From an uncultured Anaerolineaceae bacterium (GTDB lineage Bacteria; Chloroflexota; Limnocylindria; Limnocylindrales; CSP1-4), in the NCBI GenBank assembly GCA_964610835.1, contig CAZSWK010000001.1:23843-87842 (forward strand): a stretch of 64,000 nt of DNA, read 5' to 3'. Of the stretch, positions 1-64,000 are shown one piece after another (within the stretch, counting starts at the first letter, position 1; each line of letters opens with the position of its first letter). Position numbers and translations under genes: made by a program. Below the pieces are notes generated by a model. The model saw only the letters and a list, made by a program, of their open reading frames with translations, was not told the origin of the DNA and made no database searches.

Positions 1-411
1 GCACGGCGCACGGCCGAGGGCGAGGGTGTCGACGTGCGCCTGTACGACATCATCTACAAGCTGACCGACGAGATGGGCGCGGCGCTGCGCGGCCTGCTCG
101 AACCGGAGGTGATCGAGGTCGTCGAAGGCCGTGCGGAGGTGCGCCAGATCTTCCGCAGCGGACGCACCTTGATCGCCGGCTGCTACGTGACCGACGGTCG
201 CGTGGTACGCGGTGGCGCACGCATCTATCGTGGCGGCAAGCTGCTGGCGACCGATCGCATCGATTCCCTGCGACGTTTCCGCGACGACGTGCGCGAGGTG
301 CAATCGGGCTACGAGTGCGGCATCGGGCTGGGCAGCTTCAACGAGATCGAAGAGGGAGACATCATCGAGTCGTTCACCCACCAGACCGTTTCCCGCGTCG
401 CCTCCGCCTGA
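1..411 (+). CDS. infB: translation initiation factor IF-2, C-terminal end (5' part lies outside the window)
   Basis: The frame is open from the window edge. The C-terminal IF-2 domain sequence 'AEVRQIFRSGRTLIAGCYVTDGRVVRGGARIYRGGKLL...ECGIGLGSFNEIEEGDIIESF' is typical of the IF-2 C2 beta-barrel. rbfA follows, as in the conserved nusA-infB-rbfA operon. Confidence 0.9.
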   Translation, partial: ARRTAEGEGVDVRLYDIIYKLTDEMGAALRGLLEPEVIEVVEGRAEVRQIFRSGRTLIAGCYVTDGRVVRGGARIYRGGKLLATDRIDSLRRFRDDVREVQSGYECGIGLGSFNEIEEGDIIESFTHQTVSRVASA

Positions 412-460
412 CGCGGGACGTGTCCTATCTCCGCCGGCGCGTGCGCCGCTGTCACGCGCC

Positions 461-868
461 GTGAGCGAGCGCACGGCGCGGCTGGACGAACTGCTGCGCG
501 AGCAGATCAGCGAAGTGCTCCGGCGGGACGTCGACGATCCACGCGTCGGTTTCGTGACCATCACCGACGTCGAGGTGGCGCCCGACCTGGGCCATGCCAA
601 CGTGTGGGTGTCCGTCATCGGCACGCCTGCCGAGCGGCTTCAGACGCTGCGCGCCCTGAGGCGCGCCATGCCGTTCGTGCGTGGTCGCCTTGGCCGCCTG
701 CGCCTGAAGCGCATCCCCGCGCTGCACGTCAAGGAGGACCACACCTCCGAGCGCGGCACGCGGATCCTGCGCATCCTCGAGGATCTGGAGCATGGCGGGG
801 CGGGTGATGTGGCAGAGCCGGAAACGCTGCCCACGCCGGGCACGAGCCACGAGGAGAACGGGGAGTGA
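461..868 (+). CDS. rbfA: ribosome-binding factor A
   Basis: The start is an in-frame GTG at 461 inside ORF 212..868. 'RLDELLREQISEVLRRDVDDPRVGFVTITDVEVAPDLGHANVWVSV' matches the RbfA core. It sits immediately after infB. The exact start is uncertain. Confidence 0.88.
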   Translation: MSERTARLDELLREQISEVLRRDVDDPRVGFVTITDVEVAPDLGHANVWVSVIGTPAERLQTLRALRRAMPFVRGRLGRLRLKRIPALHVKEDHTSERGTRILRILEDLEHGGAGDVAEPETLPTPGTSHEENGE

Positions 869-1890
869 AGCTCGACTCGCTCAGCGCGGCTGATGTCGGC
901 GCCGTGCCGGCCGCGGTAGTGGAACGCATCCGCGCCTCCCACGAGGTGATGACGGTGTGCCACGAGAATCCCGAGGCGGACGCGCTGGGATCGGCGCTCG
1001 CAGTTGCGCTGGCGGTCGAGGAGCTGGGCGGGCGGGCGACGCCGGTGTGCAGCGATCCGGTGCCGGCCATGTACGACTTCATGCCGCGCATCGAGCGCTT
1101 CCGCCAGGATCCCGAACAGGACCGTTCGTACGACCTGATCGTGGTCGGCGACTGCGGTGACCTGGCACGCGTCGGCTCGGTGCTCGACCGGCATGCCGAG
1201 CTGTTCGGCCGGACACCCATCGTCAACATCGATCACCACGTCTCGAACACCGGCTTCGGCGTCGTCGACTGGGTCGATCCTGCGGCCGCGGCGACATGCG
1301 AGATGGACACCCTGTTGATGCCCGCCCTGGACATCCCGTTGACCGCCGCCGACGGCGCAATCGCGGCGGCGCTGATGGCCGGCGTGGTCATCGACACGGC
1401 CAACTTCCAGCACCCCAACACGACGCCGCGCACGCTGCGCGTCGCGGCTGAGCTGGTCGCCGCCGGTGCGCCGCTGGCCGACACGGCGCGGCTCATCTAT
1501 CGCACCAAGCCGAATCGGCAACTGAAACTGTTCGGGCTGGTTCTCGGGCGGCTCGCTGAGGAGCTCGAAGGCAGGCTGGTGTGGTCGGCGTTGTACGAGG
1601 CCGATTACGCGGCCACCGGCGCGGCGGTAGCCGACGCGGAGGGCCTCAGCGACCTGCTCAGCCAGTCGGCCAGTGCCGCCCTGATGGTCCTGTTCCGCCA
1701 GAACGGCGAGCGCACCAAGATCAGCGTGCGCACTCGCGAAGGCGGCGAGGATGCGACCGTGTTGACTGCCCTTTTCGGCGGGGGAGGGCACGCACGTGCC
1801 GCAGGCGCGACACTTGATCTGCCCATCGATGATGCGATCCAGGTGGTCCTTGATGCTGCGCGCCGGATGCTCGTCACGAACCTTGGCTGA
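865..1890 (+). CDS. DHH/DHHA1 family phosphoesterase (NrnA / CnpB-like nanoRNase or cyclic-dinucleotide phosphodiesterase)
   Basis: DHH motifs are present ('HENPEADALGS', 'VVGDCGD', 'NIDHHVSN') with the DHHA1 'GGGGHARAAGA' near the C-terminus. The start overlaps the rbfA stop by 4 bp. The position in the infB-rbfA operon matches actinobacterial genomes. Confidence 0.8.
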   Translation: MKLDSLSAADVGAVPAAVVERIRASHEVMTVCHENPEADALGSALAVALAVEELGGRATPVCSDPVPAMYDFMPRIERFRQDPEQDRSYDLIVVGDCGDLARVGSVLDRHAELFGRTPIVNIDHHVSNTGFGVVDWVDPAAAATCEMDTLLMPALDIPLTAADGAIAAALMAGVVIDTANFQHPNTTPRTLRVAAELVAAGAPLADTARLIYRTKPNRQLKLFGLVLGRLAEELEGRLVWSALYEADYAATGAAVADAEGLSDLLSQSASAALMVLFRQNGERTKISVRTREGGEDATVLTALFGGGGHARAAGATLDLPIDDAIQVVLDAARRMLVTNLG

Positions 1891-2785
1891 ACAGGGCACG
1901 CTCGACGGCGTGCTCGTGGTGGCCAAGGAACCGGGACCCACGTCGCACGACATCGTCGCGCTGGTCCGGCGCCTGACGGGCGTGCGGCGCGTCGGCCACG
2001 GCGGCACGCTCGATCCCTTCGCCGCAGGTGTGCTGCCCGTGTTCCTGGGGCGCGCCACACGTCTCGTCGAGTACCACATGGGCGACGCCAAGGAGTACCG
2101 GGCGCTGGTCTGCTTCGGCGCCCGTTCGACGACTGATGATCTCGACGGCGAGCTGACGCCGACCGGGCAGGCACCAACGCGCGATGAGGTCGAGTCGACG
2201 CTGGCCAACTTCCGCGGCGAGATCGAGCAGGTGCCGCCCGATTATTCGGCGGTGCGTGTCGCAGGTCGCCGTGCCTATGAGCTGGCACGGCGTGGAGCCA
2301 AGCCCGTCTTGCGGCCGCGCAGGGTGTCGATCCAGCGCCTGGACATGACGGACTGGCAGGCCGAGGACCCGGCCCGCCCGATCGGCACGCTCGAGGTGCA
2401 CTGCAGCGCCGGCACGTACGTGCGCGCGCTGGCGCGCGATCTCGGCGAACGGCTCGGCAGCGGGGCGTACCTGGCCGCGCTGACCCGTACCGCGAGTGGC
2501 GGTTTCCGGCTTGCCGAGGCACATCGGCTGGCCGAGGTGCGCGAGGCGTTGAGCGGGGGCCAGGCCGCGCGGCTGCTGCTACCCCTCGACGTGGGCCTGG
2601 ATCGCTACCCTCGTGTCGAGCTGGCCGACGCCGCGCTACAGCACCTGCTGCGCGGCCAGCAGCTGCGCCGGCCAGCCGTGGCCGAAGAAGAGGGCCTGGT
2701 GCGTGTCGTGGACGCCGCCGGACGGCTGGTGGCGATGGCGCGCCAGGCGGCCGGCGTCCTGCGCCCCGAGAAGGTGCTCGCCTGA
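1883..2785 (+). CDS. truB: tRNA pseudouridine(55) synthase TruB
   Basis: 'LDGVLVVAKEPGPTSHDIVALVRRLTGVRRVGHGGTLDPFAAGVLPVFLGRATRL' contains the catalytic Asp motif 'HGGTLDP'. The chosen start is the in-frame TTG at 1883, just upstream of the preceding gene's stop codon; the true start is uncertain. Confidence 0.88.
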   Translation: MAEQGTLDGVLVVAKEPGPTSHDIVALVRRLTGVRRVGHGGTLDPFAAGVLPVFLGRATRLVEYHMGDAKEYRALVCFGARSTTDDLDGELTPTGQAPTRDEVESTLANFRGEIEQVPPDYSAVRVAGRRAYELARRGAKPVLRPRRVSIQRLDMTDWQAEDPARPIGTLEVHCSAGTYVRALARDLGERLGSGAYLAALTRTASGGFRLAEAHRLAEVREALSGGQAARLLLPLDVGLDRYPRVELADAALQHLLRGQQLRRPAVAEEEGLVRVVDAAGRLVAMARQAAGVLRPEKVLA

Positions 2786-2786
2786 A

Positions 2787-3770
2787 ATGCGGATCGTGGC
2801 CGGCGTCGACGAGTTGCAGCACGGACTCCGTTTCGTGCTGGCCATCGGCATGTTCGACGGCGTGCATCGCGGCCATCAACGAGTGCTGCGCAGGCTCGTG
2901 CTGGCTGCCCGGCGACGTCACGCGCTGTCGGTGCTGCTGACCTTCGAGCCGCACCCCGCCCAGGTGCTGCGTGGCGAGGCTCCACCGGCGCTGTGCAGCG
3001 ACGGCGAACGTCGCGCGCGTTTCGCGGCGCTGGGCGTGGACCTGCTCGTCGTGCAGCATTTCGACCGGCAATTCGCCAACCAGCCTCCCGACGATTTCCT
3101 GCGCCGACTGGCGGATGGTCGCGACCTGGCGGCCATCGTCATGACACCCGATTCGGCCTTTGGCCGGGATCGTGCGGGGGTGCTGCCTGCCGTGCGCAGG
3201 CTGGGGCACGAGCTGGGGTTCGATATTGCCGAGGTGACGTCCCTCGCCGGCGAGGGCGCCATGATCTCGAGCACGCGCCTGCGCGGCCTGGTTGCGCAGG
3301 GCCGGCTGGCCGAGGCGCGCCGTTTGCTCGGGCGTTCCTACGCGGTCATCGGCAGGGTGGTCCCGGGTGACCGGCGCGGACGCGAACTCGGCTATCCCAC
3401 GGCCAACCTGGAGCTGGACGAGCAGATGACGCTGCCGCCCGACGGCATCTATGCCGCGCGCGTCTCATGGGGCGGTCCCGACCCGCTGCTACCGGACCGT
3501 GTCGCCGACGGCGTGGTGTCGCTCGGCGTGCGGCCTACGTTCGGTGCCGGTGAGCGCGTGCTCGAGGTGCACATCTTCGATACCGACGAGGACCTGTACG
3601 GACAGCGCCTGCGCGTTGAGTTCGTGCGCCGGTTGCGCGGCGAGAAACGGTTTTCGTCGGCCGCCGCGCTCATCCGGCAGATGGATCGTGACTCGGCACG
3701 GGCGAGGTTCGTGCTTGGCGGCGGCCAGCGGCGCCGATCAACTGCAGCGGTCAAATCGAACGGCTGTTAG
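2787..3770 (+). CDS. ribF: bifunctional riboflavin kinase / FMN adenylyltransferase
   Basis: The ATG at 2787 lies 1 nt after the truB stop. 'AIGMFDGVHRGHQRVL' is the FAD synthetase motif, and the C-terminal riboflavin kinase part reads 'GRELGYPTANL...GVRPTF...LEVHIFDTDEDLYG'. Confidence 0.9.
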   Translation: MRIVAGVDELQHGLRFVLAIGMFDGVHRGHQRVLRRLVLAARRRHALSVLLTFEPHPAQVLRGEAPPALCSDGERRARFAALGVDLLVVQHFDRQFANQPPDDFLRRLADGRDLAAIVMTPDSAFGRDRAGVLPAVRRLGHELGFDIAEVTSLAGEGAMISSTRLRGLVAQGRLAEARRLLGRSYAVIGRVVPGDRRGRELGYPTANLELDEQMTLPPDGIYAARVSWGGPDPLLPDRVADGVVSLGVRPTFGAGERVLEVHIFDTDEDLYGQRLRVEFVRRLRGEKRFSSAAALIRQMDRDSARARFVLGGGQRRRSTAAVKSNGC

Positions 3771-3772
3771 AC

Positions 3773-3829
3773 TCCCGCGGAACGAAGAAAGAGGAAAATA
3801 CTGGAGGAACGGGTGCCCCTGGCGCGGGA
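3773..3829 (+). promoter_or_regulatory. rpsO leader with a long-range 7-bp pairing that encloses the RBS and start codon
   Basis: 'tcccgcg' (3773-3779) is the exact reverse complement of 'cgcggga' (3823-3829). The enclosed 43 nt is unusually purine/A-rich, with two SD-like elements (GAGGAAAA, GGAGGAA) and the GTG start at 3813. Confidence 0.35.
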
Positions 3830-4082
3830 TACGAAGGAAGCGATCGTGGCTGAGCATGCCCGATCGGAGGCAGATACCGGCTCGCCGGAAGTTCAGATCG
3901 CACTGCTGACAGAGCGAATCAAGGGCCTGACCGAGCATCTGCGCAGCTTCCCCAAGGACAATCACTCGCGTCGCGGGCTGCTCAAGCTCGTCGGCCAGCG
4001 TCGGCGTCTACTTGCCTATCTGATGCGCAAGGACAACGCTCGTTATCGCGCGCTCATCGGCGCGCTCGGACTGCGGCGCTAG
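3813..4082 (+). CDS. rpsO: 30S ribosomal protein S15
   Basis: The 89-aa product contains '[48 protein letters not shown]', the canonical S15 sequence. A GGAGGA RBS lies upstream. Confidence 0.95.
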
Positions 4083-4098
4083 CAAACCTTTGAGCCCC

Positions 4099-4118
4099 GT
4101 CCTCCGCCAATGGAGGAC
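4099..4118 (+). promoter_or_regulatory. pnp leader hairpin that sequesters the Shine-Dalgarno sequence
   Basis: 'gtcctcc' (4099-4105) pairs perfectly with 'ggaggac' (4112-4118) across the 6-nt loop 'gccaat'. GGAGGAC is the only SD candidate, 2 nt before the ATG at 4121. The rpsO-pnp spacer is only 38 nt. Confidence 0.5.
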
Positions 4119-4120
4119 TG

Positions 4121-6712
4121 ATGCCAGTCACAACACTGTCGACCGAGTTCGCCGGTCGCACCCTGACCATCGAGACCGGCAAGCTCGCGAGGCTGGCTGG
4201 CGGCTCTGTCACCGTTCGTTTCGGTGACACGATGCTGCTCGGCACGGCCAATCGCTCGGAGCCGCGGCCGGGCCTCGATTTCTTCCCGCTGACGATCGAG
4301 TTCGAGGAGCGCATGTATGCCGCGGGCAAGATCCCGGGCGGCTTCATCAAGCGCGAGTCCAGGCCGTCAGAGGCAGCCATCCTTGCCGCGCGGCTGACCG
4401 ACCGGCCCATCCGGCCGCTGTTCCCCGCGGGCTACAAGGACGATGTCCAGGTCGTGCTCACCGTGCTGTCGACCGACCAGGAGAACGATCCCGACATCAT
4501 TGGCACCATCGCCGCCTCGGCCGCGCTGACGATCAGCGAGATCCCCTTCATGGGACCCGTCGCCGCGGTGCGCGTGGGGCGCATCGACGGTGAACTGGTG
4601 CTCAACCCGACCTTCAGTCAGCTCGCGGACTCAGACCTGGACCTGGTCGTGTCGGGCACGCGCGAGGCGATCATGATGGTCGAGGCCGGAGCCAAGATCG
4701 TGCCTGAAGCGGTCATGGCTGAGGCGATCATGTTCGGCCATCGTTCACTCGGCCCGATCCTCGATCTGCAGGATCAGCTGCGCGAGAAGCTCGGCAAGCC
4801 GAAGCGCCTGCCGTACATCGAACCGGGCACCGATTCGGTGCTCAAGTTCGTCGATGCAATGGGGTCCAACGAGCCGCTCGTGGTCTTCGACGTGGAGACC
4901 ACCAGCCGCGATCCAAAGCAGGGCGCCATCGTCGAGATCGGCGCCGTCAAGGTCGCCAAGGGCAAGATCCAGGACCGTTGGTCGACGCTCGTGAACCCGG
5001 GCGAGGCGATCGTCGGTCATCAGCTGCACGGCATCACCGACGCTGACGTCAAGGATGCGCCGACGCCTGCGCAGGCTGCCGGCCAGTTCATGGAGTGGGC
5101 CGGCGACGCCGTGCTGGTGGGCCACAACGTCGGCTTCGACATCGGCTTCCTCGAGGCGGCGCTCGGTGACGGGCGGCGCATCGAGCAGGGGCACTACCTC
5201 GACACACTGGTGCTCGCCCGTGAGGCGTACGCCGACTCCGACCTGAAGCTCGGGGACCTGGCTCGCTACTTCGAGCTCGAAACCGAACCCAACCACCGGG
5301 CGCTGCCCGACGCCGAGGCGACCGGGCAGTTGCTGCTGCGCTGGGCGGCGGACCTGCCGGGGCGTATCGCGAGCTACCGCGAAGCGGTGGCCGACGCGAT
5401 CCGCGCCCAGCGCAAGGGCCAGACGCTGGAGGACACCACTGCCGCCATCGACGTTGCGCGGTGCAAGGCGCGCTTCTCAAAGGGCCTGGGCGGCCTGTTG
5501 CACAAGAAGGTCGTGCGCGAGCTGGTGCTTGGCGAGGGCCTGCGCATGGACGGGCGCGATCCGGAGACGATCCGGCCCATCTCGGTCGAGGTCGGCCTGC
5601 TGCCGCGGGCACACGGCTCGGGTCTGTTCACCCGCGGCGACACCCAGGCGCTGTCGGTTGCCACGCTGGGACCATCCTCGGACGTCCAGCGCATCGACAC
5701 GATCAGCCCTCATGAGTCCAAGCGTTACCTCCACCACTACAACATGCCGCCCTACTCGACGGGCGAGAACAAGCCCATGCGCGGCCCCGGCCGGCGCGAA
5801 ATCGGCCACGGCGCGCTCGCCGAGCGGGCCCTGGTGCCCGTGCTGCCCGCGCAGGAGGACTTCCCGTACGTCATCCGCGTCGTTTCGGAGTGCGTTACCT
5901 CGAACGGCTCGACGTCGATGGCCTCGACCTGTGGCTCGACATTGGCGCTGATGGATGCCGGCGTGCCGATCAAGGCACCGGTCGCCGGTGCGGCGATGGG
6001 CCTGGTTACCGGCGACGACGGCAAGTTCGTGGTGCTGACCGACATCCTGGGCAAGGAGGACGCCTTCGGCGACATGGACTTCAAGGTGACCGGCACGTCC
6101 GAAGGCGTGACGGCCCTGCAGATGGACATCAAGATCCAGGGCATCAACGAGGACATCATCCGCACCGGCCTGGACAAGGCCCACAGCGCGCGGATGTTCA
6201 TCCTGGACAAGATGCTCGAGGTGATGCCGGAGGCACGGGCCGAGATGAGCGCCTATGCGCCGCGCATCATCACCATCAAGGTCAACCCGGAGAAGATCCG
6301 CGACATCATCGGCAAGGGTGGCGCCACGATCCGCAAGATCCAGGAGGACACCAGTACCGAGATCAACGTCGAGGATGACGGCACGGTCGAGATTGCCGCG
6401 GTCAACTCCGACAACTCACGGGCGGCCATCCAGATGATCGAGAGCCTGACCCGCGAGGTGGAGGTCGGAGGCCTGTACCTCGGCCGGGTGACCCGGATCA
6501 TGGGCTTCGGCGCCTTTGTCGAGATCCTGCCGGGCAAGGAGGGGCTGGTGCGCATCGGCGAGCTGGCCGACTACCACGTGCCCACGGTCGAAGACGTCGT
6601 CTCGGTCGGCGACGAGATCATGGTCGTGGTCATCGAGATCGACCGCCAGGGCCGCGTCAACCTGTCGCGCAAGGCCGCCATGCAGCGCCACCTGGCCAAG
6701 AGTCCCGCCTAA
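4121..6712 (+). CDS. pnp: polyribonucleotide nucleotidyltransferase (PNPase) with an inserted DEDDh exonuclease domain
   Basis: The domains read in this order:
- RNase PH core 1: 'GRTLTIETGKLARLAGGSVTVRFGDTMLL...FFPLTIEFEERMYAAGKIPGGFIKRE';
- RNase PH core 2: 'RMDGRDPETIRPISVEVGLLPRAHGSGLFTRGDTQAL...FDMDFKV';
- KH domain: 'IGKGGATIRKIQE';
- S1 domain: 'GRVTRIMGFGAFVEILPGKEGLV'.
The gene follows rpsO. The product is 863 aa, about 130-160 aa longer than canonical bacterial PNPases. Confidence 0.95.
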   Translation: MPVTTLSTEFAGRTLTIETGKLARLAGGSVTVRFGDTMLLGTANRSEPRPGLDFFPLTIEFEERMYAAGKIPGGFIKRESRPSEAAILAARLTDRPIRPLFPAGYKDDVQVVLTVLSTDQENDPDIIGTIAASAALTISEIPFMGPVAAVRVGRIDGELVLNPTFSQLADSDLDLVVSGTREAIMMVEAGAKIVPEAVMAEAIMFGHRSLGPILDLQDQLREKLGKPKRLPYIEPGTDSVLKFVDAMGSNEPLVVFDVETTSRDPKQGAIVEIGAVKVAKGKIQDRWSTLVNPGEAIVGHQLHGITDADVKDAPTPAQAAGQFMEWAGDAVLVGHNVGFDIGFLEAALGDGRRIEQGHYLDTLVLAREAYADSDLKLGDLARYFELETEPNHRALPDAEATGQLLLRWAADLPGRIASYREAVADAIRAQRKGQTLEDTTAAIDVARCKARFSKGLGGLLHKKVVRELVLGEGLRMDGRDPETIRPISVEVGLLPRAHGSGLFTRGDTQALSVATLGPSSDVQRIDTISPHESKRYLHHYNMPPYSTGENKPMRGPGRREIGHGALAERALVPVLPAQEDFPYVIRVVSECVTSNGSTSMASTCGSTLALMDAGVPIKAPVAGAAMGLVTGDDGKFVVLTDILGKEDAFGDMDFKVTGTSEGVTALQMDIKIQGINEDIIRTGLDKAHSARMFILDKMLEVMPEARAEMSAYAPRIITIKVNPEKIRDIIGKGGATIRKIQEDTSTEINVEDDGTVEIAAVNSDNSRAAIQMIESLTREVEVGGLYLGRVTRIMGFGAFVEILPGKEGLVRIGELADYHVPTVEDVVSVGDEIMVVVIEIDRQGRVNLSRKAAMQRHLAKSPA
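4877..5350 (+). other. DEDDh (DnaQ / RNase T / oligoribonuclease-like) 3'-5' exonuclease domain embedded in PNPase
   Basis: All three exonuclease motifs are in frame within pnp: ExoI 'VVFDVETTS' (D257, E259), ExoII 'LVGHNVGFDIGFL' (D340) and ExoIII 'HRALPDAEATGQL' (H392, D397). PNPase sequence flanks the module on both sides. Confidence 0.8.
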
Positions 6713-6735
6713 CGTTCGCAACGATCAGTAACGAC

Positions 6736-6765
6736 GACGGCCCGCCGAACCCTCGGCGGGCCGTC
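6736..6765 (+). terminator. GC-rich hairpin downstream of pnp (putative terminator)
   Basis: 'gacggcccgccg' (6736-6747) pairs with 'cggcgggccgtc' (6754-6765) in a 12-bp perfect stem with a 6-nt loop, 24 nt after the pnp stop. There is no clear U-tract, which is common in high-GC genomes. Confidence 0.55.
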
Positions 6766-6903
6766 GCACATATTGGCGGGGAGCGGCGACTCGGCCCAAG
6801 CCCGATGACGCGCTCAGTGGGGTCGGACCGAGCGGCTCGGACTTCGCCACCCGACCGCGTACGTGACCCTCAATGCGGTTGGGTTGTCGCGGCGACCCAG
6901 CGT

Positions 6904-7119
6904 TCACGGCTGCCGGCTGGAGAGCTCCTGCCAACGCAGTTCCAGCCGGCGCATCTCAGGCTCTATTGACCACGGCGGGCTGTCCGGATCGAAGGTCCGG
7001 AACAGTTCGCGCGCGGCGGCAAGCTCTTGCGCGACCAGCGACAGCTCGTCTTCAGGCAACTTCATGACGCCAGCGGACCGATCTCTGGGAGCGTTCTTGC
7101 CCGAGATGTTGGAAGCCAT
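6904..7119 (-). CDS. hypothetical small protein (71 aa)
   Basis: This is the only protein-like reading of the 6.7-7.28 kb gap: 'MKLPEDELSLVAQELAAARELFRTFDPDSPPWSIEPEMRRLELRWQEL', helical with balanced composition and mostly G/C at third codon positions. The overlapping plus-strand ORFs are Ser/Arg-rich junk. I recognise no family. Confidence 0.3.
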   Translation of the reverse strand: MASNISGKNAPRDRSAGVMKLPEDELSLVAQELAAARELFRTFDPDSPPWSIEPEMRRLELRWQELSSRQP

Positions 7120-7283
7120 GGCGCGATGATCGGCGGCCTTCGATTAGAACTCGATGAACGCGACCGGATCGGCCAGATTTCGCGTGAACCTTAATCCGGC
7201 GCTCATCGCGACTCCCGGAACATTCCGCCGCCAGTCAATCAGTACCGCCAAAGAGGCACGACTGGCGAAAGGAGTCCATCGAA

Positions 7284-7787
7284 GTGAAGAAGAGCGCAGC
7301 TTTGCTGGGCGCTGTTGTCGCGGTGTTGATGCTGGTGACCGTGACCATGGCAGCCGGTCCCAGTTCGTCGGCGAGTCCTTCATCTGCGACCCAGTCGCAG
7401 AACGGCACGACCAATACCAGCAACGCGTCGGCCGCCACCACGACGTCCTACTCGGTGCGGGTCCAGCCCGGCCTGCTGACGGGAAACGTCCAGGTCGAAA
7501 CGAAGGCTGACGGTGCCGGTGTAGTGACCATGCAGGTCAACGGACTGATCGCCAAGCTCGATTCGAAGCCTGTGTGGATGGTCGAGATCGACGGCAACAG
7601 CATTTCGTCAACGCGCATTGCCTACCTGTCGGGCTCTGACGTGACGTGGAATGCGCCCGACACGATCCGGTTCCAGCTGACCAAGGACCAGATGGGCAAC
7701 TTCGCGCAGGCGCTCTCGTCAAGCGGCGTCCTGATCGACGTGAGCAACGGCTACCGCCTCAGCGCTGCGGTGATCCCGGCGCAGTAG
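7284..7787 (+). CDS. secreted hypothetical protein (signal peptide plus Ser/Thr-rich linker)
   Basis: An AAAGGAG RBS lies 7 nt before the GTG start. The N-terminus 'KKSAALLGAVVAVLMLVTVTMAAG' looks like a signal peptide. A low-complexity S/T/N stretch and a beta-rich domain follow. I recognise no family. Confidence 0.65.
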   Translation: MKKSAALLGAVVAVLMLVTVTMAAGPSSSASPSSATQSQNGTTNTSNASAATTTSYSVRVQPGLLTGNVQVETKADGAGVVTMQVNGLIAKLDSKPVWMVEIDGNSISSTRIAYLSGSDVTWNAPDTIRFQLTKDQMGNFAQALSSSGVLIDVSNGYRLSAAVIPAQ

Positions 7788-7828
7788 ACGTCGACGGCGC
7801 GCGCGCCGCGCGCCATCTCTCTTGCAGG

Positions 7829-7856
7829 AAGCGGCGCACCACAGGGTGCGCCGCTT
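7829..7856 (+). terminator. rho-independent-type terminator hairpin
   Basis: 'aagcggcgcac' (7829-7839) pairs with 'gtgcgccgctt' (7846-7856) in an 11-bp perfect stem with a 6-nt loop, followed by 'tc'. It lies 42 nt after the stop of the secreted-protein gene. Confidence 0.6.
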
Positions 7857-7927
7857 TCACATGCCGTCGTCGGGCAACTCTCATCGAGCTGTAATGAAGC
7901 CGGCCGATGATCGCCGGCGAGAACGAG

Positions 7928-8602
7928 ATGCGTCTGCTGCTTATCGAAGATGACACGCGCCTGGCTGGCCTGTTGCGACGCGGCCTGCGTGCGGAGGGCT
8001 ACGCCGTCGACGTGGCCGCAACTGCCGAGGATGGTCGCTGGATGGCCGGCGAGAATCCCTATGACCTGCTGCTTCTGGACGTAATGCTCCCGGACGGGGA
8101 CGGTTTCGAGTTGTGCCAGCAACTGCGCCTCGCGGGCAACTGGACGCCGGTGTTGCTGCTGACGGCGCGCAGCTCGGTCGTCGACCGGGTCAAGGGCCTC
8201 GACTCGGGGGCCGACGACTACCTGGTCAAGCCATATTCGTTCGACGAACTGGCGGCGCGCGTGCGATCTCTGCTCCGGCGCGGCAAGCATGAGCGTCCGC
8301 CGGTGCTGAGCGTTGGCACCCTTTCGCTCGATCCCGCGACGCACGAGGTCATCGCGCCGGCAGGGCCGGTACAGCTCTCGCCCAAGGAATTCGCGTTGCT
8401 GGAGATGTTCATGCGCCGCAGCGGCGAGGTGCTACAGCGCAACGAGATCCTGGAGCACGTCTGGGATTGGGCCTATGACGGCACGTCCAACGTCATCGAC
8501 GTGTACGTGCGCTACCTGCGCCAGAAGCTGGGCGATGGGCCTGGGATGCCACGCATCGAGACGGTGCGTGGCATCGGCTACGCGCTGCGCGACGCCGCGT
8601 GA
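7928..8602 (+). CDS. OmpR-family response regulator
   Basis: The receiver domain reads 'MRLLLIEDDTRLAGLL...DLLLLDVMLPDGDGFELCQQLR...PVLLLTAR'. The winged-helix output domain reads 'LSPKEFALLEMFMRRSGEVLQRNEILEHVWD...VIDVYVRYLRQKL...IETVRGIGYAL'. The ATG at 7928 is preferred over the ORF start at 7907. Confidence 0.9.
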   Translation: MRLLLIEDDTRLAGLLRRGLRAEGYAVDVAATAEDGRWMAGENPYDLLLLDVMLPDGDGFELCQQLRLAGNWTPVLLLTARSSVVDRVKGLDSGADDYLVKPYSFDELAARVRSLLRRGKHERPPVLSVGTLSLDPATHEVIAPAGPVQLSPKEFALLEMFMRRSGEVLQRNEILEHVWDWAYDGTSNVIDVYVRYLRQKLGDGPGMPRIETVRGIGYALRDAA

Positions 8603-9915
8603 GCATTCGCCTGCGCCTGACCATCTGGTACGGCGCGGTGCTGGCGATCGTACTGATCGTCGCGGGCGCGCTCGTCTGGATCGAGGTCGGCCGCGACCTG
8701 CGCGCTTCATTGGAGGACGCGCTTCAGGTCCAGGCAACCGACGTGCGCGCCGGCTTCAACGTCGACACCAACGTGTCATTGGTGGCCCGTGATCCGGCCC
8801 GTCCGGGCGTGTTTACCGAGGTCCTATCGCCGGCCGGCGCCATCCTGCGCTCCACGAGCAACGCGCCACGACTGCCATCGGGCCTGGCCGATGGCCGGTC
8901 CGAACTGGCGATAGATGGGCGCAGCTACGCCGTCTATGCGGTTACAGCCAATAATGGTTCACAGATTGTCGCGGGCGCCTCGCTGGCGGAGGTCGACCGT
9001 GCGATCGACGCTCTGACGAACACGATGCTGCTCGCCGCCGGCGCGGCTGTCCTGGCTGCCCTGGCCACCGGCTGGTGGCTGGCCGGTCGGGCTCTCTCGC
9101 CCACCGCAACGATCGGTACAGAGCTCGCGTCGATCGGCGTCGAGGACCTGGGAAGTCGCGTCAGTCAGCCGGACAGGGAAGATGAAATAGGGCGACTGGC
9201 GACGGCGGTCAACGCGATGCTGGCACGTATCGATGATGGGGTGCGCCGTCACGAGGCCTTCGTCGCAGCGGCATCGCACGACCTGCGCACGCCGATCACG
9301 GCGCTGCGCACCGAGCTCGAGCTGGCCGCGCGCGGCGAGCCGACCCGTGCCGAACTTCTGACGGCGATACAGGCGGCTCATGGTGACGCTGTGCGACTGG
9401 GCAACCTGGCCAACGACCTGCTGGCGCTGGCCGAGGCGGAACCGGGGGGGCGGCAGCTGGTGCGTCAGCCGGTCGATGCGCGCACGCTGCTCGAAGGATG
9501 CGTCAGCGATCAGGCGCCGTTGGCGCGCGCGCGGAGCATCCATGTCGTCGTCGACGCTCCGGACATCCTGGTCAACGTCGACCGTTCGCGGATAGCGCAG
9601 GCGGTGCGCAACCTGATCGCCAACGCACTGCGGTTCTCGCCCGAGGGTTCGAGGGTCGAGCTGGCGGCACACGCGATCGAAGATCCCCGAGGGTCCCGTC
9701 GCGTGCTTCAGGTGAGCGTCCTCGATCGCGGCCCGGGCGTTCCGCCAGCCCTGCGCCAGCGGCTGTTTCTGCCGTTTGCGGCACGCGGCGAGGCCGAACA
9801 TTCGGGATTGGGCCTGGCAACGGCCGCGGCGGCCGTGCATGCGCATGGGGGTGCGATCAGCTATCGCGACCGGCCCGGAGGTGGAGCGCAGTTCGTATTT
9901 ACCGTGCCGGCATAG
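8599..9915 (+). CDS. sensor histidine kinase (two TM segments, HAMP, HisKA, HATPase)
   Basis: The start overlaps the regulator's stop by 4 bp. An N-terminal TM segment is present. The H-box is 'FVAAASHDLRTPITAL' and the ATPase part includes 'NLIANALRFSP' and 'DRGPGVPP...GLGLA'. Confidence 0.9.
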   Translation: MSIRLRLTIWYGAVLAIVLIVAGALVWIEVGRDLRASLEDALQVQATDVRAGFNVDTNVSLVARDPARPGVFTEVLSPAGAILRSTSNAPRLPSGLADGRSELAIDGRSYAVYAVTANNGSQIVAGASLAEVDRAIDALTNTMLLAAGAAVLAALATGWWLAGRALSPTATIGTELASIGVEDLGSRVSQPDREDEIGRLATAVNAMLARIDDGVRRHEAFVAAASHDLRTPITALRTELELAARGEPTRAELLTAIQAAHGDAVRLGNLANDLLALAEAEPGGRQLVRQPVDARTLLEGCVSDQAPLARARSIHVVVDAPDILVNVDRSRIAQAVRNLIANALRFSPEGSRVELAAHAIEDPRGSRRVLQVSVLDRGPGVPPALRQRLFLPFAARGEAEHSGLGLATAAAAVHAHGGAISYRDRPGGGAQFVFTVPA

Positions 9916-10046
9916 GGCAGCGACCGCTGGCGCCTGCCTGCGGTGCGTCTGCCCACCGTGCGCGGGCGTTATCATCGGTGGGCGTGCCCAGACGAATACC
10001 TGCAACGAGATTTTGCCATGCGCAGTAATGGTCACGTGGGGCACAT

Positions 10047-10799
10047 GTGGAGCCGTCGAACAGCGTGACGCCGGAGGAACGCCGGCGGGCGCTCGACGCG
10101 ATCGCCGCCGAGGTTGCGGTGTGCACGCGTTGCCCGCTGCACGCTGGACGGACGCGGGCGGTGCCGGGGGAGGGGCATGCCGAGACACAGGTCGTCTTTG
10201 TCGGCGAGGGGCCTGGCTATCACGAGGATCAGCAGGCGCGGCCCTTCGTGGGGGCGGCCGGCAATCTACTCAACGAGCTGCTCGGCGCCATCGGCTGGCG
10301 CCGCGAGGAGGTTTTCATCACCAACGTCGTGAAGTGCCGGCCGCCGGGCAACCGGGACCCGCAACCGGCTGAAATAGCCGCCTGTACGCCCTATCTCCGG
10401 CGACAGCTGGAGGTGCTCGATCCGGCGCTGGTGGTGACGCTGGGGCGCCACTCGCTGCAGACGTTCATGCCCGGCGCGCGCATCGGTGGCGCGCACGGCA
10501 CGGAGCGCGCCGTCGACCCCGAGACGGGTGCGGCCAACGCCTCCGCCTATGCGATGTATCACCCCGCGGCGGCACTGCGCCAGGGCGCGTTGAAGGAGAC
10601 GATGTACGAGGACATGGCCGGCCTGCCCGACGCACTCGTGGGCGATCGACGCGCCGACGCCGATGACGGGCAGACAGCGGAAGAGAGGCGAGCCGACGAC
10701 GAGAACGAACGGCCGGAACTGGGCGAACCAGAGGAGGCGATCGAGGACCTTGAGGTGCTGGCGACCGTTAATCCCGAACCACAGCTGGGGTTGTTCTAG
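10047..10799 (+). CDS. uracil-DNA glycosylase, family 4, with an acidic C-terminal tail
   Basis: 'CTRCPLH', 'VFVGEGPGYHEDQQARPFVGAAGNLL', 'ITNVVKCRPPGNRDP' and 'YHPAAALR' are family-4 UDG motifs, including Fe-S cysteines. A ~50-aa Asp/Glu-rich tail ends in 'QLGLF'. Confidence 0.85.
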   Translation: MEPSNSVTPEERRRALDAIAAEVAVCTRCPLHAGRTRAVPGEGHAETQVVFVGEGPGYHEDQQARPFVGAAGNLLNELLGAIGWRREEVFITNVVKCRPPGNRDPQPAEIAACTPYLRRQLEVLDPALVVTLGRHSLQTFMPGARIGGAHGTERAVDPETGAANASAYAMYHPAAALRQGALKETMYEDMAGLPDALVGDRRADADDGQTAEERRADDENERPELGEPEEAIEDLEVLATVNPEPQLGLF

Positions 10800-12461
10800 G
10801 TGAACGCGGACGACGCCGGCCTGCGCATCCTGCCGCTCGGCGGCGTCGGCGAGATCGGCAAGAACATGACCGTGTTCGAGTCCGGCGACGAGATCGTCGT
10901 AATCGATTGCGGGCTGATGTTTCCTGACGAAGAGATGTTCGGCGTCGATTTCGTCGTGCCCGACGTGACCTACCTGCGCGAGCGTCAACACATGCTCAAG
11001 GCGTTCCTGATCACGCACGCCCACGAGGATCACATCGGCGGCCTGCCGTACATCCTGCCGTACTTTCCGGGGGTGCCGATCTACGCCTCCACGCTGGCCC
11101 AGGGCCTGCTCGGCATCAAGCTCAAGGAACACAAGCTCCACAGCAGCCCGATGCTTCCCTTCGGACCGGGACAAACGGTTGACCTGGGCACCTTCCGCGC
11201 CACTCCCTTCCGCGTAGGTCACTCGATACCCGACGCGATGGGCATCGCCCTGGAGACGCCGCTGGGCACGGTCATCCACAGCGGCGACTTCAAGTTCGAC
11301 TACACACCCGTGGACGGCAAGATGCCGGACCTCCACGCACTCGCCGAATGGGGCCAGAAGGGCGTGCTGTGCCTGATGTCCGACTCGACGCGGGCCGAGA
11401 ACCCCGGCTACACGCCATCGGAACGGACGGTCGGCACTGCCTTTCACGACATCATGGGCGATGTCAGCGGGCGCGTGATCGTGGCCACCTTCGCCAGCAA
11501 CATCGCGCGCATCCAACAGGTTTTCGACGCGGCGGCCGACCTGGGCCGGCGGGTGGCAGTCATCGGCCGCTCGATGGAGCAGAACGTGCGCATCGCGACC
11601 GAGCTCGGCTACCTGCGCTACGAACCCGAACGGCTGTTGACCAAGGATCGGTTGAAGGACCTGCCCGACAGCGAGGTGGTCATCGCCACAACCGGTGCCC
11701 AGGGTGAGCCCATGGCCGGCCTCGCGCGCATGGCCAACCGGGACCACCGCTGGGTGGAGATCAAACCGGGCGACACGGTCATCGTCAGCGCCAGTCCCAT
11801 CCCCGGCAACGAAGAGGTCGTGGGGCGCACGATCGACAACCTGTTCAAGGTGGGGGCCAACGTTTTCTACCACGACATCCGGCGGGCGCACGTCTCGGGC
11901 CATGCCAGCCAGGAAGAGCTGAAGCTGATGCTCAACCTGACCCGCCCGCGGCACTTCATCCCGGTGCACGGCGAGTTCCGCATGCAGGTCCAGCACGGAC
12001 GGCTGGCGCAGGAACTGGGTGTGCCGGCGGAGAACATCTACATCATCGAGAACGGACAGCCGATCGACTTCACGCCGCAGGGCGCGCGCCGGGCCGCGCC
12101 CGTCGATGCCGGCTACGTGTACGTCGACGGATTGTCGGTCGGCGAGGTGGGCGATGTCGTCTTGCGCGACCGCCGCGCGCTGGCCAACGACGGCATGTTC
12201 CTGGTCGTTATCACGGTCGACAAGCAGAGCGGCACGCTGATCGGCGAGCCGGAGATCGTCACGCGCGGCTTCGTCGCCGCGCCCGACGATCCGGTGATCG
12301 CCGCTGCGGCGCGCCAGGTGCGCAAGGCGATCGAGACGCCGGGCGACCACATCAGCGAGGTCGGCCTGCTCAAGGCGCAGATCAAGGACAGCCTCAGCCA
12401 ATACCTGTTCGAGCAGACCAAGCGGCGGCCCATGGTCTTTCCGGTCGTGGTCGAGGTCTAG
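10800..12461 (+). CDS. rnj: ribonuclease J
   Basis: The metallo-beta-lactamase/beta-CASP features are 'ITHAHEDHIGGLPYIL', 'HSGDFKFD' and 'HVSGHASQEEL...IPVHGE'. The 553-aa length is typical of RNase J. The GTG start directly abuts the UDG stop. Confidence 0.9.
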   Translation: MNADDAGLRILPLGGVGEIGKNMTVFESGDEIVVIDCGLMFPDEEMFGVDFVVPDVTYLRERQHMLKAFLITHAHEDHIGGLPYILPYFPGVPIYASTLAQGLLGIKLKEHKLHSSPMLPFGPGQTVDLGTFRATPFRVGHSIPDAMGIALETPLGTVIHSGDFKFDYTPVDGKMPDLHALAEWGQKGVLCLMSDSTRAENPGYTPSERTVGTAFHDIMGDVSGRVIVATFASNIARIQQVFDAAADLGRRVAVIGRSMEQNVRIATELGYLRYEPERLLTKDRLKDLPDSEVVIATTGAQGEPMAGLARMANRDHRWVEIKPGDTVIVSASPIPGNEEVVGRTIDNLFKVGANVFYHDIRRAHVSGHASQEELKLMLNLTRPRHFIPVHGEFRMQVQHGRLAQELGVPAENIYIIENGQPIDFTPQGARRAAPVDAGYVYVDGLSVGEVGDVVLRDRRALANDGMFLVVITVDKQSGTLIGEPEIVTRGFVAAPDDPVIAAAARQVRKAIETPGDHISEVGLLKAQIKDSLSQYLFEQTKRRPMVFPVVVEV

Positions 12462-12464
12462 CCG

Positions 12465-14780
12465 GTGGCTCGCGCCGGTCGCGCCACCGGCTCCAGCCGT
12501 TCCCGCTCGCGCCAGGCGCGCTCGACAAGATCGTCGCGCCAGTGGCTGGCCGCGTTCAGGGTGCCGCCACACATCGCGCGCTCGCTCATCGGGCTGACAC
12601 TGATCGTGTTCGGCGCGATCACCTTCATTGCGCTGATCTTCCCCCAGGCGGGCCTGCTCAACCGCTACATCGACGACATCCTGCGGCCGTCGGTCGGCGA
12701 GGGTGCCTGGCTGCTGGCGCTCCTGCTGATCGTCGCCGGCGTGCTGGTGGAGCGCCCATCGCCGATGGCCAACGGGTCGATGCTGGCGATGGTCGGTGGC
12801 GTGCTGATGTTCGTCGCCGGCCTGGGTCTTATCCATTTCGTCTGGGGCACCGGTGACAGTGCGCGTGCGCTGAGCGCCGGCGGCGGCGCGGTCGGTAACG
12901 CACTGTCGGTCGGCTTGACCGGCCTGCTGTCGCCGCCGGGGGCCTTCGTGGCCCTGCTCGGCCTGGTGATTGCCGGCGCCATCCTGTTCTTCAACGTGAG
13001 CCTGCGCACCCTGCTGACGCCGGTCGGCGCCGGAGGTCGCGTGGTGGCCGGTGCGATGGCACGCCCGGTTCGCCAGATGGCCGACGAGGCGGTCCGGCGC
13101 CAGGCGGCGGTTGCGGCCAACCCGTCTCGGCGGCAGACACGCCGGGTCGCGCAGCCCGCGTCGTCTGAGGCGCCTTTGGCGGCCACCCGCCCGAGCGCGG
13201 CGCCACCCGATCAGACGGTGCTGCCGCTCAGCCAGACGATCTGGACCGGGCCGGCCGGGGCGCCGGCGCGCACGCGCGAACAGCCCGAGCCGGCGGAGAC
13301 CGCGTCACGTCCCGCCCGTGCCTGGCGGTTGCCCGGGTATGAGCTGCTCGACACGGGGGAGTCGGGCGGGGCAGGCCAGCACCTGGATCACGCGCGCAAC
13401 GTACGCATCATCGAGGACAAGCTGTCGAGCTTCGCCATTCCCGCCGAGGTGATCGCCACCAACACCGGCCCGGTGGTAACCCAGTACGAGGTTCGCCCCG
13501 ACGCGCACGTCAAGCTGTCGCGCATCGAGGGCCTGGCCGACGACCTGGCCATGGCGCTCGCCGCCCGCTCGATACGCATCGAGGCGCCGATCCCCGGGCG
13601 CGACGTCGTCGGCGTCGAGATTCCCAATCACGCCAGCGAGATAGTCGGCTTCCGGCGGCTGCTCGAGGATTCGGCCATGGCGGAGGCGGGGAGCCGGCTG
13701 ACCTTCGCGCTCGGGCGCGACGTGTCGGGCAAGGCGTATGCGGTCGACCTGGCGCGCATGCCCCACCTGCTCGTGGCCGGCGCCACCGGCTCGGGCAAGA
13801 GCGTGTGCGTGAACGCGCTGATCACCAGCCTGCTGATGCGCGCCAATCCCGATGAGCTGCGGCTCATCCTGATCGACCTCAAGCGGGTCGAGCTGGCCGC
13901 CTATCGCGACCTGCCCCAGCTCGAGGTGCCGGTCATCGTCGAGTCTCATGAGGCGCGCGCGGTGCTGAGCAACCTGGTGCATGTGATGGAGGAGCGCTAC
14001 GAGCTGCTGGCCGGTGCCATGGAGCGCAACATCACCGCCTACAACGCCAGCTCGCGGCGCGGTGAGGCGCCGCCCATGCCGTACATCGTGGTGGTGATCG
14101 ACGAGCTGGCCGACCTCATGCTGCGCGAGGGACGCAAGGTGGAGGATCCGGTCGTCAAGCTGGCCCAGAAGGCACGCGCGGTGGGCATCCACCTGGTCCT
14201 CGCCACGCAGCGACCGAGCGTCAACGTCGTGACCGGCCTGATCAAGGCCAACGTCCCTTCGCGCATCGCCTTTGCGATGGCGTCGAACGTCGACTCACGG
14301 ACGGTCCTCGACGCGAACGGCGCGGAGGATCTCATCGGCCGCGGCGACATGCTCTACCAGCCGGCCGACTTGCCGCGGCCAGTGCGCCTGCAGGGCGTCT
14401 TCGTAAGCGACAGCGAGGTGCACGCGGTTACCGCCTTCTGGCGCGAACAGGATGAGCCGCACTACAACCGCGACCTGCTTACCGGCACCGAAGGCGATGG
14501 CGGTGGCGAGGGCGGCCAATACGGCTGGCTGGCCCACGAGGCCGACGATGAGCTGGCACCGCGCGCGGCGGAGATCGTCATGCAGACACAGCGAGCCAGC
14601 ACGTCGATGCTGCAGACCAAGCTCAAGGTGGGTTTCAACCGCGCCACGCGGCTGATGGACGCACTCGAAAGGCATGGCATCATCGGGCCGCTCGACCCAC
14701 GCAACCCGGGCGCGCCGCGCCAGATTTACGGCCCCGAGAACTGGATTCGCGGTCCGGCCGACGCGGATACGCTCGAATAG
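12465..14780 (+). CDS. ftsK: DNA translocase FtsK/SpoIIIE
   Basis: It has N-terminal TM segments and a Pro/Ala-rich linker. The motor domain has Walker A 'VAGATGSGKSVCVNALI' and 'VVVIDELADLM'. The C-terminal gamma winged-helix reads 'STSMLQTKLKVGFNRATRLMDALERHGIIG'. Confidence 0.92.
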   Translation: MARAGRATGSSRSRSRQARSTRSSRQWLAAFRVPPHIARSLIGLTLIVFGAITFIALIFPQAGLLNRYIDDILRPSVGEGAWLLALLLIVAGVLVERPSPMANGSMLAMVGGVLMFVAGLGLIHFVWGTGDSARALSAGGGAVGNALSVGLTGLLSPPGAFVALLGLVIAGAILFFNVSLRTLLTPVGAGGRVVAGAMARPVRQMADEAVRRQAAVAANPSRRQTRRVAQPASSEAPLAATRPSAAPPDQTVLPLSQTIWTGPAGAPARTREQPEPAETASRPARAWRLPGYELLDTGESGGAGQHLDHARNVRIIEDKLSSFAIPAEVIATNTGPVVTQYEVRPDAHVKLSRIEGLADDLAMALAARSIRIEAPIPGRDVVGVEIPNHASEIVGFRRLLEDSAMAEAGSRLTFALGRDVSGKAYAVDLARMPHLLVAGATGSGKSVCVNALITSLLMRANPDELRLILIDLKRVELAAYRDLPQLEVPVIVESHEARAVLSNLVHVMEERYELLAGAMERNITAYNASSRRGEAPPMPYIVVVIDELADLMLREGRKVEDPVVKLAQKARAVGIHLVLATQRPSVNVVTGLIKANVPSRIAFAMASNVDSRTVLDANGAEDLIGRGDMLYQPADLPRPVRLQGVFVSDSEVHAVTAFWREQDEPHYNRDLLTGTEGDGGGEGGQYGWLAHEADDELAPRAAEIVMQTQRASTSMLQTKLKVGFNRATRLMDALERHGIIGPLDPRNPGAPRQIYGPENWIRGPADADTLE

Positions 14781-14882
14781 CTACTGGCGGGCCTGCTGCC
14801 GCCAAGGGGGGATAGCGCGTAGACTGGCCGCCCGGCCCATGCAATTTTCCGACCTTTCAGCCACGAGGAAGAACGCTCGGCG

Positions 14883-16322
14883 ATGACCGCCAGGCACCAG
14901 CTCCGTATCGGCAGTCGCCGCGTCGGTCGTGACCGCGCGGCGATTGATGCGACGGCTGCGCCGCGTGTCGGCGAAACGCTGCAGCTTGCCCGCGAACGCA
15001 AGGGCGTCGATCTGTTCCGCGCCGAACGTGATACCAAGATCCGCCTGCGCTACCTGTCCGCGCTCGAGGACAGCGACTACGACGAGCTGCCAGCCGCCGT
15101 CTACACCAAGGGCTTCCTGCGCAACTACGCGATCTACCTGGGCCTCGATCCCGACGAGCTGCTCGAGCACTGGCGCGAGGAGATGGACGCGCTGCGTGCC
15201 GCCGAGCACGTCGCCGTCGCGCCACCACCGCAGCCGCTTATCGAGCCCGGCGGCCGGCGGCTCACCCTCACTCCGGCGATGCTGGTGGCGGGTTTGGTCG
15301 TCGTCGTCATCGTCGCCTTCGTCGGCTATATCGGCTTCCAGCTGCTGCGCTACGCGGCGACCACGCCGATCACCCTGACGAACCCTGCCAACGTCGTCAG
15401 CGAGGTGAACTCGCAGTCGATCGTGCTCGCCGGTACATCCTCCTCCGGAGCCGCCATCGTGATCACCGGGCCGGGCGGCAAGACGTACAACACGACGGCC
15501 GACGAACATGGTGCCTGGTCGAGCCAGGTGGACCTGGGCCTGGGCCGCAACGACTTCAGCATCGTGTCCATCGACCCGGTCACCCAGCGCAAATCCGACC
15601 CACCGCTGGCGTTGACCATCAATGTTCCGCTGCCTCAGGCGGCCTCGTCTCCCTCGCCCGGGGCCTCGGCCACGAGCGCGCCGCCGCCGGTGCTCAGCCT
15701 GGCCCTGGCGGCGCCGACCGAAGGCGAGACCAACACCGACGGGCATGTCGCGGTAAGTGGCACCACGAACGGTGAGCGGGTGACCATCACCAGCACCTAC
15801 CTGGGCACGTACAACTCGACGCCCCCGCCCAGCGAGGCGCCCACTGCCCAGCCATCCGCGGGAGGGTCGCCGCCACCCATTGGACCGGCGCGCGACATTG
15901 CCGTGACAGCGGACGGCAACTTTGCCGAAGTGCTCGACTTCACGCCCGGTCGCTGGCAGCTGACCATCACCGCATACCGCAGCGGTCTCGATCCGGTCAT
16001 CCAGTTGCGCGACATCACCGTCGCGCCGGCGCTGGCCTCGTCGCTCAACCTCGTGCTCCAGGTCGAGGTTCACAACTCGTGGGTGCGCATCGTGGCCGAC
16101 GGCAAGAACGTGCATGGCTACAACGGCAAGACCCTCCATCCCGGCGACACGGCCAACATCACGGCAAGCAACCAGATCTGCATCCGCAGCGGCAACGCCG
16201 GCGCGCTGCACGTGTTCGTGAACGACATGGACCTGGGCTCGCTCGGCAATAACGGCCAGACCGGCAACTGGTTGATCACTCTCGCGCAGCCGCAACCGGA
16301 GCCCATCACGAGTTCCTGTTGA
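14883..16322 (+). CDS. RodZ-like helix-turn-helix membrane protein (HTH, TM segment, Pro/Ser linker, DUF4115-like C-terminus)
   Basis: The HTH reads 'GETLQLARERKGVDLFRAERDTKIRLRYLSALEDSDYDELPAAVYTKGFLRNYAIYLGLD'. There is a single TM segment 'MLVAGLVVVVIVAFVGYIGF'. The C-terminus 'WVRIVADGKNV...ICIRSGNAGALHVFVNDMDLG' is DUF4115-like. Confidence 0.75.
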   Translation: MTARHQLRIGSRRVGRDRAAIDATAAPRVGETLQLARERKGVDLFRAERDTKIRLRYLSALEDSDYDELPAAVYTKGFLRNYAIYLGLDPDELLEHWREEMDALRAAEHVAVAPPPQPLIEPGGRRLTLTPAMLVAGLVVVVIVAFVGYIGFQLLRYAATTPITLTNPANVVSEVNSQSIVLAGTSSSGAAIVITGPGGKTYNTTADEHGAWSSQVDLGLGRNDFSIVSIDPVTQRKSDPPLALTINVPLPQAASSPSPGASATSAPPPVLSLALAAPTEGETNTDGHVAVSGTTNGERVTITSTYLGTYNSTPPPSEAPTAQPSAGGSPPPIGPARDIAVTADGNFAEVLDFTPGRWQLTITAYRSGLDPVIQLRDITVAPALASSLNLVLQVEVHNSWVRIVADGKNVHGYNGKTLHPGDTANITASNQICIRSGNAGALHVFVNDMDLGSLGNNGQTGNWLITLAQPQPEPITSSC

Positions 16323-16825
16323 ACGCCCGGCCCGAGCTGGTTGAGATGGCGGCCAGGCTCCGCGCACGGTGCCTCGATCTCGGCTGGACACTGGCTACGG
16401 CCGAGTCGTGCACGGGTGGCCTGATCGGTCACCTGCTGACCGAGGTCCCGGGGGCAAGCGACTATTACCTGGGTGGCGTCATCAGTTACAGCGACGGGGT
16501 AAAGGAGCGGCAGCTGGATGTCGATGCGCGCACGCTGGCCGCGCACGGCGCCGTTTCGGCAGAGACGGCGCTGGCCATGGCGCAGGGCGTGCGCGCCCGC
16601 TTCGGCACAACGATCGGCGTGTCGGTGACCGGCATAGCCGGGCCGGCCGGCGGCTCGCAGACAAAGCCCGTCGGCCTGACTTACGTCTGTGTCGCCGATG
16701 AGCACGGCGACGCCGTGCGCCGGCACGTGTGGCACGCCGATCGCAGCGGCAACAAGCTGCTCAGCGCGCGTGCCGCACTCGAGTTGCTGTTCGAGCGCCT
16801 CGACGCGCAAGATGCCGGGGGCTGA
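16319..16825 (+). CDS. CinA C-terminal domain protein / nicotinamide-nucleotide amidohydrolase (PncC-like)
   Basis: 'TLATAESCTGGLIGHLLTEVPGASDYYLGGVISYSDGVKERQLDV...SVTGIAGPAGG...KPVGLTYV' is the CinA_C signature. The start overlaps the upstream stop by 4 bp. Confidence 0.85.
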   Translation: MNARPELVEMAARLRARCLDLGWTLATAESCTGGLIGHLLTEVPGASDYYLGGVISYSDGVKERQLDVDARTLAAHGAVSAETALAMAQGVRARFGTTIGVSVTGIAGPAGGSQTKPVGLTYVCVADEHGDAVRRHVWHADRSGNKLLSARAALELLFERLDAQDAGG

Positions 16826-18239
16826 GCGAGTGCGCAGCGCCGCCGACATCGGCCGTGGCCTTGCCCCGGCCCGACCTGCCCGGCCGATACCGGCCGGCGA
16901 GCGGATCCACGTGATCGGCGCAGCCGGCGCCGGCGCCTCGGCCGCGGCGCTGCTGGCACAGCGCGCCGGCGCGATGGTCACTGGCTGCGACAGTGGCGGC
17001 CCCTCGCCGTACACGGCGGCCCTGGCAGAGGCCGGCATCGAGCTCGCGTGGCAGCATTCGGCCGCCCATGTCGAGCGCGAAGGGGCATCGCGACCACAGC
17101 GGCTGGCGGTCAGCAAGGCGCTGACCGCCGTTACGCCCGATCACCCGGAGCTGGCCGCTGCGCGCGACCTGGGCATACCCGCGGAGCCCTGGCAGCAGGT
17201 CGTCGCCGACAGCGCCGCGGGCGCCGGGCAGGCACTCGTGGCGGTGGCAGGCACGCACGGCAAGTCGACCACCAGCGGCTGGCTCGTCGACCTGCTCGTC
17301 CGCGCCGGGCGCGATCCATCCGCGTTCGTCGGCGCCCTGCTGCCGGCAGCGGTCACCGGTGGAGCGCCGAGCACGGCGCGCTGGGGGAGGGGCGACACGT
17401 TCGTGGTCGAGGCTGACGAGTACGCCGGGAATTTCGACCCGTACGTGCCGGTCGTCGCGCTGCTGCTCAACGCGGAATGGGATCACCCCGATGTGTTCGC
17501 CGACGAGAGCGCGGTGCTCGATGCCTTCGCGGCGTGGCTCGAACACGCGCCGGCCGCGACGCTCGTCGCCAACCTGGCCGATCCTGGCGTGGCGCGCATA
17601 GTCGCGCGGCTGACCGGCCGCAGTGGCGAAGTGCTGCCGGCACCTGCGGCACTGCCGCCCGGCTACGCCGTTGGCCTGCCCGGCCCGGCCAATGTCGACA
17701 ACGCCCGGGTCCTCCTGGGCGCCGGCCGCGTGCTGGACGTCAGCGAGCAGGTCATTCGTGAAAGCCTGGCTGGCTACGGTGGCGTCGGCCGCCGGATGGA
17801 GATCAAGGCCGATATCGGCGGGGTGACGGTCATCGACGATTACGCCCACCATCCCACCGCCATTGCGCGCACGCTCGAGGCCGTTCGGGAGCGCTATCCG
17901 CAACGGCGCGCCTGGGCGGTGTACGAGCCGCTCACCTATCACCGCACCGCGCTGATGCTCGAGCGCTTCGCCGATGTGCTGGCCACCGCCGACGAGGTGG
18001 CCATCGCCGACATCTGGGCCGGCCGCGACCCGGACACGACAATCACCAGTGCCGCCGCGCTGGCCGACGCGGTGACGCGGCGCGGTGGCCCGCAGGCCGC
18101 CGCGCCGGGCAGCGTCGAGCAAACGGCGGACTACCTGGCCGACCGCGTCCGGCCCGGTGACGTGGTGCTGGTGATGGGCGGCGGGCGCTCGTACGTGATC
18201 GCCGAGCGTCTGACCGGGCTGCTGGCCGGCCGGCCGTAG
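16812..18239 (+). CDS. Mur ligase family protein (MurC / Mpl-like UDP-N-acetylmuramate ligase)
   Basis: The Rossmann N-terminus reads 'IHVIGAAGAGASAAALLAQRAGAMVTGCD'. The P-loop is 'AVAGTHGKSTTSG', followed by 'VVEADEYAGNF' and 'IDDYAHHPTAI'. The start is uncertain: ATG at 16812 or GTG at 16830. It lies outside any dcw cluster. Confidence 0.75.
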   Translation: MPGAERVRSAADIGRGLAPARPARPIPAGERIHVIGAAGAGASAAALLAQRAGAMVTGCDSGGPSPYTAALAEAGIELAWQHSAAHVEREGASRPQRLAVSKALTAVTPDHPELAAARDLGIPAEPWQQVVADSAAGAGQALVAVAGTHGKSTTSGWLVDLLVRAGRDPSAFVGALLPAAVTGGAPSTARWGRGDTFVVEADEYAGNFDPYVPVVALLLNAEWDHPDVFADESAVLDAFAAWLEHAPAATLVANLADPGVARIVARLTGRSGEVLPAPAALPPGYAVGLPGPANVDNARVLLGAGRVLDVSEQVIRESLAGYGGVGRRMEIKADIGGVTVIDDYAHHPTAIARTLEAVRERYPQRRAWAVYEPLTYHRTALMLERFADVLATADEVAIADIWAGRDPDTTITSAAALADAVTRRGGPQAAAPGSVEQTADYLADRVRPGDVVLVMGGGRSYVIAERLTGLLAGRP

Positions 18240-18241
18240 AC

Positions 18242-18676
18242 TTGAAGGCGATGACACTTACCCCGGGAGACGGCCAGGACCTTCTGGCGCGGTTCAAGAA
18301 GGGCTGGGAGCAGCGCAAGCCTGACCTGATCATGGACTTGTTCGCCGCGGATGCCGACTACCGCGCCAGCCCGTTCGCGGAGCCACTGTCGGGAGCCAAC
18401 GCCATCCGCGCGCTGTGGAACGAGATGGCCGCGCAGCAGGCCAACGTCGAGTTCGATGCGGAGCGCGTCTGGGTCAGCGGCCAGGCCGTCCTGGCCAGCT
18501 TCCACGGGGCCTACACGCGACGGGTCGACGCCGCTCGTGTGCGCGTGCGCGGCTTCATGACATTCGAACTGGGTGACGCGCCGGCCGGCGGCGGCCGGCC
18601 GCTCGTGAGGCGCTTCCGCCAGTGGCCCCTCGAGCGTGAGGTGGGGCGCGACGCCACGTTCACTCCGGAGGGTTGA
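18242..18676 (+). CDS. NTF2/SnoaL-like fold protein
   Basis: The length is ~140 aa. 'LLARFKKGWEQRKPDLIMDLFAADADYRASPFAEPLSGANAIRALWNEM' matches the typical SnoaL/NTF2 N-terminal pattern. The assignment is by pattern only. Confidence 0.6.
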   Translation: MKAMTLTPGDGQDLLARFKKGWEQRKPDLIMDLFAADADYRASPFAEPLSGANAIRALWNEMAAQQANVEFDAERVWVSGQAVLASFHGAYTRRVDAARVRVRGFMTFELGDAPAGGGRPLVRRFRQWPLEREVGRDATFTPEG

Positions 18677-18679
18677 TCG

Positions 18680-19177
18680 ATGGCGAGTGATATTTCGTTT
18701 GACGTAGTGAGCGAGTTCGACCGCCAGGAACTGGTCAACGCGCTCGACCAGGCGCGGCGCGAGATCGCGACCCGCTACGACTTCAAGGGCACGCGCGCGG
18801 AAATCGAGCTGGGCAAGGATGAGCTCGTGCTGCGCGCCGACAGCGAGGCGCGTGCTCACGCCATGCGCGACCTGATCGAATCGAAAGCCATTCGGCGTGG
18901 GCTGTCGCTCAAGGTCTTCGACTGGGGCCAGATCGACGAGGCGGGCAGCAACACCGTGCGCCAGCACGTCGGTCTGCGGCACGGTCTGCCGGACGATCTG
19001 GCGCGCAAGATCACCAGGCTGATCCGTGACGAATTCCCCAAGGTGAAGTCGCAGATCCAGGGTGACGCGGTCCGCGTGAGCGGCAAGAGCAAGGACGAGC
19101 TGCAGCGGGTGATCGGTCGCCTGCGCCAGGAGGCGGAGGCCTACCCGGTTCCGCTGCAGTTCCAGAACTACCGCTGA
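18680..19177 (+). CDS. yajQ: YajQ family nucleotide-binding protein (UPF0234)
   Basis: 'SFDVVSEFDRQELVNALDQARREIATRYDFKGT...EIELGKDELVLRADSE' is the conserved YajQ N-terminus. The length is 165 aa. Confidence 0.85.
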   Translation: MASDISFDVVSEFDRQELVNALDQARREIATRYDFKGTRAEIELGKDELVLRADSEARAHAMRDLIESKAIRRGLSLKVFDWGQIDEAGSNTVRQHVGLRHGLPDDLARKITRLIRDEFPKVKSQIQGDAVRVSGKSKDELQRVIGRLRQEAEAYPVPLQFQNYR

Positions 19178-19197
19178 ACGCGATAGCTGCCCAGCCC

Positions 19198-20841
19198 GTG
19201 ACGGTCGCCGATCTGCTTGCGCGTGCCCTGGCCGATGCCGGCGTGCGGTGGGCCTTCACCGTGCCCGGGGAGAGCTTCCTCGAACTGCTCGATGCACTCC
19301 GGCGCGCCGGCATCGAGGTCATTGCCACGCGCCACGAGGGCGGTGCGGCGTTCATGGCCGAGGCAATCGGCCAGTTGACGGGGCGACCCGCAGCGTGCCT
19401 CGGCACGCGCGCCGTGGGAGCATCCAACCTGGGGATCGGCATCCATGCCGCGCGCCAGGACTCGACGCCCATGGTGGCGATCCTGGGCCAGGTGGAGCGT
19501 GCCCTGCGGGGGCGCGAGGCGCTGCAGGAGGCCGAGCTGGCGGCGACAATCGGTGGCCTGGCCAAGTGGGCCGCCGAGATCGATGATCCCGAGCTGGCCG
19601 CTGCACAGATCGGCGAGGGCCTGAGCAGCATGCTCTCCGGCCGGCCCGGACCAGCATTCTTCTCGGTGCCGGTGGACGTGTTTGCCCAGCCGCCGGGCGC
19701 GCAGCCGGTCGAGATCACGGCCGCTCGCCCAGCGCCACCGGATGCCGCCACGGTCGCGCGCACGCTGGCCCTGCTGGCCGGTGCCCAGCGGCCGGCCATC
19801 CTGGCCGGCGGTGGGGTGATCCACGCCGGGGCGGTCGACGCCCTGCAGCAGCTCAGCGAGCGGCTCCAGGTACCGGTCTTCACCGCCTGGCGCCGGCCCA
19901 CGGCATTTCCCAATGACGATCCGCGCTACCTGGGCGTCACCGGCTATGGTGCCGCCGCGACTGTGCTGCCGCGGCTCAAGTCCGCCGACGCGCTGCTCGT
20001 GCTGGGCTGCCGGCTCAACGAACCCGCCTCGTTCGAATACCGGATACCGGCGCGCGGCACACGCTGGGCGCATGTCGACCTGGCGCCGCGCCAGCCCGGA
20101 CACCGCCTGCGCAAACCGACCATCGAGCTTGCGGCCGACGCCGGCGCTTTCCTGCACGCCGCACTGGAGGCAAGCTCGCCGGCCAAAGACGACTCGCTCA
20201 AGGCGCGCGAGCAGGCCATCGCCGCCGACCGCGAGGCGTACCTGGCGGCCAGCCTGCCGGTGGAGCAGGGGCCGTCTGGAAGGCGCGGCGCGGGCGTGAA
20301 CCCGGGCGCCGTCATCGCCACCCTTCAACGTGTACTCGCTCCGCAGTCGATCATCACCAGCGATGCCGGCAACTTCGGGCTGTGGCTGGCACGAAGCTTC
20401 CGCTTCGGGCGCCAGAACGCGTTTCTCGGATCCACCTCCGGGGCGATGGGCTTTGGGCTGCCGGCGGCCATCGCGGCCGGCCTGGCCGCGCCCGAGCGGC
20501 CCGTCGTGGCGCTGTGCGGTGACGGCGGCTTCGCGATGACCATGAACGAGCTCGAGACCGCCGTGCGCACGGGAGTGCGGCCCGTGGTACTGGTGTTCGA
20601 CAACCGGCGCTTCGGCACGATCGCGATGCACCAGCAGAACGAAGGTCGTGACGCGGTTGCGACCGAGCTCGGCCCGTTCGACTTCGCCGCCGTAGCGCGC
20701 GCCGCGGGTGCCCAGGGCGGCCGGGTCACGCGTGACGTGGAGTTTGAACCGGCGCTGCGCGACGCGCTCACGGCGGACCGGCCGGCAGTGCTGCATCTCG
20801 AGATCGATCCGCGCTGGGTGTCGCCCGACCGCTTCGACTGA
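19198..20841 (+). CDS. thiamine pyrophosphate-dependent enzyme (acetolactate synthase large-subunit-like)
   Basis: The N-terminal pyrimidine-binding domain reads 'GVRWAFTVPGESFLELLDAL...HEGGAAFMAEA'. The C-terminal TPP motif reads 'GDGGFAMTMNELETAVR'. The specific reaction cannot be assigned from sequence. Confidence 0.8.
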   Translation: MTVADLLARALADAGVRWAFTVPGESFLELLDALRRAGIEVIATRHEGGAAFMAEAIGQLTGRPAACLGTRAVGASNLGIGIHAARQDSTPMVAILGQVERALRGREALQEAELAATIGGLAKWAAEIDDPELAAAQIGEGLSSMLSGRPGPAFFSVPVDVFAQPPGAQPVEITAARPAPPDAATVARTLALLAGAQRPAILAGGGVIHAGAVDALQQLSERLQVPVFTAWRRPTAFPNDDPRYLGVTGYGAAATVLPRLKSADALLVLGCRLNEPASFEYRIPARGTRWAHVDLAPRQPGHRLRKPTIELAADAGAFLHAALEASSPAKDDSLKAREQAIAADREAYLAASLPVEQGPSGRRGAGVNPGAVIATLQRVLAPQSIITSDAGNFGLWLARSFRFGRQNAFLGSTSGAMGFGLPAAIAAGLAAPERPVVALCGDGGFAMTMNELETAVRTGVRPVVLVFDNRRFGTIAMHQQNEGRDAVATELGPFDFAAVARAAGAQGGRVTRDVEFEPALRDALTADRPAVLHLEIDPRWVSPDRFD

Positions 20842-20850
20842 CGGCATCGC

Positions 20851-20878
20851 TTGACAGATGCTTTACTGTGCCTAGACT
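20851..20878 (+). promoter_or_regulatory. sigma-70-type promoter candidate for the marR-ABC operon
   Basis: TTGACA (20851-20856) and TAGACT (20873-20878) are separated by 16 nt in a locally AT-richer spacer, 10 nt upstream of the marR start at 20888. Confidence 0.45.
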
Positions 20879-20887
20879 GCTCATGGC

Positions 20888-21394
20888 ATGCCGAACATCA
20901 ATGACACACTAAATAACGGCGCCAAGAACCGCGAGGCGCTGGTCGCCGACGTGCTCGAAGAGTTCAATCAGATCAGCTTTCGCGACTTTCAGGTGACCCT
21001 CAAACGCTGGTACGAGGGCTCCCTGAGCCTCGTGCATCTCAACGTCCTCATGGCTCTGCGCGCACACGGTTCGTTGACCATGTCGCAGCTGGCGGATCTG
21101 CTCGACGTCTCGGTCGCCAGCGCGACGGGCATCGTCGATCGCATGGAGAAGAAGGGCGTGGTCGAGCGGCGCCACAGCGAGGCGGATCGGCGCGTGGTCG
21201 AGGTGCACGTCACCGACCAGGGAGAGGCCGTTTCGCAGGCGATGCGCACGGAGCGCCAGATGCGCCTGTCCGCGCTGCTGGCCGAGATCGATGGCGAGGA
21301 CCTGGCGGCGCTGCTGCGTGGCCTGCGCGCCTTCCGCGTTGCGCGCGAACGGATCCTGGCCAACCTGCCCGATGCCTTGAAGAACCGTCCGTGA
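20888..21394 (+). CDS. MarR family transcriptional regulator
   Basis: 'LNVLMALRAHGSLTMSQLADLLDVSVASATGIVDRMEKKGVVERRHSEADRRVVEVHVTDQG' is the MarR winged-helix core. Confidence 0.88.
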   Translation: MPNINDTLNNGAKNREALVADVLEEFNQISFRDFQVTLKRWYEGSLSLVHLNVLMALRAHGSLTMSQLADLLDVSVASATGIVDRMEKKGVVERRHSEADRRVVEVHVTDQGEAVSQAMRTERQMRLSALLAEIDGEDLAALLRGLRAFRVARERILANLPDALKNRP

Positions 21395-23130
21395 CCCGTC
21401 TGCTGCGGGCCTACCTGCGCCCCTACTGGCGTCAGATCCTGGTGGTGCTGGGCCTCCTGTTCGTGCAGGCGCTCATGAACCTGTACCTGCCCGACCTCAA
21501 CGCCGACATCATCAACAACGGCGTCTCCAGGGGCGACACGGCCTACATCGTGAACACCGGTGGCCTGATGCTGGTGGTCACGCTGGTGCAGGGCGTTACG
21601 TCGGTCGTCGCCATGTTCCTCGCCGCGCGCGTGTCGATGGGTTTCGGCCGCGACGTGCGCGCCGCGGTGTTTCGCAGCGTGGGCACCTTCTCGCAGGTCG
21701 AGATGAACCGTTTCGGCACGCCGTCGCTGATCACCCGCAACACCAATGACGTGCAGCAGGTCCAGATGGTCGTGTTCATGGGCCTGACCGTGATCCTGCT
21801 GGCGCCGATCATGGGCATCGGCGGCATCATCATGGCCATCCGTCAGGACGTGCCGCTGTCAAGCCTGCTGGTCGTGATCCTGCCGATCATGTTCGTGTTC
21901 ATCGGCCTGGTGGTGCGCATCGCCGTCCCGCTCTTCCGTGCCATGCAGGTCAAGCTCGACCGCATCAACCAGGTCATGCGCGAAGCTCTTGCCGGCGTGC
22001 GCGTCATTCGCGCGTTCGTGCGCGTGGAGCACGAGGAGCGGCGCTTCGATGTGGCCAACGAAGACCTCTTCGACACCGCCCTCAGCGTCAACCGCCTGTT
22101 CGCGGTGACCATCCCGACGATGATGATCATCCTCAACCTCTCGCAGGTGGCGGTGATGTGGTTCGGCGCGGGCCGCATCTCATCGGGCGCCATGCCGATC
22201 GGCAACCTGACCGCCTTCCTGACCTATCTCATGCAGATCCTGTTCTCGGTACTGATGGCCGTGATGATGTTCATCTTCGTTCCCCGCGCCGCCGTGTCGG
22301 CCGACCGCATCCGCGAGGTGATCGAGACCGAACCGCTGATCAGCGATCCGCGCGAACCGATCTCGATCGTGCCCCAGCTCGGCGTGCGCGTGGAGTTCAG
22401 CAACGTCACGTTCAGTTACCCGGGCGCCGAGCAGCCGGTCCTCCATGACGTTTCATTCGTTGCCGAGCCCGGTCAGACGACGGCCATCGTGGGCAGCACG
22501 GGCAGCGGCAAGACAACGCTCATCAACCTCATCCCGCGCTTCTATGACGTGACCGCAGGGGCGGTCCTGGTCGACGGCGTCGACGTGCGTCAGATGCGCC
22601 GCGACGACCTGTGGCAGATGATCGGCGTCATCCCACAGAGCGCGTTCCTGTTCAGCGGCACGGTAGCCAGCAACCTGCGCTACGGCGACGAGCAGGCCAC
22701 CGACGAGGACCTGCAGCGAGCGCTCGAGATCGCCCAGGCCGCTGATTTCGTGGCCGAGATGGCCGGTGGCCTGGAGGCGGGGATCGACCAGGGTGGCACG
22801 AACGTGTCGGGCGGTCAGCGGCAACGACTGGCGATCGCGCGGGCGCTGGTCAAGCGCGCCCCGCTGTACATCTTCGACGACAGCTTCTCGGCACTCGATT
22901 TCCGCACCGACGCGCGCCTGCGCGGCGCGCTGCGGCGTGAGCTGGCCGGTGCCGCGGTCATCATCGTCGCCCAACGCGTCGGCACCATTCTCAACGCGGA
23001 GCGCATCGTGGCCATGGACGAGGGACGAGTGGTCGGCGTGGGCACGCACTCCGAGCTGATGGCAAGCTGTGCCACGTATCGCGAGATCGTTTACTCGCAG
23101 CTCACGCCAGCCGAGGCCAAGGTCGCATGA
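21391..23130 (+). CDS. ABC transporter permease/ATPase (type I exporter half-transporter)
   Basis: A six-TM exporter domain is followed by Walker A 'GSTGSGKTT', signature 'VSGGQRQRLAIARAL' and Walker B 'LYIFDDSFSALD'. The start overlaps the marR stop by 4 bp. Confidence 0.9.
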   Translation: MTRLLRAYLRPYWRQILVVLGLLFVQALMNLYLPDLNADIINNGVSRGDTAYIVNTGGLMLVVTLVQGVTSVVAMFLAARVSMGFGRDVRAAVFRSVGTFSQVEMNRFGTPSLITRNTNDVQQVQMVVFMGLTVILLAPIMGIGGIIMAIRQDVPLSSLLVVILPIMFVFIGLVVRIAVPLFRAMQVKLDRINQVMREALAGVRVIRAFVRVEHEERRFDVANEDLFDTALSVNRLFAVTIPTMMIILNLSQVAVMWFGAGRISSGAMPIGNLTAFLTYLMQILFSVLMAVMMFIFVPRAAVSADRIREVIETEPLISDPREPISIVPQLGVRVEFSNVTFSYPGAEQPVLHDVSFVAEPGQTTAIVGSTGSGKTTLINLIPRFYDVTAGAVLVDGVDVRQMRRDDLWQMIGVIPQSAFLFSGTVASNLRYGDEQATDEDLQRALEIAQAADFVAEMAGGLEAGIDQGGTNVSGGQRQRLAIARALVKRAPLYIFDDSFSALDFRTDARLRGALRRELAGAAVIIVAQRVGTILNAERIVAMDEGRVVGVGTHSELMASCATYREIVYSQLTPAEAKVA

Positions 23131-25145
23131 GCGGGACTCCGGGCGGCAGCCAGCGCGGACCGGCTCCCGGCGGTGCGCGTGGCAGCGGGCCGTTCGCGGG
23201 CGGCCGGCGACCTGGTCGGCGCGGTTTCGGGCCCGGCCAGATGATGATGGGCGGCATGCCGCCGGAGAAGTCCAGGGACTTCGGCAAGTCGTTCCGGCGG
23301 CTGCTCGGCCAGCTGCGCCCCGAGAGCAGGCGACTGGTGCTGGTGCTGGTGTTGGCCGTGGCCAGCGTCGTCTTTGCCGTGCTCGGCCCGAAGATCCTGG
23401 GCAACGCGACCAACATCATCTTTTCGGGGGTCATCTCCCAGAATCTCCCCGCCGGCGTCAGTCAGGCCCAGGTCGAGGCCGGGCTGCGTGCGCAGGGGCA
23501 GGGCCAGCTGGCCGACATGCTGCAGGGCATGACCCTCACGCCGGGTGTCGGCATCGACTTCGGCGCGCTGGCCGGCGTACTCATCGTGCTCATCGGCATC
23601 TTCGCCCTGAGCGCGGTCTTTGCCTGGGCGCAGGCGTACATCATGGCCGGCGTCACGCAGCGCACCGTCTATCGGCTGCGCCGCGACGTCGACCTCAAGC
23701 TGGGCCGGCTACCGCTCAGGTATTTCGACGACCATCCGCGCGGCGATCTGCTCAGCCGGGTGACCAATGACATCGACAACATCGGCCAGACGCTGCAGCA
23801 GAGCCTGACTCAGCTGATCACCTCGATACTGACCGTCGTCGGCGTGCTGGTGATGATGCTCTCGATCAGTTGGGAGCTGGCCGCGATCTCGATCCTGGCC
23901 GTGCCAGCATCGATCGTCGCGACGATGCTCATCATGCGCCGCTCGCAGCGGCAGTTCGCCGCCCAGTGGGCCTCGACCGGGGCGCTCAACGGGCAGGTCG
24001 AGGAGGTGCACACCGGGCACAACATCGTTACCGTCTTCGGCCGCCAGCGCGAGGCGATGGAGCGCTTCAACGAGGAGAACGAGCGGCTCTACGACGCCAG
24101 CTATCGGGCGCAGTTCATCTCCGGTGGCATCCGCCCGGCCATGAACCTGATCAGCAACTTCAACTACGTCGCCATCGCGGTCATCGGCGGCGTACGCGTG
24201 GCCACCGGCCAGATGTCGCTGGGCGACGTCGTCGCGTTCATCCAGTACTCGCGCCAATTCACCCAACCGATCGTCCAGGCCGCGAGTATTGCCAATGTCC
24301 TGCAGTCGGCCGTCGCGTCGGCCGAGCGCGTGTTCGAATTGCTCGACGAAGGCGAGCTCAGTGCCCAGCCGGAGCAGCCGACGCGGCTCGAGGAGGTGGC
24401 CGGGAAGGTCGTTTTCGACGATGTCTCGTTCCGCTATCTACCCGACGTGCCGCTGATCGAGCACCTGAGCCTGGTCGCCGAACCAGGGGCCACGGTGGCC
24501 ATCGTCGGCCCGACCGGCGCCGGTAAGACGACCCTCGTCAATCTGTTGATGCGCTTCTACGACATCGACGGCGGGCGCATAACGGTCGACGGCGTCGATA
24601 CCCGGGACCTGTTGCGCGAGGAGCTGCGCCGCGAGTTCGGCATGGTTCTCCAGGACACGTGGCTCTTCCACGGGACGATCCGCGAGAACATCGCCTACGG
24701 CCGCGAGGAGGCCAGCGAGGAGCAGATCATTGCCGCGGCCGAGGAGGCGCACGTCGATCACTTCGTGCGTACGCTCCCCGACGGCTACGACACGGTGGTC
24801 GATGACGACGCTACCAACCTGTCACAGGGTGAAAAACAGCTACTGACCATCGCCCGCGCGTTCCTGGCCGACCCGCGCATGCTCATCCTCGACGAGGCGA
24901 CGAGCTCGGTCGACACGCGCACCGAGGTACTCATCCAGAAGGCCATGGCCAAGCTGATGGCCGGGCGGACGACGTTCGTCATCGCCCACCGGCTGTCGAC
25001 GATCCGCGATGCCGATCTCATCGTGGTCATGGATCACGGCAGGATCGTCGAGACCGGCCGGCACGCGGAGCTGCTCGCTGCCGAAGGTTTCTATTACGAG
25101 CTCTACCAGAGCCAGTTCGTGGAGGCGCTCGCCGAAGCCGCTTGA
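23127..25145 (+). CDS. ABC transporter permease/ATPase (partner half-transporter)
   Basis: A Gly/Pro-rich N-terminus and a TM domain are followed by 'GPTGAGKTT', 'LSQGEKQLLTIARAF' and 'ILILDEATSSVD'. The start overlaps the upstream gene by 4 bp, so a heterodimeric exporter is implied. Confidence 0.9.
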   Translation: MSGTPGGSQRGPAPGGARGSGPFAGGRRPGRRGFGPGQMMMGGMPPEKSRDFGKSFRRLLGQLRPESRRLVLVLVLAVASVVFAVLGPKILGNATNIIFSGVISQNLPAGVSQAQVEAGLRAQGQGQLADMLQGMTLTPGVGIDFGALAGVLIVLIGIFALSAVFAWAQAYIMAGVTQRTVYRLRRDVDLKLGRLPLRYFDDHPRGDLLSRVTNDIDNIGQTLQQSLTQLITSILTVVGVLVMMLSISWELAAISILAVPASIVATMLIMRRSQRQFAAQWASTGALNGQVEEVHTGHNIVTVFGRQREAMERFNEENERLYDASYRAQFISGGIRPAMNLISNFNYVAIAVIGGVRVATGQMSLGDVVAFIQYSRQFTQPIVQAASIANVLQSAVASAERVFELLDEGELSAQPEQPTRLEEVAGKVVFDDVSFRYLPDVPLIEHLSLVAEPGATVAIVGPTGAGKTTLVNLLMRFYDIDGGRITVDGVDTRDLLREELRREFGMVLQDTWLFHGTIRENIAYGREEASEEQIIAAAEEAHVDHFVRTLPDGYDTVVDDDATNLSQGEKQLLTIARAFLADPRMLILDEATSSVDTRTEVLIQKAMAKLMAGRTTFVIAHRLSTIRDADLIVVMDHGRIVETGRHAELLAAEGFYYELYQSQFVEALAEAA

Positions 25146-25153
25146 GTGCATGT

Positions 25154-25173
25154 GCGTTGCCAGCTGGCAACGC
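25154..25173 (+). terminator. perfect palindromic hairpin after the ABC operon
   Basis: 'gcgttgcc agct ggcaacgc' forms an 8-bp stem starting 9 nt after the stop. There is no U-tract. Confidence 0.4.
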
Positions 25174-25322
25174 TGCGCTGGTCACTCCCGGCCGATTGGG
25201 TGTAGTTTGGTGCCTCATGGGACAGTCGTGGTCCCTGAGTACAGCTGCACCGGAAGCGACCGGCCCCAGGACCCCAGCCTGTGACGGCGCGGCCGTTCCG
25301 AGTGCTGACATGGAGGTTTTGA

Positions 25323-26540
25323 ATGGCAGTTTCGTTTGGGGCGAGGCTGACACGCGTTGCCGTGGCGTGTTCAGTAGCCCTGCTTGGTGCACTCGTATTG
25401 AGTGCGCCGGTGGCGGCCCATGGCTTTGGCCACCACCGCATCTACGTTTCACCCAACGGCTCGGCGGACAACTCAGGCACCTCGTGCCGGCACGCGAAGT
25501 ATTCGTCGATCAATGACGGCATCGCGGCTGCGCCCAATCACGGCACCGTGATCGTATGCCGTGGGACGTACACCGAGACTGCCGCCGTTAACAAGTCGAT
25601 CACTCTCGAGGGCCATCACGCGGTCATCGACGCCACGGGCCTCAACAACGGCGTTCTGATCACCAGTTCGTGGGCCACGGTCGAGCGCCTGACGGTCAAG
25701 AATGCGATCGGTGAGGGCATCCTCGCCATGGGCACACCGGGCACGCCGGGCACCCCGATCACGCACGTGACCATCCAGCGCAACAAGGTGCTCAACAACG
25801 ACCAGGGTGGCCCCGACTCCGGCTACGCCGAGTGCGCGCCGTCCGGCGAGGTGCCGGGCGACTGCGGTGAAGGCATTCACCTGATGGTCGTCGCCAACTC
25901 GACCGTTCGGCAGAACGTCGTGCAGGGCAACTCGGGCGGCATCCTGCTGACCGATGAGTTCGGCCCCACGTATGGCAACAAGATCGTGCTCAACCTGATC
26001 CAGAACAACGCCTACGACTGCGGGATCACGCTCGCCGGCCACGGGCTGGGTTGGGATGTCGCCGGCCAGGCGACGTCACCGGCCACCGGTGGCGTCTACG
26101 ACAACCTGATCCGCGGTAACGTCGTGCGCCGCAACGGCCTGCTGGGCGAAGGTGCCGGCGTGCTCATGGCAGCGGCCTGGGAGGGCGCGGCAGTCTATGA
26201 CAACCACGTCGACCACAACTACATCATGGGCAACAACCTGGCCGGTGTGACCATTCACTCGCACCCGGCGTCAGCTACGAACCCGGTCGGTGGATACGTG
26301 GGCGGCAACATGATCACCCACAATCTCATTGGCCGGAACAACGTCGGTGGTGACCCCGACGCCGGCGTGTCCGACACGACCGGAATTCTCGTCTACTCGT
26401 CGGGTCAGGCGACCACCGTCACCATCAGCCACAACGTGATCTTCCGCAACCACTTCGGTATCTGGCTGAGTCCGACGACTGTCTCGGCCAGCATGAACCA
26501 CAACGTCTTCCTGCACGACGACATCAACGTCGGCCCCTGA
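25323..26540 (+). CDS. secreted right-handed parallel beta-helix repeat protein (NosD/pectate-lyase-like fold)
   Basis: A GGAGG RBS precedes the start. The signal peptide is 'VAVACSVALLGALVLSAPVAAHG'. Periodic 'N..G(I/V)' beta-helix rungs are present ('NNGVLIT','NSGGILLTD','NNAYDCGITLA','NLAGVTIHS','NHFGIWLS'). Confidence 0.7.
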   Translation: MAVSFGARLTRVAVACSVALLGALVLSAPVAAHGFGHHRIYVSPNGSADNSGTSCRHAKYSSINDGIAAAPNHGTVIVCRGTYTETAAVNKSITLEGHHAVIDATGLNNGVLITSSWATVERLTVKNAIGEGILAMGTPGTPGTPITHVTIQRNKVLNNDQGGPDSGYAECAPSGEVPGDCGEGIHLMVVANSTVRQNVVQGNSGGILLTDEFGPTYGNKIVLNLIQNNAYDCGITLAGHGLGWDVAGQATSPATGGVYDNLIRGNVVRRNGLLGEGAGVLMAAAWEGAAVYDNHVDHNYIMGNNLAGVTIHSHPASATNPVGGYVGGNMITHNLIGRNNVGGDPDAGVSDTTGILVYSSGQATTVTISHNVIFRNHFGIWLSPTTVSASMNHNVFLHDDINVGP

Positions 26541-26564
26541 CCGCATTTCGCGTTAGGTAACGAA

Positions 26565-26590
26565 ACCGGCCCCGGGCAACCGGGGCCGGT
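26565..26590. terminator. bidirectional terminator hairpin between convergent genes
   Basis: 'accggccccgg' (26565-26575) pairs with 'ccggggccggt' (26580-26590) across the loop GCAA. It is flanked by AAA on the 5' side and CTTTCT on the 3' side. It sits between the 25323..26540 (+) and 26595..27128 (-) genes. Confidence 0.65.
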
Positions 26591-26594
26591 CTTT

Positions 26595-27128
26595 CTATGC
26601 CCGGTCGGCGTCGTCGGCGCGAATGTGGCGCTCCAGGGCCAGGGCATCGTAGGAGCGGCCGGAATCGGCCTCCGGCCCTCGGTCCAGGAGTGTGAAACCG
26701 ATGCGCTCGTAGAAGCGCTGAGCGCCGTCGTTCACGTTCGTCACCCACAGCACGACGCGCCGCGCGCCCCACGACGCGCCCCAGTCCGCGACCGCCTGCA
26801 CGAGCGCACGGCCGACGCCCAGCCGGCGCACCTCGGGCGCCACCCACATCGAGAAGAGCAGGCAGTCGGCGGGCGGGCGTCGGCGCGCCTGGACCATGCC
26901 GACGGTCCTGGCGGGGCCGGCCGCGTCGCGGTCCAGCGCCAGGAAGTACGCCCGTGCATTGCCGCGTGCCGAGGCGCGCGCCACTGCCGTCCAGTCGCCG
27001 GGTGGCTCGTTGATGGCGTCCTCGTAGCGCGTGCCGAAGGCGTACGGCGCCTCGCGCAGCGCGCGCAGGCGGACGTCGCGCAATGCGTCGCCCTGGTCGG
27101 GGCTGATGCGTTCAATCGAGATCGCCAC
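26595..27128 (-). CDS. GNAT family N-acetyltransferase
   Basis: 'MWVAPEVRRLGVGRALVQAVADWGASWGARRVVLWVTNVNDGAQRFYERIGF' is the acetyl-CoA binding motif A region. Confidence 0.82.
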   Translation of the reverse strand: MAISIERISPDQGDALRDVRLRALREAPYAFGTRYEDAINEPPGDWTAVARASARGNARAYFLALDRDAAGPARTVGMVQARRRPPADCLLFSMWVAPEVRRLGVGRALVQAVADWGASWGARRVVLWVTNVNDGAQRFYERIGFTLLDRGPEADSGRSYDALALERHIRADDADRA

Positions 27129-27212
27129 GTCGCCTCACCGCGGCAGCGTAGCGGGCAGGCGCCAACGATGCGGCGGAGAATTGGTGGCCATGGCCAGCGA
27201 CTGCGCGAACCG

Positions 27213-28640
27213 ATGAACGAGTCGCGAGCCGTGGTCGTCGGCAGCGGGCCGAACGGCCTCGCCGCGGCGATCATGCTGGCCGAGGCAGGCGTGTCGGTCA
27301 CCGTGCTAGAAGCGGAGCCGGAGATCGGCGGCGGGGCGCGTTCGGCAGAGCTGACCCTGCCGGGCTTCGTGAACGACGTGTGCAGCGCCATTTACCCGTT
27401 CGGACGGAACTCGCCTTTCTTCGCGCCGCGCCAGTCCGATCTGGAACGTCACGGACTGCGTTGGGTGGAACCGCGCTACGCGATCGGTCACCCGCTCGAC
27501 GGGGAACCCGCCGTGATCGTGGAGCGCGACGTTGCGCTCACGGCTGCGCAGCTCGGCGCTGACAAGCGCGCGTACCGGTCGCTCATCGGGGCGCTCGTCG
27601 ACGATTGGCCGGCCCTGATGCCCGAGATACTCGCGCCGCTCCACGTTCCCTTGCGGCCGCCCGCCGCACTGCGGCTGGCCCGCTTCGGCTTGACCGCACT
27701 GCAGTCGGCGCGCTCTGTCGCACGACGCTTCACGACGAAGCGGGCGCGTGCGCTGTGGGCGGGCGCGGCGGCGCACTCGATGCTGCCACTCGGGCGATCG
27801 GTCAGCGCCGCGGCCGGCCTGCTGATGCTGGCCAGTGCACACGCCGATGGATGGCCGCTACCGGTTGGCGGCGCGGGTGCCTTGACCGCCGCGCTGGGCG
27901 AACGGCTGCAGGCCCTCGGCGGCCGTATCGAGACGGGCCGCAACATTACCGACTACGGCGAGTTGCCGGAGCACGACGTGGCGCTGTTCGACGTCATGCC
28001 CGGCGCGCTGGCGGCCATCTGCGCCGAGCAGTTGCCGGCTTCGTATCGGCGAAAGCTGCAGGGGTATCGCCACGGCCCCGCGGTGTTCAAGCTCGACATG
28101 GCCATCGAGGGGGCCATCCCGTGGCGCGACGAGCACCTGCTTGCGGCAGGAACGGTGCACGTGGGCGGCACCCTCGAGGAGATCGCCGCGTCCGAGGCGA
28201 CCGTCGCGGCCGGGCGCGTTTCGGAGAGGCCGTTCGTGCTCCTCGCCCAGCAGAGCCTGTTCGACCCGTCACGGGCGCCCGCGGGGCACAACACCGTATG
28301 GGCCTACTGCCACGTGCCGAACGGCTCGGCGGCCGACATGAGTGACGCGATCATCGGCCAGGTCGAGCGCTTCGCACCCGGCTTCCGCGAGCACATCCTG
28401 TCGCTCACGGCCAGCGACCCGGCACAGATCGAGCGCCATAACGCCAACTACGTGGGCGGGGACATCGGCGGCGGGAGCCTCGAGGTCGGCCAGCTATTCG
28501 ACCGGCCGGCGCGACCGTGGGACCCGTACTCGACTCCTGATCAGGCGATCTACCTGTGCTCGAGCGCCACGCCGCCGGGAGCAGGAGTGCACGGCATGTG
28601 CGGGCTGCACGCCGCGCGTTCTGTCCTGCCCCGCCTCTAG
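27213..28640 (+). CDS. NAD(P)/FAD-dependent oxidoreductase (phytoene desaturase/CrtI-like family)
   Basis: The ATG at 27213 lies inside the longer ORF 26625..28640. The dinucleotide-binding motif is 'AVVVGSGPNGLAAAIMLAEAGVSVTVLEAEPEIGGGARS'. The C-terminus 'YLCSSATPPGAGVHGMCG' is typical of this family. Confidence 0.8.
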   Translation: MNESRAVVVGSGPNGLAAAIMLAEAGVSVTVLEAEPEIGGGARSAELTLPGFVNDVCSAIYPFGRNSPFFAPRQSDLERHGLRWVEPRYAIGHPLDGEPAVIVERDVALTAAQLGADKRAYRSLIGALVDDWPALMPEILAPLHVPLRPPAALRLARFGLTALQSARSVARRFTTKRARALWAGAAAHSMLPLGRSVSAAAGLLMLASAHADGWPLPVGGAGALTAALGERLQALGGRIETGRNITDYGELPEHDVALFDVMPGALAAICAEQLPASYRRKLQGYRHGPAVFKLDMAIEGAIPWRDEHLLAAGTVHVGGTLEEIAASEATVAAGRVSERPFVLLAQQSLFDPSRAPAGHNTVWAYCHVPNGSAADMSDAIIGQVERFAPGFREHILSLTASDPAQIERHNANYVGGDIGGGSLEVGQLFDRPARPWDPYSTPDQAIYLCSSATPPGAGVHGMCGLHAARSVLPRL

Positions 28641-28717
28641 CACCGGCGCGAGCAGCCGCGCCGCCGTTGCTCCCGCGTGTAGGCGGCGCGCTGGACGGCG
28701 CGGCCATAATCGGACGC

Positions 28718-31700
28718 ATGGTGAGCCGCGGGGAGGGCGCGGTGCTCGTCGGGCGATCGGCGGAGCTCGCACAGCTCAGGGCCGCCATTTCAGCGGCTGA
28801 AGGCGGTTTGTTCCAGTTCGTGCTCATCAGCGGCGAGACCGGCGTCGGCAAGACGCGCCTGGTCCGAGAGACGATGCGCCTGGCCAGGGAGCGCGGTTTC
28901 AGTCGGCTATCGGGGCGCGGGATCGACCTCGTGGGTCCCGGTCTGCCGTATGGCCCGCTGGTCGAGGCCCTGCGACCACTGGCGGCGCCGATCGCGGGCG
29001 ATGCAGCCGATCCCGTGCGAGCGCGCATAGCGAAGGCCGCGCGGCACGTCTTCCGCGGGCTGCGGGGCGGCGCTCGGCCGCTCGGGCATGACCAGGCCGT
29101 TGCCTTCGAGCGTTTCGCGAACCTCCTCGAGGTCATCGCGGCAGGGTCGCCGCTGGTGCTCGCGGTCGACGATCTCCAGTGGGCCGATCGCTCGACTATC
29201 GATGTGCTGGGGTACCTCGTGCAGGCGCTTTCGTCGCTCGATCCAATCGAGCCAGCGCGGCCCACCCGGCGGATACTGCTCATCGCCGCGATCCGGGAGG
29301 AGGAGCTCGAGTCGCGGTCAGTTCTGCGGCTGCTCGCCAACGCTGCCCGCCTGCCCCAGGCGAGCATCATCGAGCTCGGCCCGCTGAGCCGCGATGATCA
29401 CGCCGCCCTGCTGCAGGCGATCCTGGGCCAGGCAGTTGGCCAGGAGCAACTCGAGCGCGTGTACGAGCGTTCGCGCGGCAATCCGTTTCTCGCCGAGCAG
29501 CTCTTCGCCGGTGGGGCCCCTTCGCCGGTTCTGCCGCGCGGCCTGCGCGACGTACTGCTCGCCCAGTTCGCGTTGCTGTCGCCAGCGGCCCAGCGCGTGG
29601 CCGAAATCGTGTCGGCGGCTCAACGGATCGATCACCAGACGCTCGCTCGCGTGGCTGGCATACCCGAGCCCGCCTTGCTCGATGCTGTGCGCGAGGCGAT
29701 GGAGCGCTCGATCCTGGCGGCCGAGCCGGCAACGGCGCGTTACACCTTCCACCACCCGCTCCTCGCCGAAGTGGTCTACGAGAACCTCATTCCCGGAGAG
29801 CGGATGAAGCTCCACGGGGAGCTGGCCAGCGCGCTGAGCCTGGCTCATTCGGCCGATCGCGCGACGGCCGCACAGGTGGCGGCAGAGATCGCCGAGCATT
29901 GGCTGAAGGCGGGCCAGGAGGCCCGGGCGATGCCGGCGCTGATCCGCGCCGGGCGAGCCGCCAGCCGGCTCGGCGCCCACGCCGAGGCACTGACCCACTT
30001 CCGGCGCGCGCTGGAGCAATCGTCGGGGGCGCACCACGGACGCGCCGGGTCAGGCACGATGCAGCTGCTGGCGTCCGCCGCCGCCGCCGCAGAGGGCAGC
30101 GGTGAGCTCGACGAGGCGGCCGGTTACTGGGAGCGCGCCATCCGTCTGGCGGAACGCCGGTCGGACGCTGGCCAGCTGGCCGGCCTGCGCGGTCACCTGG
30201 CGGACTGCCGCATGTTGGGCGGGGACCTGCCGGCGGCAATGGACGGCTGGCAACAGGCGCTCGAGGCGGTCGCGCTCGACGCGCCTTCCGTTCGTGCGCG
30301 GCTCATGGCCAAGTTGGCCGGCGGACAGATCATCCTTGGCCAGCTGAGCGATGCGCAACGCTCGGCGCAGGCGGCGATCGAGGTCGCCGGGCGCATCGGT
30401 GCCGCACCGGAGGAAGGGTTGGCCCGTGGCTCGCTGGGCGCCGCGTTGGCCATGCAGGGCCGCGCCGCGGCCGGGGTGGAGCACCTGCGCAGGTCGCTGA
30501 CCGTGGCGATCCACCAGCGCGCGATAGAGGACGAGGCCATCGCCAGATCGAACCTGGCGGAGGCGCTGCATTTCAGCGGTCAACTGGTTGAGGCGATCGA
30601 GGTCCTCGACGAGGGCATCACGCGCGTTCACCGGGCCGGGCTCGACCGTACCTATGGAGGCACGATGACCGCCACGGCTGCTTACCTGGTGTTCGTAGCC
30701 GGGCGCTGGGATGAGGCCATGCGGCGCTGCCACAGCGGGCTGGCGCGGTTGCCGCAGGGAATTGCCGCGGCGTGGCTGTACCTGGTGCAGGGCGAGGTGC
30801 TGACTGAGCGTGGCCAGTTCGACGAGGCCGCCGAATCGATCGCCACCGCGGCGGCACTCAGTCCGGGGGACCGGGTGACCGGCTGGGATGGTCCGCATGA
30901 GCAGCTGGCCACGCTGGCGATCCATCGTGGACGACCGCGCGAGGCACTCCGTCTCGTGCGCCAGGCGCTGGGGCTGCTGAGCGGCGGCGAGCTGACCAGC
31001 AAGCAGCGCTTCCTTGTCGCGCTGGGTCTCCGGGCTGCGGCGAATGTGGCCCAGGAATCGGGTTCGGCACCCGATGTTCATGGCCGCGATGAGGCCCGGG
31101 CGGTGGCGCGGGACCTGATTGCCCGCTTGCGCGATCACGCTCGCGCCATCGCCGGCGACGCCGATCCACACCTGGCCGCCGAACTCCCGCTGGCGGAAGC
31201 CGAGTACCGGCGCTGCCTGGGTGACGACGATCCCGAGCGCTGGGCCGCCGTGGCCGCCGCCTGGGACACGCTTCAGCACCCGCTCGACCTGTGCTACGGC
31301 AAGGTGCGCCGGGCCGAAGCGCTCCTGCGCCACGCCAGCCGCCGCAGCGTCCGCCAGGATGTTGCCCGCGAGCTCGAGGAGGCATGGGCGATAGCCGCCG
31401 CGCTGGGCGCACGGCCCGCGACGCAGCGCATCGAGGAAATCGCGCGGCGCGGCAGGATCGTGCTGTCTGCCAGGGAGGGGCGGCCGCTGGAGAGGCGCGC
31501 GCTGCCGGGCGATCCGCGCGGTTTGACGCCACGTGAGCAACAGGTGCTCCGCCTGCTGCTCGACGGTCGGACCGACCGCGAGATAGCCGATCAGCTGTTC
31601 ATCGCCGAGAAGACGGCGTCGGTTCATGTCTCCAACATCAAGGCGAAGTTCGCGGCCGCGTCGCGCACGGAGGTTGCCGTGCGGGCACTGCAGCTCGGGT

Positions 31701-31720
31701 ATGCCACCGATCACAGCTAA
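28718..31720 (+). CDS. large ATP-binding LuxR-family regulator (AAA/STAND NTPase, TPR-like helical repeats, LuxR HTH)
   Basis: The ATG is at 28718. Walker A is 'ISGETGVGKTRL' and Walker B is 'LVLAVDDLQWAD'. A long Ala/Leu-rich helical repeat region follows. The C-terminus 'LTPREQQVLRLLLDGRTDREIADQLFIAEKTASVHVSNIKAKF' is a LuxR/GerE HTH. Confidence 0.85.
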   Translation: MVSRGEGAVLVGRSAELAQLRAAISAAEGGLFQFVLISGETGVGKTRLVRETMRLARERGFSRLSGRGIDLVGPGLPYGPLVEALRPLAAPIAGDAADPVRARIAKAARHVFRGLRGGARPLGHDQAVAFERFANLLEVIAAGSPLVLAVDDLQWADRSTIDVLGYLVQALSSLDPIEPARPTRRILLIAAIREEELESRSVLRLLANAARLPQASIIELGPLSRDDHAALLQAILGQAVGQEQLERVYERSRGNPFLAEQLFAGGAPSPVLPRGLRDVLLAQFALLSPAAQRVAEIVSAAQRIDHQTLARVAGIPEPALLDAVREAMERSILAAEPATARYTFHHPLLAEVVYENLIPGERMKLHGELASALSLAHSADRATAAQVAAEIAEHWLKAGQEARAMPALIRAGRAASRLGAHAEALTHFRRALEQSSGAHHGRAGSGTMQLLASAAAAAEGSGELDEAAGYWERAIRLAERRSDAGQLAGLRGHLADCRMLGGDLPAAMDGWQQALEAVALDAPSVRARLMAKLAGGQIILGQLSDAQRSAQAAIEVAGRIGAAPEEGLARGSLGAALAMQGRAAAGVEHLRRSLTVAIHQRAIEDEAIARSNLAEALHFSGQLVEAIEVLDEGITRVHRAGLDRTYGGTMTATAAYLVFVAGRWDEAMRRCHSGLARLPQGIAAAWLYLVQGEVLTERGQFDEAAESIATAAALSPGDRVTGWDGPHEQLATLAIHRGRPREALRLVRQALGLLSGGELTSKQRFLVALGLRAAANVAQESGSAPDVHGRDEARAVARDLIARLRDHARAIAGDADPHLAAELPLAEAEYRRCLGDDDPERWAAVAAAWDTLQHPLDLCYGKVRRAEALLRHASRRSVRQDVARELEEAWAIAAALGARPATQRIEEIARRGRIVLSAREGRPLERRALPGDPRGLTPREQQVLRLLLDGRTDREIADQLFIAEKTASVHVSNIKAKFAAASRTEVAVRALQLGYATDHS

Positions 31721-31759
31721 CCCTTAGAACGCCTCTCCGGGACTAAGGAAACTGCCGAT

Positions 31760-32191
31760 GTGCGCCGCCAGCGGCGTGGCGATCCTTGTGACATGGGACG
31801 TGCACAGGCACCGCTGACCTTTGGCGTCAGGTCGGTTGCCCGGAGCTTCATCGTCGCGATCGATGGAACCGACACGGGCGGAGCACGCGCCTTCGGTGCC
31901 GAGCTGCGCCGGGCCGAGGGCGAGCTTCGCGCGAGCTGTGCCCGGATGGGCGTGGATCGCCTGTGGTGGTCGCTGGTGCCGGCCAACGGTGGACAGTGGC
32001 TCGTCGCCGGCCTCGAAGGCGGCAGCGATGCCGACCCGCTGCGCCGCCTGGCGGTCTCGGTCCACCCCTTCGACCTGTGGCTCAAGGAGCGCTGGGCTGA
32101 GCTGTCCGGGAGTGAACTGGGCCTCGACGCCGCCATACCGGTTGGCGAGCTCCTCGCCGACGTAGACCTCAGGGGGAGGACCTCATCGTGA
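31760..32191 (+). CDS. hypothetical protein (possibly a small alpha+beta/Dabb-like fold)
   Basis: An AAGGA RBS lies 9 nt before the GTG at 31760. The gene starts 39 nt after the LuxR regulator, and its stop overlaps the next gene's start. The pattern 'FIVAIDG...ARAFGAELRRAEGELRASCARMGVDRLWWSLVP...QWLVAGLEG...HPFDLWLKERW' resembles small ferredoxin-like proteins. The family assignment is tentative. Confidence 0.5.
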   Translation: MRRQRRGDPCDMGRAQAPLTFGVRSVARSFIVAIDGTDTGGARAFGAELRRAEGELRASCARMGVDRLWWSLVPANGGQWLVAGLEGGSDADPLRRLAVSVHPFDLWLKERWAELSGSELGLDAAIPVGELLADVDLRGRTSS

Positions 32192-32724
32192 AGATCACCC
32201 GACGCTTCATTCTGGTGCTGTTGGTGCTGAGCATCGCGGTGACCGCCTGCAGCACGTCCTCGCCCAGCGAGGGTGGTGGCCCGTCCGCGGCCCCGGCTTC
32301 GGTGGCCGCCGACGCGACGCCAGGAACAGATCTGACGGCGTGCGAGCTCGTCGTCGGATCGGACATCGAGGCCGCCCTGGGCCTAGACGGCGGAACTGTC
32401 GGAGAGGGCGACGTGAGGCCGGTAGACCACAGCCATGACGCGGCGGCCAGCGAGTGCCAGTGGTCGTCCGATTGGGGCTGGCTGTCCGTGGGCGTGACGC
32501 CAACCATCGGTGGTACTGCGTTCGCCGACTCGGCAGAGCAGCTGGGCGATCGCGCCGAGGCATTGGACATCGGCGATGGCTCGCTGTGGGTGGACGACAT
32601 TGGCCGCGGCTACTTCCACAAGGGCTCGGTCCTCATCATCGTTCAGTTCCTGACGCTCCACGGTGATCGGACACCGCGAGAGCCGACCATCGCGCTCGGT
32701 ACCGCGGCAATCAATCGGTTGTAG
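32188..32724 (+). CDS. lipoprotein, DUF3558-like
   Basis: A GGGGGAGGA RBS precedes the start. The signal/lipobox is 'LVLLVLSIAVTAC'. The pattern 'LTACELVVGSDIEAALGL...ASECQWS' is the two-cysteine signature seen in actinobacterial DUF3558 lipoproteins. Confidence 0.7.
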   Translation: MKITRRFILVLLVLSIAVTACSTSSPSEGGGPSAAPASVAADATPGTDLTACELVVGSDIEAALGLDGGTVGEGDVRPVDHSHDAAASECQWSSDWGWLSVGVTPTIGGTAFADSAEQLGDRAEALDIGDGSLWVDDIGRGYFHKGSVLIIVQFLTLHGDRTPREPTIALGTAAINRL

Positions 32725-32732
32725 GCGCTGCA

Positions 32733-34952
32733 ATGACTTCGACTTCCCCGACTCGCTTCCTCGCCACGGCTGCTGTCGTACTTGCGCTCATTGGCGGCTG
32801 CAGTGCTCCGAGTGAGACGGTCGTACCGTCGCAACCTGGTACAGGCCGGAGCGCGGCGCCCGCAGCCACGGCTGCCGCCAGCGCTCTCGCCGATCGCCCG
32901 GAGGTCCCACGGATCGATGCCTGCAAGCTGCTCACCGATGACGAAGTCGAGGCGGGCCTGGGCCTGCTGGACATTGAGTGGGTCGATCGCATCGTCATCA
33001 CCCAGGGCGGCGGCGAGGCGTGCACCTGGACGTTCGTCGGCACGGACAATGTCCAGCCCGCCGGCCAGGTGCTCCAGATCGGGCCGGGTGAGCCCGCTGA
33101 CTTCGAGCAGGGTGCGACGCTGGACGGCCAGGCCGGCAGCGCTGTCTCTCTGGCCAGAGGTGCTGCGGTCTGGTTCCCGGGATCCGATGGCGGCGTCCTC
33201 AGTGTGGGCCAGCAGAACGACCTGGGCTATCTCTTCTACCGCGTCGGTGTCACGCGACCCGACATCGACGACGCCGTGCGCCTGGCAGTGGCCACCGACC
33301 TGGCCGTCGCGGCGCTACCACGCTTCCCCGGCATGAGCGGGACGGGCTCACAGCCTGAGGTGGTCACTTTTGACCGTGAGCCGCCCGACACCTCCAACCT
33401 GAGCTACGCCGACAACCTCCTCGCGCGCGAGCGGGCCGGCTACTGGACCCTGGGCCTGGGGCTGGTCAGGACGCTCCAGCTCCTTGCCGGCGAGGTCGAT
33501 GCGGCAAGCGTCCTGAGCGACCCGGACATCCTCGATCCGTCGAGCGCCGACGTCATTGCCATGGCGCGTCAATACGTGGTCGATGGCCCCGACGCGAACG
33601 CGCGCGACGAGGTCGCCGCCCTGCTCGACAGGCTCACCTTCACGGACCAGGAGCTCGAGGAGATGAGCGCCGGGGCGCAGCCGATAGTGCTGCCGGCCAA
33701 ACTTGCCGGGTCGCGAACCGGTAGCCCCAGGCGCTTCGCCGATCCATGCACCGACATCGGCAAGACGATTCCGTGCGTGAGGCCGTACGAGCCCGCGTTG
33801 CTCACTGATCTGAACAAGCAGTGGCCCAAGACGACGTACGAGATGGATGTCATGGTCACTGCCGTTGATGCCTGGGGCGGACCGAAACTGTACGCAGCCG
33901 CGGAGGCCCTGCGCGATGCGGCGGACAGGTTCGAGGCACTCGGCAGCATGCCGGCCACGGTGGATCTCCTGGCCACGCCGTTCGACACCAACCGGAGCGT
34001 GGTCTGGAGCGAGGCCGGCCAGTGTTCGATCAACTTGAACCGCCCCCTGCTGCAGATGGCCGATGCGCAGATGAAGCAGTGGATTGCGGCCGATCTCGCC
34101 GACTGCTTCATTGCCGCCACCTTCCCCACGCAGGCCGCCGGTTCCTCAACGTCGAAGAGTTGGTGGCGACGCGCGCTGGCTCTCTACCTCAGCAACGTTG
34201 TCTACAACGCGCCGCAGTGCGATTTCGGGAAAGGCCTCCAGCGCTGCGACCTCGAATGGGCTTTCGCCGACACGTTTGCGAGCCAGGAGTTGACCACCAA
34301 CCTGGTCCAGCGGACGGAGGCCAACTGGCTCCTTTTCCAGCACCTGGAGAAGACCGAGGGTGTCGGCGGGATACTCAACCTGATCAGGAGGTTGCCCGGA
34401 GGTGACGCGACTGCGCCACAAGTGCTGGCACTCATTGGCTACGAGCCCATGGCCGGGTTGTTCCACGACTTTGGCAAGAGCGTCAGCGACAACGCCGTCA
34501 TGGACACCGGCGGCGGGAACCTGCAGTACGCGTACACACCCGCGAAGGACGACCTGGTGCTGACGTGCTCTACCGAAGATGATGAGCGGCCCGGGCCATT
34601 CGAGACGGTCCGGCTGCAGCTTTCTGTCTCGGGCGGCAAGTCCGCGAAGCTCGCTTACACGCGCAGCGGCGACCTCCAGGTCAGCTGGCGGCCGGGTACG
34701 GCGGGCGCAAACGGGGTGACCGGTGGCTGGTCCGACGAGCTGCCGGAGTCACTGTCGGGCGACGCCGTCATGGTCATTTCCACCACCGAGCCTGGTGCGA
34801 GCTTCAACCTCCGTGTGACCGATCTCAGCCCGAGCTGCAACCCGACGCCGCGGCCGAGCACCTCGATCTGCCCGTTCTGCGGCTTCTCCAACTTCTTCCA
34901 GTTCGCCGATGTCGTCTCCGACTACGTCCAGCGGATCGTGAACGGCGGCTGA
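32733..34952 (+). CDS. large lipoprotein: DUF3558-like N-terminal module plus a ~550-aa uncharacterised domain
   Basis: The lipobox is 'VLALIGGCS'. The N-terminal module 'IDACKLLTDDEVEAGLGL...GEACTWTF' is paralogous to the upstream gene. I recognise no family for the remainder. Third-position codon bias supports coding throughout. Confidence 0.7.
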   Translation: MTSTSPTRFLATAAVVLALIGGCSAPSETVVPSQPGTGRSAAPAATAAASALADRPEVPRIDACKLLTDDEVEAGLGLLDIEWVDRIVITQGGGEACTWTFVGTDNVQPAGQVLQIGPGEPADFEQGATLDGQAGSAVSLARGAAVWFPGSDGGVLSVGQQNDLGYLFYRVGVTRPDIDDAVRLAVATDLAVAALPRFPGMSGTGSQPEVVTFDREPPDTSNLSYADNLLARERAGYWTLGLGLVRTLQLLAGEVDAASVLSDPDILDPSSADVIAMARQYVVDGPDANARDEVAALLDRLTFTDQELEEMSAGAQPIVLPAKLAGSRTGSPRRFADPCTDIGKTIPCVRPYEPALLTDLNKQWPKTTYEMDVMVTAVDAWGGPKLYAAAEALRDAADRFEALGSMPATVDLLATPFDTNRSVVWSEAGQCSINLNRPLLQMADAQMKQWIAADLADCFIAATFPTQAAGSSTSKSWWRRALALYLSNVVYNAPQCDFGKGLQRCDLEWAFADTFASQELTTNLVQRTEANWLLFQHLEKTEGVGGILNLIRRLPGGDATAPQVLALIGYEPMAGLFHDFGKSVSDNAVMDTGGGNLQYAYTPAKDDLVLTCSTEDDERPGPFETVRLQLSVSGGKSAKLAYTRSGDLQVSWRPGTAGANGVTGGWSDELPESLSGDAVMVISTTEPGASFNLRVTDLSPSCNPTPRPSTSICPFCGFSNFFQFADVVSDYVQRIVNGG

Positions 34953-34990
34953 AAAGGGTCGATCGGGCAGCAGCTCGTTGCCGCGAGCGC

Positions 34991-35791
34991 CTACATGCGC
35001 AGGCGCTCGCTCAGCCTGAGCTCGAGCTCATCGGAGAGTGTCCGGGCAACCTGGGTGGCGAAGCGGTCGGCCATGCGTGCGAAGAACGGGCGCGGCAGGC
35101 GTGCGACCCCGGCCTTCGGAGCCACGCCGGCCATCTTGGCCGCGACTTCGATCGCGTGCTGCAGGTCACCGACCTCGTCGACGAGACCCAAGGCGACCGC
35201 CTGGCGGCCCAGCCACACCTCGCCGGTCGCCAGCGAGCGCGCTTTCCGCGGAGTTAGCTTGCGTGCGTTTGCCACGCGCTCGACGAATGCGTCGTAGACC
35301 TGGTCGACGAGCTGCTGCTCCTTGGCTGCCTCCGGCTCTGACTCGGTCCGCCAGGGGGCGCCCATGCCCTTGAGCGTGCCGGCGGTGTGCTCGCTGACGG
35401 CGATCCCCAGCCGCTCCAGCAGCGCCGGCACGCGCGGCGCCACGTTGATCACGCCGATCGAACCCACGACAGAGGTCGGCGCCGCGACGATGCGCCGGGT
35501 GGCGATTGCGGCGAGATAGGCGCCCGACGCACCCGTGCCGGTGATCGCCGCGACGACCGGCTTGGTCGCCGAGAGGCGCTCGAGTGCCATGAACATGTTG
35601 TCGGAGGCCGCCGCCGAGCCGCCCGGCGAGTCGACGTCGATGACCACTGCCGGTACGCGATTGTTTTCGCGCAACCGGCGAACGAGCTCGAGCCACTCGG
35701 CGTTGCGAGCGCCTCCGGCGATCGGGCCGTAAAGCCGAATGATGGCCACGCGGCCGGCGCGAAAGCGACGCGAAAAGCCGAGCAGCCCCAT
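34991..35791 (-). CDS. sppA: signal peptide peptidase SppA (S49 family, 36K type)
   Basis: 'VAIIRLYGPI...VVIDVDSPGGSAAASDNMFMAL...KPVVAAITGTGASGAYLAA' is the S49 core with the catalytic Ser in 'GASGAY'. The start at 35791 is chosen to avoid overlapping xthA. Confidence 0.85.
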   Translation of the reverse strand: MGLLGFSRRFRAGRVAIIRLYGPIAGGARNAEWLELVRRLRENNRVPAVVIDVDSPGGSAAASDNMFMALERLSATKPVVAAITGTGASGAYLAAIATRRIVAAPTSVVGSIGVINVAPRVPALLERLGIAVSEHTAGTLKGMGAPWRTESEPEAAKEQQLVDQVYDAFVERVANARKLTPRKARSLATGEVWLGRQAVALGLVDEVGDLQHAIEVAAKMAGVAPKAGVARLPRPFFARMADRFATQVARTLSDELELRLSERLRM

Positions 35792-35825
35792 CAATGAACG
35801 CGCCACGAGCGCGCCTCCTTTCCGG

Positions 35826-36755
35826 TCAGCGCCGCGTGCGCGCGGCGATGCGTTTGAGTGCCTCCTCCCAGCCCGCATCGAGCGGCGCGCCGGGGGTGTC
35901 GAGGTCGATCAGCAACGGCGCGTGATCCGATGGCACCGGTTGGCCCTTGCGCGCCTCGCGGTCGATCTCGGCCCAGATCACACGCTCGGCGACGGGCGGC
36001 GTGACCAGCAGATGGTCGATGCGCATGCCGAGGTTCTTATGAAAGTTGCCGGCGCGGTAGTCCCACCAGCTGAAGCGCTGCGGTTCGGGCCGCTGCGCCC
36101 GATAGGCGTCCACGAGACCCCACGCGAGCAGGGCGGCGAACGCCTCCCGCTCGGGCGCGGACACGTGCGTGCCGCCGTGCGCCTGGGCCTCGTTCCACAC
36201 GTCGATGGGCTGGGGGGCCACGTTCATGTCGCCGCCCAGGACGAGCGGTTCGGCAGGCTGAGTCTTGTCGGCCAGCCAGCGCCGCAGTCGCTCGTACCAC
36301 TCCAGCTTGCCGGTGTAGAAGGGCGATCCCACCTCGCGGCCGTTGGGCGCGTAAAGGCAGACAAAGCGGATGCCGCCGACCAGCGCGCTGACCATACGCG
36401 CCTCATCGAAGGGATCGAAGTCCTCCTCGGCGGAGCTGGTGTCTGCGCCGGCGGCGCTGTTGCGCACCGGGCCGTCGCCGAAGTTGGTCACGATGCTCGC
36501 GGGATCGACCGCCAAACGACTGGCGATGGCCACGCCGTTCCAGCGGCCCTCGCCGTGGTGGATGAGTTCGTAGCCGCGCATCTGGAAGGGGAGGAAAGGC
36601 GCATCGTCATCGGCAAGCTTGGTCTCCTGCATGAGCAGGACGTCGGGCTGGCCGCGCTCCAACCAGTCGAGCACGCGGTCCATGCGCGCCTTGAGCGAGT
36701 TGACATTCCAGGTGGCGATACGCACCCGACGATTATCGGCGACTGCCACAGACAC
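35826..36755 (-). CDS. xthA: exodeoxyribonuclease III
   Basis: 'RIATWNVNSLKARMDRVLDWLERGQPDVLLMQETKL' and 'WDYRAGNFHKNLGMRIDHLLV...SDHAPLLIDL' are EEP-family ExoIII motifs. Confidence 0.9.
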   Translation of the reverse strand: MSVAVADNRRVRIATWNVNSLKARMDRVLDWLERGQPDVLLMQETKLADDDAPFLPFQMRGYELIHHGEGRWNGVAIASRLAVDPASIVTNFGDGPVRNSAAGADTSSAEEDFDPFDEARMVSALVGGIRFVCLYAPNGREVGSPFYTGKLEWYERLRRWLADKTQPAEPLVLGGDMNVAPQPIDVWNEAQAHGGTHVSAPEREAFAALLAWGLVDAYRAQRPEPQRFSWWDYRAGNFHKNLGMRIDHLLVTPPVAERVIWAEIDREARKGQPVPSDHAPLLIDLDTPGAPLDAGWEEALKRIAARTRR

Positions 36756-36793
36756 GCCACCCGCGCCTGCCCTGGTGGGGTAACAATGGCGTC

Positions 36794-37312
36794 GTGAACC
36801 CAGCCGACTCGGGGTATCCCGGCGAGATCCGCTTCCGCCGCCCGGTCGAGGGCGATCACGCGCGGCTGATCGGCACTGTCGACGCGTGGTGGGGTGGCCG
36901 TCCGCTGCACCACCTGCTGCACCGGCTGTGGTTCCAGCATTTCACGTCGACCTCGTGGCTGGCTGAGCGGGCCGACGGGACGCCGGCCGGCTTCCTCATT
37001 GGTCTTGTCAGCCAGGACGACTCAAGCGAGGCATACGTGCACATGGTTGCGGCCGACCCCGGACTGCGGCGCAGCGGCATCGGCCGCGAGCTGTACCGGC
37101 GCTTCCTGGCAGACGTCCGTGCCCGCGGCGTGCGACGGGTCACGGCGGTCACGTGGGCCGGCAACCGGGCGTCGATTGCCTTCCACACCGCGCTCGGCTT
37201 CGTGCTCGACGACGGCCCGGGCACGCTGCGCCTCGACGGAACGCCGGCCTATCCCGACTACGAGGGTGACGGGCGGGCCATCGCCGTGATGCGTCTTCCG
37301 CTCCAGGACTGA
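36794..37312 (+). CDS. GNAT family N-acetyltransferase
   Basis: 'VHMVAADPGLRRSGIGRELYRRFLADVRARGVRRVTAVTWAGNRASIAFHTALGF' is the motif A region. Confidence 0.75.
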   Translation: MNPADSGYPGEIRFRRPVEGDHARLIGTVDAWWGGRPLHHLLHRLWFQHFTSTSWLAERADGTPAGFLIGLVSQDDSSEAYVHMVAADPGLRRSGIGRELYRRFLADVRARGVRRVTAVTWAGNRASIAFHTALGFVLDDGPGTLRLDGTPAYPDYEGDGRAIAVMRLPLQD

Positions 37313-37345
37313 GGCTACCGCGAGCGGCTGTGAGCCGCGTGGCCG

Positions 37346-37834
37346 TCAGGCGAGCGGCGACCAGATCGAGGCCACGGCGACGACCACCAGCACCGCGTCG
37401 ATGACCAGGCCGAGGAGCAGCGTCGGGCCGAAGAACAGGCCCAGCAGGACGGCCGATAAGATGGCGCCGAGCACCACCAGCGCCGCCCAGGCGGCCGCCG
37501 GGACGAGCACGGGAATGGTCGCCAGCGCGGCAAGGGCGTAGATGACCATGGTCAGCGCCACGAGCGTGATGCCCAGCGGTCGCAGGCCGCCGCGATCGCC
37601 GAGCAGCCAGGAATGCTCGAGTCGGAACGGGTAGGCGAAGCCACCGGCCGGGACAGCCTGGCGCGCGGGACTGGGCATGACGTAGGCGATGTGCACCCAG
37701 CCGTGGCCGAACAGGAAGGCCGCGAACAGCCAGTTGCCGAGCTGGTTGTCGAGCGAGAGCAGGTATCCGATCAACGCGCCGAGCAGCGCGACGACGATCG
37801 CGAGCGGTCCGATCGCTCTGGCCAAAGCGAACAT
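37346..37834 (-). CDS. hypothetical integral membrane protein (~4 TM segments)
   Basis: The ATG at 37834 opens into 'MFALARAIGPLAIVVALLGALIGYLL', which is followed by three more hydrophobic segments. The upstream part of the ORF is Arg-rich and unlikely to be coding. Confidence 0.6.
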   Translation of the reverse strand: MFALARAIGPLAIVVALLGALIGYLLSLDNQLGNWLFAAFLFGHGWVHIAYVMPSPARQAVPAGGFAYPFRLEHSWLLGDRGGLRPLGITLVALTMVIYALAALATIPVLVPAAAWAALVVLGAILSAVLLGLFFGPTLLLGLVIDAVLVVVAVASIWSPLA

Positions 37835-37979
37835 CGCGTCACCTCCAGACGCGATCGTCGTCAGCCGCGCGCAAACGTGCGACTGCCATCCGGCGCTGGG
37901 CGAACCTGCCATCCGGCAGGTTCGCCTGCGAGGCACGTCGCCCGCGCCAGGCAAACGGCCCTCGCGCTATCGTTCGCCC

Positions 37980-39209
37980 ATGACCGCGACATACCGCTTT
38001 CCCGGCGCCGTCACAACCGAGCGCGAGCACACCGTGCCGCTCGACCACGCCAATCCGGCCGGTCCCGCCATCAGCGTTTTCACGCGCGAAGTGGCCGTGC
38101 CCGGCGGCGAAGACCGACCGTATCTGGTCTTCCTGCAGGGCGGGCCGGGCATGGAGGCCACCCGGCCGACCAGCCCGCCTTCGGGCTGGCTGAAGCGGGC
38201 CCTGGAGGACTACCGCGTGCTGCTGCTCGACCAGCGCGGCACGGGGCGCTCAACGCCGGTTGGGGCCCAGATACCCGGCGACACGGCGCAGGCGCAGGCC
38301 GACTACCTGAAGCATTTCCGTGCAGATTCGATCGTGCGCGATGCCGAGTTGATTCGCCAGGAGCTGGGCGTCGAGCGCTGGAGCATCCTGGGCCAGAGCT
38401 TCGGTGGCTTCACTTCTATCGCCTACCTGTCGATCGCACCAGCCGGCCTGCGGGAAGCGATGCTGACCGGTGGGCTGACGCCGGTCGGCCGGCCGGTCGA
38501 CGAGGTCTACAGCGCAACCTGGCAGCGCGCGATCCAGAAGAACCAGGAATACTTCGCCCGTTACCCGGAGGATCGCGAGCGGACGCGCCAGATCCTCGAT
38601 CGGCTCGACGCTGATGACGTGCGCCTGCCCAACGGGGATCGGCTGACCTCGCGCCGCTTCCGCCAGCTGGGCATGTGGCTGGGTGCCAGTGACGGTTTCG
38701 AGAAGCTGCACCACGTGCTGGAGCTGCCATTCGGCTCAAACTCCTTCCTGTACGACGCCCAGGCCGGTGCGTCGGGCTGGGAGCGCAACCCCATCTACGC
38801 GACGATGCACGAGTCCTCCTACGCCGACGGCGTGGCGACGCGCTGGTCGGCGGCGCGCACCATGCCGGCGCAGGTTGAGGAGCAGCGCTACTTCACTGCC
38901 GAGCATGTCTTCCCGTGGATGTGGGAGGACTATGCCGGCCTGCGGCCGCAGCGCGAGGTCGCGAACATCCTGGCCGAGTACGAGTGGCCGAAGCTCTATG
39001 ACGCGGAGGTTCTGCGCCACAACGAAGTCCCGGTGGCGGCGACGATCTATGCGTACGACCTGTACGTCGAGCGACAATTCGCCGAGGAGACTGCAGCGCT
39101 GGTGCGCGGTCTGCGGCCGTGGCTGACGAACGAGTACGAGCACAATGGCCTGCGTTTCGGCGACGAGGTCCTGGGGCGGCTGATCGACATGGTCAAGGGT
39201 CGCGCCTAG
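37980..39209 (+). CDS. alpha/beta hydrolase, proline iminopeptidase (S33) family
   Basis: The ATG is at 37980. 'YLVFLQGGPGMEA', 'VLLLDQRGTGRSTP' and the nucleophile elbow 'ILGQSFGGF' are present. The length is 409 aa. Confidence 0.8.
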   Translation: MTATYRFPGAVTTEREHTVPLDHANPAGPAISVFTREVAVPGGEDRPYLVFLQGGPGMEATRPTSPPSGWLKRALEDYRVLLLDQRGTGRSTPVGAQIPGDTAQAQADYLKHFRADSIVRDAELIRQELGVERWSILGQSFGGFTSIAYLSIAPAGLREAMLTGGLTPVGRPVDEVYSATWQRAIQKNQEYFARYPEDRERTRQILDRLDADDVRLPNGDRLTSRRFRQLGMWLGASDGFEKLHHVLELPFGSNSFLYDAQAGASGWERNPIYATMHESSYADGVATRWSAARTMPAQVEEQRYFTAEHVFPWMWEDYAGLRPQREVANILAEYEWPKLYDAEVLRHNEVPVAATIYAYDLYVERQFAEETAALVRGLRPWLTNEYEHNGLRFGDEVLGRLIDMVKGRA

Positions 39210-39519
39210 TCACCGTTCGCTGTGCCAACCGCTCGGCATCGGCTCCAGGTCCGTCTGCCTGGGTCATCGCTGAGTCGTTGATGCGCACCGGGGATCGAGA
39301 TTGGCGATTGCCTGAATGGACGTGGTCCCCAATTGCCGTGGGCACGGAAGTCACCCGCACGAACCGCTGCTGAGCGATGCGGCACGTGCATCAGCGTTCG
39401 TCGGGGCGGTGCCCCGACGTGGACGCTCAGGTAACCTGTCTCGAGTCATGACCATTCCGCTCGGCGGACGGGCGTTGAACGCCTGGTTCGCCACGATCAC
39501 GCGCCAGAACGGCTGATCG

Positions 39520-39614
39520 GCCCCTTCCCAAGACTGCGTCGGAGGAAGGGGCGAGACATGACGCAGGCTGCCGCCACGCCGGTCGGGCGTGCGCGCCGCG
39601 TCGTCTCGCCGTAG
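39520..39614 (+). promoter_or_regulatory. structured leader with an 18-codon uORF upstream of the GTPase gene
   Basis: Stem A pairs 'gccccttcc' (39520-28) with 'ggaaggggc' (39544-52), covering the SD GGAGGAAGGGG. The uORF runs from ATG 39558 to TAG 39612-14 (MTQAAATPVGRARRVVSP). Stem B pairs 'ggcgagac' (39550-57) with 'gtctcgcc' (39603-10). Stem B overlaps stem A by 3 nt, so they may be alternative structures. Confidence 0.4.
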
Positions 39615-39629
39615 CGCGAGGAGTTGGTC

Positions 39630-40562
39630 ATGCCGATGCCGCACAGGACTTTCGCCCAGCTGGCGAAACGCCGCCTGACAGGCACCGAGGGCAAGGAAAG
39701 AATCCGGGTGGTGCGCGAGTTGCTCGCCCAGCTGCCCGACTACCGCAACGGGCCTTACGCGGACCTGCGCAAATGGCTGACGTCGGAGATCGAGGACACG
39801 CGCGTTCGCGCGCGGGCGGTGCATCGCGACTCGATCGCTGTGCGCCGCGAGGGTGCCGCCCAGATCGTCCTCGTGGGGCCGCCCAACGTGGGCAAGTCCT
39901 CGCTGCTGCAGGCACTCTCCGAGATCCAGATCAAGACCGGCGACTACCCGTTCACCACGCTGCGGCCGGTGCCGGCGCTGACGCGCATCGGCGGCGTGCT
40001 GGTGCAGCTGGTCGAGATCCCGGGGCTGATCGAGGGTGCGGCCGACGATCGTGGCGGCGGCCGGGCGCTGCTGGGCGTGCTGCGCGGCGCCGACGGCATC
40101 GCCTACTGCATGCGTGCGGCCGGCGATCCGGCCGACCTGCGGGCGGTGCAGGCGGAAATAGGGCGTGCCGGCATCGAACTGCCGGCCTTCGTCGCGGCCA
40201 CGCGTGCCGATGAGGCCACCGACCAGGACTTCGAACGCCTGCGGCACACCTTCCGCGATCTCGACGTGGTGCCCGTCTCAGTGCTCGACGACGCCTCGCT
40301 CGATGCCTTTCGCGAGCATGTCTGGCGGCTCACCGGCCTGATTCGCGTTTACCTTCACAGCAACGGCGCCGTCGAGGAAACGCCGCTGGCCCTGCCACCG
40401 CCGGCGACGGTGAGCGACGTGGCCGACGCGGTTCACCATGAGCTGGCGGAGACGTTCGTTGGTGCTCGCCTGTGGGGGCCGTCGGCGCGTTTCGAGGGCC
40501 AGCGGGTGGGCCGGACGCAGACGGTCCAGGACGGCGACGTGGTCGAGATAATCGGCCCATGA
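39630..40562 (+). CDS. OBG-HflX-like GTPase of the DRG/Rbg type with a C-terminal TGS domain
   Basis: A GAGGAG RBS lies 6 nt before the ATG at 39630. G1 is 'VLVGPPNVGKSSLL', G2 is 'YPFTTL' and G3 is 'VEIPGLIEGA'. The C-terminus 'VGRTQTVQDGDVVEII' is TGS-like. Confidence 0.85.
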   Translation: MPMPHRTFAQLAKRRLTGTEGKERIRVVRELLAQLPDYRNGPYADLRKWLTSEIEDTRVRARAVHRDSIAVRREGAAQIVLVGPPNVGKSSLLQALSEIQIKTGDYPFTTLRPVPALTRIGGVLVQLVEIPGLIEGAADDRGGGRALLGVLRGADGIAYCMRAAGDPADLRAVQAEIGRAGIELPAFVAATRADEATDQDFERLRHTFRDLDVVPVSVLDDASLDAFREHVWRLTGLIRVYLHSNGAVEETPLALPPPATVSDVADAVHHELAETFVGARLWGPSARFEGQRVGRTQTVQDGDVVEIIGP

Positions 40563-40984
40563 CACTCGAGGCCAACAAGGAACTCGTCCGCCGGTTCGTC
40601 AAGGAGGTTTTCCAGGAACGCCGGCCCGCGGCAGTCGACGAGATGGTCGCGGCCGGCTTCGTGTCGCACACCTGGCCGGCAGTCGACGGCAACAGCAGGG
40701 CGTACCTGCGCCAGGCAGCCGAACGAATGTCCACGATGCCCGGTGAGGTGTCGTTCGCGGTCGAGGACCTGATTGCAGAGGGCGACCGTGTGGCCGCGCG
40801 ACTGCACGTCAAGGCATCGATGGGCGACAAGGGCTACGAGATTGGCGAGATCCACATATTCCGCGTGCGCGACGGGCTGATCGTCGAGCACTGGCACCAG
40901 TACGACGCGCTGGGCATGCAGCGCCAGCTCGAGCCGGATCCGGATGCCTTCACCACGAATCGCCGGGGCGCCAGTCGCAGCTGA
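40559..40984 (+). CDS. SnoaL-like ester cyclase family protein
   Basis: The start overlaps the GTPase stop (ATGA). 'NKELVRRFVKEVFQERRPAAVDEMVAAGFVSH...IAEGDRVAARLHVKA...IFRVRDGLIVEHW' is the typical SnoaL pattern. The C-terminal tail overlaps the convergent AAC gene by 35 nt. Confidence 0.75.
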   Translation: MTLEANKELVRRFVKEVFQERRPAAVDEMVAAGFVSHTWPAVDGNSRAYLRQAAERMSTMPGEVSFAVEDLIAEGDRVAARLHVKASMGDKGYEIGEIHIFRVRDGLIVEHWHQYDALGMQRQLEPDPDAFTTNRRGASRS

Positions 40985-41513
40985 TCGGCGCGTCGAGGTC
41001 CAGGGCAGGGGAGGCGGCTGTGGCCAGCACCATGATGTAGCCGTCCTCGTCGGCGGAGCGCTCGAGGCCGTGCTCCGTGCGTACGAAGGTGGGTCCTCGC
41101 CACGTGCGCCAGCCCAGCCGTTCGTAGAAGCCGTGGCTGCCCGTGCCCAGCGCCCCGAGCTCGAAAGTGGCCGCGATGTACTCGTCGGCCGCGCGCATCA
41201 CGGCGCTTCCGAAGCCCTGGCGCTGGCGCCCGGGTAAGGTGGCCACGGCCTCGACGTAGCCTGTGCGCAGCGGAACGCCGGCGACGTGCAGAGCGCGCTC
41301 GACGACCGCGGCATGAGCCACCAGTGTTTCCCGATCATGCGCCAGGAAGTGCAGGCCGCCCAGGGCATGGTGCCAGTCGTCGTCGGTGAAGCCACCGTGC
41401 GCGTGGCCCGCGAAAGCGGCGCGGAGCAGCTCACCGAGCGCGGCCACGTCGGCGGCCGCCAGGCCGGCACTTGGTACTCGGCGCACCTCGACCATGGCCC
41501 AAGTGTCGGGCAT
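40950..41513 (-). CDS. aminoglycoside 2'-N-acetyltransferase, AAC(2')-I family homologue
   Basis: From memory of mycobacterial AAC(2')-Ic, the match is close: 'FTDDDWHHALGGLHFL', 'GYVEAVATLPGRQRQGFGSAVM', 'LGALGTGSHGFYERLGW' and the C-terminus 'CDWRPGDSW'. The start is ambiguous (41513 or 41495). Confidence 0.8.
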   Translation of the reverse strand: MPDTWAMVEVRRVPSAGLAAADVAALGELLRAAFAGHAHGGFTDDDWHHALGGLHFLAHDRETLVAHAAVVERALHVAGVPLRTGYVEAVATLPGRQRQGFGSAVMRAADEYIAATFELGALGTGSHGFYERLGWRTWRGPTFVRTEHGLERSADEDGYIMVLATAASPALDLDAPISCDWRPGDSW

Positions 41514-42672
41514 CGGCCGTTCTGGCCGTCGCACTCATACTCTGTTGGTGGCGAGCGATGCGCGGCTGCTGGTGATCATCGGGTCGGGTGAGCTGGCGCC
41601 GGGCATGCGCCGTGTGCACCGCGAGGTGATCGCCCGGCTGGCAGGCGAGCGAGGCGACCCGCGCACGCTCGCCGCCGTCGCCATCGACACGCCTTATGGC
41701 TTCCAGGAGAACGCCGACGCGCTGACGGCCGAGACGCTCGACTACTTCGGGCGGCTGGGCCTCGACATGGAGGCGGCATCGTTGCGCCGCGCGGATGTCG
41801 ATGCCCTGGTGCGCGAAACGGCGCTGGCGCGCATCCGCGCGGCCGATCTCGTCTTCAGTGGACCTGGCAGCCCGACCTATGCCCTGCGCCACTGGCGCGA
41901 CACGACCATCCCCGGCCTGCTGGCGGACAAGTTGCTGAACGGCGGCGCGCTCGTGGTCGCCAGCGCCGCCGCGCTGACACTCGGCCGCTACACGGTGCCG
42001 GTCTACGAGATCTACAAGACGGGCGCGGATCCGTACTGGGCCGACGGCCTGGACGTGTTGTCACGGGTGGGCCTGGACGCCGCCGTGGTGCCGCATTGGG
42101 ATAACCGCGAGGGCGGTAATCACGACACGCGCTACTGCTTCCTTGGCGAGAGGCGGTTGCGAGCGCTCGAGGCTCGTTTGCCGGACGGCGCCGTAGTCCT
42201 CGGCGTCGACGAGCACACCGCGCTCATCGTCGAGCTCCGGGAAGAGCGCGCGTGGGTGCGTGGACGCGGCAGCGTCACCGTTCGGCGCGACGGTCACGAG
42301 ACTACATTTCCGGCGGGCGCCGAGATCGCGCTCGCGGAGTTGCGCACCGCCGCCGGGTTGGCAGGGCGCGATATCGCGGCCGAGGTAACTTCGGCACCAC
42401 ACCGGAGGACGGCGGCGATCGACGACAGCGGCGATCTGGCCCGGCGGGTGCTGCAGCTGGAGGCGGAAATCGGGCGCCTGGGTCAGCGGGCGGAGCTCGC
42501 CGAGCCGCTGGTCGAGGCGCTGCTGGAGGTTCGGAGCGCGGCGCGCGTCGCGGAGGACTGGGCGTTGGCCGACCAGATTCGGGATCGACTGCATGGACTG
42601 GGGGTCGAGTTGGCGGATGCCGCCGACGGGGCCACGGTCTTCCGCCTGCCGCACGATCAGCGGCAAGCCTGA
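41494..42672 (+). CDS. peptidase S51/cyanophycinase-like (class I GATase-like fold) protein fused to a CysRS-type C-terminal helical domain
   Basis: The N-terminal ~300 aa follow the S51 layout: 'LLVIIGSGE', 'AVAIDTPYGF', 'ADLVFSGPGSPTYAL', 'GGALVVASAAAL', 'VVPHWDNREGG', 'VLGVDEHTALIV'. The C-terminus 'LLEVRSAARVAEDWALADQIRDRLHGLGVELADAADGATVF' resembles the extreme C-terminus of cysteinyl-tRNA synthetases. The start is uncertain: the ATG at 41494 shares a CCATGG with the divergent AAC gene, and downstream TTG/GTG starts are possible. Confidence 0.6.
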   Translation: MAQVSGIGRSGRRTHTLLVASDARLLVIIGSGELAPGMRRVHREVIARLAGERGDPRTLAAVAIDTPYGFQENADALTAETLDYFGRLGLDMEAASLRRADVDALVRETALARIRAADLVFSGPGSPTYALRHWRDTTIPGLLADKLLNGGALVVASAAALTLGRYTVPVYEIYKTGADPYWADGLDVLSRVGLDAAVVPHWDNREGGNHDTRYCFLGERRLRALEARLPDGAVVLGVDEHTALIVELREERAWVRGRGSVTVRRDGHETTFPAGAEIALAELRTAAGLAGRDIAAEVTSAPHRRTAAIDDSGDLARRVLQLEAEIGRLGQRAELAEPLVEALLEVRSAARVAEDWALADQIRDRLHGLGVELADAADGATVFRLPHDQRQA

Positions 42673-42679
42673 CGCTGCC

Positions 42680-43051
42680 TCATTTGCGCCGGCCCAACTT
42701 CGTCCTCACCTCCGCGAGGCGCAGCTCGATGATGCGCGTGACGAGCCGGTCGGGGAGTGGCCGTTCAGCCGTGAACTGCAGGGTGGCTTTGCCGCTGACG
42801 TAAGGGGTGAGCTCGTCGGCCAGACGCTCCATCACCGCGTAGCTGGCGGGGAAGAGGCTGAAGTGGTCGCGGAAGGCCGCGTAGTAGACGAGCCGCCGAC
42901 CGTCCCACTTGAACGCCGGCATCCGGTAGCTGATGACCTCGGTCGCCTCGGGCGCCGCGCCAGCAATCGTCGCGCGCAGGTGGTCGAGGACCACCCGCTG
43001 TGCTGATGACAGACGCGCAAGGTAGGCCGCGACGTCCGGATCGCTGGTCAC
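42680..43051 (-). CDS. DUF1801 (YdhG-like) domain protein
   Basis: 'VAAYLARLSSAQRVVLDHLRATIAGAAPEATEVISYRMPAFKWDGRRLVYYAAFRDHFSLFP' is the typical DUF1801 pattern. Confidence 0.75.
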   Translation of the reverse strand: MTSDPDVAAYLARLSSAQRVVLDHLRATIAGAAPEATEVISYRMPAFKWDGRRLVYYAAFRDHFSLFPASYAVMERLADELTPYVSGKATLQFTAERPLPDRLVTRIIELRLAEVRTKLGRRK

Positions 43052-43072
43052 CTTGTACTGGCGCGCACTTAC

Positions 43073-44023
43073 TCAGCCGCCGATCAGGCGCAGCGTCTCG
43101 CCCAGCGCGCGAATCGACTCCGGGGTCTTGTAGACGGTGTTGCCGAAGGTGAAGCCGACGAACCCGGCGTCGAGGTAGGGCCGCAGCTCCTGCGCGCACT
43201 GCTCGGGCGTTCCGATGAACAGGTGGCGTCGGCGTTCCTCCGACATGCGTTCGAAGTGGGCGCGCACCGATGCCACATCGCCGGTCCCGGCGTCGACGAC
43301 GACCGGTGCATTGACGGCGCGCTCGATGGACGCAGGATCACGGCCGATTTCATCGCAGTAGCCGAACAGGACGTCGGTCTTGTGGCGCAGCAGCTCCAGT
43401 CCCTGGGCGAACCAATGCGTGATGTCGGCATAGCGCGCGGCGATGCGAATCGTGCGCTTCTCGCCGCTGCCACCGATCATGATCGGCGGTCCACCCGCCT
43501 GGATCGGGGGCGGGTAGTTGAGCGCGTCTGTGACCTGGTAGAAGCGCCCCGAGAATGTGGTCTTCTCCTGGGTGAACATACCCTTGATGATGGCCAGCGC
43601 TTCCTCCAGGCGATCCATGCGCTCGCCCACCGACGGGAAGTCAAATCCGTAGCCCACGTGCTCCTGCTCGTTCCAGGCGGCGCCGATGCCCATCATTGCC
43701 CGACCGCCTGAAATGACGTCGAGCGTCGTGCCGAGCTTGGCCAGCAGCGCCGGGTTGCGATACGTCACGCCGGTCACCTGGGTGCCGACGCGCACGCGCG
43801 ATGTCTCGCGCGCCAGCGCGTTGAGTGCCGACCAGCCCTCGAGCATGGGCTGTGCCACATCGCCCACGCCGGGTATCTGGTAGAAGTGGTCCATCACCGT
43901 AACCTGCCGGAAGCCGGCCTCTTCGGCTGTCTTGGCCTGCTCGACGATGCGCTCGAAGAGCTTCTCCGGTGGCGTGTCAGGGAAGGTGTAGCTGGGCATG
44001 TGGAATCCGAACCAGGGCTTCAT
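43073..44023 (-). CDS. LLM-class (luciferase-like) F420-dependent oxidoreductase
   Basis: 'MKPWFGFHMPSYTFP...EEAGFRQVTVMDHFYQIPGVG...MLEGWSALNALA...GGRAMMGIGAGW' matches the pattern of the actinobacterial F420-dependent LLM subfamily. Confidence 0.82.
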   Translation of the reverse strand: MKPWFGFHMPSYTFPDTPPEKLFERIVEQAKTAEEAGFRQVTVMDHFYQIPGVGDVAQPMLEGWSALNALARETSRVRVGTQVTGVTYRNPALLAKLGTTLDVISGGRAMMGIGAAWNEQEHVGYGFDFPSVGERMDRLEEALAIIKGMFTQEKTTFSGRFYQVTDALNYPPPIQAGGPPIMIGGSGEKRTIRIAARYADITHWFAQGLELLRHKTDVLFGYCDEIGRDPASIERAVNAPVVVDAGTGDVASVRAHFERMSEERRRHLFIGTPEQCAQELRPYLDAGFVGFTFGNTVYKTPESIRALGETLRLIGG

Positions 44024-44078
44024 GGCCTGATCCTATTCGACGGGGTTGGATTCGGCCGCAGCAGCGGCCCGGCGATCA

Positions 44079-45092
44079 CTACGCATACGTGTCGGTCTGG
44101 CTCACCTTGCCCAGGAAGCGGCTGTAGACGAAGAGGGTGTACAGCAGAACGACCGGTACGCCGATGAGGGCGATGACGAGCATCACCGAAAGCGTCAGGT
44201 CGGACGACGCCGCGTTGGTGACGGTCAGGCCGGCGGAGGCGACGCGGTCCGGTAGCAGCGCCGGGTACAGCGCCTGGCCCAGGATGGCGATGAGCGCGGC
44301 AATTGAAAGCGACGAGCCGACGATGGGCAAGCGCTCCGAGTCGCGCCATAGCGCCCAGGCGGTCAGTGCCAGCGCGGCAACAAAGACCGCCGGCGCGATC
44401 CACGCCAGTGGCTGGCCGTAGTTGGCCCACAGATCCGGTGCGTCCAAGGTCGAGGCGAACGTGACGACCAACCACAGGGCGGCGAACGCGACGAGGGCGC
44501 CGCGACCCACCCGCCGGGCGCGCCGTTGGAGCTCACCTTCCGTGCGCAGGACGAGCCACGCTGAACCCTGCATCACGAACATGGCCAGGCCGGTCAGGCC
44601 GACGCCCAGGCTGAACGGGTTGAGCAGCCCGAGCAGACCGTCGCGGTACACGCCGTCGACGAGCGGCAAACCGCGCGCCACGTTGCCCAGCGCCACGCCG
44701 AGCAGCAGGGCCGGCAGCAACGAACCCAGGAAGAAGGCGCCATCCCAGAAACGCAACCAGCGCGGGTCGCTGATCTGGTGGCGGAATTCCATGGCCACCG
44801 CGCGCAGGATCAACCCCAGCAGCAGCAGCATCAGCGCCAGGTAGAAACCGGAGAAGACCGTCGCGTAGACCAGCGGGAAGGCCGCGAACAGAGCGCCGCC
44901 GAGGGTCAGCAGCCAGACCTCGTTACCGTCCCAGACCGGTCCGATTGCCTCCATCAGGACTGTCCGCTGGGCGGCCGAACGGCCGATGAACGGGCTCAGC
45001 ACTCCCACGCCCAGGTCGAAGCCGTCGAGCACCGCGTAGCCCACCAGGAGCACGCCGATGAGCACGAACCAGATCGTCGGCAGGTCGATCAC
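44079..45092 (-). CDS. cydB: cytochrome bd ubiquinol oxidase subunit II
   Basis: 'LPTIWFVLIGVLLVGYAVLDGFDLGVGVL' is the CydB N-terminus. The protein has multiple TM segments, and its start overlaps the cydA stop by 4 bp. Confidence 0.9.
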   Translation of the reverse strand: MIDLPTIWFVLIGVLLVGYAVLDGFDLGVGVLSPFIGRSAAQRTVLMEAIGPVWDGNEVWLLTLGGALFAAFPLVYATVFSGFYLALMLLLLGLILRAVAMEFRHQISDPRWLRFWDGAFFLGSLLPALLLGVALGNVARGLPLVDGVYRDGLLGLLNPFSLGVGLTGLAMFVMQGSAWLVLRTEGELQRRARRVGRGALVAFAALWLVVTFASTLDAPDLWANYGQPLAWIAPAVFVAALALTAWALWRDSERLPIVGSSLSIAALIAILGQALYPALLPDRVASAGLTVTNAASSDLTLSVMLVIALIGVPVVLLYTLFVYSRFLGKVSQTDTYA

Positions 45093-46474
45093 GAGAGCAC
45101 CTCCGCGGGCCGCGGCTGACGCTGGTCGGGCAGGGGCGGCGATTCGACCGGCACCCCTACCGGCGCCGGATCAGGCCCGGCCATCAGCGTGCGCCGCACC
45201 AGGAACAGCCACAGGGCAAACAGCGCGAAGTACACGCCCACGAAGCCGAGCAGAGATACGAGCACCTCCGGCGTGCTCACCAGCGGCGACACGCCGTCGG
45301 CCGTCTTCATCAGGCCGTAGACGATCCACGGCTGACGGCCGATCTCGGCCGTCGCCCAACCGAGCTCAACCGCGATCAGTGGGGCCGGCGTGACCAGGAC
45401 CGCGACCCATAGCCACGTTCGCCAGCTCTCGAGCCTGCCGCGCAACCAGGCCAGTACTCCGAGCAGCATCGCCAGCAACATCAAGGTGCCCAGCACGACC
45501 ATGTTGTGGTAGCTCAGGAAGGTCATCGCTACCGGCGGCCAGAGCTCCTGGGGGAATGCGTTGAGGCCCTCGACCCTGGCGTTGGTGTCGCCATGCGTGA
45601 GCCAGCTGAGCAGGCTGGTGACCACGATGCTCGGCGCGTTGGCTTCCCCCTCCTGGCTGGGCGGCAGGGCAAAGATGATCATCGGCGCGCCCTGAGTCGT
45701 CGTGAACAGGCCCTGCATGGCGGCGAACTTGACCGGTTGCGTGTTGGCCACCTGGCGGGATGACCAGTCGCCGGTCAGGAACATGCCCAGTGACGCGATG
45801 AGCGCCACGACCAGGCCCAGGCGGATGCTGCGCCGCGCGACGTCATAGTGACGGTGCTTGAGCAGGTACCAGGCGGCTACTCCGACCATCAAGAAGGACG
45901 CAACCGCCCACGCCGAGATGATGGTGTGCGTGAAGCGCTGGATGGTGGACGGGTTGAACACGGCGCCCGCGAAGTCGGTCAGCACCGCCTTGTCGCCCTG
46001 GACCTCGTAGCCGGCCGGTGTCTGCATCCACGAGTTGGCGACGATGATCCAGAAGCCGGACAGGATTGCGCCTGCCGATACCAGCACCGCCGACACCATG
46101 CGCAGGCCCGAGCCGATGCGCTTGCGCCCCCACAGCAACAGGCCCAGGAAGGTGGACTCGAGGAAGAAGGCGAAGATTGCCTCGGCCGCCAGCGGCGAAC
46201 CGAAGATGTCGCCGACGAAGGTGGAGTAGCGCGACCAGTTGGTACCGAACTGGAACTCCATGACGACGCCACTGGCCACGCCCACGGCGAAGGTGAGCGC
46301 GAATACCTTGGTCCAGAAACGCGCCAGGCGATCCCACACCTCCGACCTGGTGCGCCAGCGGACTATCTCCGCGATTGCCACAAGCAGGCCCAGGCCGATG
46401 GACACGGCCGGAAAGATGAAGTGGAATGCCGCCGTGAACGCAAATTGAATACGGGCCAGGTCGACTGCTTCCAA
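45089..46474 (-). CDS. cydA: cytochrome bd ubiquinol oxidase subunit I
   Basis: A TTG start is preceded by a GGAGGT RBS 6 nt upstream. 'DLARIQFAFTAAFHFIFPAVSIGLG' and the Q-loop region 'WMQTPAGY' are CydA hallmarks. Confidence 0.9.
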   Translation of the reverse strand: MEAVDLARIQFAFTAAFHFIFPAVSIGLGLLVAIAEIVRWRTRSEVWDRLARFWTKVFALTFAVGVASGVVMEFQFGTNWSRYSTFVGDIFGSPLAAEAIFAFFLESTFLGLLLWGRKRIGSGLRMVSAVLVSAGAILSGFWIIVANSWMQTPAGYEVQGDKAVLTDFAGAVFNPSTIQRFTHTIISAWAVASFLMVGVAAWYLLKHRHYDVARRSIRLGLVVALIASLGMFLTGDWSSRQVANTQPVKFAAMQGLFTTTQGAPMIIFALPPSQEGEANAPSIVVTSLLSWLTHGDTNARVEGLNAFPQELWPPVAMTFLSYHNMVVLGTLMLLAMLLGVLAWLRGRLESWRTWLWVAVLVTPAPLIAVELGWATAEIGRQPWIVYGLMKTADGVSPLVSTPEVLVSLLGFVGVYFALFALWLFLVRRTLMAGPDPAPVGVPVESPPLPDQRQPRPAEVLS

Positions 46475-46534
46475 GGCTCTACCTCCGCCGGCCCGGGCAT
46501 GCGGAACCGGTCTGGTGATCAGAGGATCCGGTGA

Positions 46535-46888
46535 CGGACGCTAGCCTGCCGCGGCCGGCCCGGGACGGGCCGAAAGTCACCTCCGCGCCGGTGCAGTCGC
46601 CACGATCGCGCATCGTGGCTGTCCAGTGCGCCGATTCGTATCAACGGCATCGCCCCCGGGAAGGTCTCCACGGTGCGCGTGTCGAATAACGATGCCGAAC
46701 GCGCAAGTCGGGAAGGCGTGACAGTCGAGGACGTGCAGCGGCAGTGGATCACGCGCATCCCGCTCGGCCGCTACGGGGATCCGATCGAGGTGGGTCGCGT
46801 GGCGGCATTCCTGCTGTCGCCGGCTGCGTCTTTCGTGAACGGAGCGGTCGTGCCCGTAGATGGAGGAATGATCCGCTCGCTGCCCTAG
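46535..46888 (+). pseudogene. short-chain dehydrogenase/reductase C-terminal remnant (5'-truncated)
   Basis: The frame is open only from 46535, with an in-frame TGA at 46532. It encodes 'IRINGIAPG...ITRIPLGRYGDPIEVGRVAAFLLSPAASFVNGAVVPVDGGM', the last ~85 aa of an SDR. The Rossmann TGxxxGxG and catalytic YxxxK parts are absent. Confidence 0.6.
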
Positions 46889-46969
46889 TGCATCACGGCG
46901 GGGGCGGATAGCGGGCCGGGCTTACCGCGAACTCGGGCCAAACGGCACCGGCGCGCCCGTCGATGGTTC

Positions 46970-47962
46970 ATGATCCTCCGGATCATGACTGGAGTCGTTC
47001 GCTCGGCGCCGGAGCGCGAGGGGCTGGTCGTCGGCGGCCTGTGGCTCATCGGCCTCGGCTCGGTATTCGTCGTGCAGGAGATAACGCGCTGGCCGTGGCA
47101 GGAAGCGTGGCCGCTGTTCGTGATCATGATCGGCGTGGTCGGCGCGTTGACGGCGGTGGTCACGCGCCAACGCCACGCGATGGGCCTGTGGCGCATCTGG
47201 TCGCCACTTGCCTTTACCGTCGTGGGCATCGTGCTGCTGCTGAGCACGACCGAGTCCATCGATATCACGCCCGCGCAGCTCCTCGCGTGGTGGCCGGTCG
47301 CGGTGATCGCCCTCGGCCTGTGGTTCCTGCTCGGCGCGCTGTTCGCCGGCAACGCCGGCAGCAACACGCAGGAACTTGCGTTGCCACTCAACGGGCTTGC
47401 CGCCGCAGACGTGCGCCTGCGCTTCGGCGGCGGTGAGCTGCGGGTCGGCGAGGCCACTCCCGGGATGCTGGTGTCGGGTACGTTCGAGGGTGGCGTGCGG
47501 GTTCGCAATCGACTGCGTCGTGGCCGCGTCGAACTACGCCCCTATGCCGACGCCATGCCCTTCTGGGGCGGCGCGCCGCTGCACTGGAACGTGGGCATCA
47601 CCTCGCGTATTCCGGTCGATCTGCGCCTCGACACCGGCGCCAGCCGCTCCGACATTGACCTTACGGCACTCAACGTCCGCCAGCTGGAGCTGCATACCGG
47701 TGCCAGTGAGACCCACGTGCGCCTGCCGGCGTCGGGGTCCGCGTCGGTGCGCGTCGAGACCGGCGTCGCCGCGGTGGCCATCGACGTGCCGGCCGGTGTC
47801 GCCGCGCGTATTCGCTCGCGCATGACGCTGGGTTCGACCAGCGTTGATGAATCGCGCTTCCCACGCGCGCTCGACGGCTGGCAATCGGCCGACTACGAGA
47901 CGGCGACCAACCGCGTTGACATGGACCTGCAGGGCGGACTGGGGTCGATCCGCGTTCGCTAG
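46970..47962 (+). CDS. LiaF-like / toastrack (DUF2154/DUF4097-type) membrane protein
   Basis: An N-terminal block of ~4 TM segments is followed by a repetitive beta-rich C-terminus ('DVRLRFGGGELRVG','DLRLDTGASRSDIDL','LELHTGASETHVRL','VRVETGVAAVAIDV','DMDLQGGLGSIRV'), as seen in cell-envelope stress LiaF-type proteins. Confidence 0.7.
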   Translation: MILRIMTGVVRSAPEREGLVVGGLWLIGLGSVFVVQEITRWPWQEAWPLFVIMIGVVGALTAVVTRQRHAMGLWRIWSPLAFTVVGIVLLLSTTESIDITPAQLLAWWPVAVIALGLWFLLGALFAGNAGSNTQELALPLNGLAAADVRLRFGGGELRVGEATPGMLVSGTFEGGVRVRNRLRRGRVELRPYADAMPFWGGAPLHWNVGITSRIPVDLRLDTGASRSDIDLTALNVRQLELHTGASETHVRLPASGSASVRVETGVAAVAIDVPAGVAARIRSRMTLGSTSVDESRFPRALDGWQSADYETATNRVDMDLQGGLGSIRVR

Positions 47963-47968
47963 GCCCGG

Positions 47969-49960
47969 CTAGGGCCAGGCCAGGAAAGCGTCGAGATCGA
48001 TGCGGCTATTGGTGGCGCTCGAATTCTGCGTTCCCGTCGGGCGCAGCTGAATGGTGTGCGTCCCGGCGGGGAGTGCCGTGCCGCCGCTCGTCCAGACGAT
48101 GGCGCGCGTGCTGACTGACGGCGCGTAAAGATCAATGGTCGCGACGAGCGACCCGTCGAGCCAGAGGTCGACGATGCCGCGGTTGGGTCCGAGCGTGCTC
48201 ACGAACGCTGCGGCGGTGCCGCTGAAGGTGAACGTCGCAGTACGGCCGGCAGCGCCGGTGGAACGTACGTGCCCGCCCGCCGCGCCGTGCAGCGCGTGAA
48301 GCCGCCAATTACCTGAGTAGTTGATCCGGGCCGAACGTTCCTGGCGCACGCGGAGCCGCGAGGTAGGGGTCTTCGTCCAGGCGCCCACGTTGCCGGCGCC
48401 ATCGGTGGCACGGACACGCAAGTGGTATCTGCCGCGGTGCCTGAGGGCAACGTCGACGCTCGTGTCGGTGGGCGAGGCGAGTACGACCGACGTCCAGGCA
48501 TGCCGGCCGCGCTTGACCTGCAGGTCGTAGCCCGAAATGCCGGAAGGGTCACTCGCCTTGGGCCAGCTCACGTGGACGATGGCCGTGCCGCCCAAGCGCT
48601 GGTTGGCGGCGATCGAGAGCGTGGGCATCTTGACACTTGCCGGTGTGGTGTCCGGTGGCTGGTCGGTAGGCGTGACCGGTGACGATGGCTGTGATGCGGG
48701 GCCGGTGCCCACACTGTTGGTCGCGGTGACCGTGAACGTGTATGCAGTCCCGTTGGTCAGGCCGGCGACCGTGCATGAGGTGGCGCCCGTCGTGGTGCAG
48801 GTCCGCGCGTCGGGGTCGGACGTGACCGCGTAACCGGTGATCTGGCTGCCACCAGTCGCAGTGGGTGGCTGCCAGGAGACGTTGGCGCTTCCGTTACCCG
48901 GACTGCCCGTGACGTTCCGTGGAGCGCCGGGCGCGCTCGGCGCCGGCGGCATCTCATTGGCGGTCGCCCAGCCGATGTCGCGGAACATGGCCAGCATCAG
49001 CGGACCCGGGTCGTGCTCGACCTCACCGTTGAACAGCGCCGGCGTCATAAGCGCGTTGCCGCTTGATGGACCGTAGGTCCCCTCGTCGAGATGCGAGTTG
49101 CTCGAACCCTCGATCCAGTTCGACGGGGCGTAGAGCCTTGCGCGCTGTCCGAGCACGTTCTGGACATTGGGGCCGTCGAAGTAGACCGACCCGTCGGTCA
49201 GCTGGTTGGCGAGACTTGTCGATGGACTCGCGAAACTGACCAGCTTGGATCCGCCGGTGGCTGCGCTCCATTCGTGCTGATCGAACGCCGACTGGTAGAC
49301 GTTGGATCCGATGTTGAAGCCCACCTTGCCCTGACCGTTCCCGTTGACCTTGAAGCTGCTCAGAAAGCCCAGTCCGTGGCCGAGCTCGTGGAGGACGACG
49401 CTCTCGAAGTCGTACTTGCTCATGGGCGGGTTGCCGTCCGTGCCCAGGTACCAGTTGCCGAATGAGCTGTTCATCGTGGCCGTGATTTCGTTGCCCTGGT
49501 ACTGGTTGCAGCTGCACATGGCTTCGTACAGCGCCGCCGGATAGGCCACGCCGTTGACCGCGATGAGCGCCGGGCCGGCGTCGCCGAGGATGCCGGATCC
49601 GAGCGAGCTCCACGAGGCGTTGACGTGGATGACCTGGCTCGACACGACCATCGTCTGCCAGATATTTACGGCGGCCTGGAAGGCAGCCTTGGCGTTGGCC
49701 GGGAAGTTGTGGTACGTGACCTGGATCGTGGCAGTGGGCGCGCTCGCGGAAGTGACCGATTGCGTGCCGGCGTGCACGTAGCGCGGCGCCAGGAACGAAC
49801 CAGTTTGTCCCGGCGTCGAGCGCGCGACAACGACCTCGGTCGCCTCAGGCGACGGGCCCATGACTGTGACCTGTGGCAAAGCATGGCCCTGGGCCACCGA
49901 CGATACGGTGAGCAGGGCAGCAAAAACCAGTACGGCCACCACGGCAGGCTTTCGTAACAC
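47969..49960 (-). CDS. secreted zinc metalloprotease-like protein (HExxH) with an FN3 domain and C-terminal beta-sandwich domains
   Basis: A GTG start follows a GAGGAAA RBS. The signal peptide is 'VAVLVFAALLTVSSVAQG' and the zinc motif is 'VVLHELGHGLGF'. The FN3 domain reads 'PRNVTGSPGNGSANVSWQPPTATGGSQITGYAVTS...GLTNGTAYTFTVTATNSVG'. Two further beta-rich modules follow. Confidence 0.75.
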   Translation of the reverse strand: MLRKPAVVAVLVFAALLTVSSVAQGHALPQVTVMGPSPEATEVVVARSTPGQTGSFLAPRYVHAGTQSVTSASAPTATIQVTYHNFPANAKAAFQAAVNIWQTMVVSSQVIHVNASWSSLGSGILGDAGPALIAVNGVAYPAALYEAMCSCNQYQGNEITATMNSSFGNWYLGTDGNPPMSKYDFESVVLHELGHGLGFLSSFKVNGNGQGKVGFNIGSNVYQSAFDQHEWSAATGGSKLVSFASPSTSLANQLTDGSVYFDGPNVQNVLGQRARLYAPSNWIEGSSNSHLDEGTYGPSSGNALMTPALFNGEVEHDPGPLMLAMFRDIGWATANEMPPAPSAPGAPRNVTGSPGNGSANVSWQPPTATGGSQITGYAVTSDPDARTCTTTGATSCTVAGLTNGTAYTFTVTATNSVGTGPASQPSSPVTPTDQPPDTTPASVKMPTLSIAANQRLGGTAIVHVSWPKASDPSGISGYDLQVKRGRHAWTSVVLASPTDTSVDVALRHRGRYHLRVRATDGAGNVGAWTKTPTSRLRVRQERSARINYSGNWRLHALHGAAGGHVRSTGAAGRTATFTFSGTAAAFVSTLGPNRGIVDLWLDGSLVATIDLYAPSVSTRAIVWTSGGTALPAGTHTIQLRPTGTQNSSATNSRIDLDAFLAWP

Positions 49961-50150
49961 GGCTTTCCTCTGCGGCGTTTGCGCTTGGCCGATGTTCGCC
50001 GACGCCGCAGACTAAGACTACCCGTACGGATGGCGGTCTGCACTGCCCCTGATGCCGTTTTGACCGGCGCGGGGCGCCAAATGTCGACTACTTGCCGGCC
50101 GATCTGTGGATAACCGGCCAAGCACACCCTGCAGGCCGGCCCGGCGCCGT

Positions 50151-50723
50151 CTAGGCCGCCGAGTTGGCGACCAGGGCGCCCGGTTGCTGCAGGTCACGGG
50201 CGATGCTGTCGGCCCATGCCTCGATCGCGGGCCAGTCGCGGAAGTCGCCGGCGGGCAGGGAGTCGCGCACCGACGGCATGAAGCGCATGAACATCTTCAT
50301 GAAGCGCTCGGCCGCGCCGCTCGGCGGCAGGTCAGGGTCGTAGGCGCCAAAGAAGACCTGCTCGCCGCGCGGACGGACCGCGTCGATGAGTTCCAGCCAT
50401 TCGCGCGGTCGAGTCGCCTCGAGGACGTCGCGGCCCTGCTTGTCGACCTTCTCGGGGCCGACCGGTCCGCTCGAGAAGAGCCACGCTGGCCGACTGCCCA
50501 GCAGCGTCTTGTGCCGACGCACGAATGAGGTCGCGTCGCTCAGCCAATGGAACGCATAGGCGGCGCTACCTACGACGAAGGCGTCGTACCGGTGAGGATC
50601 GCCCACCTTTGTGACGTGGCTGACGGTCACGTCGAGTCCCTGCCGCTCCAGCTCCTGTCCGATGCGCTCGGCGATGCCACGCGTCGCACCGTGGCGGCTG
50701 GCATATGCAACCAGAACCTTCAT
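50151..50723 (-). CDS. flavodoxin-like domain protein (HemG/flavodoxin_5-like)
   Basis: The start is at 50723. 'MKVLVAYASRHGATRGIAERI...YDAFVVGSAAYAFHW' is the flavodoxin FMN-binding N-terminus. Confidence 0.8.
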   Translation of the reverse strand: MKVLVAYASRHGATRGIAERIGQELERQGLDVTVSHVTKVGDPHRYDAFVVGSAAYAFHWLSDATSFVRRHKTLLGSRPAWLFSSGPVGPEKVDKQGRDVLEATRPREWLELIDAVRPRGEQVFFGAYDPDLPPSGAAERFMKMFMRFMPSVRDSLPAGDFRDWPAIEAWADSIARDLQQPGALVANSAA

Positions 50724-50821
50724 CTGCCTCCCAACCCTCCTGGGGCGCAAGGCTCTCCGGTCGTGCACGCTGTCACAAGAGCCGATCGGCCCGTGCTCAA
50801 CTCCGGGTAGCCTTCGCCTCC

Positions 50822-52078
50822 GTGCGCAATCCCGTCACGTGGCTCGTGGAAGTGCTCGCACCCGCTCGCCTGGGCAGCGGTTTCCGCTGGCTGCTGGCGG
50901 CAACGGTCGTCGACAACTTCGGCGACGGCATCGTCCTGGCTGCCGGACCGCTGCTGGTCGCCTCGCAGACCCACGACCCGTTCCTGGTGTCGCTCGCCCT
51001 GCTGTTCGACTACCTGCCCGGGCTGCTCTTCGCCATCTTCGGCGGCGTCGCTGCCGATCGCTTCGATCGACGCCTGATGGTCGTCGTCGCCAACTTCCTC
51101 CGGGCGCTCGTGCTCGCGGTGCTGGTCGCCGCCATCGCCACCGGGAGCGTAAGCATTGCGCTCATCCTGGTCACCATCTTCCTGCTCGGCACAGCCGAGA
51201 CATTCGCCGATTCGGCGAGCAGCACGCTATTGCCAAGCATGGTCTCGCGCGATGACCTGGGCATCGGCAACGCACGCATGCAGGGCGCGTTTCTGCTGAC
51301 CAATCAGCTCGTCGCGCCGCCCATCGGAGCATTCCTGTTCGCCGCCGGCATGGCGTTGCCGTTCGCGACCAATGCGGCGGCATTCGTGCTCGCCGCTCTG
51401 CTCATCTGGCGTATAGGGGCGGGTGCCGGCTCCGTCGATCGTGGCCAGGACGGACGGCGAAGGGCCTTTCGCGCGGATCTCGTCGAGGGCCTGCGTTGGC
51501 TGGCCGGGCACACCCCGATGCGCACCCTCGCCCTGATCATCACCGCCTTCAACGTTACCTGGGGCGCGGCCTGGGGCGTGCTGGTGCTGTACGCCGGCGA
51601 GCGGCTGAACATGGGCCCGGTCGGCTTCGGCCTGCTGACCACTGCCGTCGCCATCGGTGGCATCGCCGGAACGTTGTCGTACGGCGCCCTCGAGCGGCGC
51701 TTCAGCCTGGGCAACATCATGCGCGTCGTGCTGTTGGTTGAGACCGGCTGGCACCTCACCCTCGCGCTGACCACTTCCCCAGAGGTGGCCCTGGCAGCGA
51801 TGGTCATGTTCGGAGCCGAAGCGTTCGTGTGGGGAACCACGGCGACCGTCGTGCGCCAGCGCGCGGTACCCAACGAGCTGCTTGGTCGCGTTGGCGGCGT
51901 CTATCGCGTGGGTTTCCTGGGTGGCTTGGTCGTCGGCACGCCTTTGGGCGGCGTGCTCGCGGGCACATACGGCATCACCGCGCCTTTCTGGTTCGGATTT
52001 GCCGGCTCGGCGACGTTGGTCCTCTTGCTGTGGCGCCAGTTCCCCCAGATAGCACACGCGGGTTCGACGAACAGCTAA
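50822..52078 (+). CDS. MFS transporter
   Basis: About 12 predicted TM segments are present. The 'GGVAADRFDRRLMVV' loop motif is typical of MFS_3/enterobactin-exporter-like proteins. The GTG at 50822 is the chosen start; the true start is uncertain. Confidence 0.8.
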   Translation: MRNPVTWLVEVLAPARLGSGFRWLLAATVVDNFGDGIVLAAGPLLVASQTHDPFLVSLALLFDYLPGLLFAIFGGVAADRFDRRLMVVVANFLRALVLAVLVAAIATGSVSIALILVTIFLLGTAETFADSASSTLLPSMVSRDDLGIGNARMQGAFLLTNQLVAPPIGAFLFAAGMALPFATNAAAFVLAALLIWRIGAGAGSVDRGQDGRRRAFRADLVEGLRWLAGHTPMRTLALIITAFNVTWGAAWGVLVLYAGERLNMGPVGFGLLTTAVAIGGIAGTLSYGALERRFSLGNIMRVVLLVETGWHLTLALTTSPEVALAAMVMFGAEAFVWGTTATVVRQRAVPNELLGRVGGVYRVGFLGGLVVGTPLGGVLAGTYGITAPFWFGFAGSATLVLLLWRQFPQIAHAGSTNS

Positions 52079-52578
52079 CTCCAGAGGTCGATCAGAGGCA
52101 GGCGGTGGTGGCTCAGGGCCTCGTTTATCTCGGCCATGTGCCACACGTCATGCGCGAAGACGCGCTCGATGGTGAAGCCGCGCGTGTGCACGCGGCCGTC
52201 GCCCCACTCCGGGTGGGTGATGGTCTCGTTGAGGGAGTCGAGCGTCCACGTGTCGAGGCACTGCTCGACGATGCGGAAGGTCGAATCAAGGGCCGTGACC
52301 AGCTGGCCGGCATCGAGCACGTCTTCCAGGTCGTCGTCGCCAGGGCAGTTATAGGCAGCGTTGGGAAACGGCGTCGCATCCGCACCCGGCGCTCCGGCGA
52401 ACTCGCACAGCCAGAAGACGCGCTGGCAGGCCAGGTGGCCGATCGTTGCCCACAGCGGCCAGCGCTCAGCTGCCGGCTGCAGCGCCAGTTGGCCATCCGT
52501 CAGCCGACTGACCGCAGCGCGCAGGCGGCGGTTGTAGTCCGGCCAGCTGCTGAAAGCCGGCCGAATCGAACCGGCCAC
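52075..52578 (-). CDS. DinB-family four-helix-bundle protein
   Basis: 'WPLWATIGHLACQRVFWL...RVFAHDVWHMAEINEAL' shows the His-containing DinB/YfiT-like helices. The GTG start lies 2 nt after the cyclase-STAND stop, suggesting translational coupling. Confidence 0.78.
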   Translation of the reverse strand: MAGSIRPAFSSWPDYNRRLRAAVSRLTDGQLALQPAAERWPLWATIGHLACQRVFWLCEFAGAPGADATPFPNAAYNCPGDDDLEDVLDAGQLVTALDSTFRIVEQCLDTWTLDSLNETITHPEWGDGRVHTRGFTIERVFAHDVWHMAEINEALSHHRLPLIDLWS

Positions 52579-52580
52579 GC

Positions 52581-55500
52581 CTAGCCGGCAGGCACGCGAC
52601 TGCCAGGCGCCACACTGCGGCGTGCCGCGACCGGTGCGCCGGGTGAGGTGCGCATGGCCTCATCCAGCTGCTCGAGGAAGGCCACGGCGCCGAGCTGTTC
52701 GTATAGCGAACGCGCCCATGCGGCGTGCTCGCGAACGGCATCGGTCGTCGGTCCCAGGAGAATGACCTGGTCGAGTGCCATCCAAGCCGCCATGAAGTCG
52801 ACGTTCAGCTCGCGCCGGCCGGCGATCGCCTGGCGGTAGCCGGCCAGTGCCTCGTCCGTTCGCCCCTCGAGCGCGGCCAGCGCCGCATGGAATTCGAGCA
52901 GGTCGTCGCGACGCATCCTGGATCGCTCGGGGTCGGCCTCAAGCGCGGCTGTCATCCGGCGCAGTCGGGTTGCGTCACGGGCCCAGATCGCCGCGCGACA
53001 CGCCCAGGCGCGGTAGAGGTAGCCGATGATCTCCATCTCCTGGGCTACTTCGGAGACAGTGTCGGCTGCTTCTCCGGGACGGCCTTCGAACAGGTCCCTG
53101 TGTGCCTCGAGCCATGCCAGCTCGCGATCAGTGTGGGGATCGGGCAGGTGCTCCGTCAGTTCAGTGAGACGGGCAAGCAACTCCTCAAAGCCGGATCTGC
53201 GCGCGGCGCGGATCTGCGCCGCGTACGCCAGCAGGTGCTGTTCCGTCGCCGGCTCGACGCCGGACTGGAGCACCTGGTCGATATCAGCGATGACCGCATC
53301 CCATTCGCGGCCCAACAGATAAGCAGCCGGACCCTGTGATGCCACGATCCAGTTCGTCATCAGGTGGTTGCCCAGGCGGCGCGTGAGCTCCAGGTTGGCC
53401 TTGCTCAACTCGTACGCGCGCAGCAGGTCGTCGGTCCAGATGATCGAAGTGAGGTTGGCCCTGGCGCGGACCTCCACATCGACAAAGCCGTCGTCGGCCG
53501 CCACCCGTGCCGCGCCCTCCATCAACGCCACCGCCTCCTTCTGGCGGCCGATGTACGAGAGGCCGGCCGCCTTGTTCGCCATGAGGTTGGCGATGTGGCG
53601 GTTGAGCTCGTTGGCCTCCGCCAGGGGCAGCCCTTGATCGGCAACCTCGACCGCCTTCGCCGGTGCGTTGTTGCGATATTGCGCACGGGAGAGGTTGGTG
53701 AGCACCGGGACTCGGTCAGCTTCGTCGCCGGCCGGCAGTTCGCCCAGGATCGCTTCGAGCCGGCTCACGGCCTGGCTCGGGTCACCGATGTCGATCAGCG
53801 CATCGCCGAGCACCGCGGCCGCTCGGGCGAGGCCGGCGTAGTCCGCCAGGTCGCGATACGCAGCCATCGCTTCCTCCGCCATGGCCACGGCATCCTCGTT
53901 CTGCTGCGCCAGGTTGGCGACGAAGGCGCCGCGCTCGAGCAGTGGAGCACGATCGGCTGGCTTAGCGGCGACCTGCAGCGCCTGACCGAAGTAGATGACG
54001 GCCTGGTCGTTGGCCCCCAGTTGCGCGGCGCGCTCGGCCGCGGCGCGCAGCGCCAGCCGCGCCTGGTTGGCGACGGCGTCCCGCTCCGGTCCTTCAGCCG
54101 ACGCCTCGTGCGCCGCGAGGTAGTGGCTCGCCAGGGCGCCCGCCAGCTCCTCGTCACCCACTGCCTCGAAGCGGCGTGCGGCAGCCAGGTGCTTCTCGCG
54201 GCGCTGCCTCTTGGCCAGCGTGCTGTAGGCGACCTCCCGGATCAGTTCCTGCACGAAACGGTACTGGCCGCGCTCTGGCGAGCGCGGATCGGCCTCGAAT
54301 TCGAGCAGCTGGCGCCGCACCAGCCCATGCAGGCGCTCGTCCAGGTCCTTCTGCCCGCCCTCGAGCGTGGCCAGGCCAGCCGGCGTGAAGGCCTGGCCGA
54401 GCACGGAGGCGTCCTGTAGCAGGGCGCGGTCGGCCGCATCCAGCCCGTCGAGTCGCGAGGCGATCAGCGAGCGAAGCGTATCGGGGATGGCCAGCTCGCC
54501 CAGCTCGCCGACCGGCCGGTAGCCGTTCTCGGTACGCTCCAGGCGGCCCTCGGCGAGCAGGCTGCGGACCGTCTCGACCGCATACAACGGGACGCCATCG
54601 GCTCGCGCCACGATGGCGTCCATAGCCCGGTCGGGCAGGCCGGGCACGAAGCCGGCGAGCATCTCGTGCATGTCCGCGTCGGAAAGTGGCTCGAGGTCGA
54701 CCGCGGTGAAGTTGCGCCGGCCGGCGCCCCACGTGGGTCGGCGGTCGAACAGCTCGGGGCGGGCCAAAGTGATGATCAGGATCGGCAGCCCCTTGGACCA
54801 CTCGAGCAGGTGGTCGATGAAGTCGAGCAGACCCGTGTCTGCCCATTGCAGGTCCTCGAACAGAAGAATGGTGGTTCCGCGGGCGGCGATACGCTCGAAG
54901 AGGATGCGCCATGCGGCGAAGAGCGCGTCGCGACCGCCGGCGGGGGCCTCTTCCAGGCCGAGGAGCGTCAGCAGGGCCGGCTCGACCCAGCGCCGATCAT
55001 CAGGCTCGGGCACCCATTCGGTGACCCCCACACGCACCCGCTCGCGCGTAGTGGCCTCGTCATCGCTCTCGGCCAGGCCAAGCCGGCGGCGGACGATCTC
55101 GCCGAGCGCCCAGAAGGTCACGCCCTCGCCGTAAGACGGTGATCGCCCGCGGTGCCAGTACACCGTCTCGACGACGCCGTCGAGGTACTTCTCGAGCTCC
55201 CACGCGAGCCGGCTCTTGCCGATGCCCGCCGGGCCGGTGATCGAGACCAGGCGCGTCTTGGGTTCGCGGCCAGTCAGGGCGATGAGGTCCTTGAGCAGGC
55301 GCAGCTCCTCGTCGCGGCCGACGAACGGTGGCTCGGGCAGTTCGCTGCGCCCCTGTCCTCCGCGCTGGGCGGCCACGCGCAGTGCGCGATAGGCCGGTAC
55401 CGGGGCGGACTTGCCCTTGAGCACCTGCTCGCCGGCCTCCTCGAAATCGATCGCCGCACCGGCGGCATGGCGCGTCGCCTCGCCGACCAGGACGGTACCC

Positions 55501-56105
55501 GGTGGCGCCACGGACTGGAGCCGGGCAGCGGTGTTGACCATGTCGCCCGCGACCATGCCCTGGTCGGTTGCGCCGAGCGTCACCGCCGCCTCGCCGGTCA
55601 GCACGCCGACACGCGCGTTGATGTTCGGGCCCAGGTCGCGGACCACGTCGACCAGGTCGAGACCGGCGCGCACGGCGCGTTCCGCGTCGTCTTCCTGTGC
55701 CACGGGCGCGCCCCAGACAGCCATGACCGCGTCGCCGATGAACTTCTCGACGGTGCCGCCGTAGCGTTCGATCACAGCACGCGCCTCGGCGAAGTAGCGG
55801 CTGAGCGTGTCACGGACCTCTTCCGCGTCGCGCTCTTCCGCGAATGGCGTGAAACCGACGAGATCGGCGAAGAGAACGCTGACCAGCCGGCGTTCGGCGA
55901 CCGGCTGCGCCGGAGCCTGACTGGGTGGGGCAGCTGCCGGCTTGGCCACCCCTGTGGCGAGCGCCGTTCCGCATTCGCCGCAGAACTTGATGCCCGGCGC
56001 GTTGGCCGTGCCGCAGTTCGGGCATGCCTGGGCAAGTGACACCCCGCATTCACCGCAGAACTTGCGGCCGGGCTCGTTCTCCGTCCCGCAGTTGGCGCAG
56101 ATCAC
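52581..56105 (-). CDS. double zinc-ribbon, class III adenylate/guanylate cyclase, AAA (STAND) ATPase and TPR signalling protein
   Basis: The N-terminus 'MICANCGTENEPGRKFCGECG...CPNCGTANAPGIKFCGECG' is a double zinc ribbon. The cyclase core has 'VSVLFADLVGFT', 'VEKFIGDAVMAVWG' and 'GDMVNTAARLQS'. The P-loop is 'ITGPAGIGKSRL' and Walker B is 'ILLFEDLQWAD'. A ~600-aa helical repeat tail follows. Confidence 0.87.
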   Translation of the reverse strand: MICANCGTENEPGRKFCGECGVSLAQACPNCGTANAPGIKFCGECGTALATGVAKPAAAPPSQAPAQPVAERRLVSVLFADLVGFTPFAEERDAEEVRDTLSRYFAEARAVIERYGGTVEKFIGDAVMAVWGAPVAQEDDAERAVRAGLDLVDVVRDLGPNINARVGVLTGEAAVTLGATDQGMVAGDMVNTAARLQSVAPPGTVLVGEATRHAAGAAIDFEEAGEQVLKGKSAPVPAYRALRVAAQRGGQGRSELPEPPFVGRDEELRLLKDLIALTGREPKTRLVSITGPAGIGKSRLAWELEKYLDGVVETVYWHRGRSPSYGEGVTFWALGEIVRRRLGLAESDDEATTRERVRVGVTEWVPEPDDRRWVEPALLTLLGLEEAPAGGRDALFAAWRILFERIAARGTTILLFEDLQWADTGLLDFIDHLLEWSKGLPILIITLARPELFDRRPTWGAGRRNFTAVDLEPLSDADMHEMLAGFVPGLPDRAMDAIVARADGVPLYAVETVRSLLAEGRLERTENGYRPVGELGELAIPDTLRSLIASRLDGLDAADRALLQDASVLGQAFTPAGLATLEGGQKDLDERLHGLVRRQLLEFEADPRSPERGQYRFVQELIREVAYSTLAKRQRREKHLAAARRFEAVGDEELAGALASHYLAAHEASAEGPERDAVANQARLALRAAAERAAQLGANDQAVIYFGQALQVAAKPADRAPLLERGAFVANLAQQNEDAVAMAEEAMAAYRDLADYAGLARAAAVLGDALIDIGDPSQAVSRLEAILGELPAGDEADRVPVLTNLSRAQYRNNAPAKAVEVADQGLPLAEANELNRHIANLMANKAAGLSYIGRQKEAVALMEGAARVAADDGFVDVEVRARANLTSIIWTDDLLRAYELSKANLELTRRLGNHLMTNWIVASQGPAAYLLGREWDAVIADIDQVLQSGVEPATEQHLLAYAAQIRAARRSGFEELLARLTELTEHLPDPHTDRELAWLEAHRDLFEGRPGEAADTVSEVAQEMEIIGYLYRAWACRAAIWARDATRLRRMTAALEADPERSRMRRDDLLEFHAALAALEGRTDEALAGYRQAIAGRRELNVDFMAAWMALDQVILLGPTTDAVREHAAWARSLYEQLGAVAFLEQLDEAMRTSPGAPVAARRSVAPGSRVPAG

Positions 56106-56151
56106 CGAGTTTTCACCCTCTCACCTGTTCGACAGGGTAACCGACGGCGGC

Positions 56152-56598
56152 CTAGTTGCCGTGCTCGCCGGCCCGGGCCTCGCGCTCGACGATGCGTACG
56201 AATTCGTTCAATTCCCCCTGGAAGCTGCCTTTGTAGGAGCCGCTGGCAAAGATGCGGGCGCTGATGGCCGGGATGAGGCCGACCGTGCGGAATTCCTCGG
56301 TTATGAGTGTGCCGTCGCGATCTGGCTCGAAGCTCGTGGCGTTCTCACCGTGCAGCAGCCAGTTGCCGAAGCGGGTGACGAAGCGCCTGGGGCGGTCGAC
56401 TTCGAGCACCTGGGTGGGACTTCTCATCCTGCCGAAGTGCGTCACGTACGTCGTCCCCGCGCGATCGACCGGTCCGCTGATGTCGGTTACGCGGGTCACG
56501 CCGCCCACCCACTCGGCCATGCGCTCGAGATTGGTCCACAGGTTGAACACGAGTTCGGGCGGTGCCTTCGCGTGGGCGGTGAAGCGGTAGCTGGCCAC
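56152..56598 (-). CDS. SRPBCC (START/Bet v1-like, polyketide-cyclase-type) family protein
   Basis: 'YRFTAHAKAPPELVFNLWTNLERMAEWVGGVTRV...TYVTHFGRMRSPTQVLEVDRPRRF' is the typical SRPBCC pattern. The GTG at 56598 gives a 148-aa product. The gene lies 46 nt upstream of the cyclase-STAND gene on the same strand. Confidence 0.75.
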   Translation of the reverse strand: MASYRFTAHAKAPPELVFNLWTNLERMAEWVGGVTRVTDISGPVDRAGTTYVTHFGRMRSPTQVLEVDRPRRFVTRFGNWLLHGENATSFEPDRDGTLITEEFRTVGLIPAISARIFASGSYKGSFQGELNEFVRIVEREARAGEHGN

Positions 56599-56697
56599 GG
56601 GCCAAGAGTAGACGGGCGCGGGCCGTTTGGCCCTTCCAGTGGCGTTGTGGTACGCCCGACGATGACTTGGCCAAATCACCGCGCCCGGGAGACAGCC

Positions 56698-57198
56698 ATG
56701 CCATCAGTCGCCGAAGTGGCGGATGAGTTCTTGTCGCACAAGCGCATCGCCGTGACCGGCGTTTCGCGCACGCCAGCGTCTCACGGCGGCAACGTCGTCT
56801 ACAAGCGCCTGCGCGAGCGCGGCTACGAGGTATTCGCCGTCAACCCCAACGCCGACGAGGTCGAGGGCGACACCTGCTACCACGACCTCAAGTCCATTCC
56901 CGATGGGGTGGAGGTGGTGATCCTCGCCACCCGTCCCGAGCACGCGGAAGGCACCATCCGCGAAGCGGCCGAGTTGGGCATCACGCGCGTCTGGATGCAC
57001 CGCCTGTTCGGCGCCGGATCGTGCTCCGCGCAGGCGGCGCGGGTCGGGCGCGAGAATGGCATCACCGTCATCGAAGGCGGTTGCCCGCTGATGTTCGAGC
57101 CCACGTCCGACGGCGGGCACAAGATGTTGAAGTTCTTCGGAACGCTGATGGGCAAGGTGCCGCGCACTGTGCAGGAGCCGACTGCTCCGGAAGCCTGA
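56698..57198 (+). CDS. CoA-binding domain protein
   Basis: The ATG is at 56698. 'KRIAVTGVSRTPASHGGNVVYKRLRERGYEVFAVNPNADEVEGDTCYHDLKSIPDGVEVVILATRPE' is the CoA_binding_2 pattern. Confidence 0.8.
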   Translation: MPSVAEVADEFLSHKRIAVTGVSRTPASHGGNVVYKRLRERGYEVFAVNPNADEVEGDTCYHDLKSIPDGVEVVILATRPEHAEGTIREAAELGITRVWMHRLFGAGSCSAQAARVGRENGITVIEGGCPLMFEPTSDGGHKMLKFFGTLMGKVPRTVQEPTAPEA

Positions 57199-57241
57199 CG
57201 TTCGGGCGCCGCCGACATCGGGCTGGCGGCATACTGGCGGG

Positions 57242-57826
57242 GTGAGCAAAGGGAGGCTCGAGGCATTCAGCGATGGCGTGCTGGCCATCGTCATCACCAT
57301 CATGGTGCTCGAGCTGGCCCCGCCCGCCGGGTCGTCACTGGACGACCTCGTCGCGTTGTGGCCCAAGTTCCTCTCGTACGCACTGAGCTTCGCCTACCTG
57401 GCGATCTACTGGAACAACCACCACCACCTTTTCCAGGCATCGCGCACGGTCAGCGGCCGTGTGCTGTGGTCGAACATGCTGCTGCTGTTCACGCTGTCGC
57501 TCGTTCCTTTCGCCACCGCGTGGATGGGGGAGCACTCGTTCGCCGGCACGCCGGTCATGGTCTACAACGCGGTGCTCATCCTGCCGGCGATCGCGTACTA
57601 CATCCTCGTCCGGGGGCTGATCGCGGCGCCCGGCCAGTCGGCCACGCTTGCCGCGGCAATCGGCAACGACTTCAAGGGCAAGATCTCGATCGTGATCTAT
57701 GCCCTGGCACTGCCCTTCGCGCTCTACCTGCCAGCCGTCGCCATTCTGGTGTTCATCGTGGTGGCCGCGATCTGGATCGTGCCCGACCCGCGCATCGAAC
57801 GCGCCCTCGAGCCATCGCGCGAATAG
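57242..57826 (+). CDS. TMEM175/DUF1211 family potassium channel-like protein
   Basis: 'RLEAFSDGVLAIVITIMVLEL' is the signature first helix (FSDGV motif). Six TM segments are predicted by eye. Confidence 0.8.
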   Translation: MSKGRLEAFSDGVLAIVITIMVLELAPPAGSSLDDLVALWPKFLSYALSFAYLAIYWNNHHHLFQASRTVSGRVLWSNMLLLFTLSLVPFATAWMGEHSFAGTPVMVYNAVLILPAIAYYILVRGLIAAPGQSATLAAAIGNDFKGKISIVIYALALPFALYLPAVAILVFIVVAAIWIVPDPRIERALEPSRE

Positions 57827-57832
57827 GGTTGC

Positions 57833-58858
57833 CTAGCGGGGCTCCCAGCGGACGCTGATCGGGCGGTCGAGGCCGGGCAGCGGCAGGGAGGCGGCCTCTT
57901 CTTCGATCGCGCGGCGCTCGGCAGGTGACAGACGGCGCCACGGTTCGACGCTCAAGTTCGAGTTGGCGCGTCGCCAGGTACCGGCGAGTTCGCCGCTCAC
58001 CAGCAGCGCCCCAGGCCAGACGCGCGGCGTCCAGAGTTGATCGCGCCGGGTTGCGTCGGGCACCAGGAGTTCGCGATCGGCACCGTGGACAAGCCAGTAG
58101 GCGTCGCCACTCGGTAGCAGTCGCACGCCGTCCACGAGGGATGTGTCGGCCCGGAAGCGGAGCTCATCGCTGGTGAGGATCCAGCCTTCGCCAATCGGTG
58201 AGCGCGTGGCGGTCAACTCGCCCGCGAGCGCTTCGAACGCGGCCTGCGCCTCGCGGCGACCGATGCCTGCCCACTTGGCGAACGCCGGCGCTGTGGTCGG
58301 CCCGAACAACCGCAGGTACCTGCGCGCCAATTCGGTACGTGCCGCCAGTGGCTCGATGTCGGGCGCCGGCACCGTCCAGATGATCGGCCGCCGGGCGCCT
58401 TCCCAGCGCAGCAGCAGCGTGCCGGTCGGCGCGACGTAGCGCAGCGAATTCGGGTGCACGCCCAGTGCCTGGCCGGCGTCGTCGTAGGGCAAGCGGCGGC
58501 CGTCGAGATGGGCGTGCAGCCGTGCCGCCAGGTCCAGCGCGAAGCGCCTTTCCTTCGCGCTGTCGGGCAACCGGCCCAGCGAGAAGAGGGCCCGATCGCG
58601 TGCCGCGACGACGTATGCGCTGAAGCGCGGCCCCCACAGCTGAACGTAGACAGGGTTCTCCCACGTTGCCGGTTCGGTGCCGGCAACGCGCGCGTGAATC
58701 GACAGCAGTGCCGCCCTGGGCATGCTGTCCTGCAGGCCAGCCAGCGCAGCCTGCTCCAGGGCTCCGGGACCGGCTGGCAGCCGCTGGTCGAGCAGGTTGA
58801 CGCGACGGCGGTGCGCCAGGATCTGCTCACGTGAGAGCTCGACTTTTGCTCCAGCCAT
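57833..58858 (-). CDS. winged-helix DNA glycosylase, YcaQ/AlkZ (DUF1006) family
   Basis: 'LSREQILAHRRRVNLLDQR...LQDSMPRAALLSIHARV...VYVQLWGPRFSAYVV' and the C-terminal half 'YLRLFGPTTAPAFAKWAGI' follow the YcaQ family pattern. The start at 58858 (M41 of the ORF) is preferred. Confidence 0.78.
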   Translation of the reverse strand: MAGAKVELSREQILAHRRRVNLLDQRLPAGPGALEQAALAGLQDSMPRAALLSIHARVAGTEPATWENPVYVQLWGPRFSAYVVAARDRALFSLGRLPDSAKERRFALDLAARLHAHLDGRRLPYDDAGQALGVHPNSLRYVAPTGTLLLRWEGARRPIIWTVPAPDIEPLAARTELARRYLRLFGPTTAPAFAKWAGIGRREAQAAFEALAGELTATRSPIGEGWILTSDELRFRADTSLVDGVRLLPSGDAYWLVHGADRELLVPDATRRDQLWTPRVWPGALLVSGELAGTWRRANSNLSVEPWRRLSPAERRAIEEEAASLPLPGLDRPISVRWEPR

Positions 58859-58907
58859 CGCCGCCAGCGTACCGATACCGCCACTCCTGTTCGCCGGTGC
58901 GACACTC

Positions 58908-61577
58908 ATGCCTGCTATGGCCGGATCCGCCCACGAGGAACTGCCAACCGGCATCGTCACCTTCATGTTCAGCGACATCGAGGGATCGACTAGGTTGGTT
59001 CAACAGTTCGGCGAACGCTTCGCCGAGGTGCTTGCCCAGCATCAGGCCCTGATGCGCGCGGCGCTCGCTCAGCATGGTGGCCGCGAGGTCAGCACGGAGG
59101 GCGATTCCTTTTTCGCGGTCTTCAGCTCGCCGCGCGACGCCGCTGCTGCGGTCGCGGCTGTGCAACGCGCGCACGCCGCTCATTCCTTTCCTTATCAGGC
59201 GGTTGTGCGCGTGCGTATCGGGCTGCACACCGGTGCTGGTACGCGTGGCGGCGACAACTACGTCGGTCTGGACGTGCACCGTGGCGCACGCATTGCCGCC
59301 GCCGCCCACGGTGGCGAGGTACTGCTTTCCGAGGCAACCCGGGCGCTCGTCTCCGACGGTTTGCCCGACGACCTCTCGACACGCGATGTGGGTCTGCACC
59401 GGCTCAAGGACCTGCGGTCGCCGGAGCGCTTGCACCGACTGGTCATCGAGGGCCTGCCGGCTGACTTTCCGCCACCACGCTCGCTCGGCTCGACAACTCA
59501 CCTGCCGCAGGCGGCGACCAGTTTCGTCGGCCGTGAGCAGGAAATCGAAACGCTCACCCGGCTGCTGCACCAGACGCGGTTGCTGACGCTCACCGGCCCC
59601 GGTGGCACGGGCAAGACGCGGTTGGCCCTCGAGACGGCCAGACGGGCCGCGGCCGGGCACCGGGATGGGGCCGTCTTCGTGGCTCTTGACGCCATCCGCG
59701 ACACAGAGCTCGTTGCCTCGGCGGCAGTCGAGGCAATCGGCGTGACCGAGAAGGCCGGCTCGGCCGAGGAGGTACTCACCACCCACCTGGCAAACCGGGA
59801 AATGCTGCTCGTGTTTGACAACTTCGAGCAGGTCATGCCCGCCGCGGCCATGGTCGACCGCCTGCTGGCCAGCGCTCCCGGGCTGTGCGCCATCGTCACC
59901 AGCCGGGTGCCGTTGCAGCTCTACGGGGAGCAGGAATACCGGGTCGCGCCGCTGCCGACACCCGACCTCGAGTCGCTGCCGGCGCCGGAGGCGATGAGCG
60001 GCATCGCGTCGGTCAGGCTATTCCTTGAGCGGGCGCGCGCGGTCGACGCGCGATTCACGCTGACCGCCGCCAACGCAGCGGCCGTAGCCCAGATCTGCGT
60101 GCGGCTCGACGGGCTGCCACTCGCCATCGAGCTTGCCGCCGCGCGGGTGAAACTGCTGCCACCCAGTGCCATCCTGGCCCGCCTCGGCCACCGCCTCGAG
60201 TTGCTGGCCGTCCAGTCGCCCAACCTGCCCGCGCGCCAGCGCACGCTGCGTGCGGCCATTGACTGGAGCTGGGAGCTGCTCGACGAAGGCGAGCGCACGT
60301 TGTTCGAGCGACTCGCCGTCTTTCGCGGCGGCTGGGACCTGGAGTCGGCTGCGGCGGTCTGCCTGCCCGAGGAACTGGGCATCGATCTGCTCGACGGCCT
60401 GTCCTCCCTGCTCGACAAGAGCCTGATCGTGCGCATGGATGCCGACGAGCCACGCTTCAACCTGCTGCAGACCATCGGCGAGTACGCCTACGAACGACTG
60501 CTGGCGGCAGGCGGAGCGGAAGCCGCAATGCGCCGCCACGCGCTCTACTTCCGCGACCTCGCGGAGACCGTCGAACCGGATCTGACTGGCCCCGATGCGG
60601 CGGCCGGCACCGCCCGCCTGGCGCTCGAGCAGGACAACCTGCGTGCCGCCATGACCTGGGCCGTGGACGCCGGCGAGGCACAGATCGGGCTGCGGCTGGC
60701 CAGTTCGATCTGGCGCTTCTGGCAACGGCGCGGCCAACTGCGGGAAGGACGAGAGTGGCTGGACCGTTTGCTGGCCCTGGCGGGCGCGGCGAGCGTGCCG
60801 GCCGTGCATGCCAAGGCGTTGACCGCCGCCGGGGGCGTCGCCTACTGGCAGGGCGACCAGGCCATGCACCGTTATTACGGCGATGCGTTGGCGATCTACC
60901 GCAGCCTGGATGACGCGCGCGGAATCGCGGATTCGCTCCAGAACCTGGGCTTCGCCACGATGCTGTCCCGGGGTTCGACAGCGGACGGCATGGACGAGGC
61001 CGGCCGCCTGTTCGAGGAAAGCCTGGTTCGCTACCGCGAGCTGGGCGATGAGCTCAACATCGCCAGCGTCATCGGGGTGATCGGGTACTCGCGCATGATG
61101 ACCGGACGTCTCGACGAGGCCCGCGCGGCAATTAACCAGGCGCTGGAGCTGAACACGGCCCACGGGAACGTTGGCCGGGCGAACGACAATCGCCTGGCCC
61201 TGGGTCATGTCGACCGACTCGCTGGGCACCTCCGGGAGGCGGCGGGCCAGTACCGCATGGCGCTTGCTGAGAGCCGTGAGCTAGGCGATGCGTCGCGCAC
61301 GCTGATGCAGCTCATCCCGGCAGCCTCGCTGCTCGCGGTGACGGCTCGCCACGAGGCCGCGATGGAGCTGCTCGGCGCGGCCGCCCGGGCGCGCGACGAG
61401 CAGGGCGGCATGATCTCCTTTGCCGTGCCGGGCATCGGTGACCCGCTGGCGGAGGTGCGCGCGGCTGGGATCCCCGATACGCAGGTCGAGTCCTGGCAGG
61501 CGGCGGGCAGATCGATGGACCTCGACGCCGCGGTCGACTACGCCCTCGGCAGGTTGGGCGAAGTCAGCCTGGAGTAG
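58908..61577 (+). CDS. class III cyclase-homology domain, NB-ARC/AAA (STAND) ATPase and TPR protein
   Basis: The cyclase-like N-terminus has 'VTFMFSDIEGSTRL', 'STEGDSFFAVF' and 'VGLDVHRGARIAA'. The P-loop is 'LTGPGGTGKTRLA' and Walker B is 'LLVFDNFEQV'. The TPR-like tail includes 'YYGDALAIYRSLDDARGIADSLQNLG' and 'ESLVRYRELGDELNIASVI'. Confidence 0.87.
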   Translation: MPAMAGSAHEELPTGIVTFMFSDIEGSTRLVQQFGERFAEVLAQHQALMRAALAQHGGREVSTEGDSFFAVFSSPRDAAAAVAAVQRAHAAHSFPYQAVVRVRIGLHTGAGTRGGDNYVGLDVHRGARIAAAAHGGEVLLSEATRALVSDGLPDDLSTRDVGLHRLKDLRSPERLHRLVIEGLPADFPPPRSLGSTTHLPQAATSFVGREQEIETLTRLLHQTRLLTLTGPGGTGKTRLALETARRAAAGHRDGAVFVALDAIRDTELVASAAVEAIGVTEKAGSAEEVLTTHLANREMLLVFDNFEQVMPAAAMVDRLLASAPGLCAIVTSRVPLQLYGEQEYRVAPLPTPDLESLPAPEAMSGIASVRLFLERARAVDARFTLTAANAAAVAQICVRLDGLPLAIELAAARVKLLPPSAILARLGHRLELLAVQSPNLPARQRTLRAAIDWSWELLDEGERTLFERLAVFRGGWDLESAAAVCLPEELGIDLLDGLSSLLDKSLIVRMDADEPRFNLLQTIGEYAYERLLAAGGAEAAMRRHALYFRDLAETVEPDLTGPDAAAGTARLALEQDNLRAAMTWAVDAGEAQIGLRLASSIWRFWQRRGQLREGREWLDRLLALAGAASVPAVHAKALTAAGGVAYWQGDQAMHRYYGDALAIYRSLDDARGIADSLQNLGFATMLSRGSTADGMDEAGRLFEESLVRYRELGDELNIASVIGVIGYSRMMTGRLDEARAAINQALELNTAHGNVGRANDNRLALGHVDRLAGHLREAAGQYRMALAESRELGDASRTLMQLIPAASLLAVTARHEAAMELLGAAARARDEQGGMISFAVPGIGDPLAEVRAAGIPDTQVESWQAAGRSMDLDAAVDYALGRLGEVSLE

Positions 61578-61836
61578 GCGCCCGCGCGCGGGCCAGCATC
61601 GCATCCATCGGGAAGCTGATCCTCTCAGGCTGCGCGTCGTCGCTGAACTCCTGCGCGGCGCTGGCGCGCAGCGCTGCCTGATCGGCCGGGGGGAGCCGAT
61701 CGACATGCCCGCGGAGCTCCATCGCGCGGATCCACTGCCACCACACGCCGGCGTCAGCGAGCTCGACGTGACACGGCTCGACGCGGATCGATCTGGCGCG
61801 GCGTGCCACAGCGTTGATCGACCCCACCGGCGACAT
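61564..61836 (-). CDS. hypothetical protein (90 aa)
   Basis: Hand translation shows strong G/C third-position bias (~85%) in this frame from 61836 down to the stop at 61564, and loss of that bias upstream. I recognise no family. The 3' end overlaps the convergent cyclase-STAND gene by 14 nt. Confidence 0.35.
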   Translation of the reverse strand: MSPVGSINAVARRARSIRVEPCHVELADAGVWWQWIRAMELRGHVDRLPPADQAALRASAAQEFSDDAQPERISFPMDAMLARARAPTPG

Positions 61837-62044
61837 CCTCGTTGCCGGACGATGCCACGAGACCCTGGCAAACCTGCTGGCCGCGCCGGTGCGAAACTGG
61901 AGCCGCACAGCACGAACTCGCCGTGGCACATGAACTGTTCGCGCGGAAGGGTTATGTCCCGGGTGAGTCTCGGACCCGAGAGCAGCTGGCCCGGTTGGCC
62001 AAGGCCGCCAAGTAGACTGGTCGCCCAGTAGCGGCGAGGCGGAC

Positions 62045-63757
62045 TTGGCTAAGACGGCGGACCAGGTGCAGACGAATGCACTCATCGAGCTGATCCGCGC
62101 TTCGGTCATCGGCGACGATGAGGCGGTCGCCGGACCATTCGGCCTGCGCCGCGTGACCTACGCGGATTACACGGCGTCGGGGCGCAGCCTGACCTTCGTC
62201 GAGGATTACCTGCGCGACGCGGTCATGCCCCTGTATGCCAACACACACACCGAATCGAGCGGCACTGGCCTGCAGACGACTCGATTTCGTGAGGAAGCGC
62301 GGCGCATCGTGCGCGAGGCGCTGGGTGGCAACGAGCAGGAGCACGCGCTGATCTTCTGCGGCTCGGGTTCGACCGGCGCTGTCGACAGGCTGGTGGCGAT
62401 CCTCAACCTGCGCCTGCCAGCCGACCTCGCCGATCGCTACCGGCTCCTGGACGCCGTCCCGCCCGACGAGCGCCCGGTGGTCTTCATCGGCCCCTACGAG
62501 CACCATTCCAACGAGCTGCCCTGGCGGGAGTCGATTGCCGACGTGGCCACCATCCCCGAGGACGCCGACGGACATGTCGATCTGGTCGAACTCGAGCGCA
62601 GCCTCGAGCAGTACGCGGAGCGTCCGCTGAAGATCGGCAGCTTCTCCGCCGCCAGCAACGTGACCGGCATCGTGTCCGACACCCGCGCGATCTCGAGCCT
62701 GCTGCACCGCCACGGAGCGCTGTCCTTCTGGGACTTCGCCGCCGCTGCTCCGTACGTCGATGTCGAGATGAGCCCGCACCGCCGCGGCGATCCACTCGAC
62801 TACAAGGACGCCATCTTCGTGTCACCGCACAAGCTGATCGGCGGGCCGGGCACACCCGGGGTGCTGCTGGCGCGCCGTGAGCTGCTGCACAACCGGGTCC
62901 CCGCAGTCGTCGGCGGCGGGACCGTCGCGTACGTCAACCCGGAGGAGCACGTCTACCTGGCCGACGCCGAGCACCGGGAGGAGGGCGGCACGCCGGCGAT
63001 TCTCGAGTCGATCAGGGCCGGACTCGTCTTTCAGCTCAAGGAGCAGGTCGGCGTTCCCGCCATCCGCGCGCGTGAGGAGTCTTTCATCGGCCGCGCGATC
63101 GAGCGCTGGGAGCGCCACCCGAACATCGAGATCCTGGGCAACCGGCGGGCCGAGCGGCTGTCTATCGTCTCGTTCGTTGTCCGCCACCAGCCCCGCTACC
63201 TGCACCACAACTTCGTGGTTGCCGTGCTCAACGACCTGTTCGGCATCCAGTCACGCGGCGGCTGCTCGTGTGCCGGGCCTTATGGCCACCGCCTGTTGGG
63301 CATAGATATCGATACCTCGCACGAGTTCGAGCGCGCGATCGGCCGCGGCTGCGAGGGCATCAAGCCGGGCTGGGTGAGGGTCAACTTCAACTACTTCATC
63401 GGCGAGGAGGTCTTCGACTTCATCCTGCAGGCAGTCGAGATCGTCGCCAGCGACGGCTGGAAGCTGCTCCCGCAGTACAGATTCGATGCCCCGACGGGCC
63501 TCTGGCGTCATGCAGCCGGCCTGGCCGAGCCGCCCCTCAGCCTCGCCGACATCGACTACTCATCGGGCCGCATGGCGTACTCGGCGCACCGGCACCGCGA
63601 GCCTGCGTCGCGCCTGGCCGACTACCTGGCCGAGGCACGCGCGATGCTCTCCGCGCCGTCGCGGGCCGCCCAGCCGGTGGTCGACCCCGAACTGGACCCG
63701 GACGTCGAGGCCCTGCGCTGGTTTCCGCTACCGGGAGAGATCACCCTGCACGGCTAG
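62045..63757 (+). CDS. aminotransferase class V-fold PLP-dependent enzyme (cysteine desulfurase/selenocysteine lyase-like) with a C-terminal extension
   Basis: 'VTYADYTASGRSLTFVEDYLRDAVMPLYANTHTE', 'IFCGSGSTGAV' and the PLP-Lys region 'IFVSPHKLIGGPGTPGVL' are present. The 570-aa length makes it ~150 aa longer than IscS/SufS-type enzymes. The start is TTG. Confidence 0.8.
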   Translation: MAKTADQVQTNALIELIRASVIGDDEAVAGPFGLRRVTYADYTASGRSLTFVEDYLRDAVMPLYANTHTESSGTGLQTTRFREEARRIVREALGGNEQEHALIFCGSGSTGAVDRLVAILNLRLPADLADRYRLLDAVPPDERPVVFIGPYEHHSNELPWRESIADVATIPEDADGHVDLVELERSLEQYAERPLKIGSFSAASNVTGIVSDTRAISSLLHRHGALSFWDFAAAAPYVDVEMSPHRRGDPLDYKDAIFVSPHKLIGGPGTPGVLLARRELLHNRVPAVVGGGTVAYVNPEEHVYLADAEHREEGGTPAILESIRAGLVFQLKEQVGVPAIRAREESFIGRAIERWERHPNIEILGNRRAERLSIVSFVVRHQPRYLHHNFVVAVLNDLFGIQSRGGCSCAGPYGHRLLGIDIDTSHEFERAIGRGCEGIKPGWVRVNFNYFIGEEVFDFILQAVEIVASDGWKLLPQYRFDAPTGLWRHAAGLAEPPLSLADIDYSSGRMAYSAHRHREPASRLADYLAEARAMLSAPSRAAQPVVDPELDPDVEALRWFPLPGEITLHG

Positions 63758-64000
63758 CCCGGCTCCTCATCACCGCCGGCGTCCCGCGTCCAGCCCAGGT
63801 GCTTGCGCAGCCAGCCAACAGACGCGAGGTGGTACGTGGCCTCGTCGTCGTAAGGCGGCAGCGCCTCCACGTCGGTGGGGGACAGGGAGGTGTTGACGGC
63901 TGAGGCTGTCAGGCCGGCAACATCTTCCGCGTCGAGCATCACGTCATGGTGGTTGGGGATTGCCACCCGGATCCCGTGGAAGATGTCCTCCTCATCGGAA
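63754..64000 (-). CDS. hypothetical protein, C-terminal part (gene continues beyond the window)
   Basis: The frame is open to the window edge ('...EEDIFHGIRVAIPNHHDVMLDAEDV...'). The stop overlaps the stop of the convergent PLP-enzyme gene. I recognise no family. Confidence 0.4.
   Translation of the reverse strand, partial: SDEEDIFHGIRVAIPNHHDVMLDAEDVAGLTASAVNTSLSPTDVEALPPYDDEATYHLASVGWLRKHLGWTRDAGGDEEPG

Follow-up and report, generated by a model that had tools for sequence, protein, structure and literature searches.

Does the run of four co-directional genes at this locus form a single self-contained, signal-activated envelope module, as a preliminary description proposed, or does it bring together parts that also exist on their own? 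The window, by which we mean the whole 64-kb stretch of DNA that was analysed, carries on its + strand four open reading frames, placed by the ORF listing at 28556/28718-31720, 31760-32191, 32188-32724 and 32733-34952, and all features described below lie on this strand unless stated otherwise. The spacings first reported for these genes are reproduced from the sequence: 39 nt lie between the regulator end (31720) and the second reading frame (31760), a 4-nt GTGA overlap (32188-32191) joins the stop of the small gene to the start of the gene for a 178-aa lipoprotein, and 8 nt separate the end of the latter (32724) from the start of the gene for a 739-aa protein (32733). The convergent sppA at the end of the unit is confirmed as well (34991-35878, - strand; Peptidase_S49, E 4.8e-42), 38 nt from the end of the 739-aa gene. 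In agreement with the earlier remark that no terminator hairpin separates the genes, a terminator scan across the block found zero terminator-like sites within it and none after the regulator, and RNA folding of the spacers gave structures no better than those of shuffled sequence. In the promoter scan, no site qualified as a sigma-70 consensus promoter. Shine-Dalgarno sequences precede both lipoprotein genes, with a strong one before the 178-aa gene; the regulator gene and the small gene are without one and have -10-like hexamers positioned for leaderless starts.

The first gene (28718-31720; 1000 aa from ATG 28718) encodes a genuine LAL/MalT-type STAND regulator, as had been proposed, with Pfam matches to AAA_16 (E 2.3e-26), TPR families and GerE/LuxR (E 2.1e-17). 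Its NTPase part carries GETGVGKT as Walker A and LAVDDLQWAD as Walker B; a region of TPRs follows, and a LuxR/GerE helix-turn-helix closes the protein at the C-terminus. An orthologue in G045, 77% identical, starts at the equivalent Met, and full-length paralogues in L050-L065 share 37-39% identity. The -10-like hexamer CATAAT (28705-28710) stands 7 nt 5' of the regulator ATG and may serve as a leaderless promoter; a block ahead of the regulator, CGCTGGACG.CGCGGCCATAATCG.AC.CATG, is conserved with L075, and the adjoining sequence is not.

The second gene encodes a small cytoplasmic partner protein. Its longest reading frame opens at GTG 31760, which would give the 143 aa originally listed; homology, a 132-aa neighbouring gene call in L071 and the promoter geometry described below favour ATG 31793, so the GTG start is unlikely and the size has to be corrected to 132 aa (31793-32191), leaving a spacer of 72 nt after the regulator. 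The core of the protein is predicted as beta-alpha-alpha-beta-beta-alpha-alpha (AF2 model, pLDDT 69), a fold search with it returned weak matches to dimeric ferredoxin-like proteins, and its relatives match DUF6176 weakly (E 9e-5), which makes it weakly and distantly DUF6176-like.

The 72-nt spacer holds several conserved elements. An inverted pair, CCTTAG-N15-CTAAGG (31722-31748), is found at a single place in the window and in none of 100 shuffles; each copy of the unit has it once, and the fetched loci do not have it at any other place. Its CTAAGG arm (31743-31748) is the proximal TAAGG box, about -50 from the small-gene start. Directly after it lies a conserved block, AAACTGCCGATGTGCGCC (31749-31766), which would be the -35 region of a candidate promoter; it is invariant in the window, L071, L075 and L076, the 16 paralogous loci carry an equivalent block, TGCC(C)RATGYGC, and in this genome the ATG of the window's block (31758) starts an out-of-frame ORF of 19 codons. 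The -10-like hexamer GATCCT (31781-31786) occupies -12 to -7 from ATG 31793, and an xAxxxT hexamer of varying sequence begins at -12 to -14 in 18/18 loci with an assigned start. Measured from the assigned start, a TAAGG box begins at -49 to -51 in the window, in L071 and in 15/16 paralogous loci; in L075 and L076 its distance from a GTG is equal to this, and 13/16 paralogues have a second TAAGG box 22 bp upstream, near -72. The direct-repeat form is confined to these spacers, with no such sites elsewhere in this genome (an assembly 90% complete in 152 contigs), and the distal box is inverted in the window-type unit, its spacing varying by 1 nt among copies. We read this strongly conserved, fixed-geometry element, found at 20 loci, as a candidate activator-dependent promoter with a leaderless start, to which the LAL protein would bind through the TAAGG boxes. 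With a promoter-like element placed after its end and ahead of the small gene, the regulator is probably transcribed apart from the three downstream genes.

Synteny with a STAND-LuxR gene was the comparison to which the preliminary description had pointed. The full four-gene order recurs at three further places (L071, G045/L075 and G135/L076), and the 16 paralogous loci fetched, all of the same class, without exception (16/16) have a full-length LAL homologue followed directly on its 3' side by a small-protein homologue (30-43% identity). No lipoprotein homologues were found at these 16 loci, where a convergent gene, such as one for an ELFV dehydrogenase, most often follows the pair, and relatives of the lipoprotein genes are found elsewhere without this regulator, in unrelated contexts. 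The four genes together are confined to this lineage and one genus of another family, and the block is absent from 7 same-genus genomes. When compared with a same-genus genome, the block is the exact difference between collinear flanks, and such a position points to horizontal acquisition. The cross-family copies are 77% identical in the regulator and 78% in the small protein (for the G045 and G135 copies alike), set against a baseline from one housekeeping protein, sppA, of 60% across families and 81% within the genus. Relative to L071, dN/dS is 0.065-0.215 over all four genes and about 0.2 for the 739-aa protein, which is under purifying selection. The dS of its gene is 0.195 and that of the other three 0.6-0.85, with a recombination breakpoint near 32750, giving the 739-aa gene a separate history. 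Of the single self-contained module, then, the discrete block and its recurring order stand; its indivisibility does not, as the pair and the lipoproteins also occur separately.

We regard it as somewhat better than an even chance that horizontal transfer brought in a composite operon here, made up of two modules that exist separately elsewhere, and that in it the regulator drives the downstream genes. Module 1 would comprise the regulator and its small cytoplasmic partner. Expression of the regulator would probably start at a leaderless promoter of its own, CATAAT-N7-ATG, and a cytoplasmic signal would switch on its NTPase/TPR part; the LuxR domain of the activated protein would then bind the spacer at its two TAAGG boxes (about -50 and -72) and thereby turn on GATCCT-N6-ATG, a weak promoter that is leaderless as well. 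From there the small gene would be transcribed, and in this lineage alone also the two lipoprotein genes, which are translationally coupled, both the co-transcription and the leaderless start sites being predictions from sequence. Module 2 would consist of the 178-aa lipoprotein and the 739-aa protein, both placed on the outer face of the membrane.

Since lipoprotein genes are found elsewhere without this regulator, their linkage to it could be incidental: regulator and partner would have their target genes elsewhere, and the lipoproteins, functionally unlinked, would be read through or expressed constitutively. With this would agree the lack of a co-directional gene 3' of the pair in 16/16 paralogous loci, the unrelated contexts of the 739-aa and 178-aa relatives, and the separate recombination history of the 739-aa gene with its lower dS; however, the 4-nt stop/start overlap leaves no promoter room before the lipoprotein gene, the four-gene order has survived about 45-78% protein divergence together with transfer between families, and this genome offers no TAAGG direct-repeat sites at other places, and we hold mere adjacency to be unlikely. 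Slightly less probable still is a single transcript from upstream of the regulator, in which the regulator would autoregulate the whole operon as an indivisible signal-activated module. It would account for four genes on one strand, for a regulator followed by neither a terminator-like site nor a significant hairpin, and for a block that has moved and been kept in one piece in four genomes, but it sits poorly with the promoter-like element of fixed geometry in the spacer of 20 loci, with the division between two leaderless-type genes without Shine-Dalgarno and two lipoprotein genes with one, and with the finding of the pair without lipoproteins and of lipoproteins without the pair.

The lipoboxes noted earlier, 'AVTAC' and 'LIGGC', are both present, and an extracytoplasmic location of both proteins is supported by these lipoboxes, by conserved Cys pairs and by the Lgt and LspA encoded in the genome. 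The 178-aa protein (32188-32724) starts at the GTG that overlaps the small-gene stop, with the Shine-Dalgarno GGGGGAGGA upstream, and matches DUF3558 under the Pfam cut-off (E 1.9e-4); several of its 33 homologues carry PF12079, and all keep the lipobox Cys. The 739-aa protein (32733-34952) would combine three parts: a domain resembling DUF3558, a core of gluzincin fold and a beta-sandwich of PPC type. Its N-terminal domain (32898-33326, residues about 56-198) matches DUF3558 under the Pfam cut-off (E 1.5e-5), and the paralogy of this module to the 178-aa protein, suggested from the first, is seen both by BLASTP (E 4e-7) and by profile-profile comparison (hhalign probability 96%, E 2.3e-9, 133 columns). 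The beta-sandwich (34530-34832, residues about 600-700), which nearly all members of the family have, resembles collagenase PPC/collagen-binding domains, CUB and the clostridial enterotoxin C-terminal domain in fold searches (probability 0.9-1.0, E about 1e-2). It is followed by a conserved Cys-rich tail, C-x10-C-x2-C-G-x-S-x-[FY]-[FY] (34836-34898), in which C702, C713, C716 and S719 are invariant in alignment A1 and widely kept across the family.

The core (33777-34502, residues about 349-590) is the best-predicted part of an otherwise moderate AF2 model (pLDDT 70-94; whole protein 65), and among PDB folds it comes closest to M1 aminopeptidases N (5dll, E 5.7e-3, probability 0.96, 377 columns). 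A Pfam search of the core itself returned no match, and as the fold-search E-values are weak, the gluzincin assignment leans mainly on homology to HExxH-bearing relatives, which score above cut-off for DUF6055 and weakly for M1, DUF2268 and M9. A phmmer search retrieved 430 relatives; in the family alignment 56 members have HExxH plus Glu and 85 a degenerate site, and about 40% of the relatives carry HExxHC…WxEEGLAEY. The clade of the window protein (15 members, all degenerate, SH-aLRT 99) is nested among HExxH-bearing clades. The window protein has AADLADC…WWRRALALY in place of HExxHC…WxEEGLAEY, on which ground we call it a pseudo-peptidase: in the degenerate HExxH helix WIAADLADCF (34080-34109; relatives xxAHExxHCF) and the degenerate third-ligand helix WWRRALALYLSN (34161-34196; relatives W(R/W)EEGLAEYLSN), the two His that bind zinc are replaced (H->A and H->D), as are the catalytic Glu (E->D) and the Glu that serves as third ligand (E->R). 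That it is still an active hydrolase with a non-canonical site, for example D454 plus D457, or another pocket, is very improbable, for although Asp stands at the catalytic Glu and second His positions (AADLAD), invariance extends to the fold, to the disulfide cysteines and to many further residues, and dN/dS is low, all four canonical positions are altered and the 85 degenerate members hold almost any residue there, which fits relaxed constraint and not a new conserved site. Judged by its sequence, the 739-aa protein is a membrane-anchored, catalytically dead member of the gluzincin (M1/DUF6055-like) family, and the first impression that no effector could be assigned an activity was too strong; as an adaptor, receptor or decoy, it may bind peptide, protein or envelope ligands instead of cleaving them.

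The block has counterparts in several known systems. LAL proteins are large ATP-binding LuxR-type regulators whose prototype is E. coli MalT, and the window regulator shares their build of about 1000 aa, with a STAND/AAA_16 NTPase, a helical/TPR sensor arm and a LuxR/GerE helix-turn-helix, although the NCBIfam model of MalT aligns with it over the helix-turn-helix only (27.7 bits vs a 537-bit cut-off). MalT boxes are direct repeats, and the candidate sites of the window's clade resemble them as short, asymmetric boxes that recur ahead of a weak promoter; TAAGG as box sequence and the leaderless layout set this clade apart. The clade also differs in being always paired, in the fetched loci, with a small DUF6176-like protein, and a partner of this sort is not known to us for MalT or for the LAL regulators of Streptomyces. 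Actinomycete lipoproteins of the DUF3558 (PF12079) family are similar in size (about 180 aa), lipobox and Cys pair (C-x-L-[LV]…C-x-[WY]), whereas here the host belongs to Chloroflexota, the scores fall under the Pfam cut-off and one copy is fused to a pseudo-peptidase. DUF3558 is reported to be enriched in the SigM/ESX-4 regulon of Mycobacterium abscessus (PMC13491425); no ESX, WXG100 or PE/PPE genes were identified in 25.3-39.2 kb of the window. The 739-aa protein is homologous to the HExxHC…WxEEGLAEY proteins of the gluzincins (clan MA; DUF6055, Peptidase_M1, DUF2268) and has in common with secreted collagenase-type proteases a PPC-like C-terminal domain, but it differs from gluzincins in its N-terminal DUF3558-like domain and lipobox and in the loss of catalytic and ligand residues. 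The degenerate LytM-domain proteins EnvC and NlpD are catalytically dead relatives of peptidases with binding or activating roles; they resemble the 739-aa protein in a fold kept under purifying selection, lost metal ligands and an envelope location, a likeness that would be one of functional analogy only, the window protein being a gluzincin and not M23. Beside these systems, the block is a lineage-specific arrangement of known kinds and not a new kind of system.

On the sequence evidence, the locus is a horizontally acquired, predicted operon in which a distinct clade of LAL regulators, its fixed small partner and a conserved candidate box-and-promoter layout appear to have been joined to two putatively membrane-anchored proteins. 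The four open reading frames lie where the preliminary description had placed them, at 28556-31720, 31760-32191 (143 aa), 32188-32724 (178 aa) and 32733-34952 (739 aa), separated by the same 39-nt gap, 4-nt overlap and 8-nt gap, and the convergent gene downstream of the block (sppA, 34991-35878, reverse strand) does match Peptidase_S49. The reported lack of internal terminators also held, as a scan found no terminator-like site inside the block and the spacers fold no better than shuffled sequence. A riboswitch, attenuator or terminator in these spacers was rejected (RNA-fold z-scores of -0.6 to +0.9), and so was a defence island, since the PADLOC models gave nothing specific: among the defence-protein models, including known anti-phage STAND systems (Avs and similar), the regulator matched generic helix-turn-helix and TPR models only and the other three proteins matched none.

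The first gene likely starts at ATG 28718 and thus encodes 1000 aa, within the range of about 900-1100 aa typical of LAL proteins. A STAND-type NTPase domain is present at residues 64-227 (AAA_16, E 2.3e-26), with Walker A (GETGVGKT) and Walker B (LAVDDLQWAD) readable in the translation, and a LuxR/GerE helix-turn-helix lies at the C-terminus (PF00196, E 2.1e-17, 62.9 bits against a cut-off of 23.5), so that the regulator is of the type first supposed. The helical region between them matches TPR_2, TPR_12 and TPR_1 above their cut-offs, and TPR_MalT weakly (27.4 bits against a cut-off of 45). Upstream, CATAAT is followed by 7 nt and then by the ATG of the regulator, a layout resembling the predicted promoter of the small gene and lying within a block conserved with L075, one of the cross-family copies of the unit.

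It had been proposed that these four genes form a self-contained module, and this proposal was supported in part. The unit is discrete and patchily distributed, and the same four-gene order recurs in three other places, namely a metagenome contig (L071) and two genomes of one genus belonging to another family (G045, at L003/L075, and G135, at L076), but it is a composite of two modules that each occur separately. Indeed, in all 16 loci fetched around small-protein homologues a full-length LAL regulator, 37-39% identical to that of the window, stands directly upstream, and no homologue of either lipoprotein was found in these 16 loci, where a convergent gene, such as an ELFV dehydrogenase, usually follows the pair. 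Genome G045 has the four-gene unit and, at L059, a pair of this kind as well. Relatives of the 739-aa and 178-aa proteins are mostly located in unrelated contexts, and are found together again at one further locus, L074 (50% and 43% identity, respectively). Because the pairs recur separately, the conserved cores are the LAL regulator with the small protein and, more loosely, the DUF3558-like lipoprotein with the 739-aa protein. The original observation is confirmed, and its interpretation partly upheld.

The small protein has no signal peptide and no Pfam match. Its family had looked rarer than it is, as a word-index search gave 2 relatives, whereas searching 401 genomes of the class in six frames recovered distant homologues (30-43% identity) in dozens of genomes. 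Distant homologues not linked to a regulator reach at most 22.8 bits (E 9.1e-5) against DUF6176 (PF19673), below the cut-off of 27, and the protein of the window has no match to this family, on which we found nothing in the literature. With an alignment of 25 sequences as input, AF2 predicts (pLDDT 69) a beta-alpha-alpha-beta-beta-alpha-alpha core, for which the PDB fold matches, mostly dimeric ferredoxin-like proteins, are not significant (E 0.35 or worse). Compared to L071, the small gene is the most constrained of the four (dN/dS 0.065).

Alignment of the spacers between the regulator and the small gene revealed invariant blocks within otherwise diverged sequence (positions are counted from the start codon of the small gene). 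A proximal TAAGG box starts at -49 to -51 in the window, in L071 and in 15 of the 16 paralogous loci, and the two cross-family copies (L075 and L076) carry it equally far from a GTG start; a distal box lies 22 bp upstream of the proximal one in 13 of the 16 paralogues. The -35 region holds a TGCC(C)RATGYGC block spanning about -41 to -30, and a -10 hexamer starting at -12 to -14, whose second base is A and whose sixth is T, is present in 18 of 18 loci, with otherwise variable sequence (GATCAT, GACCAT, CAGACT, GATCCT and others). The window-type unit has its distal box in inverted orientation (CCTTAG 31722-31727, CTAAGG 31743-31748), and this inverted pair occurs once in 64 kb, in 0 of 100 shuffles, and once per copy of the four-gene unit. 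The direct-repeat form is, among all fetched loci, confined to spacers between regulator and small gene, and a search of the window's own genome for CTAAGG direct repeats as other targets of the regulator found none. At one paralogous locus, L053 (G156:C14), the spacer is about 700 nt long; it includes an additional small ORF carrying a lipobox-like signal, and its TAAGG boxes come in two separate sets.

Such geometry is what a leaderless mRNA starting at the start codon would need, with candidate boxes centred near -47 and -69, and it places the start of the small gene at ATG 31793 (132 aa), in agreement with the gene call in L071. A frameshift in the small gene, with the real start at the conserved ATG 31758 preceded by AAGGAA, was considered and rejected, because this ATG is out of frame in both the window and L071 and there is no slippery site; we assign it to the -35-region block. 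It opens, with AAGGAA 8 nt upstream, a 19-codon out-of-frame ORF (31758-31817) overlapping the start of the small gene, likewise in L071. In L075 and L076, one extra base puts the equivalent ATG in frame with the small protein.

MalT boxes are repeated and asymmetric, and by analogy the LAL protein is a likely, though putative, binder of the TAAGG boxes. The regulator may activate the nearby promoter in an ATP- and ligand-dependent manner, the evidence for which is the conserved box and promoter geometry. The LAL protein would thereby activate the predicted promoter of the small gene, which in this lineage would also drive both lipoprotein genes. Both of these are preceded by Shine-Dalgarno sequences in spaces too short for a promoter.

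The two lipoboxes reported earlier are present, VTAC with Cys21 in the 178-aa protein, where it is invariant in 16 homologues, and IGGC with Cys23 in the 739-aa protein; each follows a signal peptide, and the genome encodes Lgt (176.7 bits) and LspA (94.5 bits), as expected for lipoproteins. The lipobox cysteine is replaced by a non-Cys signal anchor in many homologues of the 739-aa protein. The N-terminal module common to the 178-aa and 739-aa proteins is also real (BLASTP E 4e-7; profile-profile probability 96%, E 2.3e-9). Against DUF3558 (PF12079, cut-off 34.1) it scores 21.9 bits in the 178-aa protein and 25.5 bits in the N-terminus of the 739-aa protein; a precomputed PF12079 assignment exists for several homologues at 45-55% identity. 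DUF3558 is reported to be enriched in an ESX-4/SigM regulon, with no function given (PMC13491425), and few papers were found on either this family or DUF6055; the present locus places DUF3558-like domains outside Actinomycetes and outside the ESX setting. Five relatives of the 739-aa protein (P0010, P0018, P0021, P0024 and P0027; about 900-915 aa) have two tandem DUF3558-like N-terminal domains, seen as an insertion in the family alignment and as two matched stretches in the homology search. Moreover, a 739-aa relative (L004, 4754-10037) and a 178-aa relative (L067/L068, 3981-7585) each lie directly behind an NMT1-type ABC transporter operon, which may be a recurrent association or may reflect orthologous loci.

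The 739-aa protein is a pseudo-metallopeptidase, a dead gluzincin whose role is most likely to bind and not to cleave. A word-index search returned 7 relatives and made the family look far rarer than full HMMER did (430 relatives, 132 of them at E < 1e-30), and phmmer links the protein to an HExxH-bearing relative, P0010, at E 2.9e-115. Among 154 aligned relatives, 56 have the gluzincin signature, xxAHExxHC[FL] followed by W(R/W)EEGLAEYLSN; the signature positions are degenerate in 85, and the remaining 13 lack coverage of the site. The protein of the window reads WIAADLADCF…WWRRALALYLSN at these positions, with AADLAD in place of HExxH and RRALALY in place of EEGLAEY, the segment carrying the third-ligand Glu (ExxxE/Y type). 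Homology and fold connect it to bona fide gluzincins (clan MA, DUF6055-related). The relatives that keep HExxH score 28-34 bits (up to 34.4) against DUF6055, above the cut-off of 27, and match Peptidase_M1, DUF2268 and M9 weakly. By sequence, the family has no match in the PDB even at E 10. The AF2 model (pLDDT 65 overall, core 70-94) has aminopeptidase N as its best PDB match, over 377 columns with a probability of 0.96 and an E of only 5.7e-3, and its last ~100 residues match PPC/collagen-binding/CUB-type beta-sandwiches. A C-terminal C-x10-C-x2-C-G-x-S-x-[FY]-[FY] motif (34836-34898), invariant in the family, is a candidate disulfide knot, metal site or sorting signal.

In a maximum-likelihood tree of 116 full-length members, the protein of the window falls into a 15-member clade (SH-aLRT 99) in which every member is degenerate and which is itself surrounded by HExxH-bearing clades; another large clade is degenerate too, implying that the catalytic site was lost independently at least twice. 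Degenerate members have almost any residue at the ligand positions, and the adjacent Cys and fold-defining residues are fixed; the DUF3558-like N-domain is present in 69 of the 85 degenerate members compared to 20 of the 56 HExxH-bearing ones. A dN/dS of 0.196 against L071 over 739 codons indicates that the gene is maintained and not decaying.

Both flanks of the block (20388-28494 and 34959-42480 of the window) align collinearly with a genome of the same genus, G161, but the 6.4 kb between does not align, and in G161 a TPM-domain gene and a PspA gene stand at this position instead. The 739-aa profile found nothing in two same-genus genomes, and no close homologue of the small protein was found in seven same-genus genomes searched. 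The regulator and the small protein are 77% and 78% identical to the cross-family copies, compared to 56% and 44% for the 178-aa and 739-aa proteins, the two surface proteins being far more diverged than the two cytoplasmic ones, and the neighbouring S49 peptidase is 81% identical within the genus compared to 60% to the other family. From this we conclude that the lineage acquired the block horizontally, at a site between the FAD-oxidoreductase and TPM genes. In the L071 contig (87% DNA identity) a TPM gene follows the block, and we further conclude that the genome of the window lost TPM and PspA after its arrival. TPM-domain and PspA/IM30 genes separate the locus from sppA in relatives (L017 of G161, 7636-10811; L071, 4030-4889), and neither lies in 34953-34990 of the window; no PspA homologue was found anywhere in its 90%-complete assembly.

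Against L071, dS is 0.6-0.85 for the first three genes compared to 0.195 for the 739-aa gene, and near 32750 (about 32700-32800), at the start of that gene, nucleotide identity rises abruptly from about 78% to about 94%, which indicates a recent exchange, by recombination, of the 739-aa gene alone. In the donor genus, collinearity between the two genomes (14.4 kb at 89% identity) begins about 150 nt ahead of the regulator (L075 3717, L076 3780), and the sequence before that point is non-homologous, so that synteny breaks exactly at the upstream edge of the unit. At L010 (G174:C21, 1272-1779), a fragment of regulator residues 44-129 (71% identity) abuts a fragment of residues 666-739 of the 739-aa protein; this resembles what a deletion would leave of the unit in another donor-genus genome, or is possibly a mis-assembly.

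A bolder reading, which we consider improbable, is that the small DUF6176-like protein is an obligate co-sensor or anti-activator of an unrecognised LAL subfamily with its own TAAGG-box leaderless-promoter logic, captured here to turn on a surface receptor or decoy derived from a dead zinc protease. That the 739-aa gene is exchanged independently of its neighbours would fit an antagonistic rather than a housekeeping role, which, if true, could be the binding or neutralising of an external protease, peptide toxin or phage protein.

The 739-aa family, an uncharacterised group of envelope proteins with about 430 cluster representatives in Chloroflexota and Actinomycetota, offers a natural system for studying what bacterial pseudo-proteases do. 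To our knowledge, LAL/MalT-type regulators are common, and few of their signals and direct targets have been identified except in E. coli and Streptomyces. The clade described here, with its fixed partner and a conserved candidate operator and promoter of defined geometry, would provide a testable regulator-to-target link in an uncultured Chloroflexota class, and the value of the locus lies in annotation, in hypothesis generation and in this testable regulator-to-operator pair. It is not a new kind of system and does not overturn current understanding. With the LAL or MalT-like STAND-LuxR regulators, the regulator of the window shares the NTPase, the TPR sensor region, the length and the helix-turn-helix.
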